A stretch of DNA of 64,000 bases from an uncultured Clostridia bacterium (GTDB taxonomy: Bacteria > Bacillota > Clostridia > Christensenellales > Borkfalkiaceae). The stretch is taken from NCBI GenBank assembly GCA_946055105.1, contig CAMGEK010000001.1, positions 414-64,413 on the forward strand, given 5' to 3'. The translations under genes and the position numbers were made by a program. Of this stretch, positions 1-64,000 are shown in pieces. The notes beneath the pieces were generated by a model, which saw only the letters and a program-made list of their open reading frames with translations, ran no database searches and had not been told where the DNA came from. Numbering within the stretch: the first letter of the stretch is position 1; every line of letters begins with the position of its first letter.

Positions 1-1184
1 AGATCGCGCCCGAACTGTTCGGGGAAGAGGAGATCGATTGCGCGGGAATGACGGTCTTTCCGGGACTGATCGATATGCACGTCCATCTGCGCGAGCCCGG
101 TTTCGAGAAAAAAGAGGATATTGCGAGCGGTTGCGCCGCGGCGGTCAAAGGCGGCTTCACGCAGATCTGTTGCATGCCGAACACCAACCCCGTGACTGAT
201 AACAAAGTGGTGGTGTCCTATATTCTTTCGCGGGCGAAAGAAGTAGGTCTTTGCAAAGTGCGTCCCGTCGGGGCGATCACCAAGGGACAGGAAGGAAAGG
301 AGCTCGCGGCGATCGGCGCGATGAAAGCCGCGGGAGCGGTCGCGTTGTCCGAGGACGGCAGGACGGTCGAAAACGCGAAGATCATGGCGCTTGCGATGCA
401 GTACGCGTCCGATTTCGGCTTGATCTGCCTCTGCCATTGCGAGGACAAAGCGCTCGTGGACGGCGGCGTGGTGAACGAGGGATACTATTCCACGCTCACG
501 GGCTTAAAGGGCAGCATCCGCGCGGCGGAGGACGCGATCGTTGCGCGCGAGATCTGTCTTTCCGAGAGCCTCGGAATCCCCGTTCATATCTGTCACGTGT
601 CGACGTACAGCGGAATCGAACTCATCCGTTCCGCGAAATCGCGCGGCGTAAAGGTGACGGCGGAGAGCTGTCCGCACTATTTTACGCTCACGGACGAGGC
701 GATCGCGGGATTCGACACGAACACAAAAGTCAATCCTCCCATTCGGGAAGAGCGCGACAGGGCGGCGGTCGTCGAAGGACTGCGCGACGGTACGATCGAC
801 TGTATCGTGACCGATCACGCGCCCCATCATGCGGACGATAAAAACGTGGAATACAACCTCGCCGCGTTCGGGATCAGCGGTATCGAGACTTCGTTCGCGC
901 TCTCCTATACGCAGCTTGTGAAAGGCGGGGTTCTGACGCTTCCGGAGCTTGCGGACAGAATGAGCCGCAATCCCGCGCGGATTCTCGGTCTGGAAGGCGG
1001 GGAAATCGCGGTCGGCAAACGCGCCGATCTTACGGTCGTCGACCTGAAAAAGGAATGGACGATCGATCCCGCGGAGTTCGTTTCCAAAGGAAAAAACACG
1101 CCGTTTACGGGCAGAAAGGTAAGCGGGCGCGTGAAATACACCGTCGTGGACGGAACAATCAGATACGAGGAGAAAGAAGCGTGA
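1..1184 (+). CDS. pyrC: dihydroorotase, 5' end cut by the window edge
   Basis: The frame is open from nt 3 (IAPELFGEEEIDCAGMTVFPGLIDMHVHLREPG). It has the HxH metal motif and a DHAPH motif near the C-terminus. It is first in a pyrC-F-K-D-E gene order. Confidence 0.9.
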   Translation, partial: IAPELFGEEEIDCAGMTVFPGLIDMHVHLREPGFEKKEDIASGCAAAVKGGFTQICCMPNTNPVTDNKVVVSYILSRAKEVGLCKVRPVGAITKGQEGKELAAIGAMKAAGAVALSEDGRTVENAKIMALAMQYASDFGLICLCHCEDKALVDGGVVNEGYYSTLTGLKGSIRAAEDAIVAREICLSESLGIPVHICHVSTYSGIELIRSAKSRGVKVTAESCPHYFTLTDEAIAGFDTNTKVNPPIREERDRAAVVEGLRDGTIDCIVTDHAPHHADDKNVEYNLAAFGISGIETSFALSYTQLVKGGVLTLPELADRMSRNPARILGLEGGEIAVGKRADLTVVDLKKEWTIDPAEFVSKGKNTPFTGRKVSGRVKYTVVDGTIRYEEKEA

Positions 1185-2092
1185 TCATCGACAGACTGAC
1201 AGAAAAAATCATCGCCATGCAGAACCCGACCGCGGTCGGCTTGGATACGTCGTTCGACTATCTGCCCGACGAGATGCGGGCGGGAGTGCGCGACTTGAAG
1301 GGGATTGCGGACGCGATCCTGACGTTCAACCGCAGACTCATCGACGCGGTGTGCGACGTCGTGCCCGCCGTAAAAGTGCAGATTGCCTATTACGAGGCGT
1401 ACGGAGCGGAGGGACTGCGCGCGTTCCGCGAGACGCTCGTCTACGCAAAGAGCAAGGGGCTGTTCGTCATTACGGACGCGAAGCGCAACGACATCGGCGC
1501 GACGGCGTCGCGTTATTCGGCGGCGTTCCTCGGCGAGACGGAGACGGGCGCAGGCGCGGAAGAGGCGTTTCCCTCGGACATGCTGACCGTCAACGGCTAT
1601 CTCGGTTCGGACGGGATTCTTCCCTTTACCGAGGAATGTAAAAAGCGCGGAAAGGGAATCTTCGTTCTGGTCAAGACGAGCAATCCCTCTTCGGGCGAAT
1701 TACAGAATCTCAGACTTTCCGACGGGCGTACCGTGTACGAGTGCATGGGCGACATGGTCGAGGCATGGGGCGCGGATACGGTCGGGGAATACGGGTATTC
1801 GGCGGTCGGCGCGGTCGTGGGCGCGACCTATCCCGAAGAGGCGAAAATTCTGCGCGAGCGGCTCGGTCATACGTTCTTCCTCATTCCCGGCTACGGCGCG
1901 CAGGGCGGCAAGGCGGAGATGCTGAAAAACTGTTTCGACGGTCGCGGTCTGGGCGGTATCGTCAACAATTCGCGGGGAATCCTCTGCGCCTACCGCAAGA
2001 CGGGCGGCGCATTCGACGAGGCGGCGCGGCAGGCGTGTCTCGATATGAAAGCGGATCTGCTGTCCGTATTGGGGGAGATATGCGCGAAGTAA
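1181..2092 (+). CDS. pyrF: orotidine 5'-phosphate decarboxylase (long type)
   Basis: GTG at 1181 overlaps the pyrC stop (GTGA). The product starts MIIDRLTEKIIAMQNPTAVGLD and contains the ITDAKRNDIG motif. The pyr operon context agrees. Confidence 0.85.
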   Translation: MIIDRLTEKIIAMQNPTAVGLDTSFDYLPDEMRAGVRDLKGIADAILTFNRRLIDAVCDVVPAVKVQIAYYEAYGAEGLRAFRETLVYAKSKGLFVITDAKRNDIGATASRYSAAFLGETETGAGAEEAFPSDMLTVNGYLGSDGILPFTEECKKRGKGIFVLVKTSNPSSGELQNLRLSDGRTVYECMGDMVEAWGADTVGEYGYSAVGAVVGATYPEEAKILRERLGHTFFLIPGYGAQGGKAEMLKNCFDGRGLGGIVNNSRGILCAYRKTGGAFDEAARQACLDMKADLLSVLGEICAK

Positions 2093-2832
2093 CCGCTACC
2101 GTTTTGGAAAACAAACAGATCGCGGAATCGGTCTATTCGCTCACCTTTTATACGGAAGAGGAGTTTGAAATCCGTCCCGGGCAGTTCGTCATGGTGGGCG
2201 TCGGAGAGTATCCGCTTCGCCGTCCGTTTGCCGTCTGCATGGCGGAGGGAGACCGCGTGACGGTATGTTATCAGATCAAGGGCAGAGGAACGGCGTTTCT
2301 GGCGACGAACTATCGGGCGGGGGAGAAACTGTCCGTGCTGTTGCCGCTCGGAAACGGGTTCTTCGTGAAAGAAGAGGAGAAGAAAGTCGCGATCGTCGGC
2401 GGCGGCGTAGGCGTCTTTCCGCTGATCTCCGCGATCCGCGCCTATGCGAACGACAAGGAAATTTACGCCTATATGGGCTTCCGCAACAAGCGCGCGCTCT
2501 GCATGGAGTACGAAATGCAGCGGGGGAAGTCGCTCGTCGTGGCGACGGACGACGGAAGCTACGGCTTTCGGGGAACGGCGGTGAAGGCGTTTATGGAGGA
2601 CTTCGGGAAGATCCGTCCCGACGTCGTACTGTCCTGCGGTCCCGCGCCCATGCTCCGCGCGTTGAAAAACGCGACCGCGGGAACGGGCGTTCCCGTCTAC
2701 GTCTCTTTGGAGGAGCGAATGGGGTGCGGAATCGGCGCCTGCCTCGTCTGCGTGTGCAATCAGACGGGCGGCAGACACGCCCGCGTCTGTAAGGACGGAC
2801 CGGTGTTTGAGATCAACGAGGTGGAACTGTAA
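2080..2832 (+). CDS. pyrK: dihydroorotate dehydrogenase electron-transfer subunit
   Basis: ATG at 2080 gives MREVTATVLENK. It has a ferredoxin-reductase-like fold motif (RRPFAV) and a C-terminal Cys cluster CGIGACLVCVC..C. It lies directly upstream of pyrD with a 1-nt overlap. Confidence 0.85.
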   Translation: MREVTATVLENKQIAESVYSLTFYTEEEFEIRPGQFVMVGVGEYPLRRPFAVCMAEGDRVTVCYQIKGRGTAFLATNYRAGEKLSVLLPLGNGFFVKEEEKKVAIVGGGVGVFPLISAIRAYANDKEIYAYMGFRNKRALCMEYEMQRGKSLVVATDDGSYGFRGTAVKAFMEDFGKIRPDVVLSCGPAPMLRALKNATAGTGVPVYVSLEERMGCGIGACLVCVCNQTGGRHARVCKDGPVFEINEVEL

Positions 2833-3740
2833 TGGCGGATTTAAGGGTAAACTTATGCGGGATCGAATTGAAGAATCCCGTGATTCCCGCTTCGGGAACG
2901 TTCGGTTTCGGGCGGGAGTTCGATGAAATTTACGATATTTCCGCGCTCGGCGGCGTCGCGACGAAGGGGCTGACGCTCGAACCGCGTTCGGGGAACGGCG
3001 TTCCGCGCATCGCGGAGCGGCACGGCGTCATTCTCAACGCAGTGGGATTGCAGAATCCGGGCGTGGAGGCGTTTTTGAAAAACGATCTCGCATGGTTGAA
3101 ATCCAAAACGCGCGTTTTCGCCAACGTCGCGGGCAAGACGCTCGACGAATATGCGGAAATCTGCGCGCGGCTGGACGGGCTTGTGGATTTCGTGGAACTG
3201 AATATTTCCTGCCCCAACGTAAAGTGCGGCGGCATGGCGTTCGGAATCAGACCGGAAAGCATCCGCGAGGTCACGGCGGCGGCGAAGAGCAGCCTGAAAC
3301 GCACTCCGCTCATCGTAAAACTATCCCCGAACGTCGAAAGCATTCCCGCGAACGCGGCGGCGGCGCGCGAGGGCGGAGCGGACTGTCTTTCGCTCGTGAA
3401 TACGTTTACGGGGCTTGCGATCGACGTCGAACGCGGTCGTCCCGTTCTCGCGAACAACACGGGCGGCGTGTCGGGCGCGGGGATCAAGCCGATCGCCGTG
3501 CGCATGGTCTACGAAGCGGCGCACGCCGTCGATATTCCCGTCGTCGGAATGGGCGGAATCGCCTGCGCGGAGGACGCGATCGAATTTTTAATGGCGGGCG
3601 CGACGGCGGTTCAGGTCGGAACCGCGAACTTTACCGACACGCAGAGCTGTCCGAAGATCATAGCGGAGCTTTCCGATTGGTGCGACCGTCACGGCGTGAA
3701 GCGGGTGAGCGAACTGACGGGATCGTTGAAATTAAATTAA
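2832..3740 (+). CDS. pyrD: dihydroorotate dehydrogenase catalytic subunit, class 1B
   Basis: It has the motifs IPASGTFGFG, NISCPNVK and GGVSG. It is paired with pyrK. Confidence 0.9.
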   Translation: MADLRVNLCGIELKNPVIPASGTFGFGREFDEIYDISALGGVATKGLTLEPRSGNGVPRIAERHGVILNAVGLQNPGVEAFLKNDLAWLKSKTRVFANVAGKTLDEYAEICARLDGLVDFVELNISCPNVKCGGMAFGIRPESIREVTAAAKSSLKRTPLIVKLSPNVESIPANAAAAREGGADCLSLVNTFTGLAIDVERGRPVLANNTGGVSGAGIKPIAVRMVYEAAHAVDIPVVGMGGIACAEDAIEFLMAGATAVQVGTANFTDTQSCPKIIAELSDWCDRHGVKRVSELTGSLKLN

Positions 3741-3756
3741 GAAACGAGGTGAAAAG

Positions 3757-4425
3757 ATGGAAAATTTGACGTATCGGGAACAATTCATACGGTTCATGGT
3801 GGAAAACGGGGTGCTGTGCTTCGGGGAATTTACGCTGAAAAGCGGCAGAAAGGCGCCCTATTTCATCAATGCGGGAAAATACAGAACGGGCGCGCAGATC
3901 GCGAAATTGGGCGAATATTACGCCGCGTGCTATGCGGAAAACGGCGTGAACGCCGAGACGCTGGTCGGTCCCGCGTATAAAGGGATTCCGCTCGCCGTCG
4001 CGACGAGCATCGCGCTCGCGCAGAAATACGGTAAGAATCTCAATTTCTGTTTCGACCGCAAGGAGGCGAAAGATCACGGCGAGGGCGGTCTGTTCGTCGG
4101 AAAGACGCCGACGGACGGGGAGCGCGTGGCGATCATCGAGGACGTGATGACTTCGGGCAAAGCGCTCCGCGAGATTTTGCCCAAACTCAAAGCGGAGGCG
4201 GACGTGAAGGTGGAAGCGATGATCATTTCCGTCGACAGAATGGAGCGCGGGCTGGAAAGCGAAAAGAGCGCGGTGCGGGAGGCGTACGAAGAATTCGGCG
4301 TGAAGGTATATTCCATCGCGACCATCGAAGATATTATTGCGGCGATCGAAAAGGGCGTCATCGGAGGGAAAGAGCATCTCGACGCGATGAGAGCGTATCT
4401 CGACCGCTACGGCGCGCGCGGATAA
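3757..4425 (+). CDS. pyrE: orotate phosphoribosyltransferase
   Basis: It has the PRPP-binding loop VAIIEDVMTSGKA. It is the last gene of the pyr cluster. Confidence 0.9.
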   Translation: MENLTYREQFIRFMVENGVLCFGEFTLKSGRKAPYFINAGKYRTGAQIAKLGEYYAACYAENGVNAETLVGPAYKGIPLAVATSIALAQKYGKNLNFCFDRKEAKDHGEGGLFVGKTPTDGERVAIIEDVMTSGKALREILPKLKAEADVKVEAMIISVDRMERGLESEKSAVREAYEEFGVKVYSIATIEDIIAAIEKGVIGGKEHLDAMRAYLDRYGARG

Positions 4426-4502
4426 GCGCGTAACGGAACGCGCGGGAGCGTTTCCGCGGAGAAAAATTCATAATCGGGCGCGTGCGGACATACTTTAACG
4501 GT

Positions 4503-7133
4503 ATGGAACAATACGAACTGTCGAAATCACAGCTATTTGAAAAATTTTCCGCGCGCGCGGAAGGACTTACGTCGGAGGAAGCGGCGCGGCGGCTGCTCCG
4601 TTACGGCGCGAACCGAATCCGGGAACAGAAGAAAAAGAGCCTTGCAGCGCTCTTTTTTTCTCAGTTCAGGGATCTGATGACGATCATTCTCATCTGCGCC
4701 GCGTTTCTCTCCGCCGTGCTCGCGTTCTGCACGGGCGACAAGAGCCAGCTTGCGGACACGGCGATTCTGCTATTCGTGATCTTTCTCAACGCCGTCGTGG
4801 GCTTTTTACAGCAGTATCGCGCGGACGCGGCGATCGAAAAATTGCGCAGTTTATCCGTTTGCCGCGCGAAAGTCGTGCGCGACGGGCGCGTGACGGAAAT
4901 CGACGCCGAAGAGCTCGTTCCCGGCGACGTGGTGGAGATCGACGAGGGGGATATGATCCCCGCCGACTGTCGGATTTTAACCGCCGATCATTTCCGCGCG
5001 GACGAAAGCGCGCTGACGGGTGAATCGCATCCCGTCTCCAAATCGGACTGCGCGGTGCGCGTTTCGGCGCTCGCCGAACGGAAAAACACGGCGCATTTTT
5101 CGACGTTCTGCGTCGCGGGGCGGGCGCGCGGAATGGTCGTCGCGACCGGAATGGAGACGGAAATGGGAAAGATCGCGGGGCTTCTGGAACATTCGGAGCG
5201 CGTTCCTTCCACGCTCGACAGGACGGTCGCGAGGCTCGGAAAGCTCATCTCCGTCGTCGTTCTGACCGTCGCCGCCGTCCTCTTTCTCGGCGGACTGCTC
5301 TCCCGCAGATCGACCTTTCTGCAAAATCTGATGTCCGCGGTCGCCGTCGCGGTGGCGGCGATTCCCGAGGGCATGGGCGCGGTGGTGACGATTATTCTCG
5401 CCATGGGCGTACAGCGCATGTCCGCTTCCCGCGCGGTGATCAGAAAACTTTCCGCCGTGGAGACGCTCGGAAACTGTACCTGCATCTGTTCGGATAAGAC
5501 GGGCACGCTCACGCAGAACCGCATGACGGTGGAAGAGATCGCGACGGATTTTTCCGCCGCGGAAGAGCGTTACGAAGAGACGGCGACGCAACGGGAGATG
5601 CTGACCTGTTTTCGCGCCTGCAACACGGTCAAGGGCGTGCCGAACGCCTATCTCGGCGATCCGACGGAAATCGCGTTGGTGGAATACGCCGATCGCGCGC
5701 GTTTTTCCGTCGATCCGACGCCCGTGGACGGAATCGCGTTCTCTTCGGAGCGGAAGATGATGAGCGTCGCCGCAAAGACGGACGGAACGACGAAGCTCTA
5801 CGTCAAAGGCGGGTTGGAAGTCGTTCTGAAACGCTGTACGAAAATCTCTTCGCCGACGGGCGTGCGGACGATGACGAAAGCGGACGAAGAGGCGATCCGC
5901 AAACGGACGGGCGAGTACGCCTCCCGCGCCATGCGCGTTCTGGCGTTTGCCGTCGGGGAATACGCGGGCGGCGTGAAGGAAGAAGAACTGACCTTTCTCG
6001 GCGTCGCCGCCATGAGCGATCCGCCCAAAGAGGGCGCGCGGGAAGCGGTGGAAGCGTGCCGCCGCGCGGGAATCCGCACGGTCATGATCACGGGCGACAG
6101 CGCGGAGACGGCGTATGCCGTCGCGCGGAGACTCGGCGTCGCGGAGCGGCGGGAACAGGTTATAACGGGCGAAGAACTCGACCGCATGGGCGAAGAGCGG
6201 TATGCCCGCCGCGCGCTCGATTACACCGTCTATGCGCGCGTTTCGCCCAAGCACAAATCGGAGATCGTCCGTGCGTTGCAGGCGCGGGGCGAGGTGGTCG
6301 CCATGACGGGCGACGGCGTCAACGACGCGCCGTCCGTCCGCGCCGCGAATATCGGCGTTGCGATGGGTTCGGGAACGGACGTCACGAAAAACGCGGCGGA
6401 CATGGTCATCGCCGACGACGATTTCTCCACCATGGTGCGCGCCGTAGAGGAGGGGAGGAACGTCTTTTATAACGTAAAAAAGACGATTTCCTTCTTTCTT
6501 TCCACCAACCTTGCGGAAGTGCTCTCCGTGCTCTTCGTGACGCTCTTTCTCTGGAAGTACGATTTTCTGACTTCCACGCAGTTGTTATGGATCAATCTCA
6601 TCACCGATTCGTTGCCCGTTCTCGCGTTGGGCGTGGAGCGGACGGAAAACGTCATGAACCGACCGCCCGTCTCCGCGAACGAGATCTTCTGCAAACAATC
6701 GCTGTTGCGCATGGCGTTCTTCGGGCTCGTGCAGACTGCGATCGTCGTGGGGGTATTTCTGACCGCGTTGCGGTGTTGGGGGAACGCCGCGGCGAGCACG
6801 ATCGCCTTTTTCGTGCTCTCTTTTCTCGAACTGTTTCACGCGTTCAACGTGCGCACGGAAACGCGTCCGCTCGGTCTGAGGGGGCTGGTCTCCAACCGAA
6901 CGCTGCTGATCACCGTGGTCGCGGGCGTGGCGGTCAACGTACTGCTCGCGGTCGTACCCGCGCTGCGGGAGGCGTTTTCGCTCGTTCCGCTCGGCGGCGC
7001 GCAGTGGACGACCGTATTCCTGTCGTCGCTCGCGGTCGTTCCGATCGGAGAGCTCTACAAGGCGGTCTGCCGTATGCGGCGCGGCGTCAGAACGCGCGGA
7101 AAGCGTATCCCTGCCCGCGGAAATACGCGATAA
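4503..7133 (+). CDS. cation-transporting P-type ATPase, Ca2+ (P2A/YloB-like) type
   Basis: It has CSDKTGTLT (phosphorylation site), TGES, IPEG, MITGDS and [11 protein letters not shown] motifs, with about 10 predicted TM segments. Start is ATG 4503 (MEQYEL...), with an in-frame GTG at 4482 as the alternative. Confidence 0.9.
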
Positions 7134-7764
7134 TGCGCGGAAGCGCTTCCGCCGTCGCTTTGCGCGGCGCGGAGTCGTGGCAGAGCAGAACGACGACGGA
7201 CTTTCCTTCCGACGTTTTCACCGTACGTCGGAAGAGCGTTTCCGCGTCTGCGTTCGGAAACTCTTCGTCGCCGCAACAGGCGTTCCAATCCACGACGACG
7301 TAGCCCTTCGCTTCGACGAGCTCGCGCATGCGCGCGTGATCGCCGCCGCCCGGAAAACGATAGCAGTGCGGCGCGACGCCCGCGACGGTGCGGATGGTCT
7401 CCGCGCATTTTTCGAAGTCGTCGAGAAACGCCGCTTCGGACGCATAAATTTTCCCGTAATCGTGCGAAGCGGAATGAACGCCGATCGTATGCCCCTCTTC
7501 CGCAATGCGGCGGAGGGTTTCTTTTCTGGTCATGGCGCGGTCGCTCACGACGAAAAAGGTCGCTTTGACGCGTTCCTCGGCGAGCGTATCGAGAATACGG
7601 TTGGTCACGACGGTGCTCGGTCCGTCGTCGAAGGTGAGATAGACGGCTTTTTCTTCTTCCGCGAACGTGAACACGGGCGTCGCGGTCGCGCGGGCGCCGA
7701 TATGCGTGAGGAAGACGAGAAGCGCCGCGAAAAACACGGCGACGGGAATATATTTTTTCTGCAT
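7087..7764 (-). CDS. polysaccharide deacetylase (NodB homology domain), N-terminal signal/anchor
   Basis: It has the motifs YLTFDDGP and HSASH, plus the hydrophobic N-terminus MQKKYIPVAVFFAALLVFL. Start is taken at M22 of the ORF. The 3' end overlaps the convergent ATPase gene by 47 nt. Confidence 0.8.
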   Translation of the reverse strand: MQKKYIPVAVFFAALLVFLTHIGARATATPVFTFAEEEKAVYLTFDDGPSTVVTNRILDTLAEERVKATFFVVSDRAMTRKETLRRIAEEGHTIGVHSASHDYGKIYASEAAFLDDFEKCAETIRTVAGVAPHCYRFPGGGDHARMRELVEAKGYVVVDWNACCGDEEFPNADAETLFRRTVKTSEGKSVVVLLCHDSAPRKATAEALPRIIAYFRGQGYAFRAF

Positions 7765-7796
7765 AACCATAATTTGCCGAACTTTCCGAAATTTAT

Positions 7797-7825
7797 TTAC
7801 AAATCGGGAAAAGCGTGTTATAATC
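7797..7825 (+). promoter_or_regulatory. sigma-A type promoter for galM
   Basis: TTTACA (7797-7802), a 17-nt spacer, then TGtTATAAT (-10 at 7820-7825). It lies about 65 nt upstream of the galM ATG. Confidence 0.5.
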
Positions 7826-7892
7826 ATAGGGAAACGCGCGGAAACACCGTCGCGTCGGAGCGTCGGAGACCGACGGCTCGGGAGAAAGCAAT

Positions 7893-8927
7893 ATGATAAC
7901 GTATCAAACGTTCGGAAGAACGAAACAGGGCGAGGAAGTGCTGGCGTTTACGCTCGGCGACGGGGCGCGCAAGGCGGTGATTCTCAATTACGGCGGCAGA
8001 ATTCAATCGCTCGTCGTACCCGATCGGAACGGCAAACCGACGGACGTGGCGCTCGGCTACGGCGACGTGGCGGGATATGAGAACAACGGCGGGTATCTCG
8101 GCGCGCTCATCGGAAGATTCGGTAATCGGATCGGGGAAGGAAAGCTTGTGATCGACGGAGCGGAATACGCGCTCTATTGCAACGACCGCGGCAACCATCT
8201 TCACGGCGGCAAGAACGGATTCGACAAAAAAATCTGGGCGCACGAGATCAGGGGAGACGAGCTCGTTCTCTCGATTCTCTCTCCCGACGGAGAAGAGAAC
8301 TATCCCGGGAATCTGAACGTGAGCGTGACGTATGCGTTCCGCGACGGAGAACTGAAAATTTATTATCACGCAACGACCGACCGTAAGACGGCGGTCAATC
8401 TCACCAATCACGCCTATTTCAATCTCAACGGCGAGGGCGACGGCAGTATTCTCGACAACGTCATGCAGATCGACTGCGATTTTATCACGCCGACCAATCC
8501 GACTCTGATCCCCGTCGGCGGATTCCGCGCGGTGAAGGGCACGGCGTTCGATTTCAACGAGCCGAAAGCGATCGGGCGGGAGATCGACGCGGACGACGTC
8601 GATCTCAGACAGGGCAACGGGTACGATCATTGTCACGTTCTCAAAAAACGTTGCGGCGAATACGCGCGTTACGCGGTCGTCAGAAGCGAAAAGACGGGAA
8701 TTACGATGAGCTGTTATACCGATATGCCCGCGGTGCAGTTTTACGCGGGGAATTGTTTGGATCAGCAGGGAAAGACGGCGTATTACGGAAAACGCGCGGG
8801 ATTCTGTCTGGAAACGCAGGCGATTCCCAACAACGTCAACGTGCCCGAATACGCGGCGCTCGGCAGTTCGATTCTCGATCGCGGCGAAACGTACGATTTC
8901 ACCGCGGCATACCGCTTCGAGGCGTAA
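7893..8927 (+). CDS. galM: aldose 1-epimerase (galactose mutarotase)
   Basis: 344 aa. It has mutarotase-family signatures (GNRIGEGKLVIDG.EY.L..ND..NHLHGG..GFDK..W, TNHAYFNL, GFCLETQ). Confidence 0.85.
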   Translation: MITYQTFGRTKQGEEVLAFTLGDGARKAVILNYGGRIQSLVVPDRNGKPTDVALGYGDVAGYENNGGYLGALIGRFGNRIGEGKLVIDGAEYALYCNDRGNHLHGGKNGFDKKIWAHEIRGDELVLSILSPDGEENYPGNLNVSVTYAFRDGELKIYYHATTDRKTAVNLTNHAYFNLNGEGDGSILDNVMQIDCDFITPTNPTLIPVGGFRAVKGTAFDFNEPKAIGREIDADDVDLRQGNGYDHCHVLKKRCGEYARYAVVRSEKTGITMSCYTDMPAVQFYAGNCLDQQGKTAYYGKRAGFCLETQAIPNNVNVPEYAALGSSILDRGETYDFTAAYRFEA

Positions 8928-9136
8928 CATTTGTCCGCTCCGTCGGCGTTGGCGCGAACGATAGGTCGGCTTGCCGATTGATCGATCAATGTTATGATCC
9001 ATATGATTGAACGAGAGGAAGTGCAAAATACGCAAATCTCTCTACGAGAAAAGCCTTTTTTCAAGCAACGGGGAGCGGTTTATCAGAGTTTGTCGAGCAA
9101 GACTATTGTAATGATTTAGAAGAAGCGATAAAGATA

Positions 9137-9170
9137 AAGAAAACCACGGGTACAACCCGTGGTTTTCTTT
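9137..9170. terminator. bidirectional intrinsic terminator
   Basis: Hairpin AACCACGGG-tacaa-CCCGTGGTT is flanked by an A-run upstream and a T-run downstream. It sits between convergent galM and the membrane protein gene. Confidence 0.7.
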
Positions 9171-9234
9171 ATGCGTTTAGAACTTTAATAGAAAAATTCC
9201 TATAAAAAGAGCGGTTTTTTTGCGGAGCGGAAAG

Positions 9235-10830
9235 TCAACCTTTCTTGACGTCCGTTTTGTTGCTTTCTTCGTCCGCGTCGGTAGCCGCGACTTCCGCCGA
9301 AGCGGGAACCGCCTTCAATTCCGCCACGGGACCGAACACAAGCCCGTCGTAAACCGCGCTGCCGCCGCCGTTCTTGACCGCGCGAGCGGATTCTTCCGTG
9401 AGACCTTTCGCGAGGTTGGGTTTGAGCACGTACACGGCGATCTCGGCAATCAGCATGATGATCGTGCCGATACCGTAGGTGATGACCGCGCCTTTCAGAT
9501 CGGAAGGCATCGTGAGCTTGAACACGGAGCACATGATAAACGGAAGAATAAAGGAGAACATACCGACGATCGCGGAGACGATATGCGCGTCGGGCGTTGC
9601 CTTTTTGGTATTTCCGTCCATGCAGGCCGCGCGCGCCAGCATTTTGATCGCGTACGTGTAGACGAACAGATAGAAGATTTGCAGGATGGTTGCGGTCATC
9701 GAAACGATGGCTTGCGCCGCCATTACCTCCGCCGGGCTCTTGTATGATCCGCTGAGCGCGAGCTGGTTGTAAACGTCCGAGCTGTTGAAGAATCCCGCGA
9801 GGTCTGCATTCCCGACGGTGCAGGCGAACATGATCACGCCGATGATGCCGAGGACGGAGCCGCCCTGCAAAATATTCAGATACATGAACTCCTCTTTGGA
9901 GTGTTTCTGAATCCGCGTCACGACGAGGTTGATCGCAATGAGGATCACGGACAGAACGATCATGGTCGTCACCGAACCGGAAATCGTGGAGTTGGAATAG
10001 AACAGCGGCAGGATGAAGTAAACGGGCAACATCATCGCGCATTTCAGGAACTTATTGCAGGAAGGTCCGTAAACGTCTTGCGGCACGCGGATATGTACCA
10101 GCAGCGAGATAATCGCAAGGATTCCGCAAACGATAAACACGATCGGGCATACGACGAGCGCGATGATGAGAATCGCGAACGCATAGACCATGGTAAGCAG
10201 GGAAGCGAACGCGTTGCCCGACTGCGACGTGTCCATCGCGTTCAGATTGCTGGTCGCGGCACGGTAAACGTTCCATTGCAGGAAGTACGCCGTATCGATC
10301 GCGTCCTGCGAAACGAAGCTGAAATCCGTTTCTTCGAGTTTTTGCAGGGCTTCGAGCTTTGCGTCCATCGACGTCGATTCGCTGTTGATCTTTTGAATTC
10401 TGATCGAAGCGATAATCACTTTTATTGCGCCGGGGAAAGAGGTCAGAAATCCGAACGGCGAGGGTGAATAATCATATCCCTGATAGGAGACGGAAAGCAT
10501 TTCCTCAATGCTTCCTTCGTCCACCTCTTCCTCCTCCGCAAGCGCGGCGAGCGCGTCGTTATCCGATCCCGTCATCTCGCTCGCTGCGTCGAGCTTTTCC
10601 CGATATGCGTCAAATTGCTCGGTCAACGCCTCCGCGTTTTCGGGGTGAGCCGCCAATTGCTGCTCGTAGGCGGCGTCCAGAAAGTCCCCCATCGACGATT
10701 GGATCCCCGCATAGGGTTGCAGGTTGAGTCGGGCGAGCGGCGTAAGCGCGAGGATCATCATAATGACCGTCACTGCCACGCATGCGATCGTCTGAACCGT
10801 TCTCAGAAACCGTTTCGATATTCTGATCAT
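9235..10830 (-). CDS. multi-pass membrane protein of unknown function (531 aa)
   Basis: Start ATG 10830 is preceded by GGAGAAAGAAAC (SD). It has an N-terminal TM, an acidic coiled/soluble segment, then about 8 hydrophobic segments. The longer ORF extension to 11166 runs through CT-rich repeats and across the promoter, so it was rejected. I recognised no family. Confidence 0.6.
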   Translation of the reverse strand: MIRISKRFLRTVQTIACVAVTVIMMILALTPLARLNLQPYAGIQSSMGDFLDAAYEQQLAAHPENAEALTEQFDAYREKLDAASEMTGSDNDALAALAEEEEVDEGSIEEMLSVSYQGYDYSPSPFGFLTSFPGAIKVIIASIRIQKINSESTSMDAKLEALQKLEETDFSFVSQDAIDTAYFLQWNVYRAATSNLNAMDTSQSGNAFASLLTMVYAFAILIIALVVCPIVFIVCGILAIISLLVHIRVPQDVYGPSCNKFLKCAMMLPVYFILPLFYSNSTISGSVTTMIVLSVILIAINLVVTRIQKHSKEEFMYLNILQGGSVLGIIGVIMFACTVGNADLAGFFNSSDVYNQLALSGSYKSPAEVMAAQAIVSMTATILQIFYLFVYTYAIKMLARAACMDGNTKKATPDAHIVSAIVGMFSFILPFIMCSVFKLTMPSDLKGAVITYGIGTIIMLIAEIAVYVLKPNLAKGLTEESARAVKNGGGSAVYDGLVFGPVAELKAVPASAEVAATDADEESNKTDVKKG

Positions 10831-10861
10831 GTTTCTTTCTCCTTTTTTCATATTTTTTTTC

Positions 10862-10892
10862 ATTATATCACCAACGGGGGGGGGTATGTCAA
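10862..10892 (-). promoter_or_regulatory. promoter with a G9/C9 homopolymer inside the spacer
   Basis: On the minus strand: TTGACA (10892-10887), a 19-nt spacer TACCCCCCCCCGTTGGTGA, then TATAAT (10867-10862) with a TGa extension. The G9 run on the plus strand is at 10876-10884. Confidence 0.55.
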
Positions 10893-10984
10893 CTATATTG
10901 AATAAAGTTTTTTGAATTTTTTTGATGGTTTCCGCGCGCCGCGTTACGGGAGCGGACGAAAGTCGGGAAATAGCCGCGGCGGTC

Positions 10985-11255
10985 GAAAGATAGGGCGCGG
11001 AAAAACGTTGATCAGGGCAGAAAAGGGCGGCGAAAGATGCGGAACGGTCGGAAAAGAGCGTATCGCGGAAAGAAAGGCGGGCGCGGGGCGGGAATCGGAA
11101 AAACGGGCGGGAAGGGCGGAAAAACGCGCGGCAGCGAAAGATAGGGCGCGGAAAAACGTTGAGCAAGGGCGGAAAAACGCGCGGCGGCGAAAGATAGGGC
11201 GCGGTCGAAAAAAAGCGTATCGCGGAAAGAAAGGCGGGCGCGGCAGATTGTCGGG
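10985..11255. repeat. mosaic purine-rich intergenic repeat block
   Basis: Exact repeats are present. CGAAAGATAGGGCGCGG occurs 3 times (10994, 11145, 11198). AGCGTATCGCGGAAAGAAAGGCGGGCGCGG occurs twice (11067, 11224). GGGCGGAAAAACGCGCGGC occurs twice (11124, 11177). AAAAACGTTGA occurs twice. Confidence 0.85.
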
Positions 11256-11349
11256 CGGCGAAGGCACGCTTTCCCGCGGGAAAAACATAGGATAGAGTGA
11301 CTGCGTAGAACGCGCCGCGGGCGGCGCGTGCGCGACGGAGGTTTTACAA

Positions 11350-12123
11350 ATGGAGTGGTTTATTTCTTTGGGCGCGCCGTGGCAGGCGTTGATCGCTTCA
11401 CTGTTCATGTACGCGATGACGGCGTTTGGCGCGTCCTTCGTGTTCTTTTCCAAAAACGTGGGAAAGGGGATTCTGACCGCGCTGACGGGCGCGGCGGCGG
11501 GAATCATGATCGCGGCGAGCTTCTTTTCTCTCCTGCTTCCCGCGATCGAATACGAGGGCGCGCTCCCCTCGTACGTGACCGCGACGGCGGGGTTTGCGAT
11601 CGGCGGCGCGTTCATCGTCCTGTCCGACCTTGCGCTTTCGCATACGCAACTGAATTTTCATTCGATCGGGGATAAAAAGAGCGCGTTGCTGTATTTCGCC
11701 GTCACGCTTCACAACGTTCCGGAGGGCATGGCGGTCGGCGTCGCGTTCGCACAGGGCGCGGGCGCTGAGGGCGCCGTGCTCTCGGCGGCTCTGCTCGCTC
11801 TGGGGATCGCCGTACAGAATTTTCCCGAGGGCATGTGCGTGGCGTTTCCGTTGCGCATGAAGGGCATGTCTCCGTTGAAAAGCTTTTTGTTTTCGCAGGG
11901 ATCGGGCGCGGTGGAAATTCCCGCCTGCGTCTTGGGCGCGCTTGCCGCGACGTTCGTTGCGGGGCTCATGCCCTGGGCTCTGGCGTTCTCTGCGGGTGCC
12001 ATGGTCGCGGTCGTCTGTTCCGAACTCATTCCGGAGTGTTTTTCGGGCAATAAAACGGTCGCGAGCGCGGGCGTGGTGCTCGGATTCTGCATGATGATGC
12101 TGCTCGACGTGGCGTTCGGCTGA
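11350..12123 (+). CDS. ZIP family divalent metal (zinc) transporter, ZupT-like
   Basis: 257 aa with about 8 TM segments. It has the motifs HNVPEGMAVG and QNFPEGM. Confidence 0.8.
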   Translation: MEWFISLGAPWQALIASLFMYAMTAFGASFVFFSKNVGKGILTALTGAAAGIMIAASFFSLLLPAIEYEGALPSYVTATAGFAIGGAFIVLSDLALSHTQLNFHSIGDKKSALLYFAVTLHNVPEGMAVGVAFAQGAGAEGAVLSAALLALGIAVQNFPEGMCVAFPLRMKGMSPLKSFLFSQGSGAVEIPACVLGALAATFVAGLMPWALAFSAGAMVAVVCSELIPECFSGNKTVASAGVVLGFCMMMLLDVAFG

Positions 12124-12175
12124 TTGTGAAAACACAAAGGGTATAAACGCGGAAAAGCGGCGCAAACTTTGCGGT

Positions 12176-13018
12176 ATGGAACAGGAACGTGAGAAAGAAA
12201 CGCAGGCAGCGGCGCGTGCGCCGCACGGCAAAACGGCGGCGCTCATCGGCGCGTCGTCGGGAATCGGCAGGGAAACGGCGATGAAGCTCTGCGCGCGCGG
12301 GTATCGCGTATTCAACGTATCGCGCACCCCGTGCAAGGGAGAGCGCGTGCGTACGATCACGGCGGACGCGGCGCAGGAGGGGGAGCTCACCGCGGCGATC
12401 AGAACGGTCGGCGAGGAGACGGGCGGGATCGATCTGCTCGTCTATTCGGCGGGGTATTCCCTCTGCGCGCCGCTCGAACACGCGAAGAGCGGAGATTACC
12501 GCTATCTCTTCGAGGTGAACTTTTTCGGCGCTGCGGAAGCGATCAGAAGCGCCGCGCCCTATCTCAAAAAGCGGAACGGTCGCGTCGTGCTCGTCGGTTC
12601 GATGGGCGGGGAGATGCCCATTCCCTACGACGGCTTTTATTCGGCTTCCAAAGCGGCGCTCTGCATGCTCGCCAAAGAGGCGGACATGGAACTGCGCGAC
12701 CGCGGCGTGCGCGTGAGCGTTTTGCTTCCGGGCGGCACTTCGACCGATTTCACCTATCACCGCAGAGTGTACGGGGAGGAGGAAAGTTTTTCTTACGCTT
12801 CCTCCGTGAAAAAGGCTTCCGCCGCGCTTGCGAACATCGAACAGGGCGGCATGAATCCCTCGCTCGTCGCGGAGGCGATCGTCAGGCTCGCGGAAAAGCG
12901 CAATCCGCCGCCCGTCGCCGTCGCGGGCGGAGGGAATACCGCGCTCTATATCGCCCGAAAACTGCTCCCCGACCGCACTGTGAATTGGCTGATGCGGAAA
13001 AAATTCAATCAGAATTGA
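12176..13018 (+). CDS. short-chain dehydrogenase/reductase (SDR) family oxidoreductase
   Basis: It has the cofactor motif IGASSGIGRE and the catalytic YSASKAAL motif. It is 280 aa. Confidence 0.8.
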   Translation: MEQEREKETQAAARAPHGKTAALIGASSGIGRETAMKLCARGYRVFNVSRTPCKGERVRTITADAAQEGELTAAIRTVGEETGGIDLLVYSAGYSLCAPLEHAKSGDYRYLFEVNFFGAAEAIRSAAPYLKKRNGRVVLVGSMGGEMPIPYDGFYSASKAALCMLAKEADMELRDRGVRVSVLLPGGTSTDFTYHRRVYGEEESFSYASSVKKASAALANIEQGGMNPSLVAEAIVRLAEKRNPPPVAVAGGGNTALYIARKLLPDRTVNWLMRKKFNQN

Positions 13019-13025
13019 GCGCGCG

Positions 13026-13137
13026 TTCCGAGGACGCGGCGTGCGCCTCTGCCTTCCGAGGGCGCGGCGTGCGCCTCTGTGTTCCGAGGTCGCGGCGTGC
13101 GCCTCTATGTTCCGAGGCCGCGGCGTGCGTGCGGCGG
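13026..13137 (+). repeat. 28-bp tandem repeat, 3 full units plus 1 degenerate, each a bulged hairpin
   Basis: The unit is TTCCGAGGnCGCGGCGTGCGCCTCTnnn, starting at 13026, 13054, 13082 and 13110. GAGG-n-CGC / GCG-CCTC can pair. The bulge n is A, G, T, C in successive units. Confidence 0.85.
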
Positions 13138-13244
13138 AACGGTCGGGCGCATAAAACGCGGCGTATCGAACGGTCGGGCGCGTCGAAGCGTGCGGGAGCG
13201 GAAAAGAAGAGCGGGCAAAAGCGGAAAAAGTGCCCGTCCAACGC

Positions 13245-13274
13245 TTGACTTTGCGCGGGGTTGTTTGGTATAAT
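13245..13274 (+). promoter_or_regulatory. sigma-A type promoter of the purine operon
   Basis: TTGACT (13245-13250), an 18-nt spacer, then TGgTATAAT (-10 at 13269-13274). Confidence 0.7.
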
Positions 13275-13295
13275 AGCGGTATGAAAATTGCAATA

Positions 13296-13372
13296 CGCGT
13301 TTTGCGACTGTCGGAGCTGCGGAGTACCGCAAGGGAGCAAAAAACGGAAAATTATGTCGTCCGACTGGGCAG
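13296..13372 (+). promoter_or_regulatory. ZTP riboswitch (pfl motif) aptamer
   Basis: P1 is GUUUU/AAAAC. J1/2 is GCGACUGUCG (consensus GUGACUGGCG). The P2 hairpin is GCGG-AGUA-CCGC. The conserved GGGAGC is present, and the 3' element is CCGACUGGGCA (consensus CCGCCUGGGCA). The pseudoknot GUCG/CGAC is a compensatory version of GGCG/CGCC. It lies upstream of pur and fhs genes, as is typical for this class. Confidence 0.8.
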
Positions 13373-13416
13373 TCTTATTCTGTGAACGGGATAAGACTGC
13401 CCGGTTTTGCGTTTTG
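13367..13416 (+). terminator. riboswitch expression-platform terminator
   Basis: A perfect 12-bp stem GGGCAGTCTTAT/ATAAGACTGCCC (13367-13378 / 13391-13402) is followed by GGTTTTGCGTTTTG. The left arm overlaps the aptamer's CUGGGCA. Confidence 0.8.
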
Positions 13417-13428
13417 CGGAGGTGAATC

Positions 13429-13923
13429 ATGAAGAAAATAGCGGTGATCATGGGCAGCGACAGCGATCTGCCCGTCGTGGAGAAGGCGTTCGGCGTCTTC
13501 CGCGAATACGGCGTACCGTTTGAAGCGCACGTCTTTTCTGCGCACAGAACGCCCGAAGAAGCGCGCGCGTTCGCGCTTTCCGCGGCGGAGAACGGATTCG
13601 GAGCGATCATATGCGCGGCGGGGAAAGCGGCGCATCTTGCGGGCGCGTTCGCGGCGAATACCGTGCTTCCCGTCATCGGAATCCCCGTGAAGAGCTCGAC
13701 GCTCGACGGGTTGGACGCGCTTCTTTCCACCGTTCAGATGCCTTCGGGAATCCCCGTGGCGACGGTTGCGATCGACGGCGCGGCGAACGCTGCGCTTCTG
13801 GCGGTGGAGATTCTCGCGGTCGGAGACGCGGGGCTTCGGGAAAAACTGCTTGAATCGCGGAAGGCGGCGGCGGAGAAGGTGCTCGCAAAAAACGCGGAAA
13901 TTTCCGCAAAATTCAGTCTGTAA
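13429..13923 (+). CDS. purE: N5-carboxyaminoimidazole ribonucleotide mutase (PurE, class I-like AAHLAG motif)
   Basis: It starts [16 protein letters not shown] and has the [10 protein letters not shown] motif. The SD GGAGGTG lies 5 nt upstream. Confidence 0.9.
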
Positions 13924-13954
13924 AAAATCGGAAAAAGGAAAAGGAGATACTATC

Positions 13955-14665
13955 ATGGAAAAAACCGTTCAGTTGTACGAAGGCAAGGCGAAGAAGGTGT
14001 TCGCGACCGCGGACGAAACTCTGTGCGTGGTGTCCTATAAGGACGACGCGACCGCGTTCAACGGCTTGAAGAAGGGGACGATCGTCGGAAAGGGCGTCGT
14101 CAACAACCGTATGAGCAACATGCTCATGCAGCTGCTCGAAAAGCAGGGCGTTCCCACGCATTTCGTAAAAGAGCTTTCCGACCGCGACACGCTCGTGAAA
14201 AAGGTCGCAATCGTTCCGCTCGAAGTGATTATCAGAAACGTTTCCGCGGGTTCGTTCGCCAAGCATTACGGCGTGGAAGAGGGAATCGTGTTCGACGAAC
14301 CGACGATCGAATTTTCCTATAAAAACGACGAGCTCGGCGATCCCCTGCTCAACTCCTATCACGCGCTTGCGCTGAAACTCGCGACGAAAGAGGAGATCGA
14401 GACGATCAAACGTCTGGCGTTCAAAGTCAACGAAGTGCTGACGGAGTATTTCAAAACGCTTAAAATCAGGCTCGTCGACTTCAAACTCGAATTCGGTCGT
14501 CTGTCCGACGGCACGATCGTGCTTGCGGACGAGATCTCGCCCGACACCTGCCGTCTTTGGGATATCGAGACCAACGAAAAACTCGACAAAGACAGATTCA
14601 GAAGAGACCTCGGCGGCGTAGAGGACGCGTATAAAGAAGTGTTCAAACGCCTGATGGGGGAGTGA
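13955..14665 (+). CDS. purC: SAICAR synthetase
   Basis: It starts [16 protein letters not shown] and contains LEVIIRN and [12 protein letters not shown] motifs. Confidence 0.9.
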
Positions 14666-14666
14666 T

Positions 14667-16118
14667 ATGGCGGAAATTCACGAGGAGTGCGGCGTATTCG
14701 GAATCTTCTGCAACGAGGCGCAGAAGGTGGCTTCTACGGCGTATTACGCCCTGTTCGCGCTGCAACACCGCGGACAGGAGGCGGCGGGAATCGTCGTGAA
14801 CGACGACGGCGTTTTCACCGCTTATAAAGACGTCGGTCTCGTCAACGACGTGTTCAGCGCGGAAACGCTGGAAAAGCTCGGAAAAGGAAACATGGCGATC
14901 GGGCACGTCCGTTACGGCACGACGGGCGCGGGCGGCAGAGAGAACGCTCAGCCCATCGTCGTCAATCACCTGAAAGGGAACATGGCGCTCGCGCATAACG
15001 GAAACCTCGTCAACGCGTACGAACTCCGTTCCGAATTGGAAAACGAGGGCTGTATTTTCCATACGACTTCGGACACCGAAGTCATTTCTTATATCGTCAC
15101 CAAAGAGCGCGTGAAGTCGCGCTCCATCGAAGACGCGGTGCTCTCCGCGATGGACAGGCTCAAAGGCGCGTATTCGCTCGTCGTGATGTCGCCGAGCAAA
15201 CTCATCGCCGCGCGCGATCCGCACGGATTCCGTCCGCTCTGCTACGGCGTGCGCGACGACGGAGCGTATATCGTCGCGTCCGAATCCTGCGCGCTCGAAG
15301 CGGTGGGCGCGAAAAAAGTGCGCGAAGTGCGCCCCGGCGAAGTGCTCGTGTTCACGAAAGACGGCGTTAAGAGCTACGAGGAGCACTGCGGCGGGGAAAA
15401 GCGGTTCTGCGTATTTGAATATTTCTATATCGCGCGCCCCGATTCCGAGATCGACGGCTGTTACGTGCACGACGCGCGCCGCCGCGCGGGAGAATTTCTG
15501 GCGGAGAAGTACCGGATCGACGCGGACGTCGTCATCGGCGTTCCCGATTCGGGCTTGGACGCTGCGCTCGGCTACGCGCAGAAATCGGGGATTCCCTACG
15601 CGATCGGGTTCATCAAAAACAAATATATCGGCAGAACGTTTATCGCGCCCGATCAGAAGGTGCGCGAGGACAAAGTCAAGATCAAACTCAACGTCATCGC
15701 TTCGGCGGTGAAGGGAAAGCGCGTGATCATGGTGGACGACAGTATCGTGCGCGGCACGACGAGCGCGCCCATCGTCAGACTGTTGCGGAACGCGGGGGCG
15801 AAAGAAGTGCATATGCTCTCTTCCGCGCCGCCCTTCCTCAATCCGTGCTATTACGGAACGGACATCGATTCGCGCGATCATCTGATCGCCTGTCACCATA
15901 CGCCGGAGGAGATCGCGAAGATCATCGGCGCCGATTCGCTCGGCTATCTGGACGTGGAGCACGCGAAACTGCTCGCGGGCGGCGACGGTACGGGATTCTG
16001 TACGGCGTGTTTCGACGGGCGTTATCCCACGGAAATTCCCAAGGCGACGAATAAAAACCGTTTCGAGCAGAAGATCAGTCTGAACCCGAAATTCCAAAAG
16101 AAAAATCAGGAGCAATGA
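14667..16118 (+). CDS. purF: amidophosphoribosyltransferase
   Basis: It has the N-terminal CGVFGI nucleophile motif and the PRT motif VIMVDDSIVRGTT. Confidence 0.9.
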   Translation: MAEIHEECGVFGIFCNEAQKVASTAYYALFALQHRGQEAAGIVVNDDGVFTAYKDVGLVNDVFSAETLEKLGKGNMAIGHVRYGTTGAGGRENAQPIVVNHLKGNMALAHNGNLVNAYELRSELENEGCIFHTTSDTEVISYIVTKERVKSRSIEDAVLSAMDRLKGAYSLVVMSPSKLIAARDPHGFRPLCYGVRDDGAYIVASESCALEAVGAKKVREVRPGEVLVFTKDGVKSYEEHCGGEKRFCVFEYFYIARPDSEIDGCYVHDARRRAGEFLAEKYRIDADVVIGVPDSGLDAALGYAQKSGIPYAIGFIKNKYIGRTFIAPDQKVREDKVKIKLNVIASAVKGKRVIMVDDSIVRGTTSAPIVRLLRNAGAKEVHMLSSAPPFLNPCYYGTDIDSRDHLIACHHTPEEIAKIIGADSLGYLDVEHAKLLAGGDGTGFCTACFDGRYPTEIPKATNKNRFEQKISLNPKFQKKNQEQ

Positions 16119-16121
16119 GAG

Positions 16122-17159
16122 ATGGAAAAGAGTTACTCGGAAAGTTATAAACAGGCGGGCGTGGACATCACCGCGGGATACCGCGCGGTGGAGCTCATGA
16201 AAAAACACGTCGCGCGCACCATGCCCGACGGAAAAGCGGACATCGGCGATTTCGGCGGCGCGTTCCCGCTGCCCACGTCCGGCATGCAAGAGCCGGTGCT
16301 CGTATCGGGAACGGACGGCGTCGGCACGAAACTCCGGATCGCGCTTCTTATGGACAAGCACGACACCATCGGCATCGATTGCGTCGCCATGTGCGTGAAC
16401 GACATCATCTGCTGCGGCGCGAAACCGCTGATTTTCCTCGACTATATCGCGTGCGGGAAGAATATTCCCGAGCGGATCGCGGAGATCGTCGGCGGCGTGG
16501 CGGAGGGCTGCGTGCAGGCGGGTTGCGCGCTGGTCGGCGGAGAGACTGCGGAGCATCCCGGAACCATGCCCGAGGACGATTACGATCTCGCCGGTTTTTC
16601 CGTCGGTATCGTCGATAAGAGCAAGATGGTCGACAAGCGCGAAATGAAGGCGGGAGACGTAATGCTCGCGCTTCCTTCCACGGGCGTGCATTCCAACGGC
16701 TTTTCGCTGGTGAGAAAGGTGTTCGACGTGGAGCGTTGCGATCTGAAATCGCCCGTTCCCGAACTCGGCGGGAGATCGCTCGGAGAGACGCTTTTAACGC
16801 CGACGAAGATCTACGTAAAACCCATGCTCGCGCTCTTCGGACAGGTGCGCGTCAAGGGCGTGTCGCATATCACGGGCGGGGGATTCTACGAAAACATGCC
16901 CCGCTCCATTCCCAAGGGACTTGGCGTGAAAATCAAAAAGAGCGACGTGAAAACGCCCGCGATCTTCGACCTCATACAAAAGAAAGGGAATATCTCCGAA
17001 CACGACATGTTCAACACCTTCAACATGGGCGTGGGCATGAGCGTGGTCGTCGCGAAGGAGGACGCGGACAACGCGCTTAAAATCCTGCGCGAAAACGGAG
17101 AGGACGCGTATCTGATCGGCGAAATCGTCGAGAGCGAAGACGGAGTGACGTTATGTTGA
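16122..17159 (+). CDS. purM: AIR synthetase
   Basis: It has SYKQAGVDI, GTDGVGTK and DYIA motifs. Confidence 0.9.
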   Translation: MEKSYSESYKQAGVDITAGYRAVELMKKHVARTMPDGKADIGDFGGAFPLPTSGMQEPVLVSGTDGVGTKLRIALLMDKHDTIGIDCVAMCVNDIICCGAKPLIFLDYIACGKNIPERIAEIVGGVAEGCVQAGCALVGGETAEHPGTMPEDDYDLAGFSVGIVDKSKMVDKREMKAGDVMLALPSTGVHSNGFSLVRKVFDVERCDLKSPVPELGGRSLGETLLTPTKIYVKPMLALFGQVRVKGVSHITGGGFYENMPRSIPKGLGVKIKKSDVKTPAIFDLIQKKGNISEHDMFNTFNMGVGMSVVVAKEDADNALKILRENGEDAYLIGEIVESEDGVTLC

Positions 17160-17773
17160 AAAGAAAGGCGCGGATCGCGGTGTTCGTATCGGGCGGCGGA
17201 ACGAATTTGCAGGCTCTGCTCGAAGCGGAGCGCGACGGCGCGATTCCCGACGGAGAGATCGTGCTCGTACTCTCCAACCGTGCGGACGCATACGCGCTCG
17301 AACGCGCGAAGAGCTTCGGCGTGGAGAGGGCGGTCGTCGATCGGGAGCGTTTTCCCGACGCGGCGGATCGCGAGCGGGAGACGGCGCGCATTCTCGAAGA
17401 GCGGCGGATCGATCTCATCGTGCTCGCGGGGTATCTCTCCATTCTCGGACGGGAATTTACCGCGCGGTACGAGGGGCGGATCATCAACGTGCACCCGTCG
17501 TTGATCCCGAGCTTTTGCGGAAAGGGATATTACGGACTCAAAGTGCACGAAGCGGCGCTTTCCTACGGCGTAAAGGTGACGGGCGCGACCGTGCATTACG
17601 TCAACGAAATCCCGGACGGCGGGAAGATCATTTTACAGAAAGCGGTGGAGATCGAAGAGGGCGATACGCCCGAGAGTTTGCAAAAGCGCGTGATGCGGGA
17701 AGCGGAATGGAAAATTCTGCCGCGCGCGACGGAAATCGTATGTAAAAAACTGACAGGAGAAACAGACAGATGA
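17153..17773 (+). CDS. purN: GAR formyltransferase
   Basis: It has VFVSGGGTNLQAL, IINVHPSLIP and ATVHYV motifs. It overlaps purM by 7 nt. Confidence 0.9.
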   Translation: MLKRKARIAVFVSGGGTNLQALLEAERDGAIPDGEIVLVLSNRADAYALERAKSFGVERAVVDRERFPDAADRERETARILEERRIDLIVLAGYLSILGREFTARYEGRIINVHPSLIPSFCGKGYYGLKVHEAALSYGVKVTGATVHYVNEIPDGGKIILQKAVEIEEGDTPESLQKRVMREAEWKILPRATEIVCKKLTGETDR

Positions 17774-18477
17774 GAAAGACCATGCAGAAAGCGTTGGCGG
17801 GTAAGAGTTACGTCGGAAGAGGGCTCGTGCTCGGCAAGACCAAAGACGGAAAACGGGCGGTATTCGCCTATTTCATATCGGGCAGAAGCGCGAACAGCCG
17901 CAACCGCGTGTTCGTCGAGGACGGAGAGGGACTGCGGACGGAACCGTTCGACGCGAGCAAAGTGGAAGATCCCTCGCTGATCATCTATTCCCCCGTAAAA
18001 GTCGTCGGAAAGGACGTGATCGTGACGAACGGCGATCAGACGGATACGATCGAAAGCTATCTGAAAGAGGGGAAATGCTTCCGTTGCGCGTTGAAAACGC
18101 GGCAGTTCGAGCCGGACTTCCCCAATCTCACGCCGCGCATCAGCGGGATTCTGCATCTGGGGGAACCGTTCACCTATGAGGTTTCCGTTCTGAAAAGCGC
18201 GGATAGAAAGGGCAAGGCGTGCAACCGTTTTCTCTTCGATTACGAACCCGTCAGCGGAACGGGACACTTTATCAGCACTTACCTGAAAGACGGTTCCCCC
18301 CTCCCTTCGTTTGCGGGAGAACCCGTTCCCGTCATGATCCCCAACGACCTGAAAGCGTTCGCGGACGAGATCTGGAACAGTCTCGACGGCGAGAACAAAA
18401 TTTCCCTCTATTGCCGCGCGATCGATCTCAAAACGGGCGCGACGGAGAACGTGCTCTACAACAAATATACGAAATAA
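17770..18477 (+). CDS. IMP cyclohydrolase, PurO-like (stand-alone)
   Basis: 235 aa with YVGRGLVLGKTKDG..AVFAYFISGRS, resembling the archaeal-type IMP cyclohydrolase family. It sits immediately before an AICARFT-only purH. Confidence 0.7.
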   Translation: MRKTMQKALAGKSYVGRGLVLGKTKDGKRAVFAYFISGRSANSRNRVFVEDGEGLRTEPFDASKVEDPSLIIYSPVKVVGKDVIVTNGDQTDTIESYLKEGKCFRCALKTRQFEPDFPNLTPRISGILHLGEPFTYEVSVLKSADRKGKACNRFLFDYEPVSGTGHFISTYLKDGSPLPSFAGEPVPVMIPNDLKAFADEIWNSLDGENKISLYCRAIDLKTGATENVLYNKYTK

Positions 18478-18511
18478 CGCCGACGGCGAACCATACACAG
18501 GAGAAAACGGA

Positions 18512-19696
18512 ATGAACGAATTTTTTTTGAAATACGGCTGTAACCCCAATCAGAAGCCCGCGCGCATCTTCATGGCGAACGGGAGCGAACTCCCCGTCGA
18601 AATTCTCAACGGAAAACCCGGATATATCAATTTCCTCGACGCGTTTAATTCCTGGCAGCTCGTCAAGGAACTCAAAGAAGCGACGGGCATGGCTTGCGCG
18701 ACGAGCTTCAAGCACGTTTCGCCCACTTCCGCGGCGGTCGGAAAGAAACTTTCTCCCGCGCTCAAAAAGGCGTGTTTCGTCGACGACGTGGAGGGATTAG
18801 ACGACTCCCCGCTCGCCTGCGCCTATGCGAGAGCGCGCGGCACGGACAGAATGTCCTCGTTTGGCGATTGGATCGCTCTTTCGGACGAATGCGATCTTAC
18901 GACGGCGAAGATCATCTTCCGCGAAGTGTCCGACGGCGTCATCGCGCCCGCATACTCGCCCGAAGCGTTGGAGCTGTTGAAACAGAAGCGCAAGGGAAAT
19001 TACAATATCGTAAAAATAGATCCCGACTACGTTCCCGAAGAGATCGAACGCAAACAGGTATTCGGCGTGACGTTCGAGCAGGGCAGAAACAACTTCCGCA
19101 TCGACAGAGCGTTGCTCTCGAATCTCGTTACGAAGAACAAAAATCTCCCCGACGACAAGGCGGTGGATCTCATCGTCTCGCTCATTACGCTCAAATACAC
19201 GCAATCCAATTCCGTCTGTTTTGCAGTAGACGGACAGGCGATCGGCGTGGGCGCGGGACAGCAGTCGCGCATTCATTGCACCCGTCTGGCGGCGCAGAAG
19301 GCGGATTTGTGGCATCTCCGTCAGCATGAAAAGGTACTCGGTTTGCAATTTGCGGAGGGCGTCGGCAGACCTGAGATGAACAATATTATCGATCTGTATC
19401 TTTCGGACGATTACGAGGAAGTGCTCGGCGACGACGTCTGGCAGAAGAATTTCGCCGTCCGTCCCGAACCGTTCACGCGCGAAGAAAAGGCGGCGTACTT
19501 AAAGACGATCACGGGCGTTTCGCTCGGCAGCGACGCGTTTTTCCCCTTTTCGGACAATATCGAACGCGCGTTCCGCAGCGGCGTGAGTTATATCGCGGAG
19601 CCGGGCGGTTCCATTCGCGATTCGCTCGTCATCGAGGCGGCGGACGCGCACGGAATGGTGATGGCGTTCACGGGCATGAGACTGTTCCACCATTGA
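18512..19696 (+). CDS. purH: AICAR formyltransferase (PurH C-terminal domain only, 394 aa)
   Basis: It has KYGCNPNQ (compare RYGENPHQ), GAGQQSRI and SDAFFPF motifs. It lacks the N-terminal MGS-like cyclohydrolase domain. Confidence 0.85.
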   Translation: MNEFFLKYGCNPNQKPARIFMANGSELPVEILNGKPGYINFLDAFNSWQLVKELKEATGMACATSFKHVSPTSAAVGKKLSPALKKACFVDDVEGLDDSPLACAYARARGTDRMSSFGDWIALSDECDLTTAKIIFREVSDGVIAPAYSPEALELLKQKRKGNYNIVKIDPDYVPEEIERKQVFGVTFEQGRNNFRIDRALLSNLVTKNKNLPDDKAVDLIVSLITLKYTQSNSVCFAVDGQAIGVGAGQQSRIHCTRLAAQKADLWHLRQHEKVLGLQFAEGVGRPEMNNIIDLYLSDDYEEVLGDDVWQKNFAVRPEPFTREEKAAYLKTITGVSLGSDAFFPFSDNIERAFRSGVSYIAEPGGSIRDSLVIEAADAHGMVMAFTGMRLFHH

Positions 19697-19757
19697 CCAT
19701 CGCGCGACGCGTCGGCAGGCGGCGCGTTGAGAAATCGGAGCAAATGAGGTAAACGGT

Positions 19758-21032
19758 ATGAAGATTCTGGTAGTAGGCGGCGGCGGAAGAGAACACGCCG
19801 TGATCAAAAGTCTGAAAAAGAACGCGTCGGTTACGAAAATATACGCGCTTCCCGGAAACGGCGGAATCGCGGACGACGCGGAGTGTTATCCGGTCAAAGC
19901 GACCGACGTGGACGGGATCGTGAAATTTGCGAGCGAACACCCCGTCGATTTTGCGGTCGTAACGCCCGACGATCCGTTGGTGCTCGGTTGCGTCAACTGT
20001 CTCGAAGCGATCGGAATTCCCTGTTTCGGACCGCGCGCGGAAGCGGCGATCATCGAGGGCAGTAAAGTATTCTCCAAAAATCTGATGAAAAAATACGGGA
20101 TTCCCACGGCGGCGAGCGAGAGCTTTTCCGACGCGGAAGCGGCGATCGCCTATCTGAAAACGCAACGCTATCCCGTTGTCATCAAGGCGGACGGGCTGGC
20201 GCTCGGAAAGGGCGTTATCATCGCGCAGAACGCGGCGGAAGCGGAGCGCGCCGTGCGGGAGATCATGTGCGACAAGATCTTCGGCGCGAGCGGAAATAAA
20301 ATTCTCGTCGAAGAATTTCTGGAAGGTCCCGAGGTCTCCGTGCTCGCCTTTACGGACGGAAAGACAATCGTTCCCATGGTCTCTTCCATGGATCACAAGC
20401 GGGCGAAAGACGGCGACGAGGGGCTGAATACGGGCGGTATGGGTACGGTTGCGCCCAATCCCTATTATACGGAAAAAATCGCGCGGGAGTGCATGGATAC
20501 GATCTTCCGACCTACCGTGTCCGCGATGAACGCGGAGGGCAGAACCTTTAAGGGCTGTCTCTACTTCGGGCTCATGCTCACGCGGGACGGGGCGAAAGTC
20601 ATCGAATACAACTGTCGGTTCGGCGATCCCGAAACGCAGGTAGTGCTTCCTCTTCTGGAAAGCGATCTTCTGACGATCATGCAGGCGGTGCGGAACGGCA
20701 CGTTGACGCAGGACATGGTGCGCTTCAAGGCGGGCGCGGCGTGTTGCGTGGTGCTCGCTTCCGACGGTTATCCGCAGAAGTACGAAACGGGATACGAAAT
20801 CTCGACGCCCGAAACGGGAAAGGACGAATTTATTTTCGTTGCGGGCGCGAAGAAAGAGGACGGCAGGCTTAAAACTTCGGGAGGGCGGGTGCTCGGCGCG
20901 ACGGCGACGGGCGATACGCTGAAAGAGGCGGTAAGGAAGGCGTACGCGCTCGCGGAGCGCGTCGGCTTCGAGAACGCGTATTACAGAAAGGATATCGGCG
21001 GACGCGCGCTTGCCTGTCTGCGGGAGGAGTGA
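19758..21032 (+). CDS. purD: GAR synthetase
   Basis: It starts MKILVVGGGGREHA, has an ATP-grasp core, and contains the GGRVLG motif. Confidence 0.9.
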   Translation: MKILVVGGGGREHAVIKSLKKNASVTKIYALPGNGGIADDAECYPVKATDVDGIVKFASEHPVDFAVVTPDDPLVLGCVNCLEAIGIPCFGPRAEAAIIEGSKVFSKNLMKKYGIPTAASESFSDAEAAIAYLKTQRYPVVIKADGLALGKGVIIAQNAAEAERAVREIMCDKIFGASGNKILVEEFLEGPEVSVLAFTDGKTIVPMVSSMDHKRAKDGDEGLNTGGMGTVAPNPYYTEKIARECMDTIFRPTVSAMNAEGRTFKGCLYFGLMLTRDGAKVIEYNCRFGDPETQVVLPLLESDLLTIMQAVRNGTLTQDMVRFKAGAACCVVLASDGYPQKYETGYEISTPETGKDEFIFVAGAKKEDGRLKTSGGRVLGATATGDTLKEAVRKAYALAERVGFENAYYRKDIGGRALACLREE

Positions 21033-21035
21033 GAG

Positions 21036-24000
21036 ATGGTTTTCAGAGTTTACGTTGAAAAGAAGGACGGATTCGACAACGAAGCGAAGGCGCTCTGCGC
21101 CGACGTGAGGGAGCTTCTCGGCATAGAGGGGATCGAGCGGATCCGCGTGATCAACCGCTACGACGTGGAGGGGATCGAAAAGGAACTGTTCGATTCCTGC
21201 GTCGGGACGGTGTTTTCCGAACCGCAGATGGACCGCGCGAGCGGAGAAATCGACCTTGCGGGCGCGAAGGCGTTTGCGGTGGAATACCTGCCCGGACAGT
21301 TCGACCAGCGCGCCGATTCCGCGGCGCAGTGTATTCAGCTCATTTCCTGCAAAGAGCGTCCCGTCGTCCGGACCGCAAAGGTGTACGCGGTCTACGGCGC
21401 GGTGACGGACGAATCGCTCGCCGCCGTCAAAAAGTACGTCATAAACCCCGTGGAGAGCCGCGAAGCGGCGTTTGAAAAGCCCTCCACGTTGAAAATCGAC
21501 TATCCCGTGCCCACGGAAGTGGAGACGTTGCACGGATTTATCGGACTGAGCCGCGCGGAATTGGAAGCGTTTGTCGAGAAATACGCGCTCGCAATGGACG
21601 CAGACGACGTTGCGTTCTGTCAGGACTATTTCAAATCGGAACGCCGCGATCCCACGCTGACCGAGATCAGAATGATCGACACCTATTGGTCCGATCACTG
21701 CCGTCATACCACTTTCCTCACGACCATCGACGACGTGCGGTTCGAGGATCGGCTCTTACAGAAGGCTTACGACGAATATCTGGCGGTGCGCAAGGAATTG
21801 AACCGCACGAAGCCGGTCAATCTCATGGACGTCGGCACGATCGCGGCGAAGTACCTGAAACGGCACGGGTATCTCGACCGTCTGGACGAATCGGAAGAGA
21901 TCAACGCTTGCACGGTAAAAATCAAGGTGACGGTGGACGGAAAAGAAGAGGACTGGCTGCTGCTCTTCAAGAACGAGACGCACAACCACCCGACGGAGAT
22001 CGAGCCGTTCGGCGGCGCGGCGACGTGTATCGGCGGCGCGATCCGCGATCCGCTTTCGGGCAGAAGCTACGTTTACGCCGCGATGCGCGTCACGGGCGCG
22101 GCGGATCCGCTCCTTCCCGTCAAGGACACGATGAAAGGAAAACTTCCTCAGCGCAAGATCGTCACGACCGCCGCCGCGGGATATTCCTCTTACGGAAATC
22201 AGATCGGACTTGCGACGGGGCAGGTGGACGAACTCTATCACGCGGGCTACGTCGCGAAGCGGCTGGAAATCGGCGCGGTGATCGCGGCGACGCCGGCGGA
22301 GAACGTCAGAAGGGAACGCCCCGCGCCCGGCGATAAAGTCATACTGCTCGGCGGAAGAACGGGGCGGGACGGCTGCGGCGGCGCGACGGGTTCCTCCAAA
22401 TCGCACACGTTGCAATCGCTGACGCATTGCGGCGCGGAAGTGCAGAAGGGAAACGCGCCCGAAGAGAGAAAATTACAGCGTCTGTTCCGCAATCCGGAGG
22501 CGACGCTGCTCGTCAAACGTTGCAACGACTTCGGCGCGGGCGGCGTTTCCGTCGCGATCGGGGAGCTTGCCGACGGACTGACGATCGATCTCAACCGCGT
22601 GCCGAAGAAATACGACGGGTTGGACGGAACGGAACTTGCGATCTCCGAATCGCAGGAGCGCATGGCGGTCGTGGTCGAAGCCGCGCAGGCGGAAAAATTC
22701 GTCGCGCTTGCGGAGAAAGAGAACCTCGAAGCGACCGTCGTCGCGACGGTGACGGAATCCCCCCGTCTCGTGATGACCTGGAACGGAAAGACGATCGTTG
22801 ACGTCTCGCGCGAATTTCTCAACTCCAACGGCGCGGAAAAACACATTACGATCGCGCCCGAAAAAATACGCGACTACCGTCGTCCCGCGCCGACCGACTT
22901 CAAGGCGGCGTATCGCGCGCTTGCGGGCGATCTGAACGTCTGTTCCAAGCGCGGTCTTTCCGAGCGGTTCGATTCGACGATCGGCGCGGGCACGGTGCTC
23001 ATGCCCTTCGGAGGGAAATATCAGACGACGCCCTCGCAGGCAATGGCGCACCTGATCTCTTCGGAAAAGGGACACACCTCCGACGCGTCCTTTATGGCGT
23101 GGGGCGGGAATCCCTACGTTGCGGAAAAGAGCCCCTATCACGGCGCCTATCTCGCGGTCGTGGAGAGCGTGAGCAAGCTCGTCGCGTCGGGCGCGTCCTT
23201 CGAGGACGTCTATCTGACCTTTCAGGAATACTTTGAAAAGCCGATGCGCGATCCCAAGCGTTGGGGACAGCCGCTTGCGGCGTTGCTCGGCGCGTTCCGC
23301 GCGCAGCTCGAACTCAAATGCGCGGCGATCGGCGGAAAGGATTCGATGAGCGGTACGTTTGAAAATATAGACGTTCCGCCTACGCTCGTGTCGTTCGCGG
23401 TGACGACGGGTAAGGCGGAAGAAGCCGTATCCCCCGAATTCAAAAGCGCGGGACATGCGGTCGCGCTTCTGAAACCGCGTTACGATAAAGACGGACTTCC
23501 CGTCACGAAATCGCTCGTCGAAAACTTCAAGACGGTGACGAAGCTGTTGCGTTCGGGCAAGGCGGTGGCGGCGTATACGCCCGGATACGGCGGCGTAGCG
23601 GAAGCGATTCTCAAAATGTGCATGGGCAACCGTATCGGATTTTCCTTTGCGGAAAAGATTTCGACGGAGGAGATCTTCGGATATTCTTACGGAAGTTTCG
23701 TGCTCGAACTTGCCGCGCCCGTCAAGGTCGGCGTTCTGCTCGGCGCGACGACGGAGGCGCAGACCGTCGCGATGGGCGGCGAAACGCTTTCGTTGCGGGA
23801 ACTGACCGAGCTTTACGAACAAAAGCTCGAACCCGTCTACGCCTGCAATATCCCCGCGCCCGACCGCAAGGCGGAAAATTTCACCTGCAACGCAAAGAGC
23901 GAACTGCGCTGTAACGTCAGATGCGCGAAACCGAAAACGCTCATTCCCGTATTCCCCGGAACGAACTGCGAGTACGATACGGCGAAAGCGTTCTCCGACG

Positions 24001-24725
24001 CGGGCGCGGAAGCGGAAATTTTCGTCATTCGGAACACGACCGCGGACGACGTATCGCGTTCGGTCGAAGAATTTGCGCGCAAGATCGGGGAGAGCCGCAT
24101 CGTCTTTATTCCCGGCGGATTTTCGGGCGGCGACGAGCCGGACGGATCGGGAAAATTTATCACGGCGTTCTTCCGCAACGCCGCGGTCAAAGAACAGGTC
24201 GAAGCGTTGCTCACCCGCCGCGACGGACTCATGGGCGGGATCTGCAACGGATTCCAGGCGCTCATCAAACTCGGACTCGTGCCCTACGGAAAGATCTTAG
24301 AGACGGACGAGACCTGCCCCACGCTGACGTACAACGACATCGGGCGGCACCAATCGCGCATCGTGCGCGTGAGAGTGGCTTCCGCGAAGTCGCCCTGGCT
24401 TGCGGGCGTGAAAGTCGGAGACGTGTTCCACGTTCCCGTTTCCCACGGCGAGGGCAGGTTCGTCGCGAGCGACGAGCTTGTGAAACGGCTCGCCGAAAAC
24501 GGACAGATCATGACGCAGTACGTCGATTTCGACGACAAGGCGACGATGGAGATCGCGTTCAATCCCAACGGCAGCGCGTACGCGGTGGAGGGAATCCTCT
24601 CGCCCGACGGCAGGGTGTTCGGCAAGATGGGGCATTCGGAGCGCAAGGGCTTCGGGCTGTATCGGAACGTTCCGGGCGAATACGATATGAAACTGTTTGA
24701 AAGCGCGGTCAGATATTTCAAATAA
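21036..24725 (+). CDS. purL: FGAM synthase, single-chain large type (1229 aa)
   Basis: It has an N-terminal PurS-like region, an AIRS-type core ([18 protein letters not shown]) and a C-terminal glutaminase (GICNGFQAL). Confidence 0.9.
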
Positions 24726-24745
24726 AATTTGGGGGAGAGAAACGT

Positions 24746-26410
24746 ATGAAAACGGATATCGAAATTGCACAGGAAGCAAAATTACAGCCGATTGCGACTG
24801 TCGCGGAACGGGCGGGGCTTTCGGAGGACGAAATCGAATATTACGGAAAATATAAAGCGAAAGTCGAACTTTCCGCGCTCGAAAAACGCGATCGGAACGG
24901 AAAGCTCATACTCGTGACGGCGATCAATCCCACGCCCGCGGGCGAGGGAAAGACGACGACGACCATCGGGCTCGCCGACGGACTTGCCCGCATCGGAAAG
25001 AAGGTTACGGTCGCGCTCCGCGAGCCTTCGCTCGGTCCCGTGTTCGGGATCAAAGGCGGCGCGGCGGGCGGCGGATACGCGCAGGTCGTACCCATGGAGG
25101 ACATCAATCTGCATTTCACGGGCGACTTTCATGCGATCGGCGCGGCGAATAATCTGCTTGCGGCGATGCTCGACAACCATATTTTTCAGGGGAACGCCCT
25201 GAGAATCGATCCGAAAAAAATCACCTGGCGCAGATGCGTCGATATGAACGACCGCCAGCTTCGGTTCGTCGTAGACGGACTCGGCGGCGCGAAGAACGGC
25301 GTTCCGCGCGAGGACGGATACGATATTACGGTGGCGAGCGAAATCATGGCGGTGCTCTGTCTTTCGACGTCGCTCTCCGATTTGAAAGAGCGGCTCTCCC
25401 GCGTCATCGTCGGCTATACCTATGACGACGAACCCGTGACGGCGGGGCAGTTGAAGGCGGCGGGCGCCATGTGCGCGCTTCTGAAAGACGCGCTCAAACC
25501 CAATCTCGTGCAGACGCTCGAAGGAACGCCCGCGTTCGTGCACGGCGGTCCGTTTGCGAATATTGCGCACGGCTGTAACTCGGTCATGGCAACGAGAATG
25601 GCGTTAAAGACGGGGGATTACGCGGTGACGGAAGCGGGCTTCGGCGCGGATCTCGGCGCGGAGAAATTCCTCGATATTAAATGTCGGATGGCGGGGCTCG
25701 TTCCCGACGCCGTGGTGGTCGTCGCGACGGTGCGCGCGCTCAAAATGCACGGCGGGCTTTCCAAAACGGAGCTCGGCGAAGAAAATCTTGCCGCGCTCGA
25801 ACGCGGACTTCCCAATCTGTTGCGGCACGTTTCCAACGTGAAAAACGTCTACGGTCTGCCCTGCGTGGTCGCGGTCAACCGTTTTCCGACGGATACGGAC
25901 GCAGAGATCGCGCTCGTCATCGAAAAATGCAAGGCGCTTGGCGTGAACGTCGCGCTCTCCACCGTATGGGCGGAGGGCGGCAAGGGCGGCGAGGAGCTCG
26001 CGCGCGAAGTCGTCCGTCTCTGCGAAGAAAAGGGCGATTTCCGATTTGCCTACGATGAAAAAGCGCCGATTAAAGAGAAAATCGAAGCGGTTGTCAAAAA
26101 AATTTACGGCGGCGCGGGCGTTTCGTACACCGCCGAAGCGGAAGCGCAGATCGGTCGCCTGACCGCGCTCGGATTTGATAAAACGCCCGTCTGCATCGCA
26201 AAGACGCAGTACTCGTTTTCGGACGACATGACGAAGCTCGGCGCGCCCGAGGAATTCGTCGTTACGGTGCGCAACGTAAAAATTTCCGCAGGCGCGGGAT
26301 TCGTCGTCGTTCTGACGGGAAACATCATGACGATGCCCGGACTTCCCAAGTCCCCCGCCGCGGAGCGCATCGACGTGGACGGAAACGGGAAAATCACGGG
26401 GTTGTTTTAA
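24746..26410 (+). CDS. fhs: formate--tetrahydrofolate ligase
   Basis: It has [18 protein letters not shown] and ICIAKTQYS motifs. It is 554 aa. Confidence 0.9.
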
Positions 26411-27417
26411 TGCGGGAGATTCCGGAAAAAGCGGTTCCGCTTCTGTTGGAGTGGTATCGCGTCTCCCGCCGCGATCTGCCCTGGCGGGAAAACCGCGATC
26501 CCTATCGGATCTGGATTTCGGAGATCATGCTGCAACAGACGCGCGTCGAGGCGGTCAAGGAATACTACCGTCGCTTTCTCGCGAAATTCCCCTCCGTCTC
26601 AGCGCTCGCGCAGGCGGACGAAGAGGAAGTGCTCAAAGCGTGGGAGGGGCTCGGTTATTACTCCCGCGCGCGCAATCTTCACAAAGCCGCGAAACTCATC
26701 GCGGACGCGGGCGCGTTTCCCGCGACGCGCGAGGAAGTGCGCGCCCTGCCGGGCGTCGGCGACTATACGGCGGGCGCGATCTGTTCGATCGCTTACGACA
26801 TGCCCTGCCCCGCCGTGGACGGGAACGTCCTCCGCGTGCTCACCCGACTGCTTGCGGACGGCGGCAATATCGACGATCCCGCGACGAAGCGGGCGTGTTC
26901 CGACCGTCTGATAGAAGTTTATCCGCCCGAAGCGGGGGATTTCTGTCAGGCGCTGATGGAGCTCGGCGCGATCGTATGCGTGCCCAACGGCGCGCCTGCG
27001 TGCGGGGCATGTCCGTGGAAAACGCTCTGCCGCGCCCATCTTGCGGGCGAAGAGGAGCGTTATCCCGTCAGAAAGGAAAAAGCCGCGCGCAAGACGGTAG
27101 CCGTATCCGTCTACGTTCTGCGTTGCGGAGAGCGGTTCGCGATCGAAAAGCGCGGCGAAAAAGGACTTCTGGCGGGTTTATGGCAGTTCCCGTTGAAAGA
27201 GGGCGCAACGATTCCTCCCGAACGGGGAGAGATCGTCCGTCTGAAACGCGCGAAGCATATCTTTACGCACGTCGAATGGCACATGACGGGCTATCTGACG
27301 GAAGTCGAACAGCCGTCGCCCGAATTCGTATGGGCGACGGCTGCGGAAATCGGCTCGAACTATGCGCTTCCTTCCGCGTTCAAGGCGTTCTTTGAATGGC
27401 TGGGCGGAAGCAGATAA
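26410..27417 (+). CDS. mutY: A/G-specific adenine DNA glycosylase
   Basis: It has the HhH-GPD fold (LPGVGDYTAG), an Fe-S cluster loop C-x6-C-x2-C-x5-C (CVPNGAPACGACPWKTLC) and a C-terminal NUDIX-like domain. The start overlaps the fhs stop (TAATG). Confidence 0.85.
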   Translation: MREIPEKAVPLLLEWYRVSRRDLPWRENRDPYRIWISEIMLQQTRVEAVKEYYRRFLAKFPSVSALAQADEEEVLKAWEGLGYYSRARNLHKAAKLIADAGAFPATREEVRALPGVGDYTAGAICSIAYDMPCPAVDGNVLRVLTRLLADGGNIDDPATKRACSDRLIEVYPPEAGDFCQALMELGAIVCVPNGAPACGACPWKTLCRAHLAGEEERYPVRKEKAARKTVAVSVYVLRCGERFAIEKRGEKGLLAGLWQFPLKEGATIPPERGEIVRLKRAKHIFTHVEWHMTGYLTEVEQPSPEFVWATAAEIGSNYALPSAFKAFFEWLGGSR

Positions 27418-27431
27418 ACGGAGAGAAACGG

Positions 27432-27458
27432 AAAAAGCGGCGTGCGCCGCTTTTTTTC
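27432..27458. terminator. bidirectional intrinsic terminator
   Basis: AAAAAGCGGC-gtgc-GCCGCTTTTTTT sits between convergent mutY and the GNAT gene. Confidence 0.7.
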
Positions 27459-27484
27459 GTCCTTTCCGCGGAAGTTTTCCGTTG

Positions 27485-27925
27485 CTATTTCTTCGGAGAG
27501 GCTTTTACCATTTGCAGATAGGGCAGTTCGGAATATCCGAGCGAGCGGTAGAGCGCGATCGCGCGCGCGTTGTCCGGTTCGGCTTCGAGCCGCAGGCGCG
27601 CCGCGCCGAGCGTATCGAGAAAGGCGAAAAATTCTTTTCCGAGCCCCTTTCCGCGGCTTTCGGGGCGCAGAAAGATCTCTTCGAGCCACAGAACGACGCC
27701 TCCCGCCTCCTGCGAGAAGGTTTTGGCGAGCAGAGCGTAGCCGACGGGATTCTCCCCGTCGCAGAGAAAATAGCACTGCGCGTAGGCGTCGGAGCGCAGG
27801 AGTTCTTCAAAAGTCGCAACGCGGTATTCTTCGGGCACGGGGGCGAGCACCGCGTCGGAATCGTAAAATTCCCGCGTGAGGCGCAGATAGAGCGATCGGT
27901 CGTTTTGGTTGAGTTTGCGTATCAT
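27485..27925 (-). CDS. GNAT family N-acetyltransferase (147 aa)
   Basis: It has the acetyl-CoA motif RGKGLGKEFF. Start is taken at ATG 27925 (MIRKLNQNDR), which lies 7 nt downstream of a -10 box. Confidence 0.75.
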   Translation of the reverse strand: MIRKLNQNDRSLYLRLTREFYDSDAVLAPVPEEYRVATFEELLRSDAYAQCYFLCDGENPVGYALLAKTFSQEAGGVVLWLEEIFLRPESRGKGLGKEFFAFLDTLGAARLRLEAEPDNARAIALYRSLGYSELPYLQMVKASPKK

Positions 27926-27932
27926 GCGTTCT

Positions 27933-27961
27933 ATTGTAACCTTTTCCGACGCGTTTGTCAA
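27933..27961 (-). promoter_or_regulatory. promoter giving a probable leaderless GNAT mRNA
   Basis: On the minus strand: TTGACA (27961-27956), 17 nt, TACAAT (27938-27933), then 7 nt to ATG (27925). No SD is present. Confidence 0.55.
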
Positions 27962-28067
27962 GGCGAGGACGGGGAGGGTTTTTGTTAATTTTCTTGATAA
28001 TCTCTTGCGTAATTTCATAAATTGTAGTACAATGAAAAACGGGCGTTATGCCCGAAAGAGGTGAAAC

Positions 28068-28949
28068 ATGAGCGTTTTATTATGCGATTCCAATTGCGAA
28101 TTATGGCATACGCGTGCGGAGGAGCTCGGACTCGAAGTGATTCCCATGCCCTATTGCGTTGAAAACGAGGAGTATCGTTACGATCTGGGAAAGACGACCG
28201 ATTTCAGAAAATTTTACGACGCCGTGCGTGCGGGCGCCGTGCCCAAGACTCAGGCGCTCAATCCCGAGGATTATAAGCGGATTCTGACGCCCTTTTTCGA
28301 GCGCGGCGAGGACGTGCTCTATCTGAGTTTCTCTCATAAAATGAGTGGCACGTTCGCGCAGTTGGATTTCGCGTTAAAAGAACTGAAAGAGCGGTTCCCC
28401 GAACGGAAGTGCACGGTGTTCGATACGAAGAGCATTTCGCTCGGCGCGGGGATTCAGGTCGAACAGGCGGCGATCATGAAACAAAACGGCGCGGCGGACG
28501 AGGAGATTCTCTCGTTTCTCAACGGTTATACCGATCGGGTAGCCGTGTATTTCGTCGTGGACGATCTCATGCACTTAAAGCGCGGCGGACGGGTGTCGGG
28601 CGTCGCCGCGGTGGCGGGAACGCTGCTCGGACTCAAACCGATGCTCACCGTCAACGAGGAGGGCGGGCTCTCCGTGATCTCGAAGATCAGCGGCAGAAGA
28701 AAGGCGATCGGAACGCTGGCGAACAAGATCGTCGAAGAACTGCGCGACGAGGAAACGTATCCCGTCTACGTTTTGGACGCGGACTGCCCCGAAGAGGGCG
28801 ACAGAGTGCGCGATCTCGTGCTGGAAAAGCGTCCGTCCGCGAAAATCGTGCGTCAGACGGTAGGTCCCGTCATCGGCGCGCACTGCGGACCGGGTACGAT
28901 CGGCGTGATCTTTACGGCGGATCGCCGTCCCGTTCCGCTCAGGAAGTGA
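28068..28949 (+). CDS. DegV family fatty-acid-binding protein
   Basis: 293 aa with a DegV-type layout (LLCDSNCEL, TQALNPEDY, SFSHKMSGTF, GPGTIGV). Confidence 0.8.
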   Translation: MSVLLCDSNCELWHTRAEELGLEVIPMPYCVENEEYRYDLGKTTDFRKFYDAVRAGAVPKTQALNPEDYKRILTPFFERGEDVLYLSFSHKMSGTFAQLDFALKELKERFPERKCTVFDTKSISLGAGIQVEQAAIMKQNGAADEEILSFLNGYTDRVAVYFVVDDLMHLKRGGRVSGVAAVAGTLLGLKPMLTVNEEGGLSVISKISGRRKAIGTLANKIVEELRDEETYPVYVLDADCPEEGDRVRDLVLEKRPSAKIVRQTVGPVIGAHCGPGTIGVIFTADRRPVPLRK

Positions 28950-29119
28950 GTCGACGCGCCTTCCGCAGAAAGCGACGGGCGCGGCGTTCCGTTCCGAAAA
29001 CGGTTTGCAAAATGCGGCGGGACGGTTGCTCTTTTTCCGTCGGAATCAAAAAAAGACGGGGAAAGATTCTGACAAGCAAAAGAGAAGCGAACGCTTTTGA
29101 GGGGAATATTCGTCCGCGC

Positions 29120-29148
29120 TTGACATCGGCGCGGGCGTTTGTTATAAT
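29120..29148 (+). promoter_or_regulatory. promoter of the tmk-rimM-trmD cluster
   Basis: TTGACA (29120-29125), 17 nt, then TGtTATAAT (-10 at 29143-29148). Only 9 nt separate it from the tmk ATG, with no SD. Confidence 0.6.
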
Positions 29149-29157
29149 AAAACGGCA

Positions 29158-29802
29158 ATGAACAGAGGAAAATTTATCGTATTTGAAGGGATCGACGGAA
29201 GCGGAAAGAGCACCCAGCTCAAACTGCTTGCAAAATATCTGGAAGGAAGAGGGGTGTCTTGCTACGCGACCTGCGAGCCGACCGACTCGCCGTTCGGCGG
29301 CATGCTCCGTTCCTGTCTCACGGGGCGGCTGGACGCGGACGAGCGCGCGATCGCGGCGCTGTTTGCGGCGGACCGATTTGATCATATTTTCAATCCTCTC
29401 AACGGTTTGGAGGGAAAGCTCGCCGCGGGAATCACCGTTCTGTGCGACCGGTACTATCTCTCGTCGTTCGCGTATAACGGCGGCATCGTTCCGCTCGAAT
29501 GGGTGATCGAGCTCAACCGTCCCGCAATGGAGGCGCTCCGTCCCGATCTCGTCGTCTATATCGACGTTCCCGCAGAACGCAGTATGGAGCGGGTGGCGAG
29601 GCGGGGCGAGACGGAACGGTATGAGACGCTCGACCGCCAGAAGAAGATACGGGAAGCGTATTTCCGACTGTTTCGCCGTTTTGAAACGCAGGAGCATATC
29701 GAAATCGTCAAAAGCGAATCGGACAAATCGGACACGCAGGAAAAGATCCGTCGGATTGCGGACGAACTGTTCGGGTGGAGGAAAGCATGCAAACGCAACT
29801 GA
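29158..29802 (+). CDS. tmk: dTMP (thymidylate) kinase
   Basis: It has the P-loop FIVFEGIDGSGKST and the DRY motif (CDRYYLSS). Confidence 0.9.
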   Translation: MNRGKFIVFEGIDGSGKSTQLKLLAKYLEGRGVSCYATCEPTDSPFGGMLRSCLTGRLDADERAIAALFAADRFDHIFNPLNGLEGKLAAGITVLCDRYYLSSFAYNGGIVPLEWVIELNRPAMEALRPDLVVYIDVPAERSMERVARRGETERYETLDRQKKIREAYFRLFRRFETQEHIEIVKSESDKSDTQEKIRRIADELFGWRKACKRN

Positions 29803-30290
29803 TCGTGGGGGAAGTCCTCAAACCGCAGGGAATCCGCGGCGAACTCAAAATCCGTCCTTTCACGGACAGCGCGGAGGACTTCCGCGCGTTTCGGCGCGTC
29901 TTTCTCGACGGCGAGGAATATAAAGTTCTCTCGGTGAGGATCGGAGACGGCGCGGTGTTTTTGGGATTGCGCGGCGTTCCCGACCGCAACGCCGCCGAGC
30001 TTCTGCGCGGAAAGCAGGTCGTCGTGCCGCGCGCGGACGCGCCGCAGCCGGAAGAGGGAAGATATTATATCGTCGATCTTCTGGGCAGTCGCGTGGTGAC
30101 GGACGGGGGCGAAGAGATCGGAACGCTCGTCGACGTCCGACAGGCGGCGACGGACGTCTATACCGTCGAACGGAACGGAAAAGAGATTTTGTTTCCCGCG
30201 GCGAAGGGCGTGGTGCTCGCCGTGGATGCGGAAAACAAAGTGCTCACGGTGAGCGGTAGCCGCTTTGCGGAAGTGGCGGTGCTGCCGTAA
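29787..30290 (+). CDS. rimM: 16S rRNA processing protein RimM
   Basis: It reads MQTQLIVGEVLKPQGIRGELKIRPFTD, followed by a PRC-barrel tail. The alternative start 29775 is also in frame. It overlaps the tmk end. Confidence 0.85.
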   Translation: MQTQLIVGEVLKPQGIRGELKIRPFTDSAEDFRAFRRVFLDGEEYKVLSVRIGDGAVFLGLRGVPDRNAAELLRGKQVVVPRADAPQPEEGRYYIVDLLGSRVVTDGGEEIGTLVDVRQAATDVYTVERNGKEILFPAAKGVVLAVDAENKVLTVSGSRFAEVAVLP

Positions 30291-30306
30291 CGGACGGGGG
30301 AGAGAT

Positions 30307-30969
30307 ATGAAAATTACCGTTTTAACGCTCTTTCCGGAAATGTTTTCCGCGCTCTCGTCGAGCATTCTCGGCAGGGCGCAGAGAGAGGGGAAGGTGACGT
30401 TCGAGATCGTCAATCTGCGCGATTATACGGAGGACAAACATCTCAAATGCGACGACTATCCGTTCGGCGGCGGCGCGGGCATGGTCATGATGGCGCAGCC
30501 GATCGGAAGCGCGATCGAAGCGATCGATCCCGAACGCAGAGCGCGTCGCATTTATCTTTCGCCGAAGGGCGCCGTATTCCGTCAACAGAAGGTGTTTGAA
30601 TTGGTGGAATACGAGCATATCGTTCTGCTCTGCGGACACTACGAGGGGGTCGATCAACGCGCGATCGATCTGTTCTTCGACGAGGAGCTGTCCATCGGGG
30701 ATTACGTTTTGACGGGCGGAGAACTTCCCGCCATGGTCGTGATGGACTGCGTTTCCCGATATGTGGACGGCGTGCTTTCGCCCGAATCGCTCGTACAGGA
30801 GAGCTTTTCCGAGAATCTGCTCGAATATCCGCAATATACCCGCCCCGTCGAATACCGAGGACTGCGCGTTCCGGACGTATTGCGGAGCGGCAATCATGCG
30901 GAGATCGACCGTTGGCGGCGGGAACAGTCTCTGGAAACGACGAAAAAGAACCGCCCCGATTTGCTTTAA
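30307..30969 (+). CDS. trmD: tRNA (guanine37-N1)-methyltransferase
   Basis: It starts MKITVLTLFPEMF and has YPFGGGAGMVM and LLCGHYEGVDQR motifs. Confidence 0.9.
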   Translation: MKITVLTLFPEMFSALSSSILGRAQREGKVTFEIVNLRDYTEDKHLKCDDYPFGGGAGMVMMAQPIGSAIEAIDPERRARRIYLSPKGAVFRQQKVFELVEYEHIVLLCGHYEGVDQRAIDLFFDEELSIGDYVLTGGELPAMVVMDCVSRYVDGVLSPESLVQESFSENLLEYPQYTRPVEYRGLRVPDVLRSGNHAEIDRWRREQSLETTKKNRPDLL

Positions 30970-31011
30970 GCGCGTTCACGGCGCGGGCGTCGAGGTGAAA
31001 GGAGGCGAGAC

Positions 31012-31872
31012 GTGAAACATATCCAATGGTTCCCCGGGCATATGGCGAAAGCCATGCGAATGATGGAAGAAACTCTTTCGCTGGTGGACGCCGTGGCGTT
31101 CGTTTTGGACGCGCGCGCGCCCGCTTCGACCTATAACCGCAGATTGCGCGCCTTAGCGGGCGAAAAACCCGTGCTGTTCGTGCTCAACAAAGGCGATTTG
31201 TCGGACGGCGGCGCGGACGCGTTTTGCGCGGCGATCGGACGGAAGTCGGGAAAGGCGGTCAGAATCGCGGCGAACGGCTCGGCTTCTCTGCGCGCGCTGA
31301 CGGCGGCGATGACCGCCGTGACGGCGGAAAAGGCGGCGCGCATGGCGGAAAAGGGGCAGACGAGACCGCTCAGATTCCTCGTGGCGGGCGTTCCGAATAC
31401 GGGAAAAAGCACGGTGATCAACGCGCTGGGCGGCGGAAAAAAGGCGGCGACGGGCGATAAGGCGGGCGTAACCCGATCGAAACAGTGGGTGCGTTGCGGC
31501 GCGTTTGAATTGCTCGACACGCCCGGTACGATGCCCCCGTCCTTCGACGATCAGAGATTGGCGATGCGGCTTGCGTATCTCGGAAGCGTCAACGACGATA
31601 TTCTCGATTTCGACGACGTCGCGCTGTCTCTTTTGGGTGAACTTTCGGAAACGTATCCGAACGCGCTCGCGGAGCGGTACGGGATCGAGCGCGGCGCGTC
31701 GCCTCTTCAAATGCTGGAACGCGTCTGTGCGCGCAGGGGATTCGTCCTGCGCGGAAACGAATACGATTACGAACGCGGCGAACGCGCCGTCGTGGACGAT
31801 TTCCGGAAAGGAAAGCTCGGGAAAGTCTGTCTCGACAGTCTTTCGGACGGAAGCGCGGTCGGGCTGTGCTGA
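31012..31872 (+). CDS. rbgA: ribosome biogenesis GTPase A (YlqF/RbgA, circularly permuted)
   Basis: It has a GTG start and begins IQWFPGHMAKA. NKGDL precedes the P-loop GVPNTGKST, and DTPG follows. Confidence 0.85.
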   Translation: MKHIQWFPGHMAKAMRMMEETLSLVDAVAFVLDARAPASTYNRRLRALAGEKPVLFVLNKGDLSDGGADAFCAAIGRKSGKAVRIAANGSASLRALTAAMTAVTAEKAARMAEKGQTRPLRFLVAGVPNTGKSTVINALGGGKKAATGDKAGVTRSKQWVRCGAFELLDTPGTMPPSFDDQRLAMRLAYLGSVNDDILDFDDVALSLLGELSETYPNALAERYGIERGASPLQMLERVCARRGFVLRGNEYDYERGERAVVDDFRKGKLGKVCLDSLSDGSAVGLC

Positions 31873-31881
31873 GGAGAAACC

Positions 31882-32517
31882 ATGGACGGATTGGATTACG
31901 AAAGAGAATGTCTCGCGCGCGGCTATCGCGCCGTCGCGGGCGTGGACGAGGCGGGGAGAGGTCCGCTGGCGGGACCTGTCGTTTGCGCGGCGGTCATTCT
32001 GCCCACGGAGGAAGAAAAGCGGATCTTCGGGATCAACGACAGTAAAAAGCTATCCGCAAAGAAGAGAGAACTTCTTGCAGAGCAGATCAAGGAGCGCGCG
32101 CTTGCCTTTTCGGTCGTCGAAGTGGACGAGCACACCGTGGACGAGATCAATATTTTGCAGGCGACGCGGCTCGGCATGAAACGCGCCGTGGAAAGCTTGT
32201 CCGTTTGCGCCGATCTGGTTCTCGTCGACGGAAACATGACGTTGGATCTTACCGTGCCGCAGAGGAGTATCGTAAAGGGAGACGCGCTCGTGTGCAGCAT
32301 CGGCGCGGCGAGCATTCTCGCCAAGACCTATCGGGACGCGCTGATGAAACGGTACGATCTCGAATATCCCGTTTACGGGTTCGCGAAACACATGGGATAC
32401 GGAACGGCGGAGCATATCAGAGCGATCAGGGAGTACGGATTATGCACGATTCACCGAAGGACGTTCGCGCAAAAGTTCTCGGCAGAAGGGGAGAAGTCCT
32501 CGTCTGCAAATACTTAA
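31882..32517 (+). CDS. rnhB: ribonuclease HII
   Basis: It has GVDEAGRGPLAGPVV and DSKKLS motifs. It is 211 aa. Confidence 0.9.
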   Translation: MDGLDYERECLARGYRAVAGVDEAGRGPLAGPVVCAAVILPTEEEKRIFGINDSKKLSAKKRELLAEQIKERALAFSVVEVDEHTVDEINILQATRLGMKRAVESLSVCADLVLVDGNMTLDLTVPQRSIVKGDALVCSIGAASILAKTYRDALMKRYDLEYPVYGFAKHMGYGTAEHIRAIREYGLCTIHRRTFAQKFSAEGEKSSSANT

Positions 32518-32801
32518 AAAAACGGGGATACCGGATTCTCGAACGCAATTACCGCACGCCGTTCGGGGAAGCGGATCTGGTTGCGCAAAAGGACGACGAA
32601 ATCGTCTTTGTCGAAGTAAAGGCGCGGGAGAGCGACGCGTTCGGATTGCCCGTCGAAGCGGTCACGCGCGCGAAACAGAGGCGGTATTTCGATATTGCGA
32701 AATACTATTGTCTAGGGTTGGGGAAAGAGGCGCCCGTTCGGTTCGACGTCGCGTCCGTTTGGGAGGGAGAGATCGAGTACTTTGAAAACGCGTTTCCTTA
32801 A
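32442..32801 (+). CDS. yraN: YraN family (UPF0102) endonuclease-like protein
   Basis: It has LGRRGEVLVCKYLKKRGYRILERNYR..GEADLV..VFVEVKAR. The only ATG in frame (32442) overlaps rnhB by 76 nt. Confidence 0.75.
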   Translation: MHDSPKDVRAKVLGRRGEVLVCKYLKKRGYRILERNYRTPFGEADLVAQKDDEIVFVEVKARESDAFGLPVEAVTRAKQRRYFDIAKYYCLGLGKEAPVRFDVASVWEGEIEYFENAFP

Positions 32802-33082
32802 TTGCGTGCTCGTTGCAGAACTGCGGGCGCAAACGCGCTTTCCGCGCCGTTCGGATCGTAACGGAAAAACGCAAGTCTTTGCGGCAGGCGCAAGAAAGGT
32901 TTCGTCGTTGCGGGTGCAATCCCGCGCGGAAAGCAATTTGCGCGGCGATCGGGAAACGAAAGGCGTGAAAAAAACCGCTCATCCCGACCGAGCGAAAAAG
33001 CGGAGAACGATAAGCAAGCATATAAGAGAGACGTTCTTCGTGCCGTGAACGTCTTTCCCGCGGCGGCGTTTTCCTGTCTCGC

Positions 33083-33206
33083 GCTCCTCTCCGAAGCGGG
33101 AACGGGGAGACGGCAAACGTGCCGAGCGCGACCGTAAAATTGCCGACAGGAGAGAAAAAGAATCAATGCCATGCTCTTCTCCGAAGCGGGAACGGGGAGA
33201 CGGCAA
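33083..33206. repeat. two 35-bp direct repeats 89 bp apart
   Basis: GCTC(C/T)TCTCCGAAGCGGGAACGGGGAGACGGCAAA occurs at 33083-33117 and 33172-33206 with 1 mismatch. Each contains a TCTCC..GGAGA inverted repeat. Confidence 0.85.
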
Positions 33207-33209
33207 ATA

Positions 33210-33702
33210 GAAAAAATAAGTCCTCCGCGCAGTAGCGCGGAGGATCGTTTTTTCTGTAATATTCTGTTGTAACGGGCGTTCGGTACGTTTTCTCGCGCTA
33301 TCTGCAATCTCTCCTCATCGGATTGGTTGCGTTTCCGCGCGCTCTTCGCGCCGATAATCTGTTCCCGATCGGATATTTCGGTATCATTCCCTTTGCGAAG
33401 CATATTGCGTTCGCTCTTTCAGTTCCGTCGGTTTTACGCTTTCGCCCCTTTCATAAAACGGTACATCGGACTATCCTCCTTTTAATTGAGCTTGTAGCCC
33501 CTGTAAAAAATGATTTTCAACATATCGTCGTACCTCCTCGATATGAATTTTTCGGAGACGCCTTCGACCTCCATCGGTCTCCCTGCGATTGCGACGCTCC
33601 CGTCGCTCTCTCTTTGCCCCCGATTGATTTTTTACTTGTGCATCGGACCTTCCTACCTTCTGTTCAGAAATAACAGTTTCTGTATTGCTATTTCCTTTTT
33701 GT
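33210..33702 (-). ncRNA. candidate ~490-nt non-coding (or micro-ORF) transcript, family unknown
   Basis: It is bounded by a near-consensus promoter (33709-33736) and the terminator at 33221-33256. The unit is AT-richer than its flanks and has no credible CDS. It has several local hairpins and a duplicated 16-nt motif. Confidence 0.3.
33221..33256. terminator. bidirectional intrinsic terminator
   Basis: Hairpin TCCTCCGCGC-agta-GCGCGGAGGA has TCGTTTTTT on the plus strand and CTTATTTTTTCT on the minus strand. Confidence 0.75.
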
Positions 33703-33708
33703 GATTTC

Positions 33709-33736
33709 ATTATAGCACATAAATTTCATTTGTCAA
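33709..33736 (-). promoter_or_regulatory. near-consensus sigma-A promoter with no downstream gene
   Basis: On the minus strand: TTGACA (33736-33731), 16 nt, then TGcTATAAT (-10 at 33714-33709). Confidence 0.55.
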
Positions 33737-33774
33737 TAGGTTTTTCAAAAAAAATTAAAAAATTTTTTTCAGGC

Positions 33775-33799
33775 AAAAAAACGCGCCTTTTCGGCGCGT
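33775..33799 (-). terminator. intrinsic terminator of the ger operon
   Basis: On the minus strand, ACGCGCC-gaaaa-GGCGCGT is followed by TTTTTTT. It starts 4 nt after the GerC-like stop. Confidence 0.7.
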
Positions 33800-33802
33800 C
33801 GG

Positions 33803-35014
33803 TTATTCGACGCCGCGTACCGAAATCTGCGTTTCGGGACGGAGCGCGTTCAGGAGCGTTGAATCCCATTCCCTGAATTTTTTCGGGGAAGAGCGGTAGA
33901 GACTGCGGCGGAAGAGAAAGAGGTCGCATTGCGATTGTCTGATTTTCTCCCAGAGCGAACCGACGTAAGAGGAGAGGAGTTCCTCCGCCGCCTTCTGCGC
34001 CTTATCCGTCGTTTCGGAGAGCGCGACGTCCTCGATCGGGGAAGCTTTGTCGCGGTCGTAGAGTCGGACGGTGAGCTGTACGGAAAGTTTCGCCTTCGGC
34101 GCGGCTTTCATATCCAGCGACGCGTCCCCGTCGTTTTTGAGGACGGTGAGGGAGAGATCTTCTCCGTCCACGGCGACGCTCAACATTCCCGAATAGACGT
34201 CGCCGCTCAGCAGACGGTAGGCGAAGGTCTCTTCCGGAGAGAGCAATCCGACCATGACGCCCCGAAGAAAGAGCGCGGTCTCCTGCGCGAGATAGACGAA
34301 GGTCTCTTTCCGCGAAGCGCCGCCCGCGCTTTCCGAAGAGCCGCCCGAACCGCCCGCGCTTTCCGAAGAGCCGCCCGAATTCTGCGTTTCTTCTGCGGGA
34401 ACGGCGCGGAGAAAGGGCATAAAGCCGCTCTGCGAAGCGCCGTAATATCCGATTGAAAATTCTTTGAGCGTGGTTTTGCTCAACTTGCCCGATTTTTCCG
34501 CGGCTTCGGAAAAGATTTTTGAAACGGCGTCCGCCGAGGTATCGTCGGCGGCGCTGCTCGACAGGATCAGTTCTTCCGCGCTTCCCTCGCAGAGCGCGAG
34601 CAGACAGCTGTCCGACATATATTCGTTCCGCAGAAAAAAGTCGAGGCAGTCGAACACGTCCGTCTGCGCCGTCTCCCGACCGAGTACGACGAGGTCGCAA
34701 TAAATGAGTTTGGGCACCCAGCCCGTTTCGGCGTAGATCTGCGCGACGCAGTCGGAGACCGTCTTTCCCGAGCCTTTCAGAATGAGACCGGAGTTGTCCT
34801 GTTGCGCGCCGCTGCCCTTGGGGTTGGCGATCTGCGCGGTCAGCGTAAAGCCCGACTGCGTCCGATCCACGCCCGCGGCGAGAATGAGCGCCGTCTTCTG
34901 AATATCGACGAGTCCGAAGTCGTTGGAAAAGAATGCGAAACAGACGACGGCGGCGACGAGCAGATACAGTCTTATGGGGAGACGGCGAATCGCGTCAGCG
35001 TAGAATTTTTTCAC
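33803..35014 (-). CDS. spore germination receptor subunit C, Ger(x)C family lipoprotein
   Basis: 403 aa with an N-terminal hydrophobic signal ending in Cys. It has GerxC-like motifs (ILAAGVD, CDLVVLG). It is third in an A-B-C operon. Confidence 0.8.
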   Translation of the reverse strand: MKKFYADAIRRLPIRLYLLVAAVVCFAFFSNDFGLVDIQKTALILAAGVDRTQSGFTLTAQIANPKGSGAQQDNSGLILKGSGKTVSDCVAQIYAETGWVPKLIYCDLVVLGRETAQTDVFDCLDFFLRNEYMSDSCLLALCEGSAEELILSSSAADDTSADAVSKIFSEAAEKSGKLSKTTLKEFSIGYYGASQSGFMPFLRAVPAEETQNSGGSSESAGGSGGSSESAGGASRKETFVYLAQETALFLRGVMVGLLSPEETFAYRLLSGDVYSGMLSVAVDGEDLSLTVLKNDGDASLDMKAAPKAKLSVQLTVRLYDRDKASPIEDVALSETTDKAQKAAEELLSSYVGSLWEKIRQSQCDLFLFRRSLYRSSPKKFREWDSTLLNALRPETQISVRGVE

Positions 35015-36077
35015 GGCGAGACCTCCCGAGGAACAGACAGAGCAGCGGTACGAGAACGGTGAACAGCGGAAAGATCCAGAACAGCTTCACGGTGACGGTC
35101 TCCTGAAAGGACAGGAAGCGAAGGTCGGTGAAGATGACGACGAGGAGCACTGCGGCGTTGACGGCGACGGAATAGAGCGCGGGCTTGCCCCGTTCCCCGA
35201 ACGCTTCCCGCAGGCAGGTCGCGCTCGCTTGCAGGGGGACGACGCAATAGAAGGTCATGACGAGACCGAGCAGATAGATAAACAGATAGTCCACCCGTCC
35301 CAGCACGGAGACGGCGCTGAAATACTTGGAAATCTTGGCGAACGCAAAGCTCTGACGGACGGCGATATCCGAAAAGATTCCGTAATAGACGGCGAGGAAG
35401 AATAGCACGGCGAGCGCGCCCGCGAGATAGGAAAGGAGCGCCTTCCACGCCATGCCCTTGCGGTATTCCAATCTGCCCGTCAGAAGGAGCAGAAAGGCGC
35501 TGTCGCAGAACCAATTCGAGGTATAGGCGAACGCTTTCAGAATCGCAGGAAATCCGCTCGCGCCCGCAGGTTGAAGCGCGCCGAAATCCGCTTCTCCCGC
35601 GGAGAGGATCATGAGTCCCGCGAACGCGACGGTGGAGAGCGGCGCGAGCGCGTCCCACGTTCTGCCGCAGACGAAGAGCGGTTTCGCGCAGAGGTAGGCG
35701 GAGAGCACGAAGAAGGGCGCAAAGACGAACAGAGAGGGCAGGGTGTCGTAGAAAACGCTCTGCACGAGCAGTTTCTGTTCCTGCACGGGGTAGAGGGCGG
35801 CAAAGAGGAAGAAACACGCGAACAGGACGAAGAGGATTGACGCGACGACCTTTCCGAAGGCGTTGCGCAGAAGTTCGTAGAGCGTTTCTCCTTTGCGGGA
35901 TAACAGCACGACGAGAAAAACGATTCCCGCTTGCAGGGCGAATTGAAGCGCGGCGGGAAGCAGCAGATCGTTTTTCGCGAAGTGAACGAGCCGCGAGGGC
36001 AACAGTACGATTTTCCCGACGGGGGCGACGAAAGCCAGAAAGAAACAAAGCTGTCGGACAGAGATTTTATTTGACAC
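34995..36077 (-). CDS. spore germination receptor subunit B (GerAB-type permease-like, ~360 aa)
   Basis: GTG start at 36077 gives VSNKISVRQLCFFLAF. It has about 10 TM segments. It overlaps the A and C subunit genes. Confidence 0.8.
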   Translation of the reverse strand: MSNKISVRQLCFFLAFVAPVGKIVLLPSRLVHFAKNDLLLPAALQFALQAGIVFLVVLLSRKGETLYELLRNAFGKVVASILFVLFACFFLFAALYPVQEQKLLVQSVFYDTLPSLFVFAPFFVLSAYLCAKPLFVCGRTWDALAPLSTVAFAGLMILSAGEADFGALQPAGASGFPAILKAFAYTSNWFCDSAFLLLLTGRLEYRKGMAWKALLSYLAGALAVLFFLAVYYGIFSDIAVRQSFAFAKISKYFSAVSVLGRVDYLFIYLLGLVMTFYCVVPLQASATCLREAFGERGKPALYSVAVNAAVLLVVIFTDLRFLSFQETVTVKLFWIFPLFTVLVPLLCLFLGRSRREKILR

Positions 36078-37509
36078 GGCGCAGTCTCCTTTTGTTTTTG
36101 CTTTTGAGCGTCTCCGGGCGCAGACAGAGCGCGGAGAGATTGTATTTGACGAGCGAATCGCGCAGATCCCGACCGACGAGCGGGGAGAAGGGCGCAAGCA
36201 CGGGCGTACCGAAGTTCTCCGTGACGCAGAGATAGAAGAGCAGGAATGCGGTGAGAAGCACGATGCCGTACGTTCCGACGCTTCCCGCCACGAGCAACAT
36301 GGCGAGCCGCACGACGGAAGTGACTTCGATGAGATTGGGAACGGCGTAAAGTCCGATACCGCTGAACGCGATGATGATGATCGCGGGCGTGGAGACGAAC
36401 CCCGCGCTCACGGCGGTCTCGCCGAGGACGAGCGCGCCGACGACGGAGAGCGCCATGCCGACGTATTTCGGCATGCGGATGCTCGCTTCGTTGAGGACTT
36501 CGAGCACGAGCAGGACGAGCAACATTTCGAGCGAGGGGGAAAGCGGGATATTGCGGATGCTCCCCGCGATCGTCAGCAACAGCTTGACGGGGAAGAGTTG
36601 CAGCTTAAAGAGCTGCGCGGCGATATAGAAAGCGGGAAGATAGACGGCGACGAGCAGCGCGAAGACGCGCAGAAGGCGCGTGAACGTCGCGCGGTACGTC
36701 GGGACGAAATAGTCCTCGCTCGACTGAAAATCTTCCACGAGCAGATAGGGTACGGTGAGCGCGATCGGGGAACCGTCCGCCAAAATCCCCACTCTGCCTT
36801 CGGCGAGTTTCGCGCAGAAGATGTCCGGCTTTTCCGTCGTGCCAACCTGTTTGAGCAGAGAGCGCGGCTTCGCCGCGAGAAAATGGGAGAGATAGGAGGA
36901 ATCGGGAACGACGTCGAGATCGATGTTTTCCAGCCGTTTTTTGACTTCTTCGGCGACCGATCGGACGGCGATTCCGTCCAGATAACAGATCTGCACGGTG
37001 GTGCGCGACCGTCTCCCGATCACGACCGTTTCCAGCCTCAGATCGGGCGATTTCAGCCTCCTGCGCACGAGAGACGCGTTGATTTTGACGTCCTCGACGA
37101 ATCCCTCCCGCGGTCCTTTCACGGCGACGTCCGTCGGAGGTTCGGAGACGGCGCGGGCATAAACTTTTTTCAAGCCCGTCACGAGCGCGCCGTCCGCGCC
37201 CTCCCACAGCAGGACGGGATTGCCGTTCAGAACTTCCTCGGCGAGTCGGTTCAGGTCGGTCTCCCGTTTGAGTTCGGGGGAAGTCAGGCGCGCGCCGACT
37301 TCCGAGGCGGCGGGCGCGCCGTCGTAGCGCAGAAGCGGACGGACGACCTGTTCTCCCAGAAGCTCCTTGTCGGTCACGGCGTCCGCAAAGAGGACGGTAA
37401 ACTCTCCTCCGCCGTCCGCGCGGAAGGAAAAAGTGAGAATATCTTCCGCCGGAAGCAGTTTTTTCAGGGCGGAGCAGTCCGTTTTCAGATGACCTGTGAC
37501 CGTAATCAT
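36067..37509 (-). CDS. spore germination receptor subunit A (GerAA/GerKA family)
   Basis: It has the conserved core PPTDVAVKGPREGFVEDVKINASLVRRRL and a C-terminal TM bundle. Start is taken at ATG 37509. The upstream ATG 37611 would run across the divergent promoter. Confidence 0.85.
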   Translation of the reverse strand: MITVTGHLKTDCSALKKLLPAEDILTFSFRADGGGEFTVLFADAVTDKELLGEQVVRPLLRYDGAPAASEVGARLTSPELKRETDLNRLAEEVLNGNPVLLWEGADGALVTGLKKVYARAVSEPPTDVAVKGPREGFVEDVKINASLVRRRLKSPDLRLETVVIGRRSRTTVQICYLDGIAVRSVAEEVKKRLENIDLDVVPDSSYLSHFLAAKPRSLLKQVGTTEKPDIFCAKLAEGRVGILADGSPIALTVPYLLVEDFQSSEDYFVPTYRATFTRLLRVFALLVAVYLPAFYIAAQLFKLQLFPVKLLLTIAGSIRNIPLSPSLEMLLVLLVLEVLNEASIRMPKYVGMALSVVGALVLGETAVSAGFVSTPAIIIIAFSGIGLYAVPNLIEVTSVVRLAMLLVAGSVGTYGIVLLTAFLLFYLCVTENFGTPVLAPFSPLVGRDLRDSLVKYNLSALCLRPETLKSKNKRRLRRVK

Positions 37510-37550
37510 AAAAAAAGTATGGCGTAAGCGGCAAAAATTATTCCGTTCGG

Positions 37551-37579
37551 TTGACGAAAACTCGGAAACGGGATATAAT
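37551..37579 (+). promoter_or_regulatory. sigma-A type promoter of the Wzz-like gene
   Basis: TTGACG (37551-37556), 17 nt, then TATAAT (37574-37579). The TTG that opens the ORF-track ORF is the -35 box itself. Confidence 0.6.
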
Positions 37580-37619
37580 AAGAAAGGGTCGTCATTCGGA
37601 AACCGAAGCAAAGGGAGTT

Positions 37620-38879
37620 ATGAGTATGCAGGAAAAGAGAGTAGAAGAGGGAATCACGGTCGGCGAGCTGTTCCGCGTGATTTTCAGGCGCGTATGGATC
37701 TTGCTCGGCGGAACGTTGGCGTGCGCCGCGTTGATCGTGCTCGTCGTCGCGCTGTTCGTAAACGGCGCGAACAAGGAATATTCGATGAGTTACACGCTGG
37801 AATTTCCCGGCTATGAAAATCTGCGCTATCCGGACGGAAGCGCGTTCCGTTATCAGAGCGTCGTGTCTCTGAAAAATCTCGAACGCGTGAAAAATTCCGA
37901 CGAAGCGTTTGCGAATATGAACGTTTCCAAGATGTACGAGGCGAACGCCGTCGTCATCGAGTTTCATGCGCCCGAAGTCGCGACCAATCAGACTTCGGGG
38001 AAATACACGATCACCGCAAAGGGATCGTATTTTCCGTCCGAGGAGACGGCGACGCGCTTTCTCCGCAAGCTTGCGGAAACGCCCGTCGATCATATCGAAG
38101 AGTCGGTCGCTTCCGCCAATTATAAGGAAGCGTTGGACGAATATTCTGCGGAGGACGCGTCCTATGAAAACAAAATCGCGTTTCTTGCGGAACAGCGCGA
38201 CTATCTTCTTTCGCAATATTCCGCGCTCATCGTAGCTTACGGAGAGTCGTACCGCGTCGAGAACCGCACGCTCAAAAGCTATTCCGCGACGGTGTCGAAC
38301 GCATTTTCCGAGAATTTGCAGGAGACGTTGCTTTCGACGGCTTCCGCGAAAGGGTTCGTCGTCAACGCCGACGCGTACCGCAGATACGCTGCGAGTCGGC
38401 TCACGGAGATCGGCGCGCTGATTTCGGATAATTCCGCCGTAATCGGGGCGTTGAGCAATCTGGCGAGCGCGGGCAACGAGGAAGCGCAGTACAGGATCGC
38501 GAAACTGACCGAGGAAAACGCAAAGCTGACGAGGGAGAAATCGAAAATTGAAGATACGGTGACGAATCTCGACAATCAGAGCGAACAGACGATACGGGAA
38601 AAAGAGGCGTTCGACGCGGAGCTGCAAAGTTGTTACGATAAGCTTTCCGCGCAGGCGGGAGAGTACCGCAACGTATTGCAGATCGTCTACGGAACGGAAT
38701 CCGCGGTCACGTTCGACAAGACGAAAGCGGAGACGAACGGAACGACCAATCTCGTGGTCGCCGCCGTTGCGGGCGTTGTGATCGGATTCATAGCGACCTG
38801 CATTGTCATATGCGCGGTGGATCTGCCCGCCTATCTCAGAAAGAAGCGGTCGTCGGACGGCGGGAAGGAAGAGAACTGA
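37620..38879 (+). CDS. Wzz/polysaccharide co-polymerase-like bitopic membrane protein (419 aa)
   Basis: The SD AAGGGAG lies upstream of the ATG. There is an N-terminal TM after ITVGELFRVIFRR, about 330 aa of helical/coiled-coil ectodomain, and a C-terminal TM (LVVAAVAGVVIGFIATCIVICAV). No partner tyrosine kinase gene is nearby. Confidence 0.5.
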   Translation: MSMQEKRVEEGITVGELFRVIFRRVWILLGGTLACAALIVLVVALFVNGANKEYSMSYTLEFPGYENLRYPDGSAFRYQSVVSLKNLERVKNSDEAFANMNVSKMYEANAVVIEFHAPEVATNQTSGKYTITAKGSYFPSEETATRFLRKLAETPVDHIEESVASANYKEALDEYSAEDASYENKIAFLAEQRDYLLSQYSALIVAYGESYRVENRTLKSYSATVSNAFSENLQETLLSTASAKGFVVNADAYRRYAASRLTEIGALISDNSAVIGALSNLASAGNEEAQYRIAKLTEENAKLTREKSKIEDTVTNLDNQSEQTIREKEAFDAELQSCYDKLSAQAGEYRNVLQIVYGTESAVTFDKTKAETNGTTNLVVAAVAGVVIGFIATCIVICAVDLPAYLRKKRSSDGGKEEN

Positions 38880-38888
38880 CTGAATGGA

Positions 38889-38923
38889 AGAGCGAACCGC
38901 AAAGGCGCGGTTCGCTCTTTTCG
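38889..38923 (+). terminator. intrinsic terminator
   Basis: A 12-bp stem AGAGCGAACCGC/GCGGTTCGCTCT with a 6-nt loop is followed by a T-run. Confidence 0.7.
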
Positions 38924-38959
38924 GATACGCCGTTCTGCGGCGGGAGGAGCGCGGGGGCG

Positions 38960-39217
38960 ATGGACGGAAAATATTACGTTTACGTCGTGCGATGTTGCGA
39001 CGGCACGCTCTATACGGGCTGGACAAACGATCTTCATAACCGGATCCGGACGCATAACGCGGGCAAGGGCGCGAAATATACCCGTTCGCGTCTGCCCGTG
39101 CGGCTCGTGTACAGCGAAACGCTGTCGTCGGAACGCGAAGCGCGCAGTCGGGAATGGCGTCTAAAACGCCTTTCGCGCGCCGAAAAACTGCTCCTGATCG
39201 GAGCGGACGAGCGGTGA
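38960..39217 (+). CDS. GIY-YIG nuclease superfamily protein (UPF0213/YhbQ-like, 86 aa)
   Basis: It has YYVYVVRCCDGTLYTGWTNDL..R...HN and an E...K tail. Confidence 0.8.
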   Translation: MDGKYYVYVVRCCDGTLYTGWTNDLHNRIRTHNAGKGAKYTRSRLPVRLVYSETLSSEREARSREWRLKRLSRAEKLLLIGADER

Positions 39218-39276
39218 CGCGGCGACGGGTTCGACGGAAGAACGGGAAAAGGAGAGAGCATACGAAAAAGATATTG

Positions 39277-40254
39277 ATGATCGCGACGGGCGGAACGATC
39301 GCGTCGAAAAATTCAGAACGGGGACTGTCTCCCGCGATCACGGCGGAGGAACTGCTCGGGTACGTGCCCGAAATCGCGGATAAGTGCGAGGTGGAAACGG
39401 TATCGCCGTTCAACCTCGACAGCACGAACGTCTATTACAGACATTGGTTGGAACTTGCGGCGTTGATCGAACGCAATTACGCCGATTACGACGGATTCGT
39501 GGTCACGCACGGCACGGACACGATGGCGTATACGGCGGCGGCGCTCTCCTATCTCGTACAGAACAGCGCGAAGCCCGTCGTGCTGACGGGTTCTCAGAAA
39601 TCGGTCTGCCTGCGGGATACGGACGCGCGCAAGAATCTCTCCGACGCGTTCTCCTACTGCGCGGACGACGGCGCGTTCGGCGTGCGGGTGGTGTTCGACG
39701 GCAAGATTATTTTGGGCACGCGGGCGAAAAAGACGCGCACGCGCAGTTATAACGCCTTTTCGAGCGTGGATTTTCCCGAAGTCGGGGTCGTGCGGGACGG
39801 AACGCCCGTGTATTATCTGAACGACAACAAACCGACGGGCGCGCCCGTATTCGGAAAATCGCTCGATCCCGACGTGTTCGTGCTCAAAATGATTCCGGGA
39901 ATGAGCGCGCAGATCTTTGAATATCTGGGCGAGCATTACGACGGCGTGATCGTCGAATCGTTCGGTTCGGGAGGATTGCCTCGCTATGAAAACGACGCGT
40001 TTTTCTCCTTCGTCAAAGCGTTCGTCGAAAAGGGCAAGACGCTCGTACTCGGCACGCAGGTGGAACGGGAGGGCAGCGCGCTCGACGTTTACGAAGTGGG
40101 AAAGCGGTTTTTGAGTTTTCCGAACGTGCTCGAAGCGCGGAACATGACGTTGGAAGCGACGGTCGCGAAACTCATGTGGATTCTCGGAAAGACGCGGGAC
40201 GAAGCGGAAATCGGCAGGCTGTTCCTGACGCCCGTCGATCGGGACGTCGTCTGA
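39277..40254 (+). CDS. ansA: L-asparaginase, type I
   Basis: It has ATGGTIAS and HGTDTMAYTAA motifs. It is about 325 aa. Confidence 0.8.
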   Translation: MIATGGTIASKNSERGLSPAITAEELLGYVPEIADKCEVETVSPFNLDSTNVYYRHWLELAALIERNYADYDGFVVTHGTDTMAYTAAALSYLVQNSAKPVVLTGSQKSVCLRDTDARKNLSDAFSYCADDGAFGVRVVFDGKIILGTRAKKTRTRSYNAFSSVDFPEVGVVRDGTPVYYLNDNKPTGAPVFGKSLDPDVFVLKMIPGMSAQIFEYLGEHYDGVIVESFGSGGLPRYENDAFFSFVKAFVEKGKTLVLGTQVEREGSALDVYEVGKRFLSFPNVLEARNMTLEATVAKLMWILGKTRDEAEIGRLFLTPVDRDVV

Positions 40255-40288
40255 ACGGGCGGGAGCGGAACGGCGGGGAGAAAGTAAC

Positions 40289-41134
40289 GTGCAAAGCAGA
40301 TTCATAGGAACGTTGAGCCTCTACGAGATATTCGCATATTTTTTTCTGTATTCCTTTCTCGGCTGGGTGACGGAGGTCGCCTATCATGCCGTAAAGACGG
40401 GAAAATTCGTCAACCGCGGGTTTCTGAACGGACCCGTCTGCCCCATTTACGGCGTGGGCGTCGTCGCGGTATTGCTGATTCTCGGCAGAAGCGCGGAAAA
40501 ACCCTGGCTCGTGTTTATCGTCGGACTTGCGTTTCCGACGGCGGTCGAGCTTTTCACGGGCTGGGCGCTCGAAAAGTTCTTTCATAACAAATGGTGGGAT
40601 TATTCCGACCGTAAATTCAATTTCAAAGGTTACGTCTGCCTGGAATTTTCGCTCCTGTGGGCGTTTGCGGTTCTGCTCGTCGTGGAAGTTTTGCACCCGT
40701 TCGTGCGCGCGTTCGCGGGGTTGTTCGGGGAGCTCGCGGGGGATATTATCCTCGGATTGTTTTGCGTGGCGATGCTCGTCGACGTCGCGCTGACCGTAAT
40801 GCAGGTGCTGAAATTCAACCGCCGTCTCGCGGAGATCGACGAAATCGCCCGCGCGATGCGCGTTCCCGCCGAGGCGATCGGCAAGAAAGTCGCTTCGGCG
40901 ACGCTCGTCGTCGAAAAGGGCGTTTCCGCCGCGGGGAAACGGGTGGAATCGGTCAAAGACGCGCTCTCCGAGCGCTGGAACGAGGCGTTGCTCGCCGCCG
41001 TCCGCAGAACGCCCAAACGGCTTCTGAAAGCGTTTCCGCGCCTCGTTTCCCGTCGCAATCCCGATTCCGTCACGATCGTGAAAGAGGGCATGGAAGAGAT
41101 GAAGTCGGAGCAAAAGGAGCGCCGCGACTCATAA
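40289..41134 (+). CDS. membrane protein, putative 'ABC-transporter type IV'/CmpB-like family
   Basis: The start is GTG with SD GGGGAGAAAG. It has FFLYSFLGWVTEV, FLNGPVCPIYG and KWWDYSD motifs, plus a charged C-terminal tail. Confidence 0.6.
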   Translation: MQSRFIGTLSLYEIFAYFFLYSFLGWVTEVAYHAVKTGKFVNRGFLNGPVCPIYGVGVVAVLLILGRSAEKPWLVFIVGLAFPTAVELFTGWALEKFFHNKWWDYSDRKFNFKGYVCLEFSLLWAFAVLLVVEVLHPFVRAFAGLFGELAGDIILGLFCVAMLVDVALTVMQVLKFNRRLAEIDEIARAMRVPAEAIGKKVASATLVVEKGVSAAGKRVESVKDALSERWNEALLAAVRRTPKRLLKAFPRLVSRRNPDSVTIVKEGMEEMKSEQKERRDS

Positions 41135-41192
41135 CGCGCGGCGTAAGGACATAGAGTATAGGGGCGCGAAACGCGCCGCAAAGGGGCGGAAT

Positions 41193-41840
41193 ATGGAACG
41201 TAGCGAGATCTTCACGGAACGGTTGTTCGACCTTTCTCATACTCTTCTCGGAGCGTATCTCTCCCGATTCGCCTATCCGTGGGAGGCGCTCGACGGGCTG
41301 AGCGGGGAAATTTACGCGCTCGGCGAACGGTTGGGCGCGGAGTACCGCGAGACCGCGGAGGGGGTTTGGGTACACGAAAGCGCGAAAATCGCGCCGACTG
41401 CCTGTCTTTGCGCGCCGTGTATCGTCTGCGCGCGTGCGGAAATCCGTCATTGCGCGTTTATCAGGGGCTCCGTTCTGATCGGCGCGGATTGCGTCGTGGG
41501 AAATTCGACGGAACTCAAAAACGCCGTTCTGTTCGACGGCGCGCAAGTTCCGCATTTCAATTACGTCGGGGATTCGGTCGTGGGTTATCGCGCGCATCTG
41601 GGCGCGGGCGCGATCGCTTCCAACGTGCGGGGCGACGGATCGACCGTCCGCGTCCGTTGCGGCGAGGCGATCGAAACGGGGCGCAGGAAATTGGGCGCGA
41701 TGATCGGAGACGGCGCGGAAGTCGGCTGTAACAGCGTGCTCAATCCCGGAACGGTGCTCGGAAAACACAGCGTCGTAAGACCGCTCTCTTCCGTCCGCGG
41801 TTGCGTGCCGCGGAACGGGGTATGGAACGGTCGGAAATAG
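41193..41840 (+). CDS. left-handed beta-helix (hexapeptide repeat) protein, GlmU C-terminal-like
   Basis: It has ELKNAVLFDGAQVPHFNYVGDSVVGYRAHLGAGAI.SN, which is typical of LbH sugar-nucleotide acyl/nucleotidyl-transferases. Confidence 0.6.
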   Translation: MERSEIFTERLFDLSHTLLGAYLSRFAYPWEALDGLSGEIYALGERLGAEYRETAEGVWVHESAKIAPTACLCAPCIVCARAEIRHCAFIRGSVLIGADCVVGNSTELKNAVLFDGAQVPHFNYVGDSVVGYRAHLGAGAIASNVRGDGSTVRVRCGEAIETGRRKLGAMIGDGAEVGCNSVLNPGTVLGKHSVVRPLSSVRGCVPRNGVWNGRK

Positions 41841-41937
41841 AACGGTCGGGCGCGTCGCCGCGGTGCGGGCGCGAAAGAGCGGGACGCGGTGCGTTCGGAA
41901 AGGATAGACGGGCGGCATGTCCGCGATGAAAAACGGT

Positions 41938-41978
41938 AAAAACGAAACGCCGAGGGCATGCCCGCGGCGTTTCGTTTA
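41938..41978. terminator. bidirectional hairpin terminator
   Basis: AAACGAAACGCCG...CGGCGTTTCGTTT has an internal GGGCATGCCC. It sits between convergent genes and overlaps the ATP-grasp stop codon. Confidence 0.6.
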
Positions 41979-42776
41979 TCCGTGAAGTGAAAGCAATTCG
42001 TCGCGGATATGCCCGAGGTATAGTTCCGCCGCGTCCTTGTCCGTACAGCGGTAGAGCATACGCGTTCCGACGACGTCCTCGATCTCGTTGAGCGCCCAGC
42101 CTCCCTCGTGCGGAAGGAAGTCGACGCCTACGAAGTCGAATCGCAGTTCCGCGCGGAGCGCGCGCACGATCGCCTTCTGTTCTTCCGTCGCCTGCGTGAG
42201 CGTGACCGCGCCGCCGAGCGAAAAATTACTGCGGAAGTCGGTATCGGAAGAGCGGAACACCGCGGCGACGGTTTCGTCTCCGAGCGCGTAAACGCGCACG
42301 TCTTTCCCGACGTCGGAGCAGAACTCCTGCATGAGGAACGGTTTTCCGTTCAGCGCCCGTTTCGCCGCGGCGAACTGTTCCGCAGAGCGGACGGCGAAAA
42401 CTTCCGTTCCGCCGTGCCCGTCGAGCGATTTGAGAACGAAGGGATAATCGGGCGTTCCGTCCCGTTCCCGCAGGGTATGCAGTACGGGGATACCGAGCGT
42501 GCGGCAGAGCCGATAGGTCTCCCATTTATCGTTGGCGACGCGGGAGACGCGCGCGTTGTTAAAGACGCGTACGCCTCTTTCTTCGAGCACGCGGGAGAGA
42601 TCGGGGCGGATGGCGCGGACGATCGCGAAGTCGGGAAGTTCTTCGGGAAACGCGCCCGGGGAGAGGACGGAGAGCCGCAACGAAAGTCCGAACCGCGGCG
42701 CGAGGGCGAGAAACTGTTCGATCCACCAGCGGTTTCGGGTCGCGCCCGCTTCGTCGTAGAGGAGCAACCCGTTCAT
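41976..42776 (-). CDS. RimK-like ATP-grasp ligase (paralog 2)
   Basis: 266 aa with an ATP-grasp layout (VLKSLDGHGGTEVF, FLMQEF, DVRVY, DFRSNFSLGG, VDFL..NEIED). Confidence 0.7.
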   Translation of the reverse strand: MNGLLLYDEAGATRNRWWIEQFLALAPRFGLSLRLSVLSPGAFPEELPDFAIVRAIRPDLSRVLEERGVRVFNNARVSRVANDKWETYRLCRTLGIPVLHTLRERDGTPDYPFVLKSLDGHGGTEVFAVRSAEQFAAAKRALNGKPFLMQEFCSDVGKDVRVYALGDETVAAVFRSSDTDFRSNFSLGGAVTLTQATEEQKAIVRALRAELRFDFVGVDFLPHEGGWALNEIEDVVGTRMLYRCTDKDAAELYLGHIRDELLSLHG

Positions 42777-43639
42777 CGGAGCGACTCCAAAACGTGCGCC
42801 AGAAGCGCGCGGCTCAGATCGATTCCCGTACAGTCGAGGCTGCTTTTGAAATGCGGATTGGAATTGATTTCGCAGACGATCGGCTCGCCGTTTTCGCCGA
42901 AGAGCAGATCGACGCCCGCGAAGTCCGCGCCGACCGCGCGGCAGGCGTCGATCGCGGCTTTTTTTTGCGCGTCCGACGGTCGGTAGGCTTGCGCCGTGCC
43001 GCCGTTCGTAACGTTGGAGCGGAAGTCGTCGGGGTTATTGCGGAGGATCGCGGAGACGACGCGCCCGCCCGCCACGTTCACGCGCACGTCCTTTCCGACG
43101 GAGGAGCGGACGAATTTCTGCATAAGGAAATCCTTCCAGCCGATCCGCGAGACGATCTCCTTCGCTTCCGCGTAAGAACGCGCGAGATAGACCTGCTTTC
43201 CGAACGATCCGTACGCTTCCTTGACGACCAAGGGATAGCCGAGCAGATCCCCCGCCCGACGGAGGAACGCGCTTCCGCCGTAGCCGATTCCCTCGAACGT
43301 CTTGGGCGCGATCACCGTTTCGGGCGTTCTGACGGCGCCCCGCAGGGCGACGGAGGTCAGAATTTTGTTGTCGCACAGCGCGACGGTTCGCGCGGAATTG
43401 AATACGCGCGCGCCCGCCTGTTCGAGACGGTACGCGAGCGTTGCGTCCTTATCCCAGAAGATGACGAAGTCGGGTAACGAAAACGCGGAAAACCCGCTCT
43501 CCGTCGTGCACAGCAGACGGTCTGAGGAAACGAGTTCGAGCTCCGCGCCCTGCTCTTTTGCGGCGCAGAGCAACAGCGAGTAGATCGCGTCGAATTTTTC
43601 CGAACGCAGGAACGCGTTCACGACGAGCCAGCCTTTCAC
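42773..43639 (-). CDS. RimK-like ATP-grasp ligase (paralog 1)
   Basis: It has VVKEAYGSFGKQVY, FLMQKF, DVRVNV, DFRSNVTNGG and VDLLF..CEINSNP motifs. GTG 43639 has SD AAAGGAGA 6 nt upstream. The alternative ATG 43675 lies 8 nt after the -10 box (leaderless option). A 4-nt overlap links it to paralog 2. Confidence 0.7.
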   Translation of the reverse strand: MKGWLVVNAFLRSEKFDAIYSLLLCAAKEQGAELELVSSDRLLCTTESGFSAFSLPDFVIFWDKDATLAYRLEQAGARVFNSARTVALCDNKILTSVALRGAVRTPETVIAPKTFEGIGYGGSAFLRRAGDLLGYPLVVKEAYGSFGKQVYLARSYAEAKEIVSRIGWKDFLMQKFVRSSVGKDVRVNVAGGRVVSAILRNNPDDFRSNVTNGGTAQAYRPSDAQKKAAIDACRAVGADFAGVDLLFGENGEPIVCEINSNPHFKSSLDCTGIDLSRALLAHVLESLR

Positions 43640-43683
43640 GAAATTTCTCCTTTTTTCAGCGGCGTACCGTCGCATGGATTTTT

Positions 43684-43712
43684 ATTATACCATACCCTTC
43701 CGCCGTTGTCAA
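43684..43712 (-). promoter_or_regulatory. consensus sigma-A promoter of the ATP-grasp pair
   Basis: On the minus strand: TTGACA (43712-43707), 17 nt, then TGgTATAAT (-10 at 43689-43684). Confidence 0.65.
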
Positions 43713-43757
43713 TTTGCTTCCGCCGCGCGACCGTCTCGCCGCGCTAAAATCCGAATT

Positions 43758-43807
43758 GTTGATAAATCAACGTATTTTGTTGACAAACGCGAAAAAAGTT
43801 CTATAAT
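43758..43807 (+). promoter_or_regulatory. MarR-gene promoter with an upstream 14-bp palindrome (candidate operator)
   Basis: The palindrome GTTGATAAATCAAC lies at 43758-43771. The promoter is TTGACA (43780-43785), 16 nt, then TATAAT (43802-43807). Confidence 0.55.
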
Positions 43808-43844
43808 GAAGAGGGTAGAAAAAACGAAACGGAAAGGAGAGGAG

Positions 43845-44315
43845 ATGCAAAACCGGTTTGAAAATTTTACGATCACCATCCTGAAACTCAACAAGCTTGT
43901 GCAGAAGATCAAACTGATCGAAATGCAGGGATACGGATTAAAGGCGATACACGTGATGTGTCTTTACTATCTGAACGAACGCGGAGAGGGCGTCACGGCG
44001 AGCGAGCTTGCAAAGCTGACGCTGGAAGACAAGGGCGCGATTTCCCGCGCGCTCGGTCAGCTTCGGCAAAAGGGGTTCGTTCGGTACGATCCGGGCGCGT
44101 ACAACGAGCCGATTACGCTGACGGAAGAGGGCGAAAGAGCGTCCGCCTACGTTCTGAAAAAGGCGGCGCGCGCGGTGGACGCGGCGGGCGGCGGACTGAC
44201 CGAGGAGGAGCGGGAGAATTTTTACCGATCGCTCTGTTCGATCTCCGAGCGCCTCGACGGATATTACCGCAATTTGAAGGCGGAACGCGGCTTCCCGGAA
44301 GGAGGAAGGCTGTGA
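43845..44315 (+). CDS. MarR family transcriptional regulator
   Basis: 156 aa with a winged-HTH segment (VTASELAKLTLEDKGAISRALGQLRQKGFV). The SD is GGAAAGGAGAGGAG. Confidence 0.8.
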   Translation: MQNRFENFTITILKLNKLVQKIKLIEMQGYGLKAIHVMCLYYLNERGEGVTASELAKLTLEDKGAISRALGQLRQKGFVRYDPGAYNEPITLTEEGERASAYVLKKAARAVDAAGGGLTEEERENFYRSLCSISERLDGYYRNLKAERGFPEGGRL

Positions 44316-44546
44316 ACGCGTTCCGAAAGGCGTATTGCAGAATCTTCCAGGCGGTATTCAAACTTGCGTTGCCCGTTCTGCCCTATCGGAATTCCGAACC
44401 GACTGACCGTCAGGGAGGAGGACGTCGCAGAGCTCGCGGGCTATGCCGATCGGGAAGCGAATCCGCTCTATCCCGTTCCCGTGCTCTGGGATCGGGCGAA
44501 ACTCACGGAAGTTTACCGTAAAATAGGAGGACTGTATGACCGATGA
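44312..44546 (+). pseudogene. relic of an iron-containing alcohol dehydrogenase gene with a large internal deletion
   Basis: The N-terminal 27 codons (V)NAFRKAYCRIFQAVFKLALPVLPYR are joined out of frame to the C-terminal ~50 codons GIPNRLTVREEDVAELAGYADREANPLYPVPVLWDRAKL. About 1 kb of normal gene body is missing. Confidence 0.55.
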
Positions 44547-45912
44547 AATAAAAAATCTGGTCGAAAGCCAGAGAACGTTCTTCGCGAGCGGAAAGACGCT
44601 GGACGTTGCGTTCCGCAGAGAGCGGCTGAAAGCGTTGTACCGCGCGATTTCCGACAATTTAGCGCTCATTCACGAGGCTTTGAAGAAAGATCTCGGCAAG
44701 AGCGAGAGCGAAAGCTACATGTGCGAAACGGGATTGGTTCTGAGCGAATTGTCGTACATGGTTCGCAGAATCAAAAAATTTTCCAAACCCCGCCGCGTGA
44801 GGACGCCGCTCGCGCAGTCCGTTTCCAAGAGCTATCGGCTTCCGTCTCCGTACGGAACGGTGCTCGTCATGAGCCCGTGGAATTATCCCTTTCTGCTCTC
44901 GCTCGATCCGCTCGTCGACGCGGTGGCGGCGGGGAATACCGTCGTCTTAAAGACGAGTTCTTATTCCCCGAACACGGGCGCGGCGATCGCGGCGGTGTTG
45001 AAAAGCGTGTTTCCTCCCGAATACGTCGCCGTATTGCCCGGCGGCGCGCAAGGAAACGCCGCCCTGCTCGAAGAGAAGTTCGACTATATCTTCTTCACGG
45101 GCAGTAAACGCGTCGGAAAGATCGTCTACGGAAAGGCGGCGGAGACGCTGACGCCCGTCACGTTGGAGCTGGGCGGAAAAAGTCCCTGCATCGTGGACGA
45201 AACGGCGGACGTTCCGCTCGCGGCGAAGCGCATCGTCTGGGGAAAATTTCTCAATCTCGGACAGACCTGCGTCGCGCCCGACTATATTCTCTGTGCGGAA
45301 TCCGTTCACGACAGGCTGATCGCCGAACTCAAAAAACAGATCGGAAAGCAGTTCGGGGAAGAGCCCGCGTCTCATCCCGACTACGGGAAGATCGTCAACG
45401 AAAAACATTTCCGCCGCCTCTGCGGGCTCATCGACGAGCGGAAAATCGTTCACGGCGGGAAACGGTACGCCGAGACGTTGCAGATCGAACCGACGGTGCT
45501 CGACGGCGTGCGCGAATCCGATCCCGTCATGCAGGAGGAGATCTTCGGACCCGTGCTGCCCGTTCTCACCTATCGGGAGGAATCCGAAGTAACGGACTTC
45601 GTCTCCTCGCACGACGCGCCGCTCGCGCTGTACGTTTTTTCGTCGGACAGAAAGCGGATCCGATCGCTTACGACCAAGCTCGGATTCGGCGGCGGCTGCG
45701 TCAACGACGTCGTCATTCACCTTGCCACGCCGTATATGCCGTTCGGCGGTTTTCGGGAAAGCGGTCTCGGCAGTTATCACGGCAGAACGGGGTTCGAGAC
45801 CTTCACGCACTATAAGAGCATCGTCGATAAAAAGACCTTTCTCGATCTTCCCATGCGCTACCGTCCGTTCAAACGCGCCTATCGGAAGTTGATCAGACTC
45901 TTTCTCCGTTGA
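44536..45912 (+). CDS. NAD(P)+-dependent aldehyde dehydrogenase (class 3-like)
   Basis: It has SPWNYPF, the catalytic LELGGKSPCIV, and GQTCVAPDY (Cys) motifs. It is 458 aa. Confidence 0.85.
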   Translation: MTDEIKNLVESQRTFFASGKTLDVAFRRERLKALYRAISDNLALIHEALKKDLGKSESESYMCETGLVLSELSYMVRRIKKFSKPRRVRTPLAQSVSKSYRLPSPYGTVLVMSPWNYPFLLSLDPLVDAVAAGNTVVLKTSSYSPNTGAAIAAVLKSVFPPEYVAVLPGGAQGNAALLEEKFDYIFFTGSKRVGKIVYGKAAETLTPVTLELGGKSPCIVDETADVPLAAKRIVWGKFLNLGQTCVAPDYILCAESVHDRLIAELKKQIGKQFGEEPASHPDYGKIVNEKHFRRLCGLIDERKIVHGGKRYAETLQIEPTVLDGVRESDPVMQEEIFGPVLPVLTYREESEVTDFVSSHDAPLALYVFSSDRKRIRSLTTKLGFGGGCVNDVVIHLATPYMPFGGFRESGLGSYHGRTGFETFTHYKSIVDKKTFLDLPMRYRPFKRAYRKLIRLFLR

Positions 45913-45985
45913 CGCGCCTGCGGCGGAACGCGCGGATTTTGCGCCTCGCGCGCGACAATAGATAGCGCGCAACGAAAAAACGGGA

Positions 45986-46021
45986 AAACGGAAGGATTCG
46001 GCGGATGCTTCCGTTTTTTTG
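45986..46021 (+). terminator. intrinsic terminator after the ALDH gene
   Basis: The stem AAAACGGAAG...CTTCCGTTTT is followed by a T-run. Confidence 0.7.
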
Positions 46022-46082
46022 TTCGTTCGGAGCAAAAATGCTCCTTCCGCGTGAAAAAAATTAAATTTTTTCCTAAAAAGCA

Positions 46083-46111
46083 TTGACAAACGCGACGGAT
46101 CGTGATATAAT
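46083..46111 (+). promoter_or_regulatory. consensus sigma-A promoter of the fructan locus
   Basis: TTGACA (46083-46088), 17 nt, then TGaTATAAT (-10 at 46106-46111). Confidence 0.7.
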
Positions 46112-46120
46112 CCAGTAAAG

Positions 46121-46136
46121 TTGGAATCGATTCCAA
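46121..46136. promoter_or_regulatory. LacI-family/cre-type operator O1
   Basis: This is the perfect 16-bp palindrome TTGGAATCGATTCCAA. Its core TGGAATCGATTCCA fits TGNAANCGNTTNCA. It lies at about +3 to +18 of the predicted transcript. Confidence 0.7.
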
Positions 46137-46191
46137 ACTGAAAACTTCATTCAAAAACGGAAAAAGTGTTCGCAAAACGCTTTTTCTTCTT

Positions 46192-46221
46192 CCTGAATTT
46201 GGAATCGATTCCAAATTCAGG
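46192..46221. promoter_or_regulatory. operator O2 embedded in a perfect 30-bp palindrome
   Basis: CCTGAATTTGGAATCGATTCCAAATTCAGG has the same 16-bp core as O1. The centres are 78 bp apart. Confidence 0.7.
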
Positions 46222-46322
46222 AATCGGGACAAAAAAATAAAATCGGCGCAAACGGACGTCCTTTTGGTTTATCTGTTTCTTCCAAACAGATAAAAAAATA
46301 TTTATCAGGAAAAGGTGGGAGA

Positions 46323-49300
46323 ATGAAGAAAAAGAGCTTAGGAATTTTAATGCTTGCGCTCGCGGCGGCGTGTACGTTGGGAGCGGGAATCGGCGCGAAC
46401 GCGCCGCAGGTTTCGGCGGCGGAAGGCGTCGGAATGCAGAGCGACGGGGATTCGTTCCTGCTCGGTAGCGCGTCTTATGCGGCGGGCGAAAGTTTCGTCT
46501 ATACGGCGACGGCGTATTTCAACAACGCCGAAAGTCAGGCGGCGGGCATCGCGTTCGGCGCGGCGCAGGGCGATCATTATTGGGTATTCAACGTCGATCG
46601 GGCGGAGAATCGAGTGAAACTGCTCTATTTCACGGGGAGCGAAGGGAATTACTCGGCGACGGAGTTGAAGAGCGATTGGTATCTCGGCAACGATTTGTTG
46701 ACGGAGAGCGAAAGATCGCTCGTCAATCCGAAAGTCAGGACGATTCCGAGCGTTCAGCTCAAAGTCGTGGTCTCTGCGGAAATCGACGGCGTGTATGCGG
46801 AGTTCTATGCGGACAATATCCGTCGTTTCGGTTTGGACGAGGCGATTCGTCTGAACGACCTGCAACCGGGGATTACCTATACGGGCGGCGCGTTGGGATT
46901 TAACGTCTTTCACGCGGACGTGCGGTTCGATTCCGTCTACGACGGAGCGAGCGACTATTCCTACTATACGGAATTGTACCGTCAGCAATACCATTTTTCG
47001 CAGTACGCGCATTGGAACAACGATCCGAACGGATTGGTGTATTACGACGGATATTATCACGTTTTCTATCAGCATAATCCCTTCGGCAACACCTGGGGAG
47101 ACATGTATTGGGGACACGCGCGGAGCGCCGATCTCGCGCATTGGGAGCTGTTGCCTGTCTGCCTCTTTCCCGACGCGGATTACCGCGGGAACACGGCAGG
47201 GTTTATGTGGTCGGGTTCCGCGATGGTATACCGTCGCGGCATGAGCGCCGCGATCGACGACGCGGGCTGGTTTTCGGGCGAGAGCGGACTGATCGCGTTT
47301 TACACGCGCGACGGCGCGATGCAGGATCAGATGATCATGTCGAGCGACGACGGCGGCATGACCTGGACGAAACGGAAACTCATCGAACAGCAGATCGCGA
47401 CGGGCGCGGGTTCGGGCAGGACGGACTGCCGAGATCCCAAGGTGTTCCCCGTCGAAACTTCGGGCGAAAGCGTGACGCGCTGGGGCATGATTCTTTCGGG
47501 AATGGCGACGAACGATATTTGGTTTTTGCAATCGGAAGATCTTCTGAATTGGTCTTACGCGGGCGGATTCAAAGCGGAGAAACCCGAGTGTCCCGATCTT
47601 GTCACCGTGCGGGCGGACGACGGAACGGACAAGACGGTCATATCTTTGACGGGGCGGCGGTATCTCGTCGGGAGAGTCGCCTATGAGGGCGGCATGATCA
47701 GATTTTATGCGACGGTCGGGGGCGAAGAGCGGGATCTGAGCGCGCTCGACCTGAGCGAAATTCCCTTCGAGACGATGGATTACGGTCCCGATTCGTATGC
47801 GACGCAGACCTTTTATATCGACGACGCAACGAGCGCGTATCACGGAAAAACCGTGTCGCTGTCCTGGTTCAGCGGCGTGCCCGGCGCGGCGGCGTCGATC
47901 GAGAGCGGTTCGCTTGCGGCGCTCCGCAAGGTCTGGAACGGCGGCGGAATGACCATTCCCGTCGTCTGGGGACTGAAATCTTCGGACGGGAAATACCTGC
48001 TGACGCAGACCCCGATCGTGAAAGATTCCGACGCCTTCGATAAGACGCAGCTGTATGCAGCCTCGGACGTTGTCGTGCGGGCGGGAGAAAATCTGCTTGC
48101 GGGCGTCGAGGGACGGAATACGGAGATCGCGGCGACGGTGGAAAATCCGAACGGCGTTCCCGTCGCGTTCCGCGTGCGTACGGGCGGAGAGGAATATACG
48201 GAGATCGGCTGGAACCAAACGGAGGGTTACTACGTCGACCGCAGTCATACCTCCGACGGCGGACTTACGATGAACGCCTACCGCGCCCGCTTCACGTCGG
48301 GTGCGCGACCGTCCGAAACGCAGACCTTCTATCTTCTCGTGGACGACGGCGGGCTGGAAGTTTTCTGCGAGGACTTCACCGTACCCTTCTACGTTCTGAC
48401 GTTTGCCTTCCCCGCGTCCACGGGACTGAGTTTCACGGCGGACGGCGAGGCGACGGTGACGAGCCTGACGGTAAACGAAATCGGAAGCGTATGGCGCGAC
48501 GGTACGGCGGTCGGCGAAGATACGGCGCTCTACCTGACTTCGGAATCGTTGGAACTCGATCTGACGATCACGAAAGAAAAGGAGATTCTGGCATACTCGA
48601 TTGCGGGCGGCGAAATCGCATGGAGCGTCGAGAGCGGCGAGGACGTCGTCGCGTTGACGGAGACGGCGCAGGGCGTGCGCGTCACGGCGGTCGGCGGCGG
48701 CGAAGCGGTGATCAAAGCTTCGTGTATGGGCGATGAAAAATTCGTTACCGTGACGGTGGAAAGCGGCGCGATCGGATCCGATCTCTCGTTTTCGCAGTCG
48801 GGAATCCTCTCGGGCGAATGGCTGATGACGGAAAACGGCGTCGTCGCGAAACAGCCGAACGGCGACGGATTCATTCTGACGAACGCGAGCGGGAGAGACT
48901 TCGTCTATACGGTGAGATGCAATCTCGGCGAGGGAGTCGCGGCGGCGGTCGTATTCCGCGCGACGGCGGACTTATCCGAGTACTATATCGCAAATTACGA
49001 CAGAAACGAAAACATCGTGAAGCTGTGGTCGGCGCGCCGCGAACTCATGCGCGTTCCTGCGGGAGAGGTGAATTCCTCCGACTTTCTTCTCTCCGTTACG
49101 GCGGTCGGAAACAACGTAAAAGTCAGTCTCAACGGCAGACAGATGATCGACGTGACGGACACGGACGAGGGCGCGCCGACGGAAGGGCTTCTGGGGCTCA
49201 ACGTGTGCGCGACGCGTCAACCGGCGGTGTTCTCGATGATTTCTTACCGTTCGGCGAGAGAGACCTATACGGGCGGATCGCTGAGCGTGAAAGGGGATTC

Positions 49301-49877
49301 GGAACAATACATATCGGCAGTCTATAACCGTACGCTCGGAAACGTGCGCGTCAACGCGGCGTTCTATCAGGTTTCCGGAAGGACGATCACGATCGGGGAA
49401 GCGTATTTCTCGTCGTTGAAAGTCGGCGTGTACGAGTTTTACGCGGTCGGGAGCGATACGACGTTTGAGTTCGTCGTCGAGGTTCTGTCGACGTCGGGCA
49501 AGCCGATCTATTCGTCCGAAATCGATTACGGATGCGACGCGGCGATCTACACGGGCGCGGCGGAGATCGGAACGGTCAAGGTAAACGGCAGAGCGCTCGC
49601 CGCGACGGAATACGAAATCAAAAACGGAACGGTCACGATCTATGCGAGCGCGTTGACGGTCGGAGAAAACGTGGTGCAGCTTTCGGATACGCTGACGGTG
49701 ACGGTCACGGTCAACGAACAAGCCGTGATCGGGGAAGCGACGGAATCGGGCGGCGGGCTCGGCACGGGCGCGATCGTCGGGATCTCGGTCGGCTGTTCCG
49801 CGGCGGGACTTGCGGCGATCGGGACGGTCGTATTCCTCGCGGTACGCAGGAGGAGAAAACATGGCGACGACGATTAA
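46323..49877 (+). CDS. surface-anchored GH32 fructan hydrolase (levanase/inulinase type), multidomain, 1184 aa
   Basis: It has a signal peptide and the GH32 motifs HWNNDPNG, CRDPKVF and PECPDL. There are two concanavalin/LamG-like modules resembling levanase CBMs (GDSFLL.. and GDGFILT..GLNV). There is an Ig-like segment (VTAVGGGEAVIKASC). A C-terminal TM plus RRRRKH stop-transfer sequence is present. Confidence 0.85.
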   Translation: MKKKSLGILMLALAAACTLGAGIGANAPQVSAAEGVGMQSDGDSFLLGSASYAAGESFVYTATAYFNNAESQAAGIAFGAAQGDHYWVFNVDRAENRVKLLYFTGSEGNYSATELKSDWYLGNDLLTESERSLVNPKVRTIPSVQLKVVVSAEIDGVYAEFYADNIRRFGLDEAIRLNDLQPGITYTGGALGFNVFHADVRFDSVYDGASDYSYYTELYRQQYHFSQYAHWNNDPNGLVYYDGYYHVFYQHNPFGNTWGDMYWGHARSADLAHWELLPVCLFPDADYRGNTAGFMWSGSAMVYRRGMSAAIDDAGWFSGESGLIAFYTRDGAMQDQMIMSSDDGGMTWTKRKLIEQQIATGAGSGRTDCRDPKVFPVETSGESVTRWGMILSGMATNDIWFLQSEDLLNWSYAGGFKAEKPECPDLVTVRADDGTDKTVISLTGRRYLVGRVAYEGGMIRFYATVGGEERDLSALDLSEIPFETMDYGPDSYATQTFYIDDATSAYHGKTVSLSWFSGVPGAAASIESGSLAALRKVWNGGGMTIPVVWGLKSSDGKYLLTQTPIVKDSDAFDKTQLYAASDVVVRAGENLLAGVEGRNTEIAATVENPNGVPVAFRVRTGGEEYTEIGWNQTEGYYVDRSHTSDGGLTMNAYRARFTSGARPSETQTFYLLVDDGGLEVFCEDFTVPFYVLTFAFPASTGLSFTADGEATVTSLTVNEIGSVWRDGTAVGEDTALYLTSESLELDLTITKEKEILAYSIAGGEIAWSVESGEDVVALTETAQGVRVTAVGGGEAVIKASCMGDEKFVTVTVESGAIGSDLSFSQSGILSGEWLMTENGVVAKQPNGDGFILTNASGRDFVYTVRCNLGEGVAAAVVFRATADLSEYYIANYDRNENIVKLWSARRELMRVPAGEVNSSDFLLSVTAVGNNVKVSLNGRQMIDVTDTDEGAPTEGLLGLNVCATRQPAVFSMISYRSARETYTGGSLSVKGDSEQYISAVYNRTLGNVRVNAAFYQVSGRTITIGEAYFSSLKVGVYEFYAVGSDTTFEFVVEVLSTSGKPIYSSEIDYGCDAAIYTGAAEIGTVKVNGRALAATEYEIKNGTVTIYASALTVGENVVQLSDTLTVTVTVNEQAVIGEATESGGGLGTGAIVGISVGCSAAGLAAIGTVVFLAVRRRRKHGDDD

Positions 49878-50832
49878 GGACGTGGCGAAACGCGCGGGCG
49901 TGGGCGTGGGAACGGTATCCCGCGTTCTGAACGGAGAAAAGAACGTCAATCCCGCGACGCAGGAATTGGTTCAGAACGCCATACGGGAGCTGAATTATAT
50001 CCCCAACCGCATGGCGTCAAGATTGCGGAAAAACTCTTCAAACATCATCGCGTTGCTCGTTCCCGTCATCGACCACCCTTTCTTCGCGCAGTTCGCCTAT
50101 TACGCGGAGGACGAGGCGGATCGGTTCGGATATTCGCTGTTGTTGGTCTCGTCGCAGCGTCGGATCTGCAAAGAGAGCGAAATCATCGCGCGGATCCGCA
50201 GGCGGGAAGTGGACGGCGCGCTGTTTCTGACGCACTTTGAACACGATCCCGAGGAAATGGAGGGCTGTGCGATCGTATCGGTGGACCGTCCGTTGGGGAA
50301 CGGGATTCCGTACGTTACTTCGGATAATTACGAGGCGACGAAAAAGGCGGTCGAATACCTGATCTCCCGCGGTTGCAGGAACGTCGGCTACGTCGGAACG
50401 AAACCGCTGATGGCTTCGGAAGTGTTGCGGCGGGAGGAGGCGTATCGGGAGGTCATGGCGGAACACGGTATGCCGTGCAGGATCTCCAACGACGTCACGT
50501 TGCACGGCGAAGAGAGCAAGGTCGTAAACGAATTTTTTGAGAAATTTCCCGACGTGGACGGCGTGTTCGCTTCGGGATATACGATGGCGCAGGCGTTGTA
50601 CGAAACGGCGGTCGGTCGCGGACGGAGGATTCCCGAAGAGATGCAGATCGTCTCCTACGACGGAGCGTTCTATCAATGGGGAAACAATCATTCGCTCACC
50701 TGCGTGGAACAGCCCGTCGAACAGATGGCGCGGACGGCGGTGAAGTTGCTGATGCGGAAGATCGAGGGGGAAGACGCGCCCGTGAGAACGATGCTTCAAA
50801 CGACGTTTTCCGTCGGTTCTTCCACCAGATAA
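49861..50832 (+). CDS. LacI family transcriptional regulator
   Basis: It has MATTIKDVAKRAGVGVGTVSRVLNG (HTH) and a periplasmic-binding-protein-like core. It overlaps the GH32 gene by 17 nt. Confidence 0.9.
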   Translation: MATTIKDVAKRAGVGVGTVSRVLNGEKNVNPATQELVQNAIRELNYIPNRMASRLRKNSSNIIALLVPVIDHPFFAQFAYYAEDEADRFGYSLLLVSSQRRICKESEIIARIRRREVDGALFLTHFEHDPEEMEGCAIVSVDRPLGNGIPYVTSDNYEATKKAVEYLISRGCRNVGYVGTKPLMASEVLRREEAYREVMAEHGMPCRISNDVTLHGEESKVVNEFFEKFPDVDGVFASGYTMAQALYETAVGRGRRIPEEMQIVSYDGAFYQWGNNHSLTCVEQPVEQMARTAVKLLMRKIEGEDAPVRTMLQTTFSVGSSTR

Positions 50833-50886
50833 CGGTACGAAGCGAGAAATCGGTTCAGATAAAAAAGAGAAAGAAAGGAGGATATT

Positions 50887-52209
50887 ATGAGAAACTTTAT
50901 CAAGAAAGCGGTAGCATTGGCGTTGTCCTGTACGGCGGCGCTGGGATTGGCGGGGTGCGGCGAAACGCCCGACGCCGAAACGGGCGCGGTGGACGAGAGC
51001 GGCAACACCGTCGTGAAAGTCATGTTCCACGTGGACGAATCCAGCGCGGAGGGAAAGGCGTACAAACAGCGCGTCTCCGCCTTCAATACGGACTATAAGA
51101 GCGAGAATATCAAGATCTCCGCGACCTTCAAGGCGCGCGACGACAACAGCATGACGGGGTACGATACCGAGCTTTCGTCCATGCTCAACGCGGGAAATCT
51201 GCCCGACATCATCACGTTCGACGCGCCCAACTGCGCCAGCTATGCCGCAACGGGACTGTTGTACGATCTGAGTTCGCTCGTCCCGCAGGACGTTCAGGAC
51301 GACTTTATTTCCCTCAACGAGTACGACGGAAAGCTGTACGGACTTCCCATTCAGGAGTCGAGCGCGGGATTTTTCTATAACAAAGCGTTGCTCGATCAGG
51401 CGGGCGTAAACGTTTCCGGTTACACCGTGGAGAATCCCTGGACCTTCGATCAGTTCAAAGAGGTCTGCCAAAAACTCAAAAACGCCGGCATTCAGGCGGT
51501 CGATATGCGGTTGCGTGAAAATACGGGCGAACAGTCCACCTATCTGCTCTATCCGTTCATTTACGCGGCGGGCGGTCAGTTCGTCTCCCAAGACGGGTTC
51601 ACCGCGACGGGTTATTTTAACGGGACGGGCGCCGAAAGCGGATTCCGGTTCATCAAAGATCTGGTGGACGCGCAATATACCTCGTTTACGGTCGGCGCGG
51701 ACAGCAATTCCGATTTCATGAACGGCAAGGTCGGACTCTACCTCTCGTCCGGCTGGACGATTCCCGACATCAGGGAAAAATACGAATCCAACTTCCCCTC
51801 AGGCTGGGGAATCCTGCCCTATCCTAAGGGAACGGTAGCGGCGAGCGCGACGGGGAGCTGGTCGTTCGGGATCACGGACAATCAGCACACGGATAAGTCG
51901 AAGATCATCAAGGCGCTTCTGTATCTCGTAACGCCCGAAAGCTCCAAAGCGATCACGAACGCGACGGGCATGATCCCCGCGTTGAAATCGGTCGAAACCA
52001 ACTATGCGGCGGGTTCTCCCGAGAGCGTGCTCCGGAACCAGTTGCAGACGACGGGCAAAGAGCGTCCCGTGACGGTCGGCTATCCGAAGTTCTCCACTTG
52101 TTTCAGAAACGTGCTGACCGCGATCAACGGCGGAAAATCGGTTGCCGAAGCGTTAAACACCGAGGCGACTTCCTTGCAACAGGAACTGAATAAACTCAAA
52201 GGGGTGTAA
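50887..52209 (+). CDS. ABC sugar transporter substrate-binding lipoprotein
   Basis: It has the lipobox LGLAGC and is 440 aa, consistent with family-1 SBP. It lies upstream of two permease genes. Confidence 0.85.
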   Translation: MRNFIKKAVALALSCTAALGLAGCGETPDAETGAVDESGNTVVKVMFHVDESSAEGKAYKQRVSAFNTDYKSENIKISATFKARDDNSMTGYDTELSSMLNAGNLPDIITFDAPNCASYAATGLLYDLSSLVPQDVQDDFISLNEYDGKLYGLPIQESSAGFFYNKALLDQAGVNVSGYTVENPWTFDQFKEVCQKLKNAGIQAVDMRLRENTGEQSTYLLYPFIYAAGGQFVSQDGFTATGYFNGTGAESGFRFIKDLVDAQYTSFTVGADSNSDFMNGKVGLYLSSGWTIPDIREKYESNFPSGWGILPYPKGTVAASATGSWSFGITDNQHTDKSKIIKALLYLVTPESSKAITNATGMIPALKSVETNYAAGSPESVLRNQLQTTGKERPVTVGYPKFSTCFRNVLTAINGGKSVAEALNTEATSLQQELNKLKGV

Positions 52210-52213
52210 CGCC

Positions 52214-53188
52214 ATGTGGGGATCCGTTTTACTCATTCTCGCCTGCTTCGTCGCGTTGTTCGTTGCGTTCTCCGTAAAGGACGTCGTGGCGATGAAAAAG
52301 AGGGGCGGAAAATATCGGATCAAGACGACGATGGCAGCCTACGGCATGTTGGCTCCCGCAATCGTCCTCGCGTTCATCTTCGTCATGCTGCCGATCATTT
52401 ATTCGCTCGGATACTCGTTTACGGACTTCTATCTGTTGAAGCCGAACGACATTCATTTCTGCATGCTGGATAATTTCAAAGATATCTTCCGCGAAATCGG
52501 CGCAAAGGGCGACATGTACCACGCGATCGTCAATACGGCGATCTTCGTGGTGTGCGTCGTACCGTTGCAGATCGGACTCGCGTTGGGGCTCGCCCTGTTC
52601 GTCAACCGCAAACTGCGCGCCGTGGGAATCTTCAAAGTCTGTTTCTTTGCGCCCGTCGTCATTTCGCTGACCATTACGGCGTATCTGTGGATGCAGATTT
52701 TGTCTCCCTCCCAATACGGTCTGCTCAATTCCTTTCTGGGATTGTTCGGCGCGGAGCCGCAGGACTTTCTGAATAATCAGAAGACGGCGATGCTCTGGAT
52801 CGTCCTGATGAGCGCATGGCAGGGTTGCGGATATCAGATGCTGATCTTCCTGTCGGGACTGACGAATATCCGCAAAGAATTGTACGAAGCGGCTTCGCTG
52901 GACGGCGCGACGGCGTGGGATCAGTTCCTGCACATTACCTGTCCCGGACTGCGCTCCACGTTCCTGTTCATCGTGATCACGGTATTTGTCGGCGCGTGCC
53001 GCGTAATGGTTCAGCCGATGGTGTTGACGGGGTATCAGACGCATACGATGACGCTGAGTTATTACATGTACGTTCAGGGCTATACCTACCGTTGGGTGGG
53101 ATATTCGTCCGCGGTCGCCCTTCTCATGACCATCGTCATCGGATCGATTACCTTGATTCAGAGAAGAGTATTAAGGGAGAAAGACTGA
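52214..53188 (+). CDS. ABC sugar transporter permease (MalF/UgpA-like)
   Basis: It has six or more TM segments and an EAA-type loop (YEAASLDGAT.WDQF). The alternative start at ATG 52292 would remove an extra N-terminal TM. Confidence 0.85.
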   Translation: MWGSVLLILACFVALFVAFSVKDVVAMKKRGGKYRIKTTMAAYGMLAPAIVLAFIFVMLPIIYSLGYSFTDFYLLKPNDIHFCMLDNFKDIFREIGAKGDMYHAIVNTAIFVVCVVPLQIGLALGLALFVNRKLRAVGIFKVCFFAPVVISLTITAYLWMQILSPSQYGLLNSFLGLFGAEPQDFLNNQKTAMLWIVLMSAWQGCGYQMLIFLSGLTNIRKELYEAASLDGATAWDQFLHITCPGLRSTFLFIVITVFVGACRVMVQPMVLTGYQTHTMTLSYYMYVQGYTYRWVGYSSAVALLMTIVIGSITLIQRRVLREKD

Positions 53189-53189
53189 T

Positions 53190-54119
53190 ATGGAAGAGAT
53201 CTTAACCGAAACAATCGCGACGGAAGCGAAGAGAACGCACCGCCGCGCGCAACGGTCGAAAATCGTCCGTCTGACGGTATTTTACGTCGCGGGCGTCGTG
53301 ATGGCGCTCGTGTTCCTGTTCCCGCTCATCTATATGCTGGCGACGTCGGGAAAGAGCGAGATCACCTTGGCGGCGGAGGCGGGAAGCGTCTCCATGTTCC
53401 TGCCCGATTTCTCCTCGATGTCCACGATGTTCGATAACTATAAAAAGGTCATCGTATCGTACGGAATCTGGAAAAACGCGCTGAACAGCTTGACGTACGC
53501 CGCCGTCGTGATCGTGCTCAATATCATCGTGAACGGACTTGCGGGCTACGTCATGGCGAAGTTCGATTTTCCGGGTAAAGGGCTGCTGTCCTTTCTCATT
53601 CTGTTCCTCATCATCGTTCCCGTGGAGACGAGCATCATTCCGCTCTATTCCATCGTGACGGTGTTGTTGCAACTCAAAGGCACGGCTTCCGTTCTGGCGG
53701 TGATTCTTCCCGCCGCGATTAGCGTGTTCAATATCTTTCTGTTCATTCAATTCTTCGAGAGCATTCCCAAGGAATACGAAGAAGCGGCGCGGCTGGACGG
53801 CGCGGGAAACCTCAGAATCTTCTTCTCGATGATCCTGCCCCTCTCCAAACCCATCGTCGCGACGGTTGCGACCTTCTGTTTCATCGGCGTCTGGAACGAC
53901 TACGTCTGGCCGCTCATGGTGCTGCCGTATGCGGGAGAAGGGGAATGGTCGCTCTATCCCATACAGGCGGTGCTCACGTCGATCAAGACGATCCGCGGCG
54001 TTACGACGGGCGAAGTCATGGCGTCCCTCGTCATTGCGAGCGTGCCGATCTTCATCGTGTACGTCGTGGCGCAGAAGTATATCGTGCAGGGCTTCGGTTC
54101 GGCGGGATTGAAAATGTAA
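53190..54119 (+). CDS. ABC sugar transporter permease (MalG/UgpE-like)
   Basis: It has the EAA loop YEEAARLDGAGNLRIFFSMILP and six TM segments. Confidence 0.85.
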   Translation: MEEILTETIATEAKRTHRRAQRSKIVRLTVFYVAGVVMALVFLFPLIYMLATSGKSEITLAAEAGSVSMFLPDFSSMSTMFDNYKKVIVSYGIWKNALNSLTYAAVVIVLNIIVNGLAGYVMAKFDFPGKGLLSFLILFLIIVPVETSIIPLYSIVTVLLQLKGTASVLAVILPAAISVFNIFLFIQFFESIPKEYEEAARLDGAGNLRIFFSMILPLSKPIVATVATFCFIGVWNDYVWPLMVLPYAGEGEWSLYPIQAVLTSIKTIRGVTTGEVMASLVIASVPIFIVYVVAQKYIVQGFGSAGLKM

Positions 54120-54153
54120 CGTCCGATCGGAAGTTCAAAAAAAGAGGTGGAAA

Positions 54154-56655
54154 ATGAAACAATCGACAAAAATCACGGCGGTCGTCACGGCGTGCGCGAT
54201 GAGTTTCGCGGCGCTGGCGCTCGGCGGCTGTAACGACGAGGAGATCCAGGCTCCCGCCGGAAACGATCTTGTGCTGTCCTATTCGTTCGACGAGGCGTCG
54301 GGCACAACGGTGAAAGAATCGGTCGCGGGCACGGACTCCAAAATCGCATACGTTTTTAATACGGAAAATCAGGCGAATCTGCTCAAACCCGCTTCCGAGC
54401 CTCTGCGGCGGAAGGGGGTGAGCGGAAACGCGCTCTATCTGGACGGAAATTCGACGTACGTCGCGAACGACGACTTCCGACAGCCGAAGAACGCGTTTAC
54501 GGTCTCGGCATGGGTGGCTCCGCGCGTATTTGAAAATCTTCCGAACTACGAGAGCGTCTATGCGGCGGGGAATACCCGACTGACCTCCATCGTCAATAAA
54601 GGCGACATCGATATGGGCGAGGGATTCCTGCTCGGATACGGCAGGCTCGGTCTCTGGGGAATCCAGCTCGCGGTCTACAATAAGGATACGGACGAGGAGA
54701 GCGTCCTTTCGTTCTACGATCCGATCAACGCGCTTTCGCTGTACGAGTGGTCGCACGTTGCGGTGAGTTACGACGGCAAGACGGGCTATATCGCGCTGTT
54801 TTATAACGGCGTCCGCTCCTATGAAGCGGTGATTCCCGAACTTGCGAATACCGAAATCGTTCTCTCCGACGAACCGCTGTATATCGGAAGATACGCGAAT
54901 CCGACGAAAATTTACGGTCTGGATACGCAGATGGTGGCGGGACTTTTGGACGAGGTGCGCATTTACGACGTTTCGCTCTCGCCCAAGCAGACGGAGGCTC
55001 TGTATCTCGAAGGCGCGGAAAACGGCGCGCATCCCGCTCTGAATTGGGAGGACGTCGCGCTGGATTCCTCGGTATACGAGGGCGACCGTTACCGCCCGCA
55101 GTATCATGCGATCCCGCCTGCGCTGTGGATGAACGAGCCGCATTCGCCGTTCTATTATCAAGGCAGATACCATGTGTTCTATCAGCACAATCCGGCAGGC
55201 CCGTATTGGGCGCAGATCCGTTGGGGGCATCTCGTCAGCGACGACATGATTCATTGGGAATACGTCAAAGACGCCGTAGTGCCGACGGCGGGCGTCTGCC
55301 CCGAGGGGGTATGGACGGGCGGAGCGTGCATCGGTCCCGACGGAACGCCGTGGCTCGCGATTACGGCGGGCACGAATACTTCGACGGTGAGCGGTCAGAA
55401 CGTCGCGTTCGCGCATCCCGCCGATCCGTCCGATCCCGATCTCGCGGATTGGGTGGTGGAGGACAGCGTCTCTCTCGCCCAGCCTGCGGGAGGCGAAGGC
55501 GAAATCGGTCAGTTCCGCGATCCGTTCGTCTGGTACGACGACGGCGTGTACTATATGATGATTTCCACGTCGATTCCGGGCGCGGGCGGTTCCGCAAACG
55601 TCTATACTTCCACCGACATGCGGGATTGGACTTATAAGGGCTATCTGTTTGAATGCGATTATAACGCCTATCCCGAACAGGGAATCCATTGGGAATGCGT
55701 CGTGATGTTGCCCATATCGAAGAAAGACGGCACGGGAACGAAATACGTTCTGTTCGACTGTCCTCAATACCCCGCGGACGCGCCGGTTCATACCTATTAT
55801 TGGATCGGTCAGTTCGATAAAAACGCCTGCCGTTTCGTTGCGGACGATCCCAAGCCGCGCTTATTCGACCTCGGCGGAATCTTCAACGGGCAGAACGGGT
55901 ACTGTTTCCTGACGGAAGAAGATATTGCGGCGGGAAAGACCTCTTACGATCAGGGGCGTTCGGTGGTGTACGCCATCAGTCAGGGGAAGGAGCTCGGCAC
56001 CACGCACAACTACTATTCGGGCTGGGCGCACAACTTCACGATGCCTGTGGAACTGTATCTCTCCGACGACGGAAACAACATTATTCGCGAGCCGATCCGC
56101 GAGCTCTCGTCGCTGCGCGAGGAGACGCTTTACGAGTACGTCGGAACGGGCAGAAACGCCGCGGAACTCAACGTCGCGATCTCTTCGGTGCGCGGAGATC
56201 TGTTGGAAATCGAGCTGGAATTCACGCTTTCGCCTGCGGCGGAAACGTTCCGGAGCGGGCTCAGCGTGCGCTACAATCCCACGACGAACAGCCTCGGTAC
56301 GGAGCGCACGGACGTCGTGTTCGGAAACGGAGGCGTGATGATCGACAGAACGCAGACCTCTCTGCAATACAGGAGTCTGGATTCGTCGGCGTTATGGGAG
56401 ACGTCGGCTCGCGCGTATTCGGTCAGAATTCTGCTCGACCGTTCGATGCTGGAAGTTTACGTAAACGGAATCATGAGCTTTACGACGCACGTCTATCCCA
56501 AGTACGGCGATTCGGACTATCTGCGTTTCTTCGACGAGGGAGCGGGCATGTCCGTGACGAAATTCATCGTCAGACGGCTTGGCAGCGCGTACACGGAGAC
56601 CGTAACGCCCGCTTATTACGGGAACACGGGAAATCTTTCCGACACGGGGGTGTAA
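54154..56655 (+). CDS. extracellular lipoprotein: LamG-like domain plus GH32 domain with an atypical WMNEPH motif
   Basis: It has the lipobox-like ALGGC. The LamG-type segment reads NALYLDGNS..AFTVSAWV..LLDEVRIYD. The GH32 core has YHAIPPALWMNEPHSP, FRDPFVW and HWECV. Confidence 0.8.
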   Translation: MKQSTKITAVVTACAMSFAALALGGCNDEEIQAPAGNDLVLSYSFDEASGTTVKESVAGTDSKIAYVFNTENQANLLKPASEPLRRKGVSGNALYLDGNSTYVANDDFRQPKNAFTVSAWVAPRVFENLPNYESVYAAGNTRLTSIVNKGDIDMGEGFLLGYGRLGLWGIQLAVYNKDTDEESVLSFYDPINALSLYEWSHVAVSYDGKTGYIALFYNGVRSYEAVIPELANTEIVLSDEPLYIGRYANPTKIYGLDTQMVAGLLDEVRIYDVSLSPKQTEALYLEGAENGAHPALNWEDVALDSSVYEGDRYRPQYHAIPPALWMNEPHSPFYYQGRYHVFYQHNPAGPYWAQIRWGHLVSDDMIHWEYVKDAVVPTAGVCPEGVWTGGACIGPDGTPWLAITAGTNTSTVSGQNVAFAHPADPSDPDLADWVVEDSVSLAQPAGGEGEIGQFRDPFVWYDDGVYYMMISTSIPGAGGSANVYTSTDMRDWTYKGYLFECDYNAYPEQGIHWECVVMLPISKKDGTGTKYVLFDCPQYPADAPVHTYYWIGQFDKNACRFVADDPKPRLFDLGGIFNGQNGYCFLTEEDIAAGKTSYDQGRSVVYAISQGKELGTTHNYYSGWAHNFTMPVELYLSDDGNNIIREPIRELSSLREETLYEYVGTGRNAAELNVAISSVRGDLLEIELEFTLSPAAETFRSGLSVRYNPTTNSLGTERTDVVFGNGGVMIDRTQTSLQYRSLDSSALWETSARAYSVRILLDRSMLEVYVNGIMSFTTHVYPKYGDSDYLRFFDEGAGMSVTKFIVRRLGSAYTETVTPAYYGNTGNLSDTGV

Positions 56656-56656
56656 G

Positions 56657-59167
56657 ATGAGAAAACTATGGACGTTAGGAATCGGCGTCGTGGCGGCGGC
56701 ATGTTGCGTCGCGGGCGCGGTAGGTTGCGATTCGTCTCCGGAAAAAGAGGCTCAGACGGGCGTTCCGACCGAAATCGTCAACGGCGGGTTCGAGAGCGCC
56801 GATCTTTCGGGCTGGACGGTCGAGTACGGAACCGCGTTTTCCGACGACAGCGTGTCCTCGCAAAAGACGTTTGAGTATGCGGATGACGAAAAGCACAATC
56901 AGATCCCCGTGAACGCGACGGGGAATTGGTATCTGAGCGGAAAGGGCTTTGAAGGGAAGTTTTCGGTCGCCCGCACGGGCGCGATCCGTTCGTCTACGTT
57001 CCGCCTGACGGGAGACGGCGTGCTCAGCATGAAACTTGCGGGCGGCGCGCCCGTGGAGGAAAGGGGCGGAAAGCTCGTCAAGAAACCGACGGAGACGGTT
57101 TGTTACGTCGGCGTCTACCGCGCTTCGGACGACCGCCTGATCGCGCGGCAGACGAACGAATATTTCGTTAAACACACGGAATCGTACGTCATCGTGTCCA
57201 AGTACGAATCGGACGTCTATAACACGGACAATTTTTACAGATACGAGCTCGATCTCTCCGAGTATCTCGGCGAGGATCTGTATCTGCGCGTCGTGGATAA
57301 CGATCAGAGCAACTATTACGGTTATATCAGCGTAGACGATATTCGCACGAACGGCGACGCGGAGGCGCAGACGGAGGGCGCGTTCTTCACCAAAACGCGT
57401 TCCTACGTTCAGGACGCGGAGGCGCCGGAGAACGAACTTCCGAACGGCGGATTTGAAACGGGTTCTCTGGCGGGTTGGACGATTGTCAGCGGCGAGGCGT
57501 TCTCCCACGAGGGCGTCAACGCCGAAAGCGTGTGGTGGAACGAAAACATCACCTATTCCCGCGACGGAGACTATCATTACGGATTCTACAATCCGACCGC
57601 GGTCGGCGTCATGCGCTCGTCCGAGTTCGTGCTGGGCGGGTCGGGATATATCAGCTATAAGTTAGGCGGCTGTAAGGACAATGCAAAGACCTATCTCCGC
57701 TTTCTGTTGAAGACGGAAGAGGGCGACAGGGAGATCCTGCGCGCGTCCAACTATAAATTCCGCGATTTCCAATTCCCTTACGTGGCGAACGGCATGCGTC
57801 TTCTGAACATGGTGCAGTATTACGCCGATTTCTCGGCGTATCTCGGACAGACGCTCTATATCGAAGCGGTGGACGAGAACGCGAGCGCGGACGACCTCGG
57901 TTGCATGACGTTGGACAGTATTCAGACTTATTGGCAGGGCACGCCCTCGTGGAGCGATTTCCGCGCGGCGTACGAAGTGAAGTTCGACGCCGAAACGGAG
58001 ATCGTCAGCCCCTGTCAGGTTCTCAACGGGAACTTTGAAACGGGCGATCTGACGGGCTGGACGGCGAGCTGGACGGACGAGAACGACAGAATCGGTTACG
58101 TTTCCTCCGAATCCGTCTGGTGGGGAACGTTCTCCTATAACAAGGGCGGGAACTATCTGTTCACGGGCATCTCCGACGAGGGCAAGACGGGCACGCTGAC
58201 GAGTTCGGAATTCGAAGTCGGCGGCTGCGGATGGATGACGTTCCGTCTCGGCGGAGGCGGCGATCCCGCGAAGTGCTACGTTTCCGTGCTCGACGCGGAG
58301 ACGGGCGAAGAGCTTGCGCGCTATGCGAACGCGTATTTCTTCGATCCGGGATTCACCGATCTCGTCAATCGCGGCACGAATCTCGCGAACATGGTGCATT
58401 ACAGAGCGGATCTTTCGGCGTTTGTCGGACGGACGGTTCGGTTGCAGATCGTCGACAACGCGACGGGCGGCTGGGGGCTTGTCTGCGCGGACAGTTTCAG
58501 AACGTACTATCAGACGGAAGCGGCTTTGCCCGACGGAACGTATCTTGCCCGCAATATTCTGCCGCGGGAAACGCTCGGTGAGGGAAGCGAATATCAGGCG
58601 CTCAACGGGAACTTCGAGACGGGCGATCTGACGGGCTGGACGGCGACGGGAGACGCCTTTATCGGAATTTCTCACGAAGAAGTCTGGTGGAACGAATGGT
58701 ATTCGTTCAACAAAGAGGGAGAATATTTCCTGAGCGGCTGGGCGGGCAACGAGAGCGCGACGGGCACGCTTACAAGCTCGGAGTTCACGGTTGGCGGCTG
58801 CGGTTGGATCACCTTCCGTCTCGGCGGCGGGAAAGATACTTCGCTCTGCAACGTGAGTATCGTCGACGCGGAGACGGGCGAAACGCTCGCGATTTACGGC
58901 AATACGCTCTTCCGCGATCTGATCAAACCCGGGTGCTACTATTACGGCGGAAAGCCGATCGATCTTTCAAAGGACGGTTCGTATCTTGCGAACATGGCGC
59001 TCTATCGGGCGGATCTGTCGGCGTTCGCGGGCAGACGCGTGAAAATCGTTCTCACCGATCGGGCGACGGAAGATTGGGGCTTGCTGTTCGCGGACGAGTT
59101 TATCACCTATTACGCGACGGAGGCGGAAATTCCCGTCGGCGCGACGGTCGCGATCGATCTGAAATGA
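56657..59167 (+). CDS. lipoprotein made of four tandem beta-sandwich-like modules, no catalytic motif (candidate fructan-binding protein)
   Basis: It has the lipobox-like AVGC. The four repeats start at aa 42, 263, 457 and 650 (nt 56780, 57443, 58025, 58604). Each follows the pattern NG.FE(T/S)..L.GWT ... VWW ... G(T/V)(L/M).SS.F.(L/V)GG.G.(I/M).(F/Y).LGG ... Y.ADLS.(F/Y).G ... VD ... D.(F/I).T(Y/N). Confidence 0.8.
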   Translation: MRKLWTLGIGVVAAACCVAGAVGCDSSPEKEAQTGVPTEIVNGGFESADLSGWTVEYGTAFSDDSVSSQKTFEYADDEKHNQIPVNATGNWYLSGKGFEGKFSVARTGAIRSSTFRLTGDGVLSMKLAGGAPVEERGGKLVKKPTETVCYVGVYRASDDRLIARQTNEYFVKHTESYVIVSKYESDVYNTDNFYRYELDLSEYLGEDLYLRVVDNDQSNYYGYISVDDIRTNGDAEAQTEGAFFTKTRSYVQDAEAPENELPNGGFETGSLAGWTIVSGEAFSHEGVNAESVWWNENITYSRDGDYHYGFYNPTAVGVMRSSEFVLGGSGYISYKLGGCKDNAKTYLRFLLKTEEGDREILRASNYKFRDFQFPYVANGMRLLNMVQYYADFSAYLGQTLYIEAVDENASADDLGCMTLDSIQTYWQGTPSWSDFRAAYEVKFDAETEIVSPCQVLNGNFETGDLTGWTASWTDENDRIGYVSSESVWWGTFSYNKGGNYLFTGISDEGKTGTLTSSEFEVGGCGWMTFRLGGGGDPAKCYVSVLDAETGEELARYANAYFFDPGFTDLVNRGTNLANMVHYRADLSAFVGRTVRLQIVDNATGGWGLVCADSFRTYYQTEAALPDGTYLARNILPRETLGEGSEYQALNGNFETGDLTGWTATGDAFIGISHEEVWWNEWYSFNKEGEYFLSGWAGNESATGTLTSSEFTVGGCGWITFRLGGGKDTSLCNVSIVDAETGETLAIYGNTLFRDLIKPGCYYYGGKPIDLSKDGSYLANMALYRADLSAFAGRRVKIVLTDRATEDWGLLFADEFITYYATEAEIPVGATVAIDLK

Positions 59168-59216
59168 CCGTTCGGAGATAAGAAAGGAAAAACGTACGGA
59201 AAGGAAGTGATTGTTT

Positions 59217-60572
59217 ATGACGGAGACGGAAACGGAGAGAGTTCCGAAATTTCATATCACGGGGGAACGCGGTTGGATCAACGATCCCAACGGGCTCGCG
59301 TATTTTCGGGGAGAGTACCATGTGTTCTTTCAGTACTATCCCTACGCGACGCATTGGGGACCGATGCATTGGGGGCACGTCGCGAGCAAAGACCTGCGGC
59401 ATTGGCGGAGGCTTCCCGTCGCGCTCTTTCCCGATCAGCCTTGCGATCGGGACGGATGCTTTTCGGGCAGCGCGATCGTCTGGAACGATCGACTGTGGCT
59501 GCTCTATACGGGCTTTACCGAGAACGGCGGCGGGGAGAAGATCCGTCAGCTGCAATGTCTCGCTTCGAGCGAGGACGGCGAGCATTTCGTCAAACACGGA
59601 ATCGTAATCGGGGAAGAGGATCTGCCGAAGGAGTATTGCCCTTGGGATTTCCGCGATCCGAAAGTATGGAAACGCGACGACGGCTTTTATTGCGTCGTCG
59701 CCGCGCGCTATCGCGAAGGCAGAGGGCGCGTGTTGCTCTTCCGTTCGGACGATCTCATGAAATGGAAGTTCGTCGGCGATCTGTTCGGCGAGGACAGCCG
59801 CGGCACGATGACGGAGTGTCCCGATCTGCTCGAAGACGAGGGACTTTTGACGGTATGCGAGCAATTTCAGCCGCGCGAGGGCAAGACGCATCTGAACGTG
59901 CATTCCTCGCGTTGGTACACGGGCAGGTTCGACGGCGCGGTTGGTCGGTTTTATCCCGAAAAAGAGGGGATCGTCGATTACGGGTTTGATTTTTACGCCC
60001 AGCAGACGTTCTGCAACGCGCCCGTCATGATCGGCTGGCTGGATATGTGGGACAGAAACAACCCGTCCGCGCGGTACGGATTCGCGGGCATGCTGACCGT
60101 TCCCCGCAAGATCGGGGTGCGGAACGGCGAGCTTGTGCAGACGCCGATCGTCGACGGAAAGACGGTCGTGAGCGCGACGGCGGACGGAACACTGACCGAT
60201 CGGGCGACGACGGGAATTCTGCGTATCGCCGTCAAGGGCTTGAAGTCGTTCCGTCTCTCTCTGCGGAAGGGCGAAGGGTGCGAAACGACGCTCACGCTCG
60301 GCGACGGGGAATGGATCTTCGACCGTTCGCGGTCGGGCGAGCCGATCGCGGGCGTGGAAAAGGACGAGGACAGTCTGGCGGGAATCCGCCGCATGCCCCG
60401 TTCGGACGGAGGGGAGACGGAACTGACGGTCGTTCTGGATCGTTATTCCGTGGAGATCTTTATCGACGGAAAGGCGTTGTCGGCGGCGATCTATCCCCCT
60501 GCGGAAGCGGACGCAATCGAACTGTGCGCGACCGCGGACGAATGTCGGTACGAGCGGTCGGAAATAGAATAG
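59217..60572 (+). CDS. cytoplasmic GH32 beta-fructofuranosidase (sucrose-6-P hydrolase/exo-fructosidase type)
   Basis: It has no signal peptide. It has WINDPNG, FRDPKVW and ECPDL motifs. ATG 59217 follows the SD GAAAGGAAG, and TTG 59211 is the ORF-track start. Confidence 0.85.
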   Translation: MTETETERVPKFHITGERGWINDPNGLAYFRGEYHVFFQYYPYATHWGPMHWGHVASKDLRHWRRLPVALFPDQPCDRDGCFSGSAIVWNDRLWLLYTGFTENGGGEKIRQLQCLASSEDGEHFVKHGIVIGEEDLPKEYCPWDFRDPKVWKRDDGFYCVVAARYREGRGRVLLFRSDDLMKWKFVGDLFGEDSRGTMTECPDLLEDEGLLTVCEQFQPREGKTHLNVHSSRWYTGRFDGAVGRFYPEKEGIVDYGFDFYAQQTFCNAPVMIGWLDMWDRNNPSARYGFAGMLTVPRKIGVRNGELVQTPIVDGKTVVSATADGTLTDRATTGILRIAVKGLKSFRLSLRKGEGCETTLTLGDGEWIFDRSRSGEPIAGVEKDEDSLAGIRRMPRSDGGETELTVVLDRYSVEIFIDGKALSAAIYPPAEADAIELCATADECRYERSEIE

Positions 60573-60642
60573 AGATCAAAAAAGAATCGGAGCGCCGACT
60601 GCGGGCAAGCGGAACAAGGCGCTTGATATAAAGGAGGAATGT

Positions 60643-60798
60643 ATGAAAAAACAGGACAAACGGCAAGGGCGGCAACGTTACGAAGAACCGTGTTTGGCGA
60701 TCGTAACGGTGTCCTCGGACGATCTCATCCGCACGTCCGGGGGGTGGGATCTTCAAGACAAGAACGAAGAGGATTTCTTCGTCGGCGTCGGTTTTTGA
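60643..60798 (+). CDS. small hypothetical protein, 51 aa
   Basis: The SD AAGGAGG lies 5 nt upstream of the ATG. The product is MKKQDKRQGRQRYEEPCLAIVTVSSDDLIRTSGGWDLQDKNEEDFFVGVGF. It is below the ORF-track length cutoff. Confidence 0.4.
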   Translation: MKKQDKRQGRQRYEEPCLAIVTVSSDDLIRTSGGWDLQDKNEEDFFVGVGF

Positions 60799-60813
60799 CG
60801 AGAGGAGGTAAGG

Positions 60814-63507
60814 ATGATGATGGCAAAGAGAAAGATGACTTTAATGGCGTTATCCGTACTCGGCGCCGCCACGTTGACGGCGGGCGCAACGGCATGGAAC
60901 GCGCTTTCCGCAAATGCGGAAGACGTGTTGTTGGCGAACACGATGCCGTTTTCGATGGCGTACGGAGCGAGCGCGCGCGTCGGCGGAAGCGAAGCGTACA
61001 ACGGAATCCGCTTTGTCGCCGAGATCGCGAAAAGCGACTACGAGGCGCTGGAAGCGGACGCGGATTACGACGCGTCGTACGGCATGTTGATCGCGCCGCT
61101 CAGCTACGTTCAGGAAAACCCGTTTACCGTGGAGAACGTATTCGGCGCGTCTGCGGTCTATAATTGGGCGACCGTCGAAGACGACGGAACCGTAACGCCT
61201 CCCGCGGAAGAGATCGGGAAGAAGAGAATCTCCAATCTTGCTTACGACGAATTGCCCGCAGCGGGGGACGTTTACGAAATCAGAGGATCTCTGACGAAGA
61301 TCAGGGAAGAGAACCTTCTCGTGGAGTTCACGGGTCGCGCGTACGTGAAACTTACGCCGAAGAGCGGCGAGGGCGAGACGATCTACCGCATGGCGGACTA
61401 TGCGGAGGGAAGCTTGGAAAACAACGTACGCTCCGTCGTGTACGTTGCGCAGCGCGCCTGCGAAGATCCGTCCTCGAAACTGACCGAAACGCAGAAAGCG
61501 CAGCTCAAAGGCGACTATATCGACAAGGCGGTAGCGCAGAACCCGACGACGGAGTATACCGTTGAAACGTACGTCAAAGACGGAGATCAGAAAATACTGA
61601 TCAACCGCGAGACGAAAACGGGCACGCTCGGCGAAACGGTCGATTGTGCAACGCCGCAGGACGGCTTCACCGTTTCCGAGGAATCTACGGCGAGCGGTCA
61701 GGTGTACGCGAACGGCAGATTGAATCTTTCCGTCGTCTACGAATATACCGCCGCCGTCAGTGGTTACCGCGTGCAGAACGGCGGGTTTGAAACGGGCGAT
61801 CTCACGGGCTGGACGTTGACAAAGGGAGAAGACAAAATCGCCATCGGCGCGGTCAGCGGCGCGTCCAACTATTGGATAGACGATAATGAACGTGCGGAAG
61901 GGTATTCTTTCAGGAAAGACGGGGAATATCTGTTCAGCTGTTACGCGGTCGACGGCGGAGACGGCGCGGTCGGTACGTTGACGAGCGCTCCGTTCACGGT
62001 CGGCGGTTCGGGCTGGATCACGTTCAAGCTCGGCGGCGCGAAAAACAGCGATCAGGTCTGGATCGACGTCGTAAAAGCGAGCGACGGAAGCATACTCAGG
62101 CGTTTCGGCAACCCGAATTGGCAGGAGCGGACGGACGGCGTAAAGAGCGGCTGCACCATGAACGCCTATAAAGCGGATTTGTCGGAATATCGCGGCGAAA
62201 CGGTCTATCTCCGTCTCGTGGACTATGCGACGGGCGACTACGGTCTGATTTTCGCCGACAGTTTTGAAACGTATTACTTCGCAGAACCTTCGTCGGAGTT
62301 CTTCACTTCGGCGACGGACGTGACCGAAAGAGCCGAAACGGTTTACGATCTGTACAACGGCGGTTTCGAGAAATCCGATCTTCGCGGCTGGACGAAAGTC
62401 GGGAAGATCGGCGACGTCTCTGGCGATTCCACTTATTGGGGGGATATTTCTTTCAAGAAAGACGGAACGTACCTGTTCAGCGGCTATGCGGCGGGACAGG
62501 AGGAAAAAGCAAAGGGCTCTTTGACGAGTTCGCCGTTTATCGTCGGCGGAAGCGGTTGGGTGACCTTCAAGCTCGGCGCGGCGAAGAACAGCGCGGAAAT
62601 GTACGTCGACGTCGTGGATTACTATTCGGGCGAAGTGCTCAGGCGTTTCGGCAACCGCCTGTGGCAGGACAGAGACGCAGTCAGAGGCTGTACGATGATC
62701 GCGTATCAGGCGGATTTGTCCGCATATCTTGGCAGAACGGTTTATTTCAACCTCGTCGACAACGCGGAAAGCGATTACGGTCTGTTCTTCGCCGACAGTT
62801 TCGTCACCAATCATCCCGAAGCTCCTTCGTCGGCGGACTTTGCGATTGCGCTGGATACGCGGCTCAACGTCGTGAACGGCGGATTCGAGACGGACGATAT
62901 GAGCGGATGGACGAACAGCGGAGTCGGCTTTATGAACAGCGCGACGACGTATTGGGAAACAGATGCGAATTTCTTCGATCAGGACGGAAAGACCGTGCAA
63001 TACTTCTTGCAGGACGGCAACCGTTTCCTGATGACGAACGAAGGCGGAGACGCCGGAACCGGTACGGTCCGTTCTTCCACGTTCACGTTGGGAGGAGACG
63101 GCTGGATCAGCTTCAAATTTGGCGCGGCCGGAAATCAGGACTGTTACGTTCGGATTTGTCTGGATGACGGAACGGAAATTGCCAAAATTACGAACGACGC
63201 GTTTGCCGATCCTACGCTTGCAATGGTGCTGCTGCGCCGCTTTGTAAATCTCAGCGACTATATCGGGCAGAGTATGTACGTCGAATTGGTCGATAACGCT
63301 ACGTCAGGCTTCGGATTCCTGACGTTCGACGCCCTTGCGGTCAGCCTCACGAACGCGGAAGCGCAGGCGATGCTCGGTTACGATAAAGCGCAGTATGCGT
63401 CTTACCGTCAGGACGTGATCGATAGCGAAGTTTCGATGGGAGCAAGCGCCAAAGCTATCGTTACTGCGATCCAAGACTATTATAAGAATCTGACCTTGAC
63501 GGTCTGA
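60814..63507 (+). CDS. secreted protein with three copies of the same module as 56657-59167 plus a distinct ~320-aa N-terminal region
   Basis: It has a signal peptide (..ALSANA/ED). The modules start at aa 322, 515 and 688 (nt 61777, 62356, 62875), with the same NGGFETGDLTGWT ... GTLTS.PF.VGGSGW(I/V)TFKLG ... Y.ADLS.Y.G ... LVD ... ADSF pattern. I saw no anchor motif. Confidence 0.8.
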   Translation: MMMAKRKMTLMALSVLGAATLTAGATAWNALSANAEDVLLANTMPFSMAYGASARVGGSEAYNGIRFVAEIAKSDYEALEADADYDASYGMLIAPLSYVQENPFTVENVFGASAVYNWATVEDDGTVTPPAEEIGKKRISNLAYDELPAAGDVYEIRGSLTKIREENLLVEFTGRAYVKLTPKSGEGETIYRMADYAEGSLENNVRSVVYVAQRACEDPSSKLTETQKAQLKGDYIDKAVAQNPTTEYTVETYVKDGDQKILINRETKTGTLGETVDCATPQDGFTVSEESTASGQVYANGRLNLSVVYEYTAAVSGYRVQNGGFETGDLTGWTLTKGEDKIAIGAVSGASNYWIDDNERAEGYSFRKDGEYLFSCYAVDGGDGAVGTLTSAPFTVGGSGWITFKLGGAKNSDQVWIDVVKASDGSILRRFGNPNWQERTDGVKSGCTMNAYKADLSEYRGETVYLRLVDYATGDYGLIFADSFETYYFAEPSSEFFTSATDVTERAETVYDLYNGGFEKSDLRGWTKVGKIGDVSGDSTYWGDISFKKDGTYLFSGYAAGQEEKAKGSLTSSPFIVGGSGWVTFKLGAAKNSAEMYVDVVDYYSGEVLRRFGNRLWQDRDAVRGCTMIAYQADLSAYLGRTVYFNLVDNAESDYGLFFADSFVTNHPEAPSSADFAIALDTRLNVVNGGFETDDMSGWTNSGVGFMNSATTYWETDANFFDQDGKTVQYFLQDGNRFLMTNEGGDAGTGTVRSSTFTLGGDGWISFKFGAAGNQDCYVRICLDDGTEIAKITNDAFADPTLAMVLLRRFVNLSDYIGQSMYVELVDNATSGFGFLTFDALAVSLTNAEAQAMLGYDKAQYASYRQDVIDSEVSMGASAKAIVTAIQDYYKNLTLTV

Positions 63508-63524
63508 ATCGGAGAAGAGGAAAA

Positions 63525-64000
63525 AATGATACTTTGCGTAGGTGAAATTCTTGCGGATATGATCGGTTCGGAAAAAGGCGGGGTCTTTACGTACGAACGC
63601 AAGGCGGGCGGCGCGCCGTTCAACGTGGCGTGCGCCGCCAAGCGGTTCGGCGCGGAGAGCGCGTTCGCGGGGTGCGTCGGAGACGACGCGATCGGTCGGT
63701 TTCTCGAACGGTTCGCCGACGGGCGCGTTGACCGCTCCTATATCGTGCGCAGCGCCGAATGGAATACCACGTTGGCGTTCGTCGAACTCGATCAAAACGG
63801 CGAAAGGTCGTTCAGTTTCTATCGCAAGCATACGGCGGACTATCGTCTGCCCGAAATTCCCGAGGATCTGTTCGCGGCGGCGAATATCGTGCATATCGGT
63901 TCGCTCATGCTCAGCGAGCGTTGCGGCGAGGAATACGCGGAAAATCTCGCGCGCCGCGCGCGGAACGCGGGGAAGCTCGTCAGTTTCGACGTCAATTTCC
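63525..64000 (+). CDS. PfkB-family fructokinase, 3' end cut by the window edge
   Basis: It reads MILCVGEILADMIG..GGAPFNVA..FAGCVGDD.G. The frame is open to the window end. Confidence 0.8.

Follow-up and report, generated by a model that had tools for sequence, protein, structure and literature searches.

What does a large lipoprotein in which no catalytic family can be detected contribute to a bacterial locus that otherwise encodes GH32 proteins, an ABC sugar importer, and a regulator? The question is raised by a gene, here termed CBM38x4, at positions 56657–59167 (+ strand) of the window, the 64,000-nucleotide stretch of DNA analyzed in this work. An initial annotation had described the product as an 836-aa lipoprotein, and the open reading frame and its translation agree with that description. 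The N-terminus, MRKLWTLGIGVVAAACCVAGAVGC followed by DSS, is a signal peptide (56657–56728) ending in the lipobox A-V-G-C24, with the codon of the predicted lipidated Cys at 56726–56728. AVGC24 conforms to the bacterial lipoprotein pattern [LVI..][ASTVI][GAS]C, which makes the protein a predicted lipoprotein. The rest of the chain consists of four tandem modules of 190–220 aa each, located at aa 38–258 (56768–57430), aa 259–452 (57431–58012), aa 453–645 (58013–58591), and aa 646–836 (58592–59164). The module starts first proposed (aa 42, 263, 457, and 650) coincide with N42, N263, N457, and N650, all of which are invariant across orthologues. Pairwise identity between the modules is 28–59% in a MAFFT alignment. 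With a nominal database of 1e6 residues, BLASTP E-values are 3.6e-59 for modules 3 and 4, 1.6e-27 for modules 2 and 3, and 7.5e-24 for modules 2 and 4; the divergent pairs give about 3e-14 (module 1 with module 2 or 3) and 5e-4 (modules 1 and 4). The similarity among the four modules is far beyond chance.

The surrounding genes, all on the + strand, give the locus the composition of a Gram-positive polysaccharide utilization locus (gpPUL), with three GH32 genes, an ABC solute-binding protein, two permeases, and a LacI regulator identified by Pfam between 46323 and 60572. The host is a spore-forming Firmicute (GerAC). A candidate locus promoter at 46083–46111 (TTGACA, a 17-nt spacer, TG, and TATAAT), perfect as a match to the sigma-70-type consensus only, lies 5' of GH32_1184 (46323–49877; Pfam and sequence). 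GH32_1184 encodes an extracellular protein of 1184 aa that carries a signal peptide and is anchored by a C-terminal transmembrane segment (…VVFLAVRRRRKH); its further Pfam matches, all weak, are CBM66-like (3keto-disac_hyd) or Shr-like HID. A LacI-family regulator (49810–50832; Pfam LacI and Peripla_BP_3) is followed by the ABC sugar importer (50887–54119; Pfam SBP_bac_8/SBP_bac_1 and BPD_transp_1), comprising the solute-binding protein (50887–52209) and permeases at 52214–53188 and 53190–54119. GH32_833 (54154–56655), an 833-aa lipoprotein with the lipobox LGGC and the Pfam domains Laminin_G_3, GH32N, and GH32C, has its stop codon one base 5' of the CBM38x4 start codon (TAA-g-ATG). On the other side lies GH32_453 (59211–60572; 453 aa), with a likely ATG start at 59217 and without a signal peptide. 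With a GH32N match at E 3e-86 (Pfam) and 333 bits against the cutoff of 356 for scrB_fam (NCBIfam), GH32_453 is probably a cytoplasmic beta-fructosidase. The placement of CBM38x4 between GH32 genes is as originally reported.

The identity of the module follows from comparison with cycloinulo-oligosaccharide fructanotransferases (CFTases). The repeats of these enzymes were reportedly described by Kim and Choi in 2001. On sequence comparison, the module is CAZy CBM38 (formerly X39), the inulin/levan-binding repeat of Paenibacillus and Bacillus CFTases. To our knowledge, the experimental basis of CBM38 is essentially one 2004 study of one enzyme. Membership was tested against the characterized N. 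circulans and P. polymyxa CFTases, which stood in for the P. macerans sequence on which the family was founded. With only the four modules of the window as input, a profile matches the N. circulans CFTase (BAA24360.1/O52973, identity confirmed) at residues 58–242, 243–421, 424–539, and 1332–1494, with iE values of 1.5e-57, 8e-59, 2e-9, and 2e-18, respectively. The same profile matches the P. polymyxa CFTase at 76–260, 261–385, and 1169–1333. A passage in PMC10076258 delimits CBM38 as residues 32–389 of the P. macerans CFTase, comprising two beta-sandwiches, and reports binding of inulin and levan at low micromolar affinity (PMC10076258, citing Lee et al. 2004). CFTase positions matched by the profile fall in the 32–389 region given in that passage (PMC10076258). 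Moreover, the homologue P0135 has four matches to the window profile, and its architecture and module positions are those of a dbCAN-annotated protein with a CBM38x3, GH32, and CBM38 layout (PMC7355431).

Modules 2–4 are 43–47% identical to repeats R1 and R2 of the N. circulans and P. polymyxa CFTases (BLASTP E 1e-37 to 1e-45). Module 2 accounts for 43–45% (E about 1e-37 to 1e-39), module 3 for 45–47% with the N. circulans repeats (E 3e-41 and 2e-45), and module 4 for 44–47% (E about 1e-43 to 1e-44), whereas module 1 reaches 32–35% (E 1e-16 to 1e-18). CBM38x4 and the CFTase repeats have in common the motifs N.GFETGDLTGW, VWW, G.L.SS.F.LGG.GWI.F.LGG, ANM..Y.ADLS, and VD.A..DWG..FAD.F. Among the motifs quoted in the initial annotation, NG.FE..L.GWT, G.L.SS.F.(L/V)GG.G, Y.ADLS, and VD....WG....D.F.TY are present, while VWW holds for modules 2–4 and fails for module 1. 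Relative to modules 2–4, module 1 also carries a 13-residue insertion; it lacks the WW patch common to these modules and CFTase R1/R2, and sugar binding may be missing from it. The module had been likened to an accessory module of some GH32 enzymes and left without a family name, with CBM38 among the candidates; CBM38, which flanks the CFTase catalytic core and whose N-terminal pair is reported to bind inulin and levan, fits that description. The proposed role was to be refuted by a confident assignment to an enzyme family or a non-fructan CBM; the family matched here is a fructan CBM.

Pfam was searched with the whole protein and with each module. It returned no match at E<=0.01 and nothing usable up to E 10, and the module-by-module HMM search proposed at the outset left the family to be named by the CFTase comparison. 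Pfam holds no model of the CBM38 module family, and the PDB holds no structure of it. Neither Pfam nor NCBIfam detected a catalytic family, in line with the earlier observation that no catalytic signature is present. NTTRR-F1 (NF033675, NCBIfam) was rejected because its score of 42.9 bits lies below the 70-bit cutoff; its alignment covers 21 residues on the NGGFE..GW motif, corresponding to model positions 3–23 of 155. CBM_4_9 (PF02018) aligned with just 20 residues at the N-terminal NG.FE motif and fell short of its gathering cutoff of 25.9 bits (13.3 bits, E 0.11); its likeness to the modules is at the fold level only. CBM66, another early candidate, was discarded, as PF06439 (3keto-disac_hyd) matched neither CBM38x4 nor its single modules even at E<=10.

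Because neither the protein nor the module profile found a sequence match in the PDB, the fold class was derived from an AF2 model and Foldseek. The model predicts four beta-sandwiches (mean pLDDT 79.8, and about 85–95 for modules 3 and 4), consistent with the beta-sandwich fold of CBM38; chain length and flexibility are as modeled only (pTM 0.48). Foldseek, which had been suggested together with structure prediction, matches single domains to jelly-roll CBMs at TM 0.60–0.66, including the porphyran CBM 8xmz (TM 0.66), CBM61, CBM16, CBM4-2, and CBM27. With multi-domain models as queries, other proteins with several jelly rolls (reelin, Cry toxins, and enteropeptidase) dominate the top of the list, and their TM stays <0.2 owing to domain arrangement. 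Information on the predicted module fold comes only from the single-domain matches.

A second CBM38 protein of 897 aa is encoded downstream (60814–63507, + strand; module HMM and AF2). It has a signal peptide, an N-terminal domain of ~270 aa, three CBM38 modules (61765–62343, 62344–62871, and 62863–63435; module HMM iE 1e-43, 3e-41, and 1e-26), and a C-terminal helical hairpin, and its AF2 model has a mean pLDDT of 78.5. The N-terminal region has only three database relatives. Foldseek gave no informative match for this domain, the CBM38 modules dominating the search.

CBM38x4 itself has 964 homologues, the full-length ones at 53–67% identity. Full-length orthologues are found in uncultured Clostridia from the ruminant, mouse, and human gut, with at least 122 species-level genomes represented. 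The lipobox occurs at the matching position in all 32 aligned orthologues, while the remaining signal peptide and linker are just 24% conserved. Invariant columns number 56, 60, 36, and 29 in modules 1 to 4, respectively, and module 2 is the best conserved (68%). As judged from these alignments, the conserved core of all four modules and the aromatic motifs of modules 2–4 are under purifying selection. Across 83 related loci, the CBM38x4 gene lies 3' of a GH32_833 orthologue wherever the upstream flank is available. The recurrent order is GH32-LacI-SBP-permease-permease-GH32-CBM38x4-(0–2 further CBM38 genes)-GH32. This GH32 synteny is essentially invariant in the 83 loci and in the 122 or more species. 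The combination of Laminin_G_3, GH32N, and GH32C is present in 12 of 32 long homologues.

Thus, CBM38x4 is probably a multivalent, non-catalytic surface lipoprotein that captures fructan through four CBM38 modules, in agreement with the polymer-capture role suggested in the initial annotation. Fructan binding is proposed because of the CBM38 homology and the strict GH32 synteny. Following Sec export, the protein would be lipidated at Cys24, as the conserved lipobox suggests, and its four-module chain would reach outward from the membrane. A lipoprotein anchored in a monoderm membrane must extend through the wall to reach polymer. CBM38x4 would bind soluble fructan, most likely from the diet, multivalently, with inulin and possibly levan or graminan as ligands. 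Polymer concentrated in this way at the cell surface would meet two anchored GH32 proteins, the lipoprotein GH32_833 and GH32_1184 with its transmembrane anchor. Oligosaccharides released there may then enter through the co-encoded ABC transporter, and the cytoplasmic GH32_453 would complete their breakdown, with LacI controlling the system.

The main alternative concerns the relationship between CBM38x4 and GH32_833. Residues 35–825 of GH32_833 align with 561–1318 of the N. circulans CFTase at 35–36% identity (E 2e-133), a colinear match to the catalytic core of CFTases that spans about 790 aa. The best solved GH32 structure gives only 137.6 bits against GH32_833. In Paenibacillus, Niallia, and some Clostridia, CBM38 modules are covalently fused to both sides of the homologous LamG+GH32 core. 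Given the colinearity, the adjacent gene pair resembles a CFTase-type enzyme split into catalytic and binding parts; in sequence, GH32_833 and CBM38x4 look like such an enzyme divided over two genes. CBM38x4 could therefore be an obligate non-covalent subunit of GH32_833 instead of a free capture protein. A CFTase-type holoenzyme would be rebuilt on the membrane, and its activity or product spectrum would be controlled, possibly with the formation of cyclofructans. Besides the colinearity and the CBM38 modules on the flanks of the CFTase core, the constant adjacency of the two genes (separated by 1 nt in this window and by 14 nt in loci L001 and L002) and the predicted lipoprotein nature of both products argue for such a subunit. 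However, CBMs usually work in cis by proximity, without complex formation. An identity of 35% is also insufficient to establish transferase or cyclizing activity of GH32_833, and the Paenibacillus homologues retrieved carry just a generic GH32 annotation. An obligate subunit is possible but rather doubtful. The two roles overlap, and a capture protein and a subunit are not mutually exclusive.

It is unlikely that GH32_833 and CBM38x4 are CFTase halves that reassemble non-covalently at the surface for selfish fructan harvest, possibly via cyclofructans. If they were, inulin might be converted to cyclofructans importable only by these Christensenellales-like gut Clostridia, giving a pathway for fructans analogous to that of cyclodextrins. 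The CBM38 array would then be the first Gram-positive fructan SGBP and, at the same time, an obligate enzyme subunit.

The wider module family is also found fused to non-fructan domains (GH125, the hyaluronate-lyase N-terminal beta domain, and GDSL lipase) and occurs with Big_2 and SLH as well, and ligand specificity may thus vary across the family. The modules of CBM38x4 could have diverged toward a non-fructan target, such as a plant or host glycan or a cell surface, making the protein an adhesin encoded in a fructan locus only incidentally. The jelly-roll fold is generic and common to CBMs of many specificities, which would accommodate such a divergence. However, an adhesin is very improbable in view of the identity to inulin-binding CFTase repeats (43–47%) and the near-invariant association with GH32 genes, seen in 83 loci and no fewer than 122 species. 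Finally, a ligand-free spacer or wall-spanning stalk, or a cryptic enzyme, might be read from the divergent module 1 and the missing Pfam annotation, but the retention of the family core in all four modules and of the aromatic motifs in modules 2–4 under apparent purifying selection, the lack of similarity to any catalytic family, and fold matches to binding modules make either one highly implausible.

The novelty of CBM38x4 as a probable fructan-capture lipoprotein is its architecture, a stand-alone CBM38 array, the module being already known. Inulin, FOS, and grass levans belong to the fructans, a major class of carbohydrates in prebiotics and forage. Surface capture of such polymers by Gram-positive gut bacteria is far less understood than the Sus-type systems of Bacteroides, and CBM38 receives no mention in a 2026 review of gut CBMs. 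The tetravalent lipoproteins offer a concrete, easily expressed target for work on CBM38 structure and specificity. CBM38x4 could also serve as a marker for annotating fructan loci whose genes are currently labeled 'hypothetical protein'. Together, GH32_833/CBM38x4 and the CFTases form a natural fusion/fission pair for the study of CBMs in trans.

Among known systems, the Bacteroidota SGBPs (SusE/F-like, as in the B. thetaiotaomicron levan-PUL) are likewise non-catalytic lipoproteins of tandem beta-sandwich domains encoded in a glycan-utilization locus beside a surface enzyme. The B. thetaiotaomicron SGBP-B 7kwb is among the weak multi-domain Foldseek matches of CBM38x4. However, there is no sequence relationship, SusC/D transporter, or outer membrane here; import is by an ABC system, and no SusC/D or SusE/F Pfam domain occurs in the locus. 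The SusD/E/F-like role first suggested stands as a functional analogy only.

Firmicutes also have CBM-only surface proteins; examples are the CBM proteins with which Ruminococcus bromii binds starch and the CBMs of cellulosomal scaffoldins. Like CBM38x4, these are Gram-positive proteins with CBMs only, and they keep polymer near cell-bound enzymes. They differ in their CBM families (CBM26/74 and CBM3), substrates (starch and cellulose), and anchoring (cohesin-dockerin or sortase). No fructan equivalent was found in the literature searched.

The CBM66 of B. subtilis SacC is similarly GH32-associated, folds as a beta-sandwich, and binds a fructan (levan). Nevertheless, it belongs to a separate family (PF06439-type); in this locus, a weak CBM66-like match lies on GH32_1184. 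The CFTases of P. macerans (CFC1), P. polymyxa, and Niallia/Bacillus circulans MCI-2554 have the same module family and the same LamG+GH32 association. In these enzymes, which are secreted or SLH-anchored, the modules are covalently attached, with two or three at the N-terminus and one at the C-terminus. Here, in contrast, modules and GH32 core are encoded apart as two predicted lipoproteins, one non-catalytic with the four modules and the other with the core and no CBM38.

CBM38x4, the 836-aa translation of the ORF at 56657-59167 (+), begins with MRKLWTLGIGVVAAACCVAGAVGC followed by DSS, which reads as a signal peptide with a lipobox at its end. MAFFT aligns the protein as four colinear units, M1-M4 (aa 38-258, 259-452, 453-645, and 646-836), with pairwise identities of 28-59%. 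BLASTP also relates the modules to one another (E = 3.6e-59 for M3/M4, about 3e-14 for M1/M2 and M1/M3, and 5e-4 for M1/M4). The initial annotation of four tandem modules in a single lipoprotein is thus sound, and the module starts it placed at N42, N263, N457, and N650 are an invariant Asn in 32 orthologues. The lipobox is kept in 32/32 aligned orthologues despite only 24% conservation of the signal and linker region, and M1, M2, M3, and M4 have 56, 60, 36, and 29 invariant columns, respectively. The motifs quoted for all modules are present, except that M1 lacks the VWW patch. A conserved Trp pair common to M2-M4 and to repeats R1 and R2 of cycloinulo-oligosaccharide fructanotransferase (CFTase) is a candidate sugar platform. 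M1, with no Trp pair and an insertion, may play a different role.

The initial annotation left the module without a family and proposed an HMM search of each copy. Pfam has no match to the whole protein or to any single module, and NCBIfam yields only a sub-threshold match of 21 residues at the NGGFE..GW motif. A profile built from M1-M4 of the window only, searched against 1.84 billion representative proteins, matches 1750 at E ≤ 1e-3, of which 289 reach E ≤ 1e-30, with 1 to 10 copies per protein. The likeness first noticed to an accessory module fused to GH32 enzymes is borne out, as 12/32 long profile matches carry Laminin_G_3, GH32N, and GH32C in a Pfam scan. P0135, a 1495-aa database protein, carries these three domains, with CBM38 modules at 39-225, 223-404, 406-580, and 1331-1494 in the profile search, and is 61% identical to the CFTases of Niallia (Bacillus) circulans (O52973/BAA24360.1) and P. 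polymyxa. The window-only profile matches the N. circulans enzyme at 58-242 (iE 1.5e-57), 243-421 (8e-59), 424-539 (2e-9), and 1332-1494 (2e-18), and the P. polymyxa enzyme at 76-260, 261-385, and 1169-1333. In BLASTP alignments of 173-196 residues, M2-M4 share 43-47% identity with R1/R2 (E 1e-37 to 1e-45); M1 shares 32-35% (E 1e-16 to 1e-18). A 14-sequence alignment reveals motifs common to the window modules and CFTase repeats. According to PMC10076258 (citing Lee, Kim & Choi 2004), residues 32-389 of P. macerans CFTase are CBM38 (formerly X39), forming two beta-sandwich domains, and CBM38 binds inulin and levan in the low micromolar range. A Defluviitalea protein has the dbCAN architecture CBM38-CBM38-CBM38-GH32-CBM38 (PMC7355431), in agreement with the relative positions of the profile-detected modules. 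Together, these matches and published architectures assign the window module, by sequence, to CAZy family CBM38.

The structure prediction and fold search also proposed at the outset are consistent with a binding module. An AF2 model of CBM38x4 (32 orthologues as input; mean pLDDT 79.8) predicts four all-beta modules. The informative Foldseek matches in the PDB, those to single domains, suggest a jelly-roll CBM fold at 12-16% identity: a porphyran-binding CBM (8xmz, TM 0.66), CBM61 (2xon, 0.62), CBM16 (2zey, 0.61), CBM4-2 (2y6k, 0.60), and CBM27 (1pmh). PDB sequence searches with CBM38x4 and with the module profile found no relative, so the PDB copy searched holds no solved CBM38 structure.

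As first annotated, the gene lies between GH32 genes, in a fructan locus encoded entirely on the + strand. GH32_1184 (46323-49877, +) is extracellular, with a signal peptide and a C-terminal transmembrane helix anchor followed by a stop-transfer tail, RRRRKH. It has weak matches to 3keto-disac_hyd (CBM66-like; E 1.7e-5, slightly under cutoff) and to a Shr-like HID domain, an odd combination among GH32 proteins. About 210 nt upstream of its gene, shortly after a terminator-like hairpin (46000-46015), a sigma-70 consensus at 46083-46111 (+; 12/12 match, extended -10 TG) is a plausible locus promoter. The longest ORF of the LacI regulator (+) has a TTG start at 49810 and shares 68 nt (49810-49877) with the end of GH32_1184; because this overlap is 17 nt in the orthologous loci L001 and L002, the true start is probably downstream. 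Next come the solute-binding protein of an ABC importer and its two permeases (+), ahead of GH32_833 (54154-56655, +), a LamG_3 and GH32 lipoprotein whose stop lies one base ahead of the CBM38x4 ATG. GH32_453 (59211-60572, +) follows and has no signal peptide. Elsewhere in the window, a cluster of purine biosynthesis genes (PurF-, PurD-, PurH-, and PurL-like), formate-tetrahydrofolate ligase, and a GerAC spore-germination gene (14600-26400 and 33803-35014) fit a stretch of chromosome from a spore-forming Firmicute.

Full-length four-module orthologues are numerous (804-860 aa, 53-67% identity), and every one is annotated as hypothetical. A survey of one genome per GTDB species gave 122 loci. 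The best 80 of these were contributed by uncultured MAGs from the gut, with roe deer, sheep, goat, buffalo, reindeer, mouse, and human (Hadza) as hosts; their labels are Clostridia, Christensenellaceae, Christensenella, Catabacter, Borkfalkiaceae, or Eubacteriales. Three contigs with the Clostridial fructan locus (L015, L052, and L073) are binned as Akkermansia muciniphila, Hallerella sp., and Sodaliphilus sp., which probably reflects mis-binning rather than horizontal transfer. In 83 loci, the CBM38x4 gene follows a GH32_833 orthologue wherever the upstream flank is present; the window gene order through GH32_453 is identical in 30 of these, while further CBM38 genes, one or two per locus, occur in about 30. 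Of the 150 top-ranking representatives, 45 are built of modules and nothing else, and 26/39 of those with a Met start have a lipobox-like N-terminus. Stand-alone CBM38 lipoproteins therefore form a sizeable class without annotation.

The only other CBM38 ORF in the window (60814-63507, +) encodes a secreted 897-aa protein whose signal peptide lacks a lipobox. An N-terminal domain of ~270 aa, with a confident predicted fold (pLDDT 85-90), no Pfam match, and only three database relatives, precedes three CBM38 modules, with a helical hairpin (aa 847-892) at the C-terminus. Related loci have 0-2 comparable genes. Long CBM38 proteins reach 10 modules in 3900 aa, and many (P0124, P0136, P0144, P0148, and others) share an unassigned spacer of ~250 aa between modules. 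Pfam domains in 32 long homologues include GH125 (two), hyaluronate-lyase N-beta (one), and GDSL lipase (one), with Por_Secre_tail or SLH anchors. These spacers, domains, and varied anchors hint at a broader range of ligands or contexts for the family.

At the cell surface, the lipidated four-module chain would grip fructan in solution multivalently and keep the polymer close to two membrane-anchored GH32 enzymes, with which it may cooperate. The ABC importer would take up oligosaccharide products for hydrolysis by cytoplasmic GH32_453, with the locus presumably under LacI regulation. CBM38x4 could also, less probably, be an obligate non-covalent subunit of GH32_833, which is compatible with fructan capture. 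That members of the wider family are also fused to domains such as GH125 and GDSL lipase would fit modules that have diverged to a non-fructan ligand, but this is unlikely for the CBM38x4 subfamily because of its 43-47% identity to inulin-binding repeats and invariant GH32 synteny. A purely passive spacer and a cryptic enzyme are both without support.

CBM38x4 does not introduce a new type of domain, since the CBM38 family and its function are known, and it holds little surprise for a CAZyme specialist. The novelty lies in how it is built and where it sits: a tetravalent CBM38 lipoprotein without catalytic function, separate from a CFTase-core-like GH32 yet genetically coupled to it, and conserved in many uncultured gut Clostridia. 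The literature searched treats CBM38 only as an enzyme appendage or a CAZyme-table count; according to a 2023 paper, no fructan-binding domains other than CBM38 and CBM66 have been reported, and CBM38 is absent from a 2026 gut-CBM review. CBM38x4 offers a well-defined, readily testable way into Gram-positive gut fructan capture and CBM38 structure.

GH32_833 lacks CBM38, and its entire mature length (aa 35-825) aligns to residues 561-1318 of N. circulans CFTase (35-36% identity, E 2e-133), exactly the part between the CBM38 repeats; among solved GH32 structures, the top score is only 137.6 bits. Given this colinearity and the adjoining CBM38x4, the pair looks like a CFTase-type protein split into catalytic and binding lipoproteins. 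Clostridia also hold fused versions, such as Anaerocellum P0140. Whereas the fused Paenibacillus and Anaerocellum enzymes join CBM38 and GH32 in one chain, the window has them in two genes, in a fission-like arrangement.

Follow-up and report, generated by a model that had tools for sequence, protein, structure and literature searches.

A probable fructan-binding CBM38 array protein with no visible anchor in a GH32 locus of an uncultured gut Clostridia bacterium

In the window, the whole 64,000-nucleotide stretch of DNA that was analysed, the gene at 60814-63507 (plus strand) probably encodes a Sec-secreted, non-catalytic fructan-binding protein. It is built from a signal peptide, two N-terminal head domains (D1 and D2), three CBM38 modules (M1 to M3) and a tail, and would serve multivalent capture in a GH32 locus (Table 1). 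The open reading frame is intact and, at 897 aa, is the longest frame at that site. The translated N-terminus has a basic n-region (AKRK), a moderately hydrophobic h-region and A-N-A followed by E, and signal peptidase I is predicted to cleave after residue 35. At the position equivalent to the predicted cleavage site, 28 of 32 homologs carry the motif [AV]xA[EDQN]. An earlier note on this DNA had described a secreted protein of 897 aa, and the intact frame and the SPase-I-type signal read in the translation agree with that description.

Table 1. Features of the gene, its predicted product and the paralogous gene (window coordinates).
Feature	Position	Strand	Basis or remark
Shine-Dalgarno AGGAGG	60803..60808	+	read from sequence; 5 nt 5' of ATG 60814; strong
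Signal peptide, aa 1-35 (predicted)	60814..60918	+	translation; Sec/SPase-I-type; without Cys
D1, aa 36-242	60919..61539	+	FN3/Ig-like beta-sandwich with helical insertions; AF2 model
D2, aa 243-316	61540..61761	+	MucBP-like beta-grasp domain; VIA fold matches
CBM38 module M1, aa 317-505, subclade II	61762..62328	+	alignment, HMM, tree
CBM38 module M2, aa 506-682, subclade II	62329..62859	+	alignment, HMM, tree, AF2 model
CBM38 module M3, aa 683-845, subclade I (divergent type)	62860..63348	+	alignment, tree, fold match
Helical tail, aa 846-897, and stop codon	63349..63507	+	AF2 helices, tail HMM
Paralogous four-CBM38 lipoprotein	56657..59167	+	lipobox-like A-V-G-C at aa 21-24

Besides both array genes, the locus contains three GH32 genes, an SBP, two permeases, LacI and PfkB. 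The stop-to-start gap between the gene and PfkB is 18 nt, and scanning its surroundings for promoters and terminators gave no signal above chance. The gene appears to be co-transcribed with this GH32, ABC transporter, LacI and fructokinase fructan-utilisation locus. CBM38 arrays that bear D1 lay in GH32 fructan loci in five of five contexts (the window, L002, L093, L094/L096 and L098). The 897-aa protein probably binds fructan. Its three modules would bind beta-2,1 (possibly beta-2,6 too) fructan chains multivalently outside the cell. In this way they would gather the polymer close to the extracellular GH32 enzymes and to the lipid-anchored four-CBM38 paralog, and the oligosaccharides set free would be taken up by the ABC importer.

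Inulin-type fructans are widely used prebiotics, and to our knowledge their surface capture by Gram-positive gut bacteria is poorly described. The most likely role of the protein is to help this uncultured gut Clostridia bacterium keep dietary fructan within reach of the enzymes that cut it, which neighbouring genes encode. It adds to the known arrays an anchor-less CBM38 variant with an uncharacterised head domain, which departs only modestly from what is known and leaves the overall picture of fructan utilisation unchanged. By analogy, its logic would be that of the Bacteroides SusE/F-type SGBPs and of R. bromii Sas6/Sas20, in which multivalent CBM arrays in a polysaccharide-utilisation locus feed neighbouring enzymes. 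The domain families and the anchoring of those proteins (a lipid anchor for the SGBPs, a dockerin for Sas6/Sas20) are unrelated to the 897-aa protein, however, and no sequence relationship to them was found.

The module starts are marked by NGGFE at aa 322, 515 and 688 of the 897-aa protein (~175-190 aa per module) and by NGGFE or NGNFE at aa 42, 263, 457 and 650 of the 56657-59167 lipoprotein. The two proteins matched each other by BLASTP at E 4e-82. Pairwise and multiple alignment of the seven modules gave 25-58% pairwise identity and 18 invariant columns; judged from these alignments, their likeness is far beyond chance, which bears out the proposal that the three modules are homologous to those of the upstream lipoprotein. 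Within this genome the modules are confined to these two genes. The lipoprotein, with orthologs in many gut Firmicutes MAGs, shares the module family and the operon with the 897-aa protein, and neither has a catalytic domain. The lipoprotein carries a lipobox and opens directly with a module, whereas the 897-aa protein combines an SPase-I-type signal with D1-D2, three modules and the tail.

A homolog search with a nine-module Oscillibacter array as the query found a named enzyme, the cycloinulo-oligosaccharide fructanotransferase (CFTase) of Niallia (Bacillus) circulans (BAA24360.1/O52973). By BLASTP, residues 318-829 of the 897-aa protein, three modules in a row, matched residues 58-543 of BAA24360.1 with 33% identity (531 aa aligned, E 8e-76). 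An HMM of the seven modules matched BAA24360.1 at 55-234 and 242-412 (3e-64 each), 423-526 (9e-13) and 1332-1489 (4e-30), all outside its GH32 part. This layout is the same as the CBM38x3-GH32-CBM38 annotated by dbCAN in Defluviitalea raffinosedens (PMC7355431), which lends the CBM38 assignment indirect support. In the CFTase of B. macerans, the N-terminal region is reported to contain the inulin-binding module (PMC8291819; Lee et al. 2004, cited in PMC4835578). By sequence comparison, the modules are of the CAZy CBM38 inulin-binding type, an already known family, and the CFTase matches rule out a new CBM family. CBM38 specificity is documented in the literature for CFTase modules only.

The CFTases of N. 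circulans and Paenibacillus macerans/polymyxa have homologous modules, with the NGGFE..GWT start and the ~170-190-aa period in common, and like the 897-aa protein they combine both module subclades with a GH32/fructan context. In these enzymes of soil bacilli, the modules share a polypeptide with a GH32 catalytic domain, whereas in the gut Clostridia MAG they stand alone on a non-catalytic protein that has the D1-D2 head and the tail. No named CFTase came up when the homolog search started from a module-plus-GH32 protein (L046), and a related-locus search from the four-module alignment, limited by its patterns, found no Paenibacillus. With 2398 representative proteins matching the module profile, CBM38 arrays that stand alone seem to be widespread among uncultured gut Firmicutes, and a limited literature search found no publication describing them.

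Fold comparison by VIA gave M2, in an AF2 model with a mean pLDDT of 82.8 (me8a400874f9b), Z 11.9 to CBM61 (2xom) and Z 11.1 to CBM4 and CBM16. M3 matched the porphyran-binding CBM 8xmz with Z 13.6 (130 residues aligned, rmsd 3.0). In these models the fold of the CBM38 modules is a CBM-type beta-jelly-roll, a beta-sandwich. Against the PDB, the seven-module profile met 8xmz at the N-terminal motif only (E 3e-4) and CBM61 at E 0.68; sequence and profile searches found no CBM38 structure there.

The third module, described earlier as diverged, does diverge most among the three: it is 32% identical to both M1 and M2, while M1 and M2 are 58% identical to each other. A phylogeny of the modules carried the point beyond plain divergence. 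The tree split into two clades (support 99/96), and M3 grouped with CFTase repeat 3, the CFTase C-terminal module and the first module of the lipoproteins, and not with M1 or M2. On this tree CBM38 is made up of two old subclades, and M3 belongs to the separate subclade I and has not simply drifted. Subclade I also has a helical tail of its own. In the AF2 model that includes M2, the tail was helical over model residues 342-356, 361-365 and 371-387, with pLDDT mostly 78-91 by block and 65 at the extreme C-terminus. A tail HMM matched right after a module in L027, L033, L038, L039, L041, L045, L046, L093, L094 and L096. The ~50-aa tail is a conserved element that regularly trails subclade-I modules and here forms the C-terminus of the protein. 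Its identification as FIVAR (PF07554) was rejected, as residues 841-897 matched no Pfam family, FIVAR included, at E up to 10. In longer relatives, FIVAR is present elsewhere in the protein.

The separation of M3 from M1 and M2 in this well-supported tree, and the tail that subclade-I modules carry, could be read as dual specificity, with the modules, or at least M3 and the tail, recognising a ligand other than inulin (levan, a mixed-linkage graminan or a non-fructan glycan). We consider this rather unlikely. Both subclades coexist in one CFTase that acts on inulin, and M3 keeps all 18 columns that are invariant among the seven modules.

Regular-expression and Kyte-Doolittle hydropathy checks confirmed the absence, noted earlier, of an LPXTG motif, a lipobox and a C-terminal transmembrane segment. 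The first Cys of the protein is residue 216, so it has no lipobox. No C-terminal LPXTG was matched, the sole similar string being an internal LPAAG at aa 147, and no 19-residue window reached a mean hydropathy of 1.5. The protein ends in an amphipathic helical tail, and D1-D2 contained no detectable SLH, LysM, CWB, GW or SH3b wall-binding motif. At the sequence level, the contrast drawn by the earlier note between a lipid-anchored array protein and one with no visible anchor holds. In 13 of 15 syntenic loci the position-equivalent second array protein is a lipoprotein, whereas the D1-bearing array proteins have cleavable AxA-type signals and no lipobox, which suggests that D1-D2 might stand in for the lipid anchor. 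In the mechanism that we tentatively propose, the mature N-terminal D1-D2 would keep the protein at the cell surface non-covalently, in place of the lipid anchor of the syntenic paralogs.

Release into the medium fits the absence of an anchor equally well. After signal cleavage the protein might diffuse and coat or capture fructan particles, with D1-D2 as a spacer or solubility domain. The MucBP domains of R. bromii pullulanases lie between other domains in a spacer-like manner, and a related genome encodes one protein in which D1 lies internally or at the C-terminus, so that a spacer role fits D1 as well as an anchoring role. A diffusible form, however, would be of little use to a cell whose uptake is by an ABC transporter, and the near-universal lipid anchor of the position-equivalent paralogs argues that surface location matters. 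We believe that free release is unlikely, and retain surface retention by D1-D2 as the working proposal.

No catalytic domain was found in the N-terminal 285 aa by Pfam, NCBIfam, PDB phmmer or fold search. A known catalytic domain, which could have accounted for the protein in another way, was thus looked for and rejected; the sequence searches were empty and the fold matches were only FN3/Ig-like and MucBP-like. D1 was modelled by AF2 with a mean pLDDT of 89.2 (mab1f6ec000db), and its VIA matches to the RsgI4 sensor domain (7cg8) and FN3 domains (Z 6.0-6.6, ~100 residues aligned) are within the background range. It is conserved in 33 homologs and has no Pfam match; D1 is an uncharacterised domain. 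Foldseek with the two-domain model returned only uninformative matches at TM 0.2 (pilins, adhesins and P2X receptors). In the ESM Atlas, D1-D2 met only unnamed Bacillota clusters, a minority of whose members carry Flg_new or MucBP, and these are leads only.

D1, with or without D2, also heads other, unrelated secreted proteins in related genomes. A wider reading, which we regard as doubtful, would make D1-D2 an unrecognised non-covalent surface-retention module of small-genome gut Clostridia, substituting for a lipid anchor with various cargos, and would have the subclade-I CBM38 and its tail add a second fructan specificity. The same distribution could suggest an adhesin that bridges the cell to food or mucus, with D1-D2 binding a host or particle glycan such as mucin and the CBM38 modules binding fructan or another polymer. 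D2 does resemble the MucBP domains of Gram-positive adhesins, its fold matches including lmo0835 (2kt7), Mub-RV (4mt5), LBA1460 (3q69) and YwfG (7yl4), besides R. bromii Amy12 (9qfa, 7lst) and the T. ramosa IgA peptidase (9qa6). Bridging nevertheless seems very improbable to us, since a protein with no cell attachment of its own could not tether the cell unless it was also retained, and D2 lacks a Pfam MucBP match and resembles MucBP structures with Z of only 5-6.6.

D2 matched at least eight MucBP structures over the whole domain, with Z only 5.2-6.6, 62-73 residues aligned and rmsd 2.4-4.1; like those of D1, these matches are in the middling Z range. Against Pfam, aa 243-320, which contain D2, matched no family at E up to 10, MucBP (PF06458) included. 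The Ig/MucBP-like stretch proposed earlier for the N-terminal region is upheld as a MucBP-like fold and not as a Pfam MucBP domain. D2 differs from MucBP domains in this respect and in its single copy, and mucin binding is not implied. Its small beta-grasp-like fold resembles that of MucBP domains in Gram-positive surface proteins and in the R. bromii pullulanases Amy10 and Amy12, and like the R. bromii domains it is part of a gut Clostridia protein that is secreted and carbohydrate-active.

The three-module protein is probably a fructan-binding accessory protein of the locus that encodes it, a reading drawn, like all that we say of its function, from homology and genomic context. By Pfam and NCBIfam annotation the neighbourhood is a typical Gram-positive fructan-utilisation locus, running from a 1184-aa extracellular GH32 through LacI, a solute-binding protein (SBP), two permeases, an 833-aa LamG-GH32, the four-module lipoprotein, a 453-aa GH32 of the sucrose-6-phosphate-hydrolase type and the three-module protein to a PfkB kinase, which starts 18 nt past the end of the three-module gene. 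No promoter- or terminator-like signals near that gene rose above shuffled expectation, which is compatible with its co-transcription with the locus. A copy of the protein in a public collection (P0003) starts at the second ATG and has 896 aa. The small ORF upstream, which occupies most of the 240-nt gap after the 453-aa GH32 gene, encodes a product with a basic N-terminus and an acidic C-terminus; the counterpart of this gap in a Bacilli MAG (MAG11536, L002) is only 134 nt long; the ORF is thus not conserved in that MAG.

Coordinates of the array genes, their parts and related features (MAG and metagenome loci by L handle)
Feature	Position	Details
Three-module protein gene	window 60814-63507 (+)	intact ORF, 897 aa; AGGAGG 5 nt 5' of the first of three ATGs
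D1; D2	aa 36-242; 243-316	FN3/Ig-like; MucBP-like
M1; M2; M3; tail	aa 317-505; 506-682; 683-845; 846-897	NGGFE at aa 322, 515, 688
Four-module lipoprotein gene	window 56657-59167 (+)	836 aa; NGGFE/NGNFE at aa 42, 263, 457, 650; lipobox-like A-V-G-C at aa 21-24
Small ORF	window 60643-60798 (+)	51 aa; AAGGAGG 5 nt 5' of ATG
Seven-module HMM matches in N. circulans CFTase	aa 55-234	E 3e-64
	aa 242-412	E 3e-64
	aa 423-526	partial, E 9e-13
	aa 1332-1489	E 4e-30
Nine modules adjoining GH32	L048:7200-13994; L052:5485-12306	Oscillibacter MAGs, 2264-2273 aa
D1, one clade I and two clade II modules	L002:6726-9125; L098:7911-10250	no D2
Single N-terminal module on GH32	L039:1965-3992; L041:1961-3988; L044:4307-6358; L057:2879-4978; L094:5602-7647	~675-700 aa; lipobox in at least the L094 copy
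D1 with or without D2, no CBM38	L084:6131-9292(-); L085:5471-7807(-); L086:4298-8479(-)	G453, a genome of the same family
	L095:7839-9563; L099:2191-4205	metagenome contigs

The earlier note had proposed that the protein carries three copies of the lipoprotein's module, the third of them diverged, and both points held. The two proteins match at E 4e-82 (BLASTP), and their seven modules align with pairwise identities of 25-58% and 18 invariant columns. M1 and M2 are 58% identical, whereas M3 shares just 32% identity with each of them. Across the whole source genome (1.39 Mb, 97 contigs, ~91% complete) the module is confined to these two genes. The modules had no significant match in sequence searches of Pfam, NCBIfam or the PDB. 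A homolog search with the nine-module array of the Oscillibacter MAG locus L048 led to P0220, identified by cluster look-up as BAA24360.1/O52973, 'cycloinulo-oligosaccharide fructanotransferase [Niallia circulans]' (CFTase). M1-M3 (aa 318-829) are 33% identical to aa 58-543 of this enzyme (BLASTP, E 8e-76), and an HMM built from nothing but the window's seven modules placed three modules N-terminal and one C-terminal of its GH32 core. This layout agrees with the dbCAN annotation of the Defluviitalea raffinosedens enzyme, CBM38(44-189)+CBM38(221-367)+CBM38(409-527)+GH32+CBM38(1313-1448) (PMC7355431). The B. macerans CFTase is reported to have its inulin-binding module in the N-terminal region (PMC8291819; also Lee et al. 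2004, as cited in PMC4835578). On CFTase homology, the shared layout and this literature, rather than on a dbCAN model, we file the modules under CBM38 as putative members. The family is sizeable: of 1.84 billion representative proteins searched with a profile, 2398 matched at E<=1e-3 and 341 of these reached E<=1e-30.

The AF2 model of aa 506-897 contains two beta-jelly-rolls (mean pLDDT 82.8). In structure comparison these most resembled carbohydrate-binding modules: the porphyran-binding CBM 8xmz at Z 13.6 over 130 residues (rmsd 3.0), then CBM61 (2xom; Z 11.9), and CBM4 and CBM16 (Z 11.1). Foldseek also retrieved tandem CBM-type sandwiches for this model.

A maximum-likelihood tree of 68 modules, drawn from both array proteins of the window, from orthologs and syntenic loci and from two CFTases, split into two clades (support 99/96). 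In clade II, M1 and M2 sat with CFTase repeats 1-2 and modules 2-4 of the lipoprotein; in clade I, M3 was joined by the third repeat and the C-terminal module of CFTase and by the module that opens the lipoproteins, so that both clades occur within one inulin-acting enzyme. M3 retains all 18 invariant columns. It clusters with module 3 of the orthologs that carry the tail (P0005, P0008 and P0013), and with modules of other arrays that lie directly N-terminal to the same ~50-aa element (L039 module 3, P0184 module 1). The tail is modelled by AF2 as a helical hairpin (block pLDDT mostly 78-91); its HMM matched internally, right after a module, in L027, L033, L038, L039, L041, L045, L046, L094 and L096, and C-terminally in L093 and the closest orthologs. 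The clade I placement of M3 and the recurrence of the tail after modules in other arrays mark M3 with its tail as a separate, shuffled cassette rather than a drifted copy.

Other arrangements of the module were also seen. The L002 and L098 proteins have a permuted cassette order relative to the window, their clade I module apparently carrying a tail-like linker, which suggests that CBM38 arrays evolve by cassette shuffling. The single-module GH32 enzymes represent a minimal fusion, intermediate between stand-alone arrays and the CFTase architecture. Ten stretches matched in P0298, a representative protein of 3900 aa.

The N-terminal region (aa 36-320), 37-48% identical across 33 full-length homologs, was modelled with a mean pLDDT of 89.2 and pTM of 0.83 and was divided by VIA-align into two domains. 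The Ig/MucBP-like stretch previously suspected here agrees with the fold matches, with no Pfam match to D1 or D2 even at E 10. D1 (model residues ~1-195, aa 36-~230) resembled FN3/Ig-like sandwiches and the RsgI4 sensor domain at Z 6.0-6.6 over ~100 residues, within the background range; D2 (model residues 208-279, aa ~243-314) gave a consistent series of MucBP matches at Z 5.2-6.6 (R. bromii Amy12, YwfG, T. ramosa IgA peptidase, lmo0835, Mub-RV and LBA1460). Among the fold matches of the model there was no catalytic fold, so the region is not a known catalytic domain that would account for the protein. Since MucBP domains of R. bromii pullulanases lie between catalytic, CBM and dockerin modules (PMC5814915), a spacer role for D2 is plausible by analogy. 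D1, with or without D2, also occurs on five large secreted proteins without CBM38, in one G453 protein near the C-terminus and so not always at the head; Pfam matched nothing anywhere on these proteins. D1-D2 is therefore a shuffled accessory unit, found with uncharacterised cargo domains in related bacteria.

The three-module protein lacks a visible anchor, as the earlier note had stated: there is no Cys before residue 216 to form a lipobox, no C-terminal LPXTG and no hydrophobic window. Its n-h-c signal ends in A-N-A followed by E, and the equivalent [AV]xA[EDQN] motif in 28 of 32 homologs argues for probable SPase I cleavage. The order LacI-SBP-permeases-GH32-four-module lipoprotein-second array protein-GH32 recurred in 15 loci of other genomes, and in 13 of them the second array protein has a lipobox. 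D1-bearing versions (window, L002, L093, L094/L096, L098 and metagenomic homologs) have cleavable-type signals instead. D1-D2 may, at slightly less than even odds, retain the protein at the cell surface, the one pattern pointing to this being the mutual exclusivity of D1 and a lipid anchor; that pattern is nearly as compatible with a released protein on which D1-D2 is a spacer. By analogy only, the protein would play the part that non-catalytic surface glycan-binding proteins have in polysaccharide-utilisation loci. It is a new architecture built from modules of a known binding family, CBM38, between an uncharacterised head and tail. In the literature on CBM38, no title of the matching papers carries the term, and no description of stand-alone arrays was found in the few papers examined in text.

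Full-length homologs share no more than 48% identity in the N-terminal region, and 40-45% over the whole protein; every one came from uncultured Clostridia/Bacillota MAGs or metagenomes. Architectures among the proteins retrieved included D1-D2-Mod3 (28), D1-D2-Mod3-Tail (7, including the three-module protein itself), D1-D2-Mod-Tail-Mod (3) and D1-Mod3 (3). A search for D1-D2 in 36 congeneric genomes and in single genomes of 24 other families of the order gave nothing, and among 400 genomes drawn from the class only G453 had it. Syntenic neighbours share 56-74% identity with the window proteins; the MAGs that carry them bear the labels Christensenellaceae, Christensenella, Clostridia and Bacilli. 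CBM38 modules occurred in only 14 of 60 congeners of the source genome. This patchy distribution suggests that the locus may move between gut Firmicutes. The best module matches in the congeners are far weaker than the window's own, and the window locus is closer to loci of MAGs labelled Christensenellaceae or Bacilli than to those of congeners, which hints at lateral transfer.
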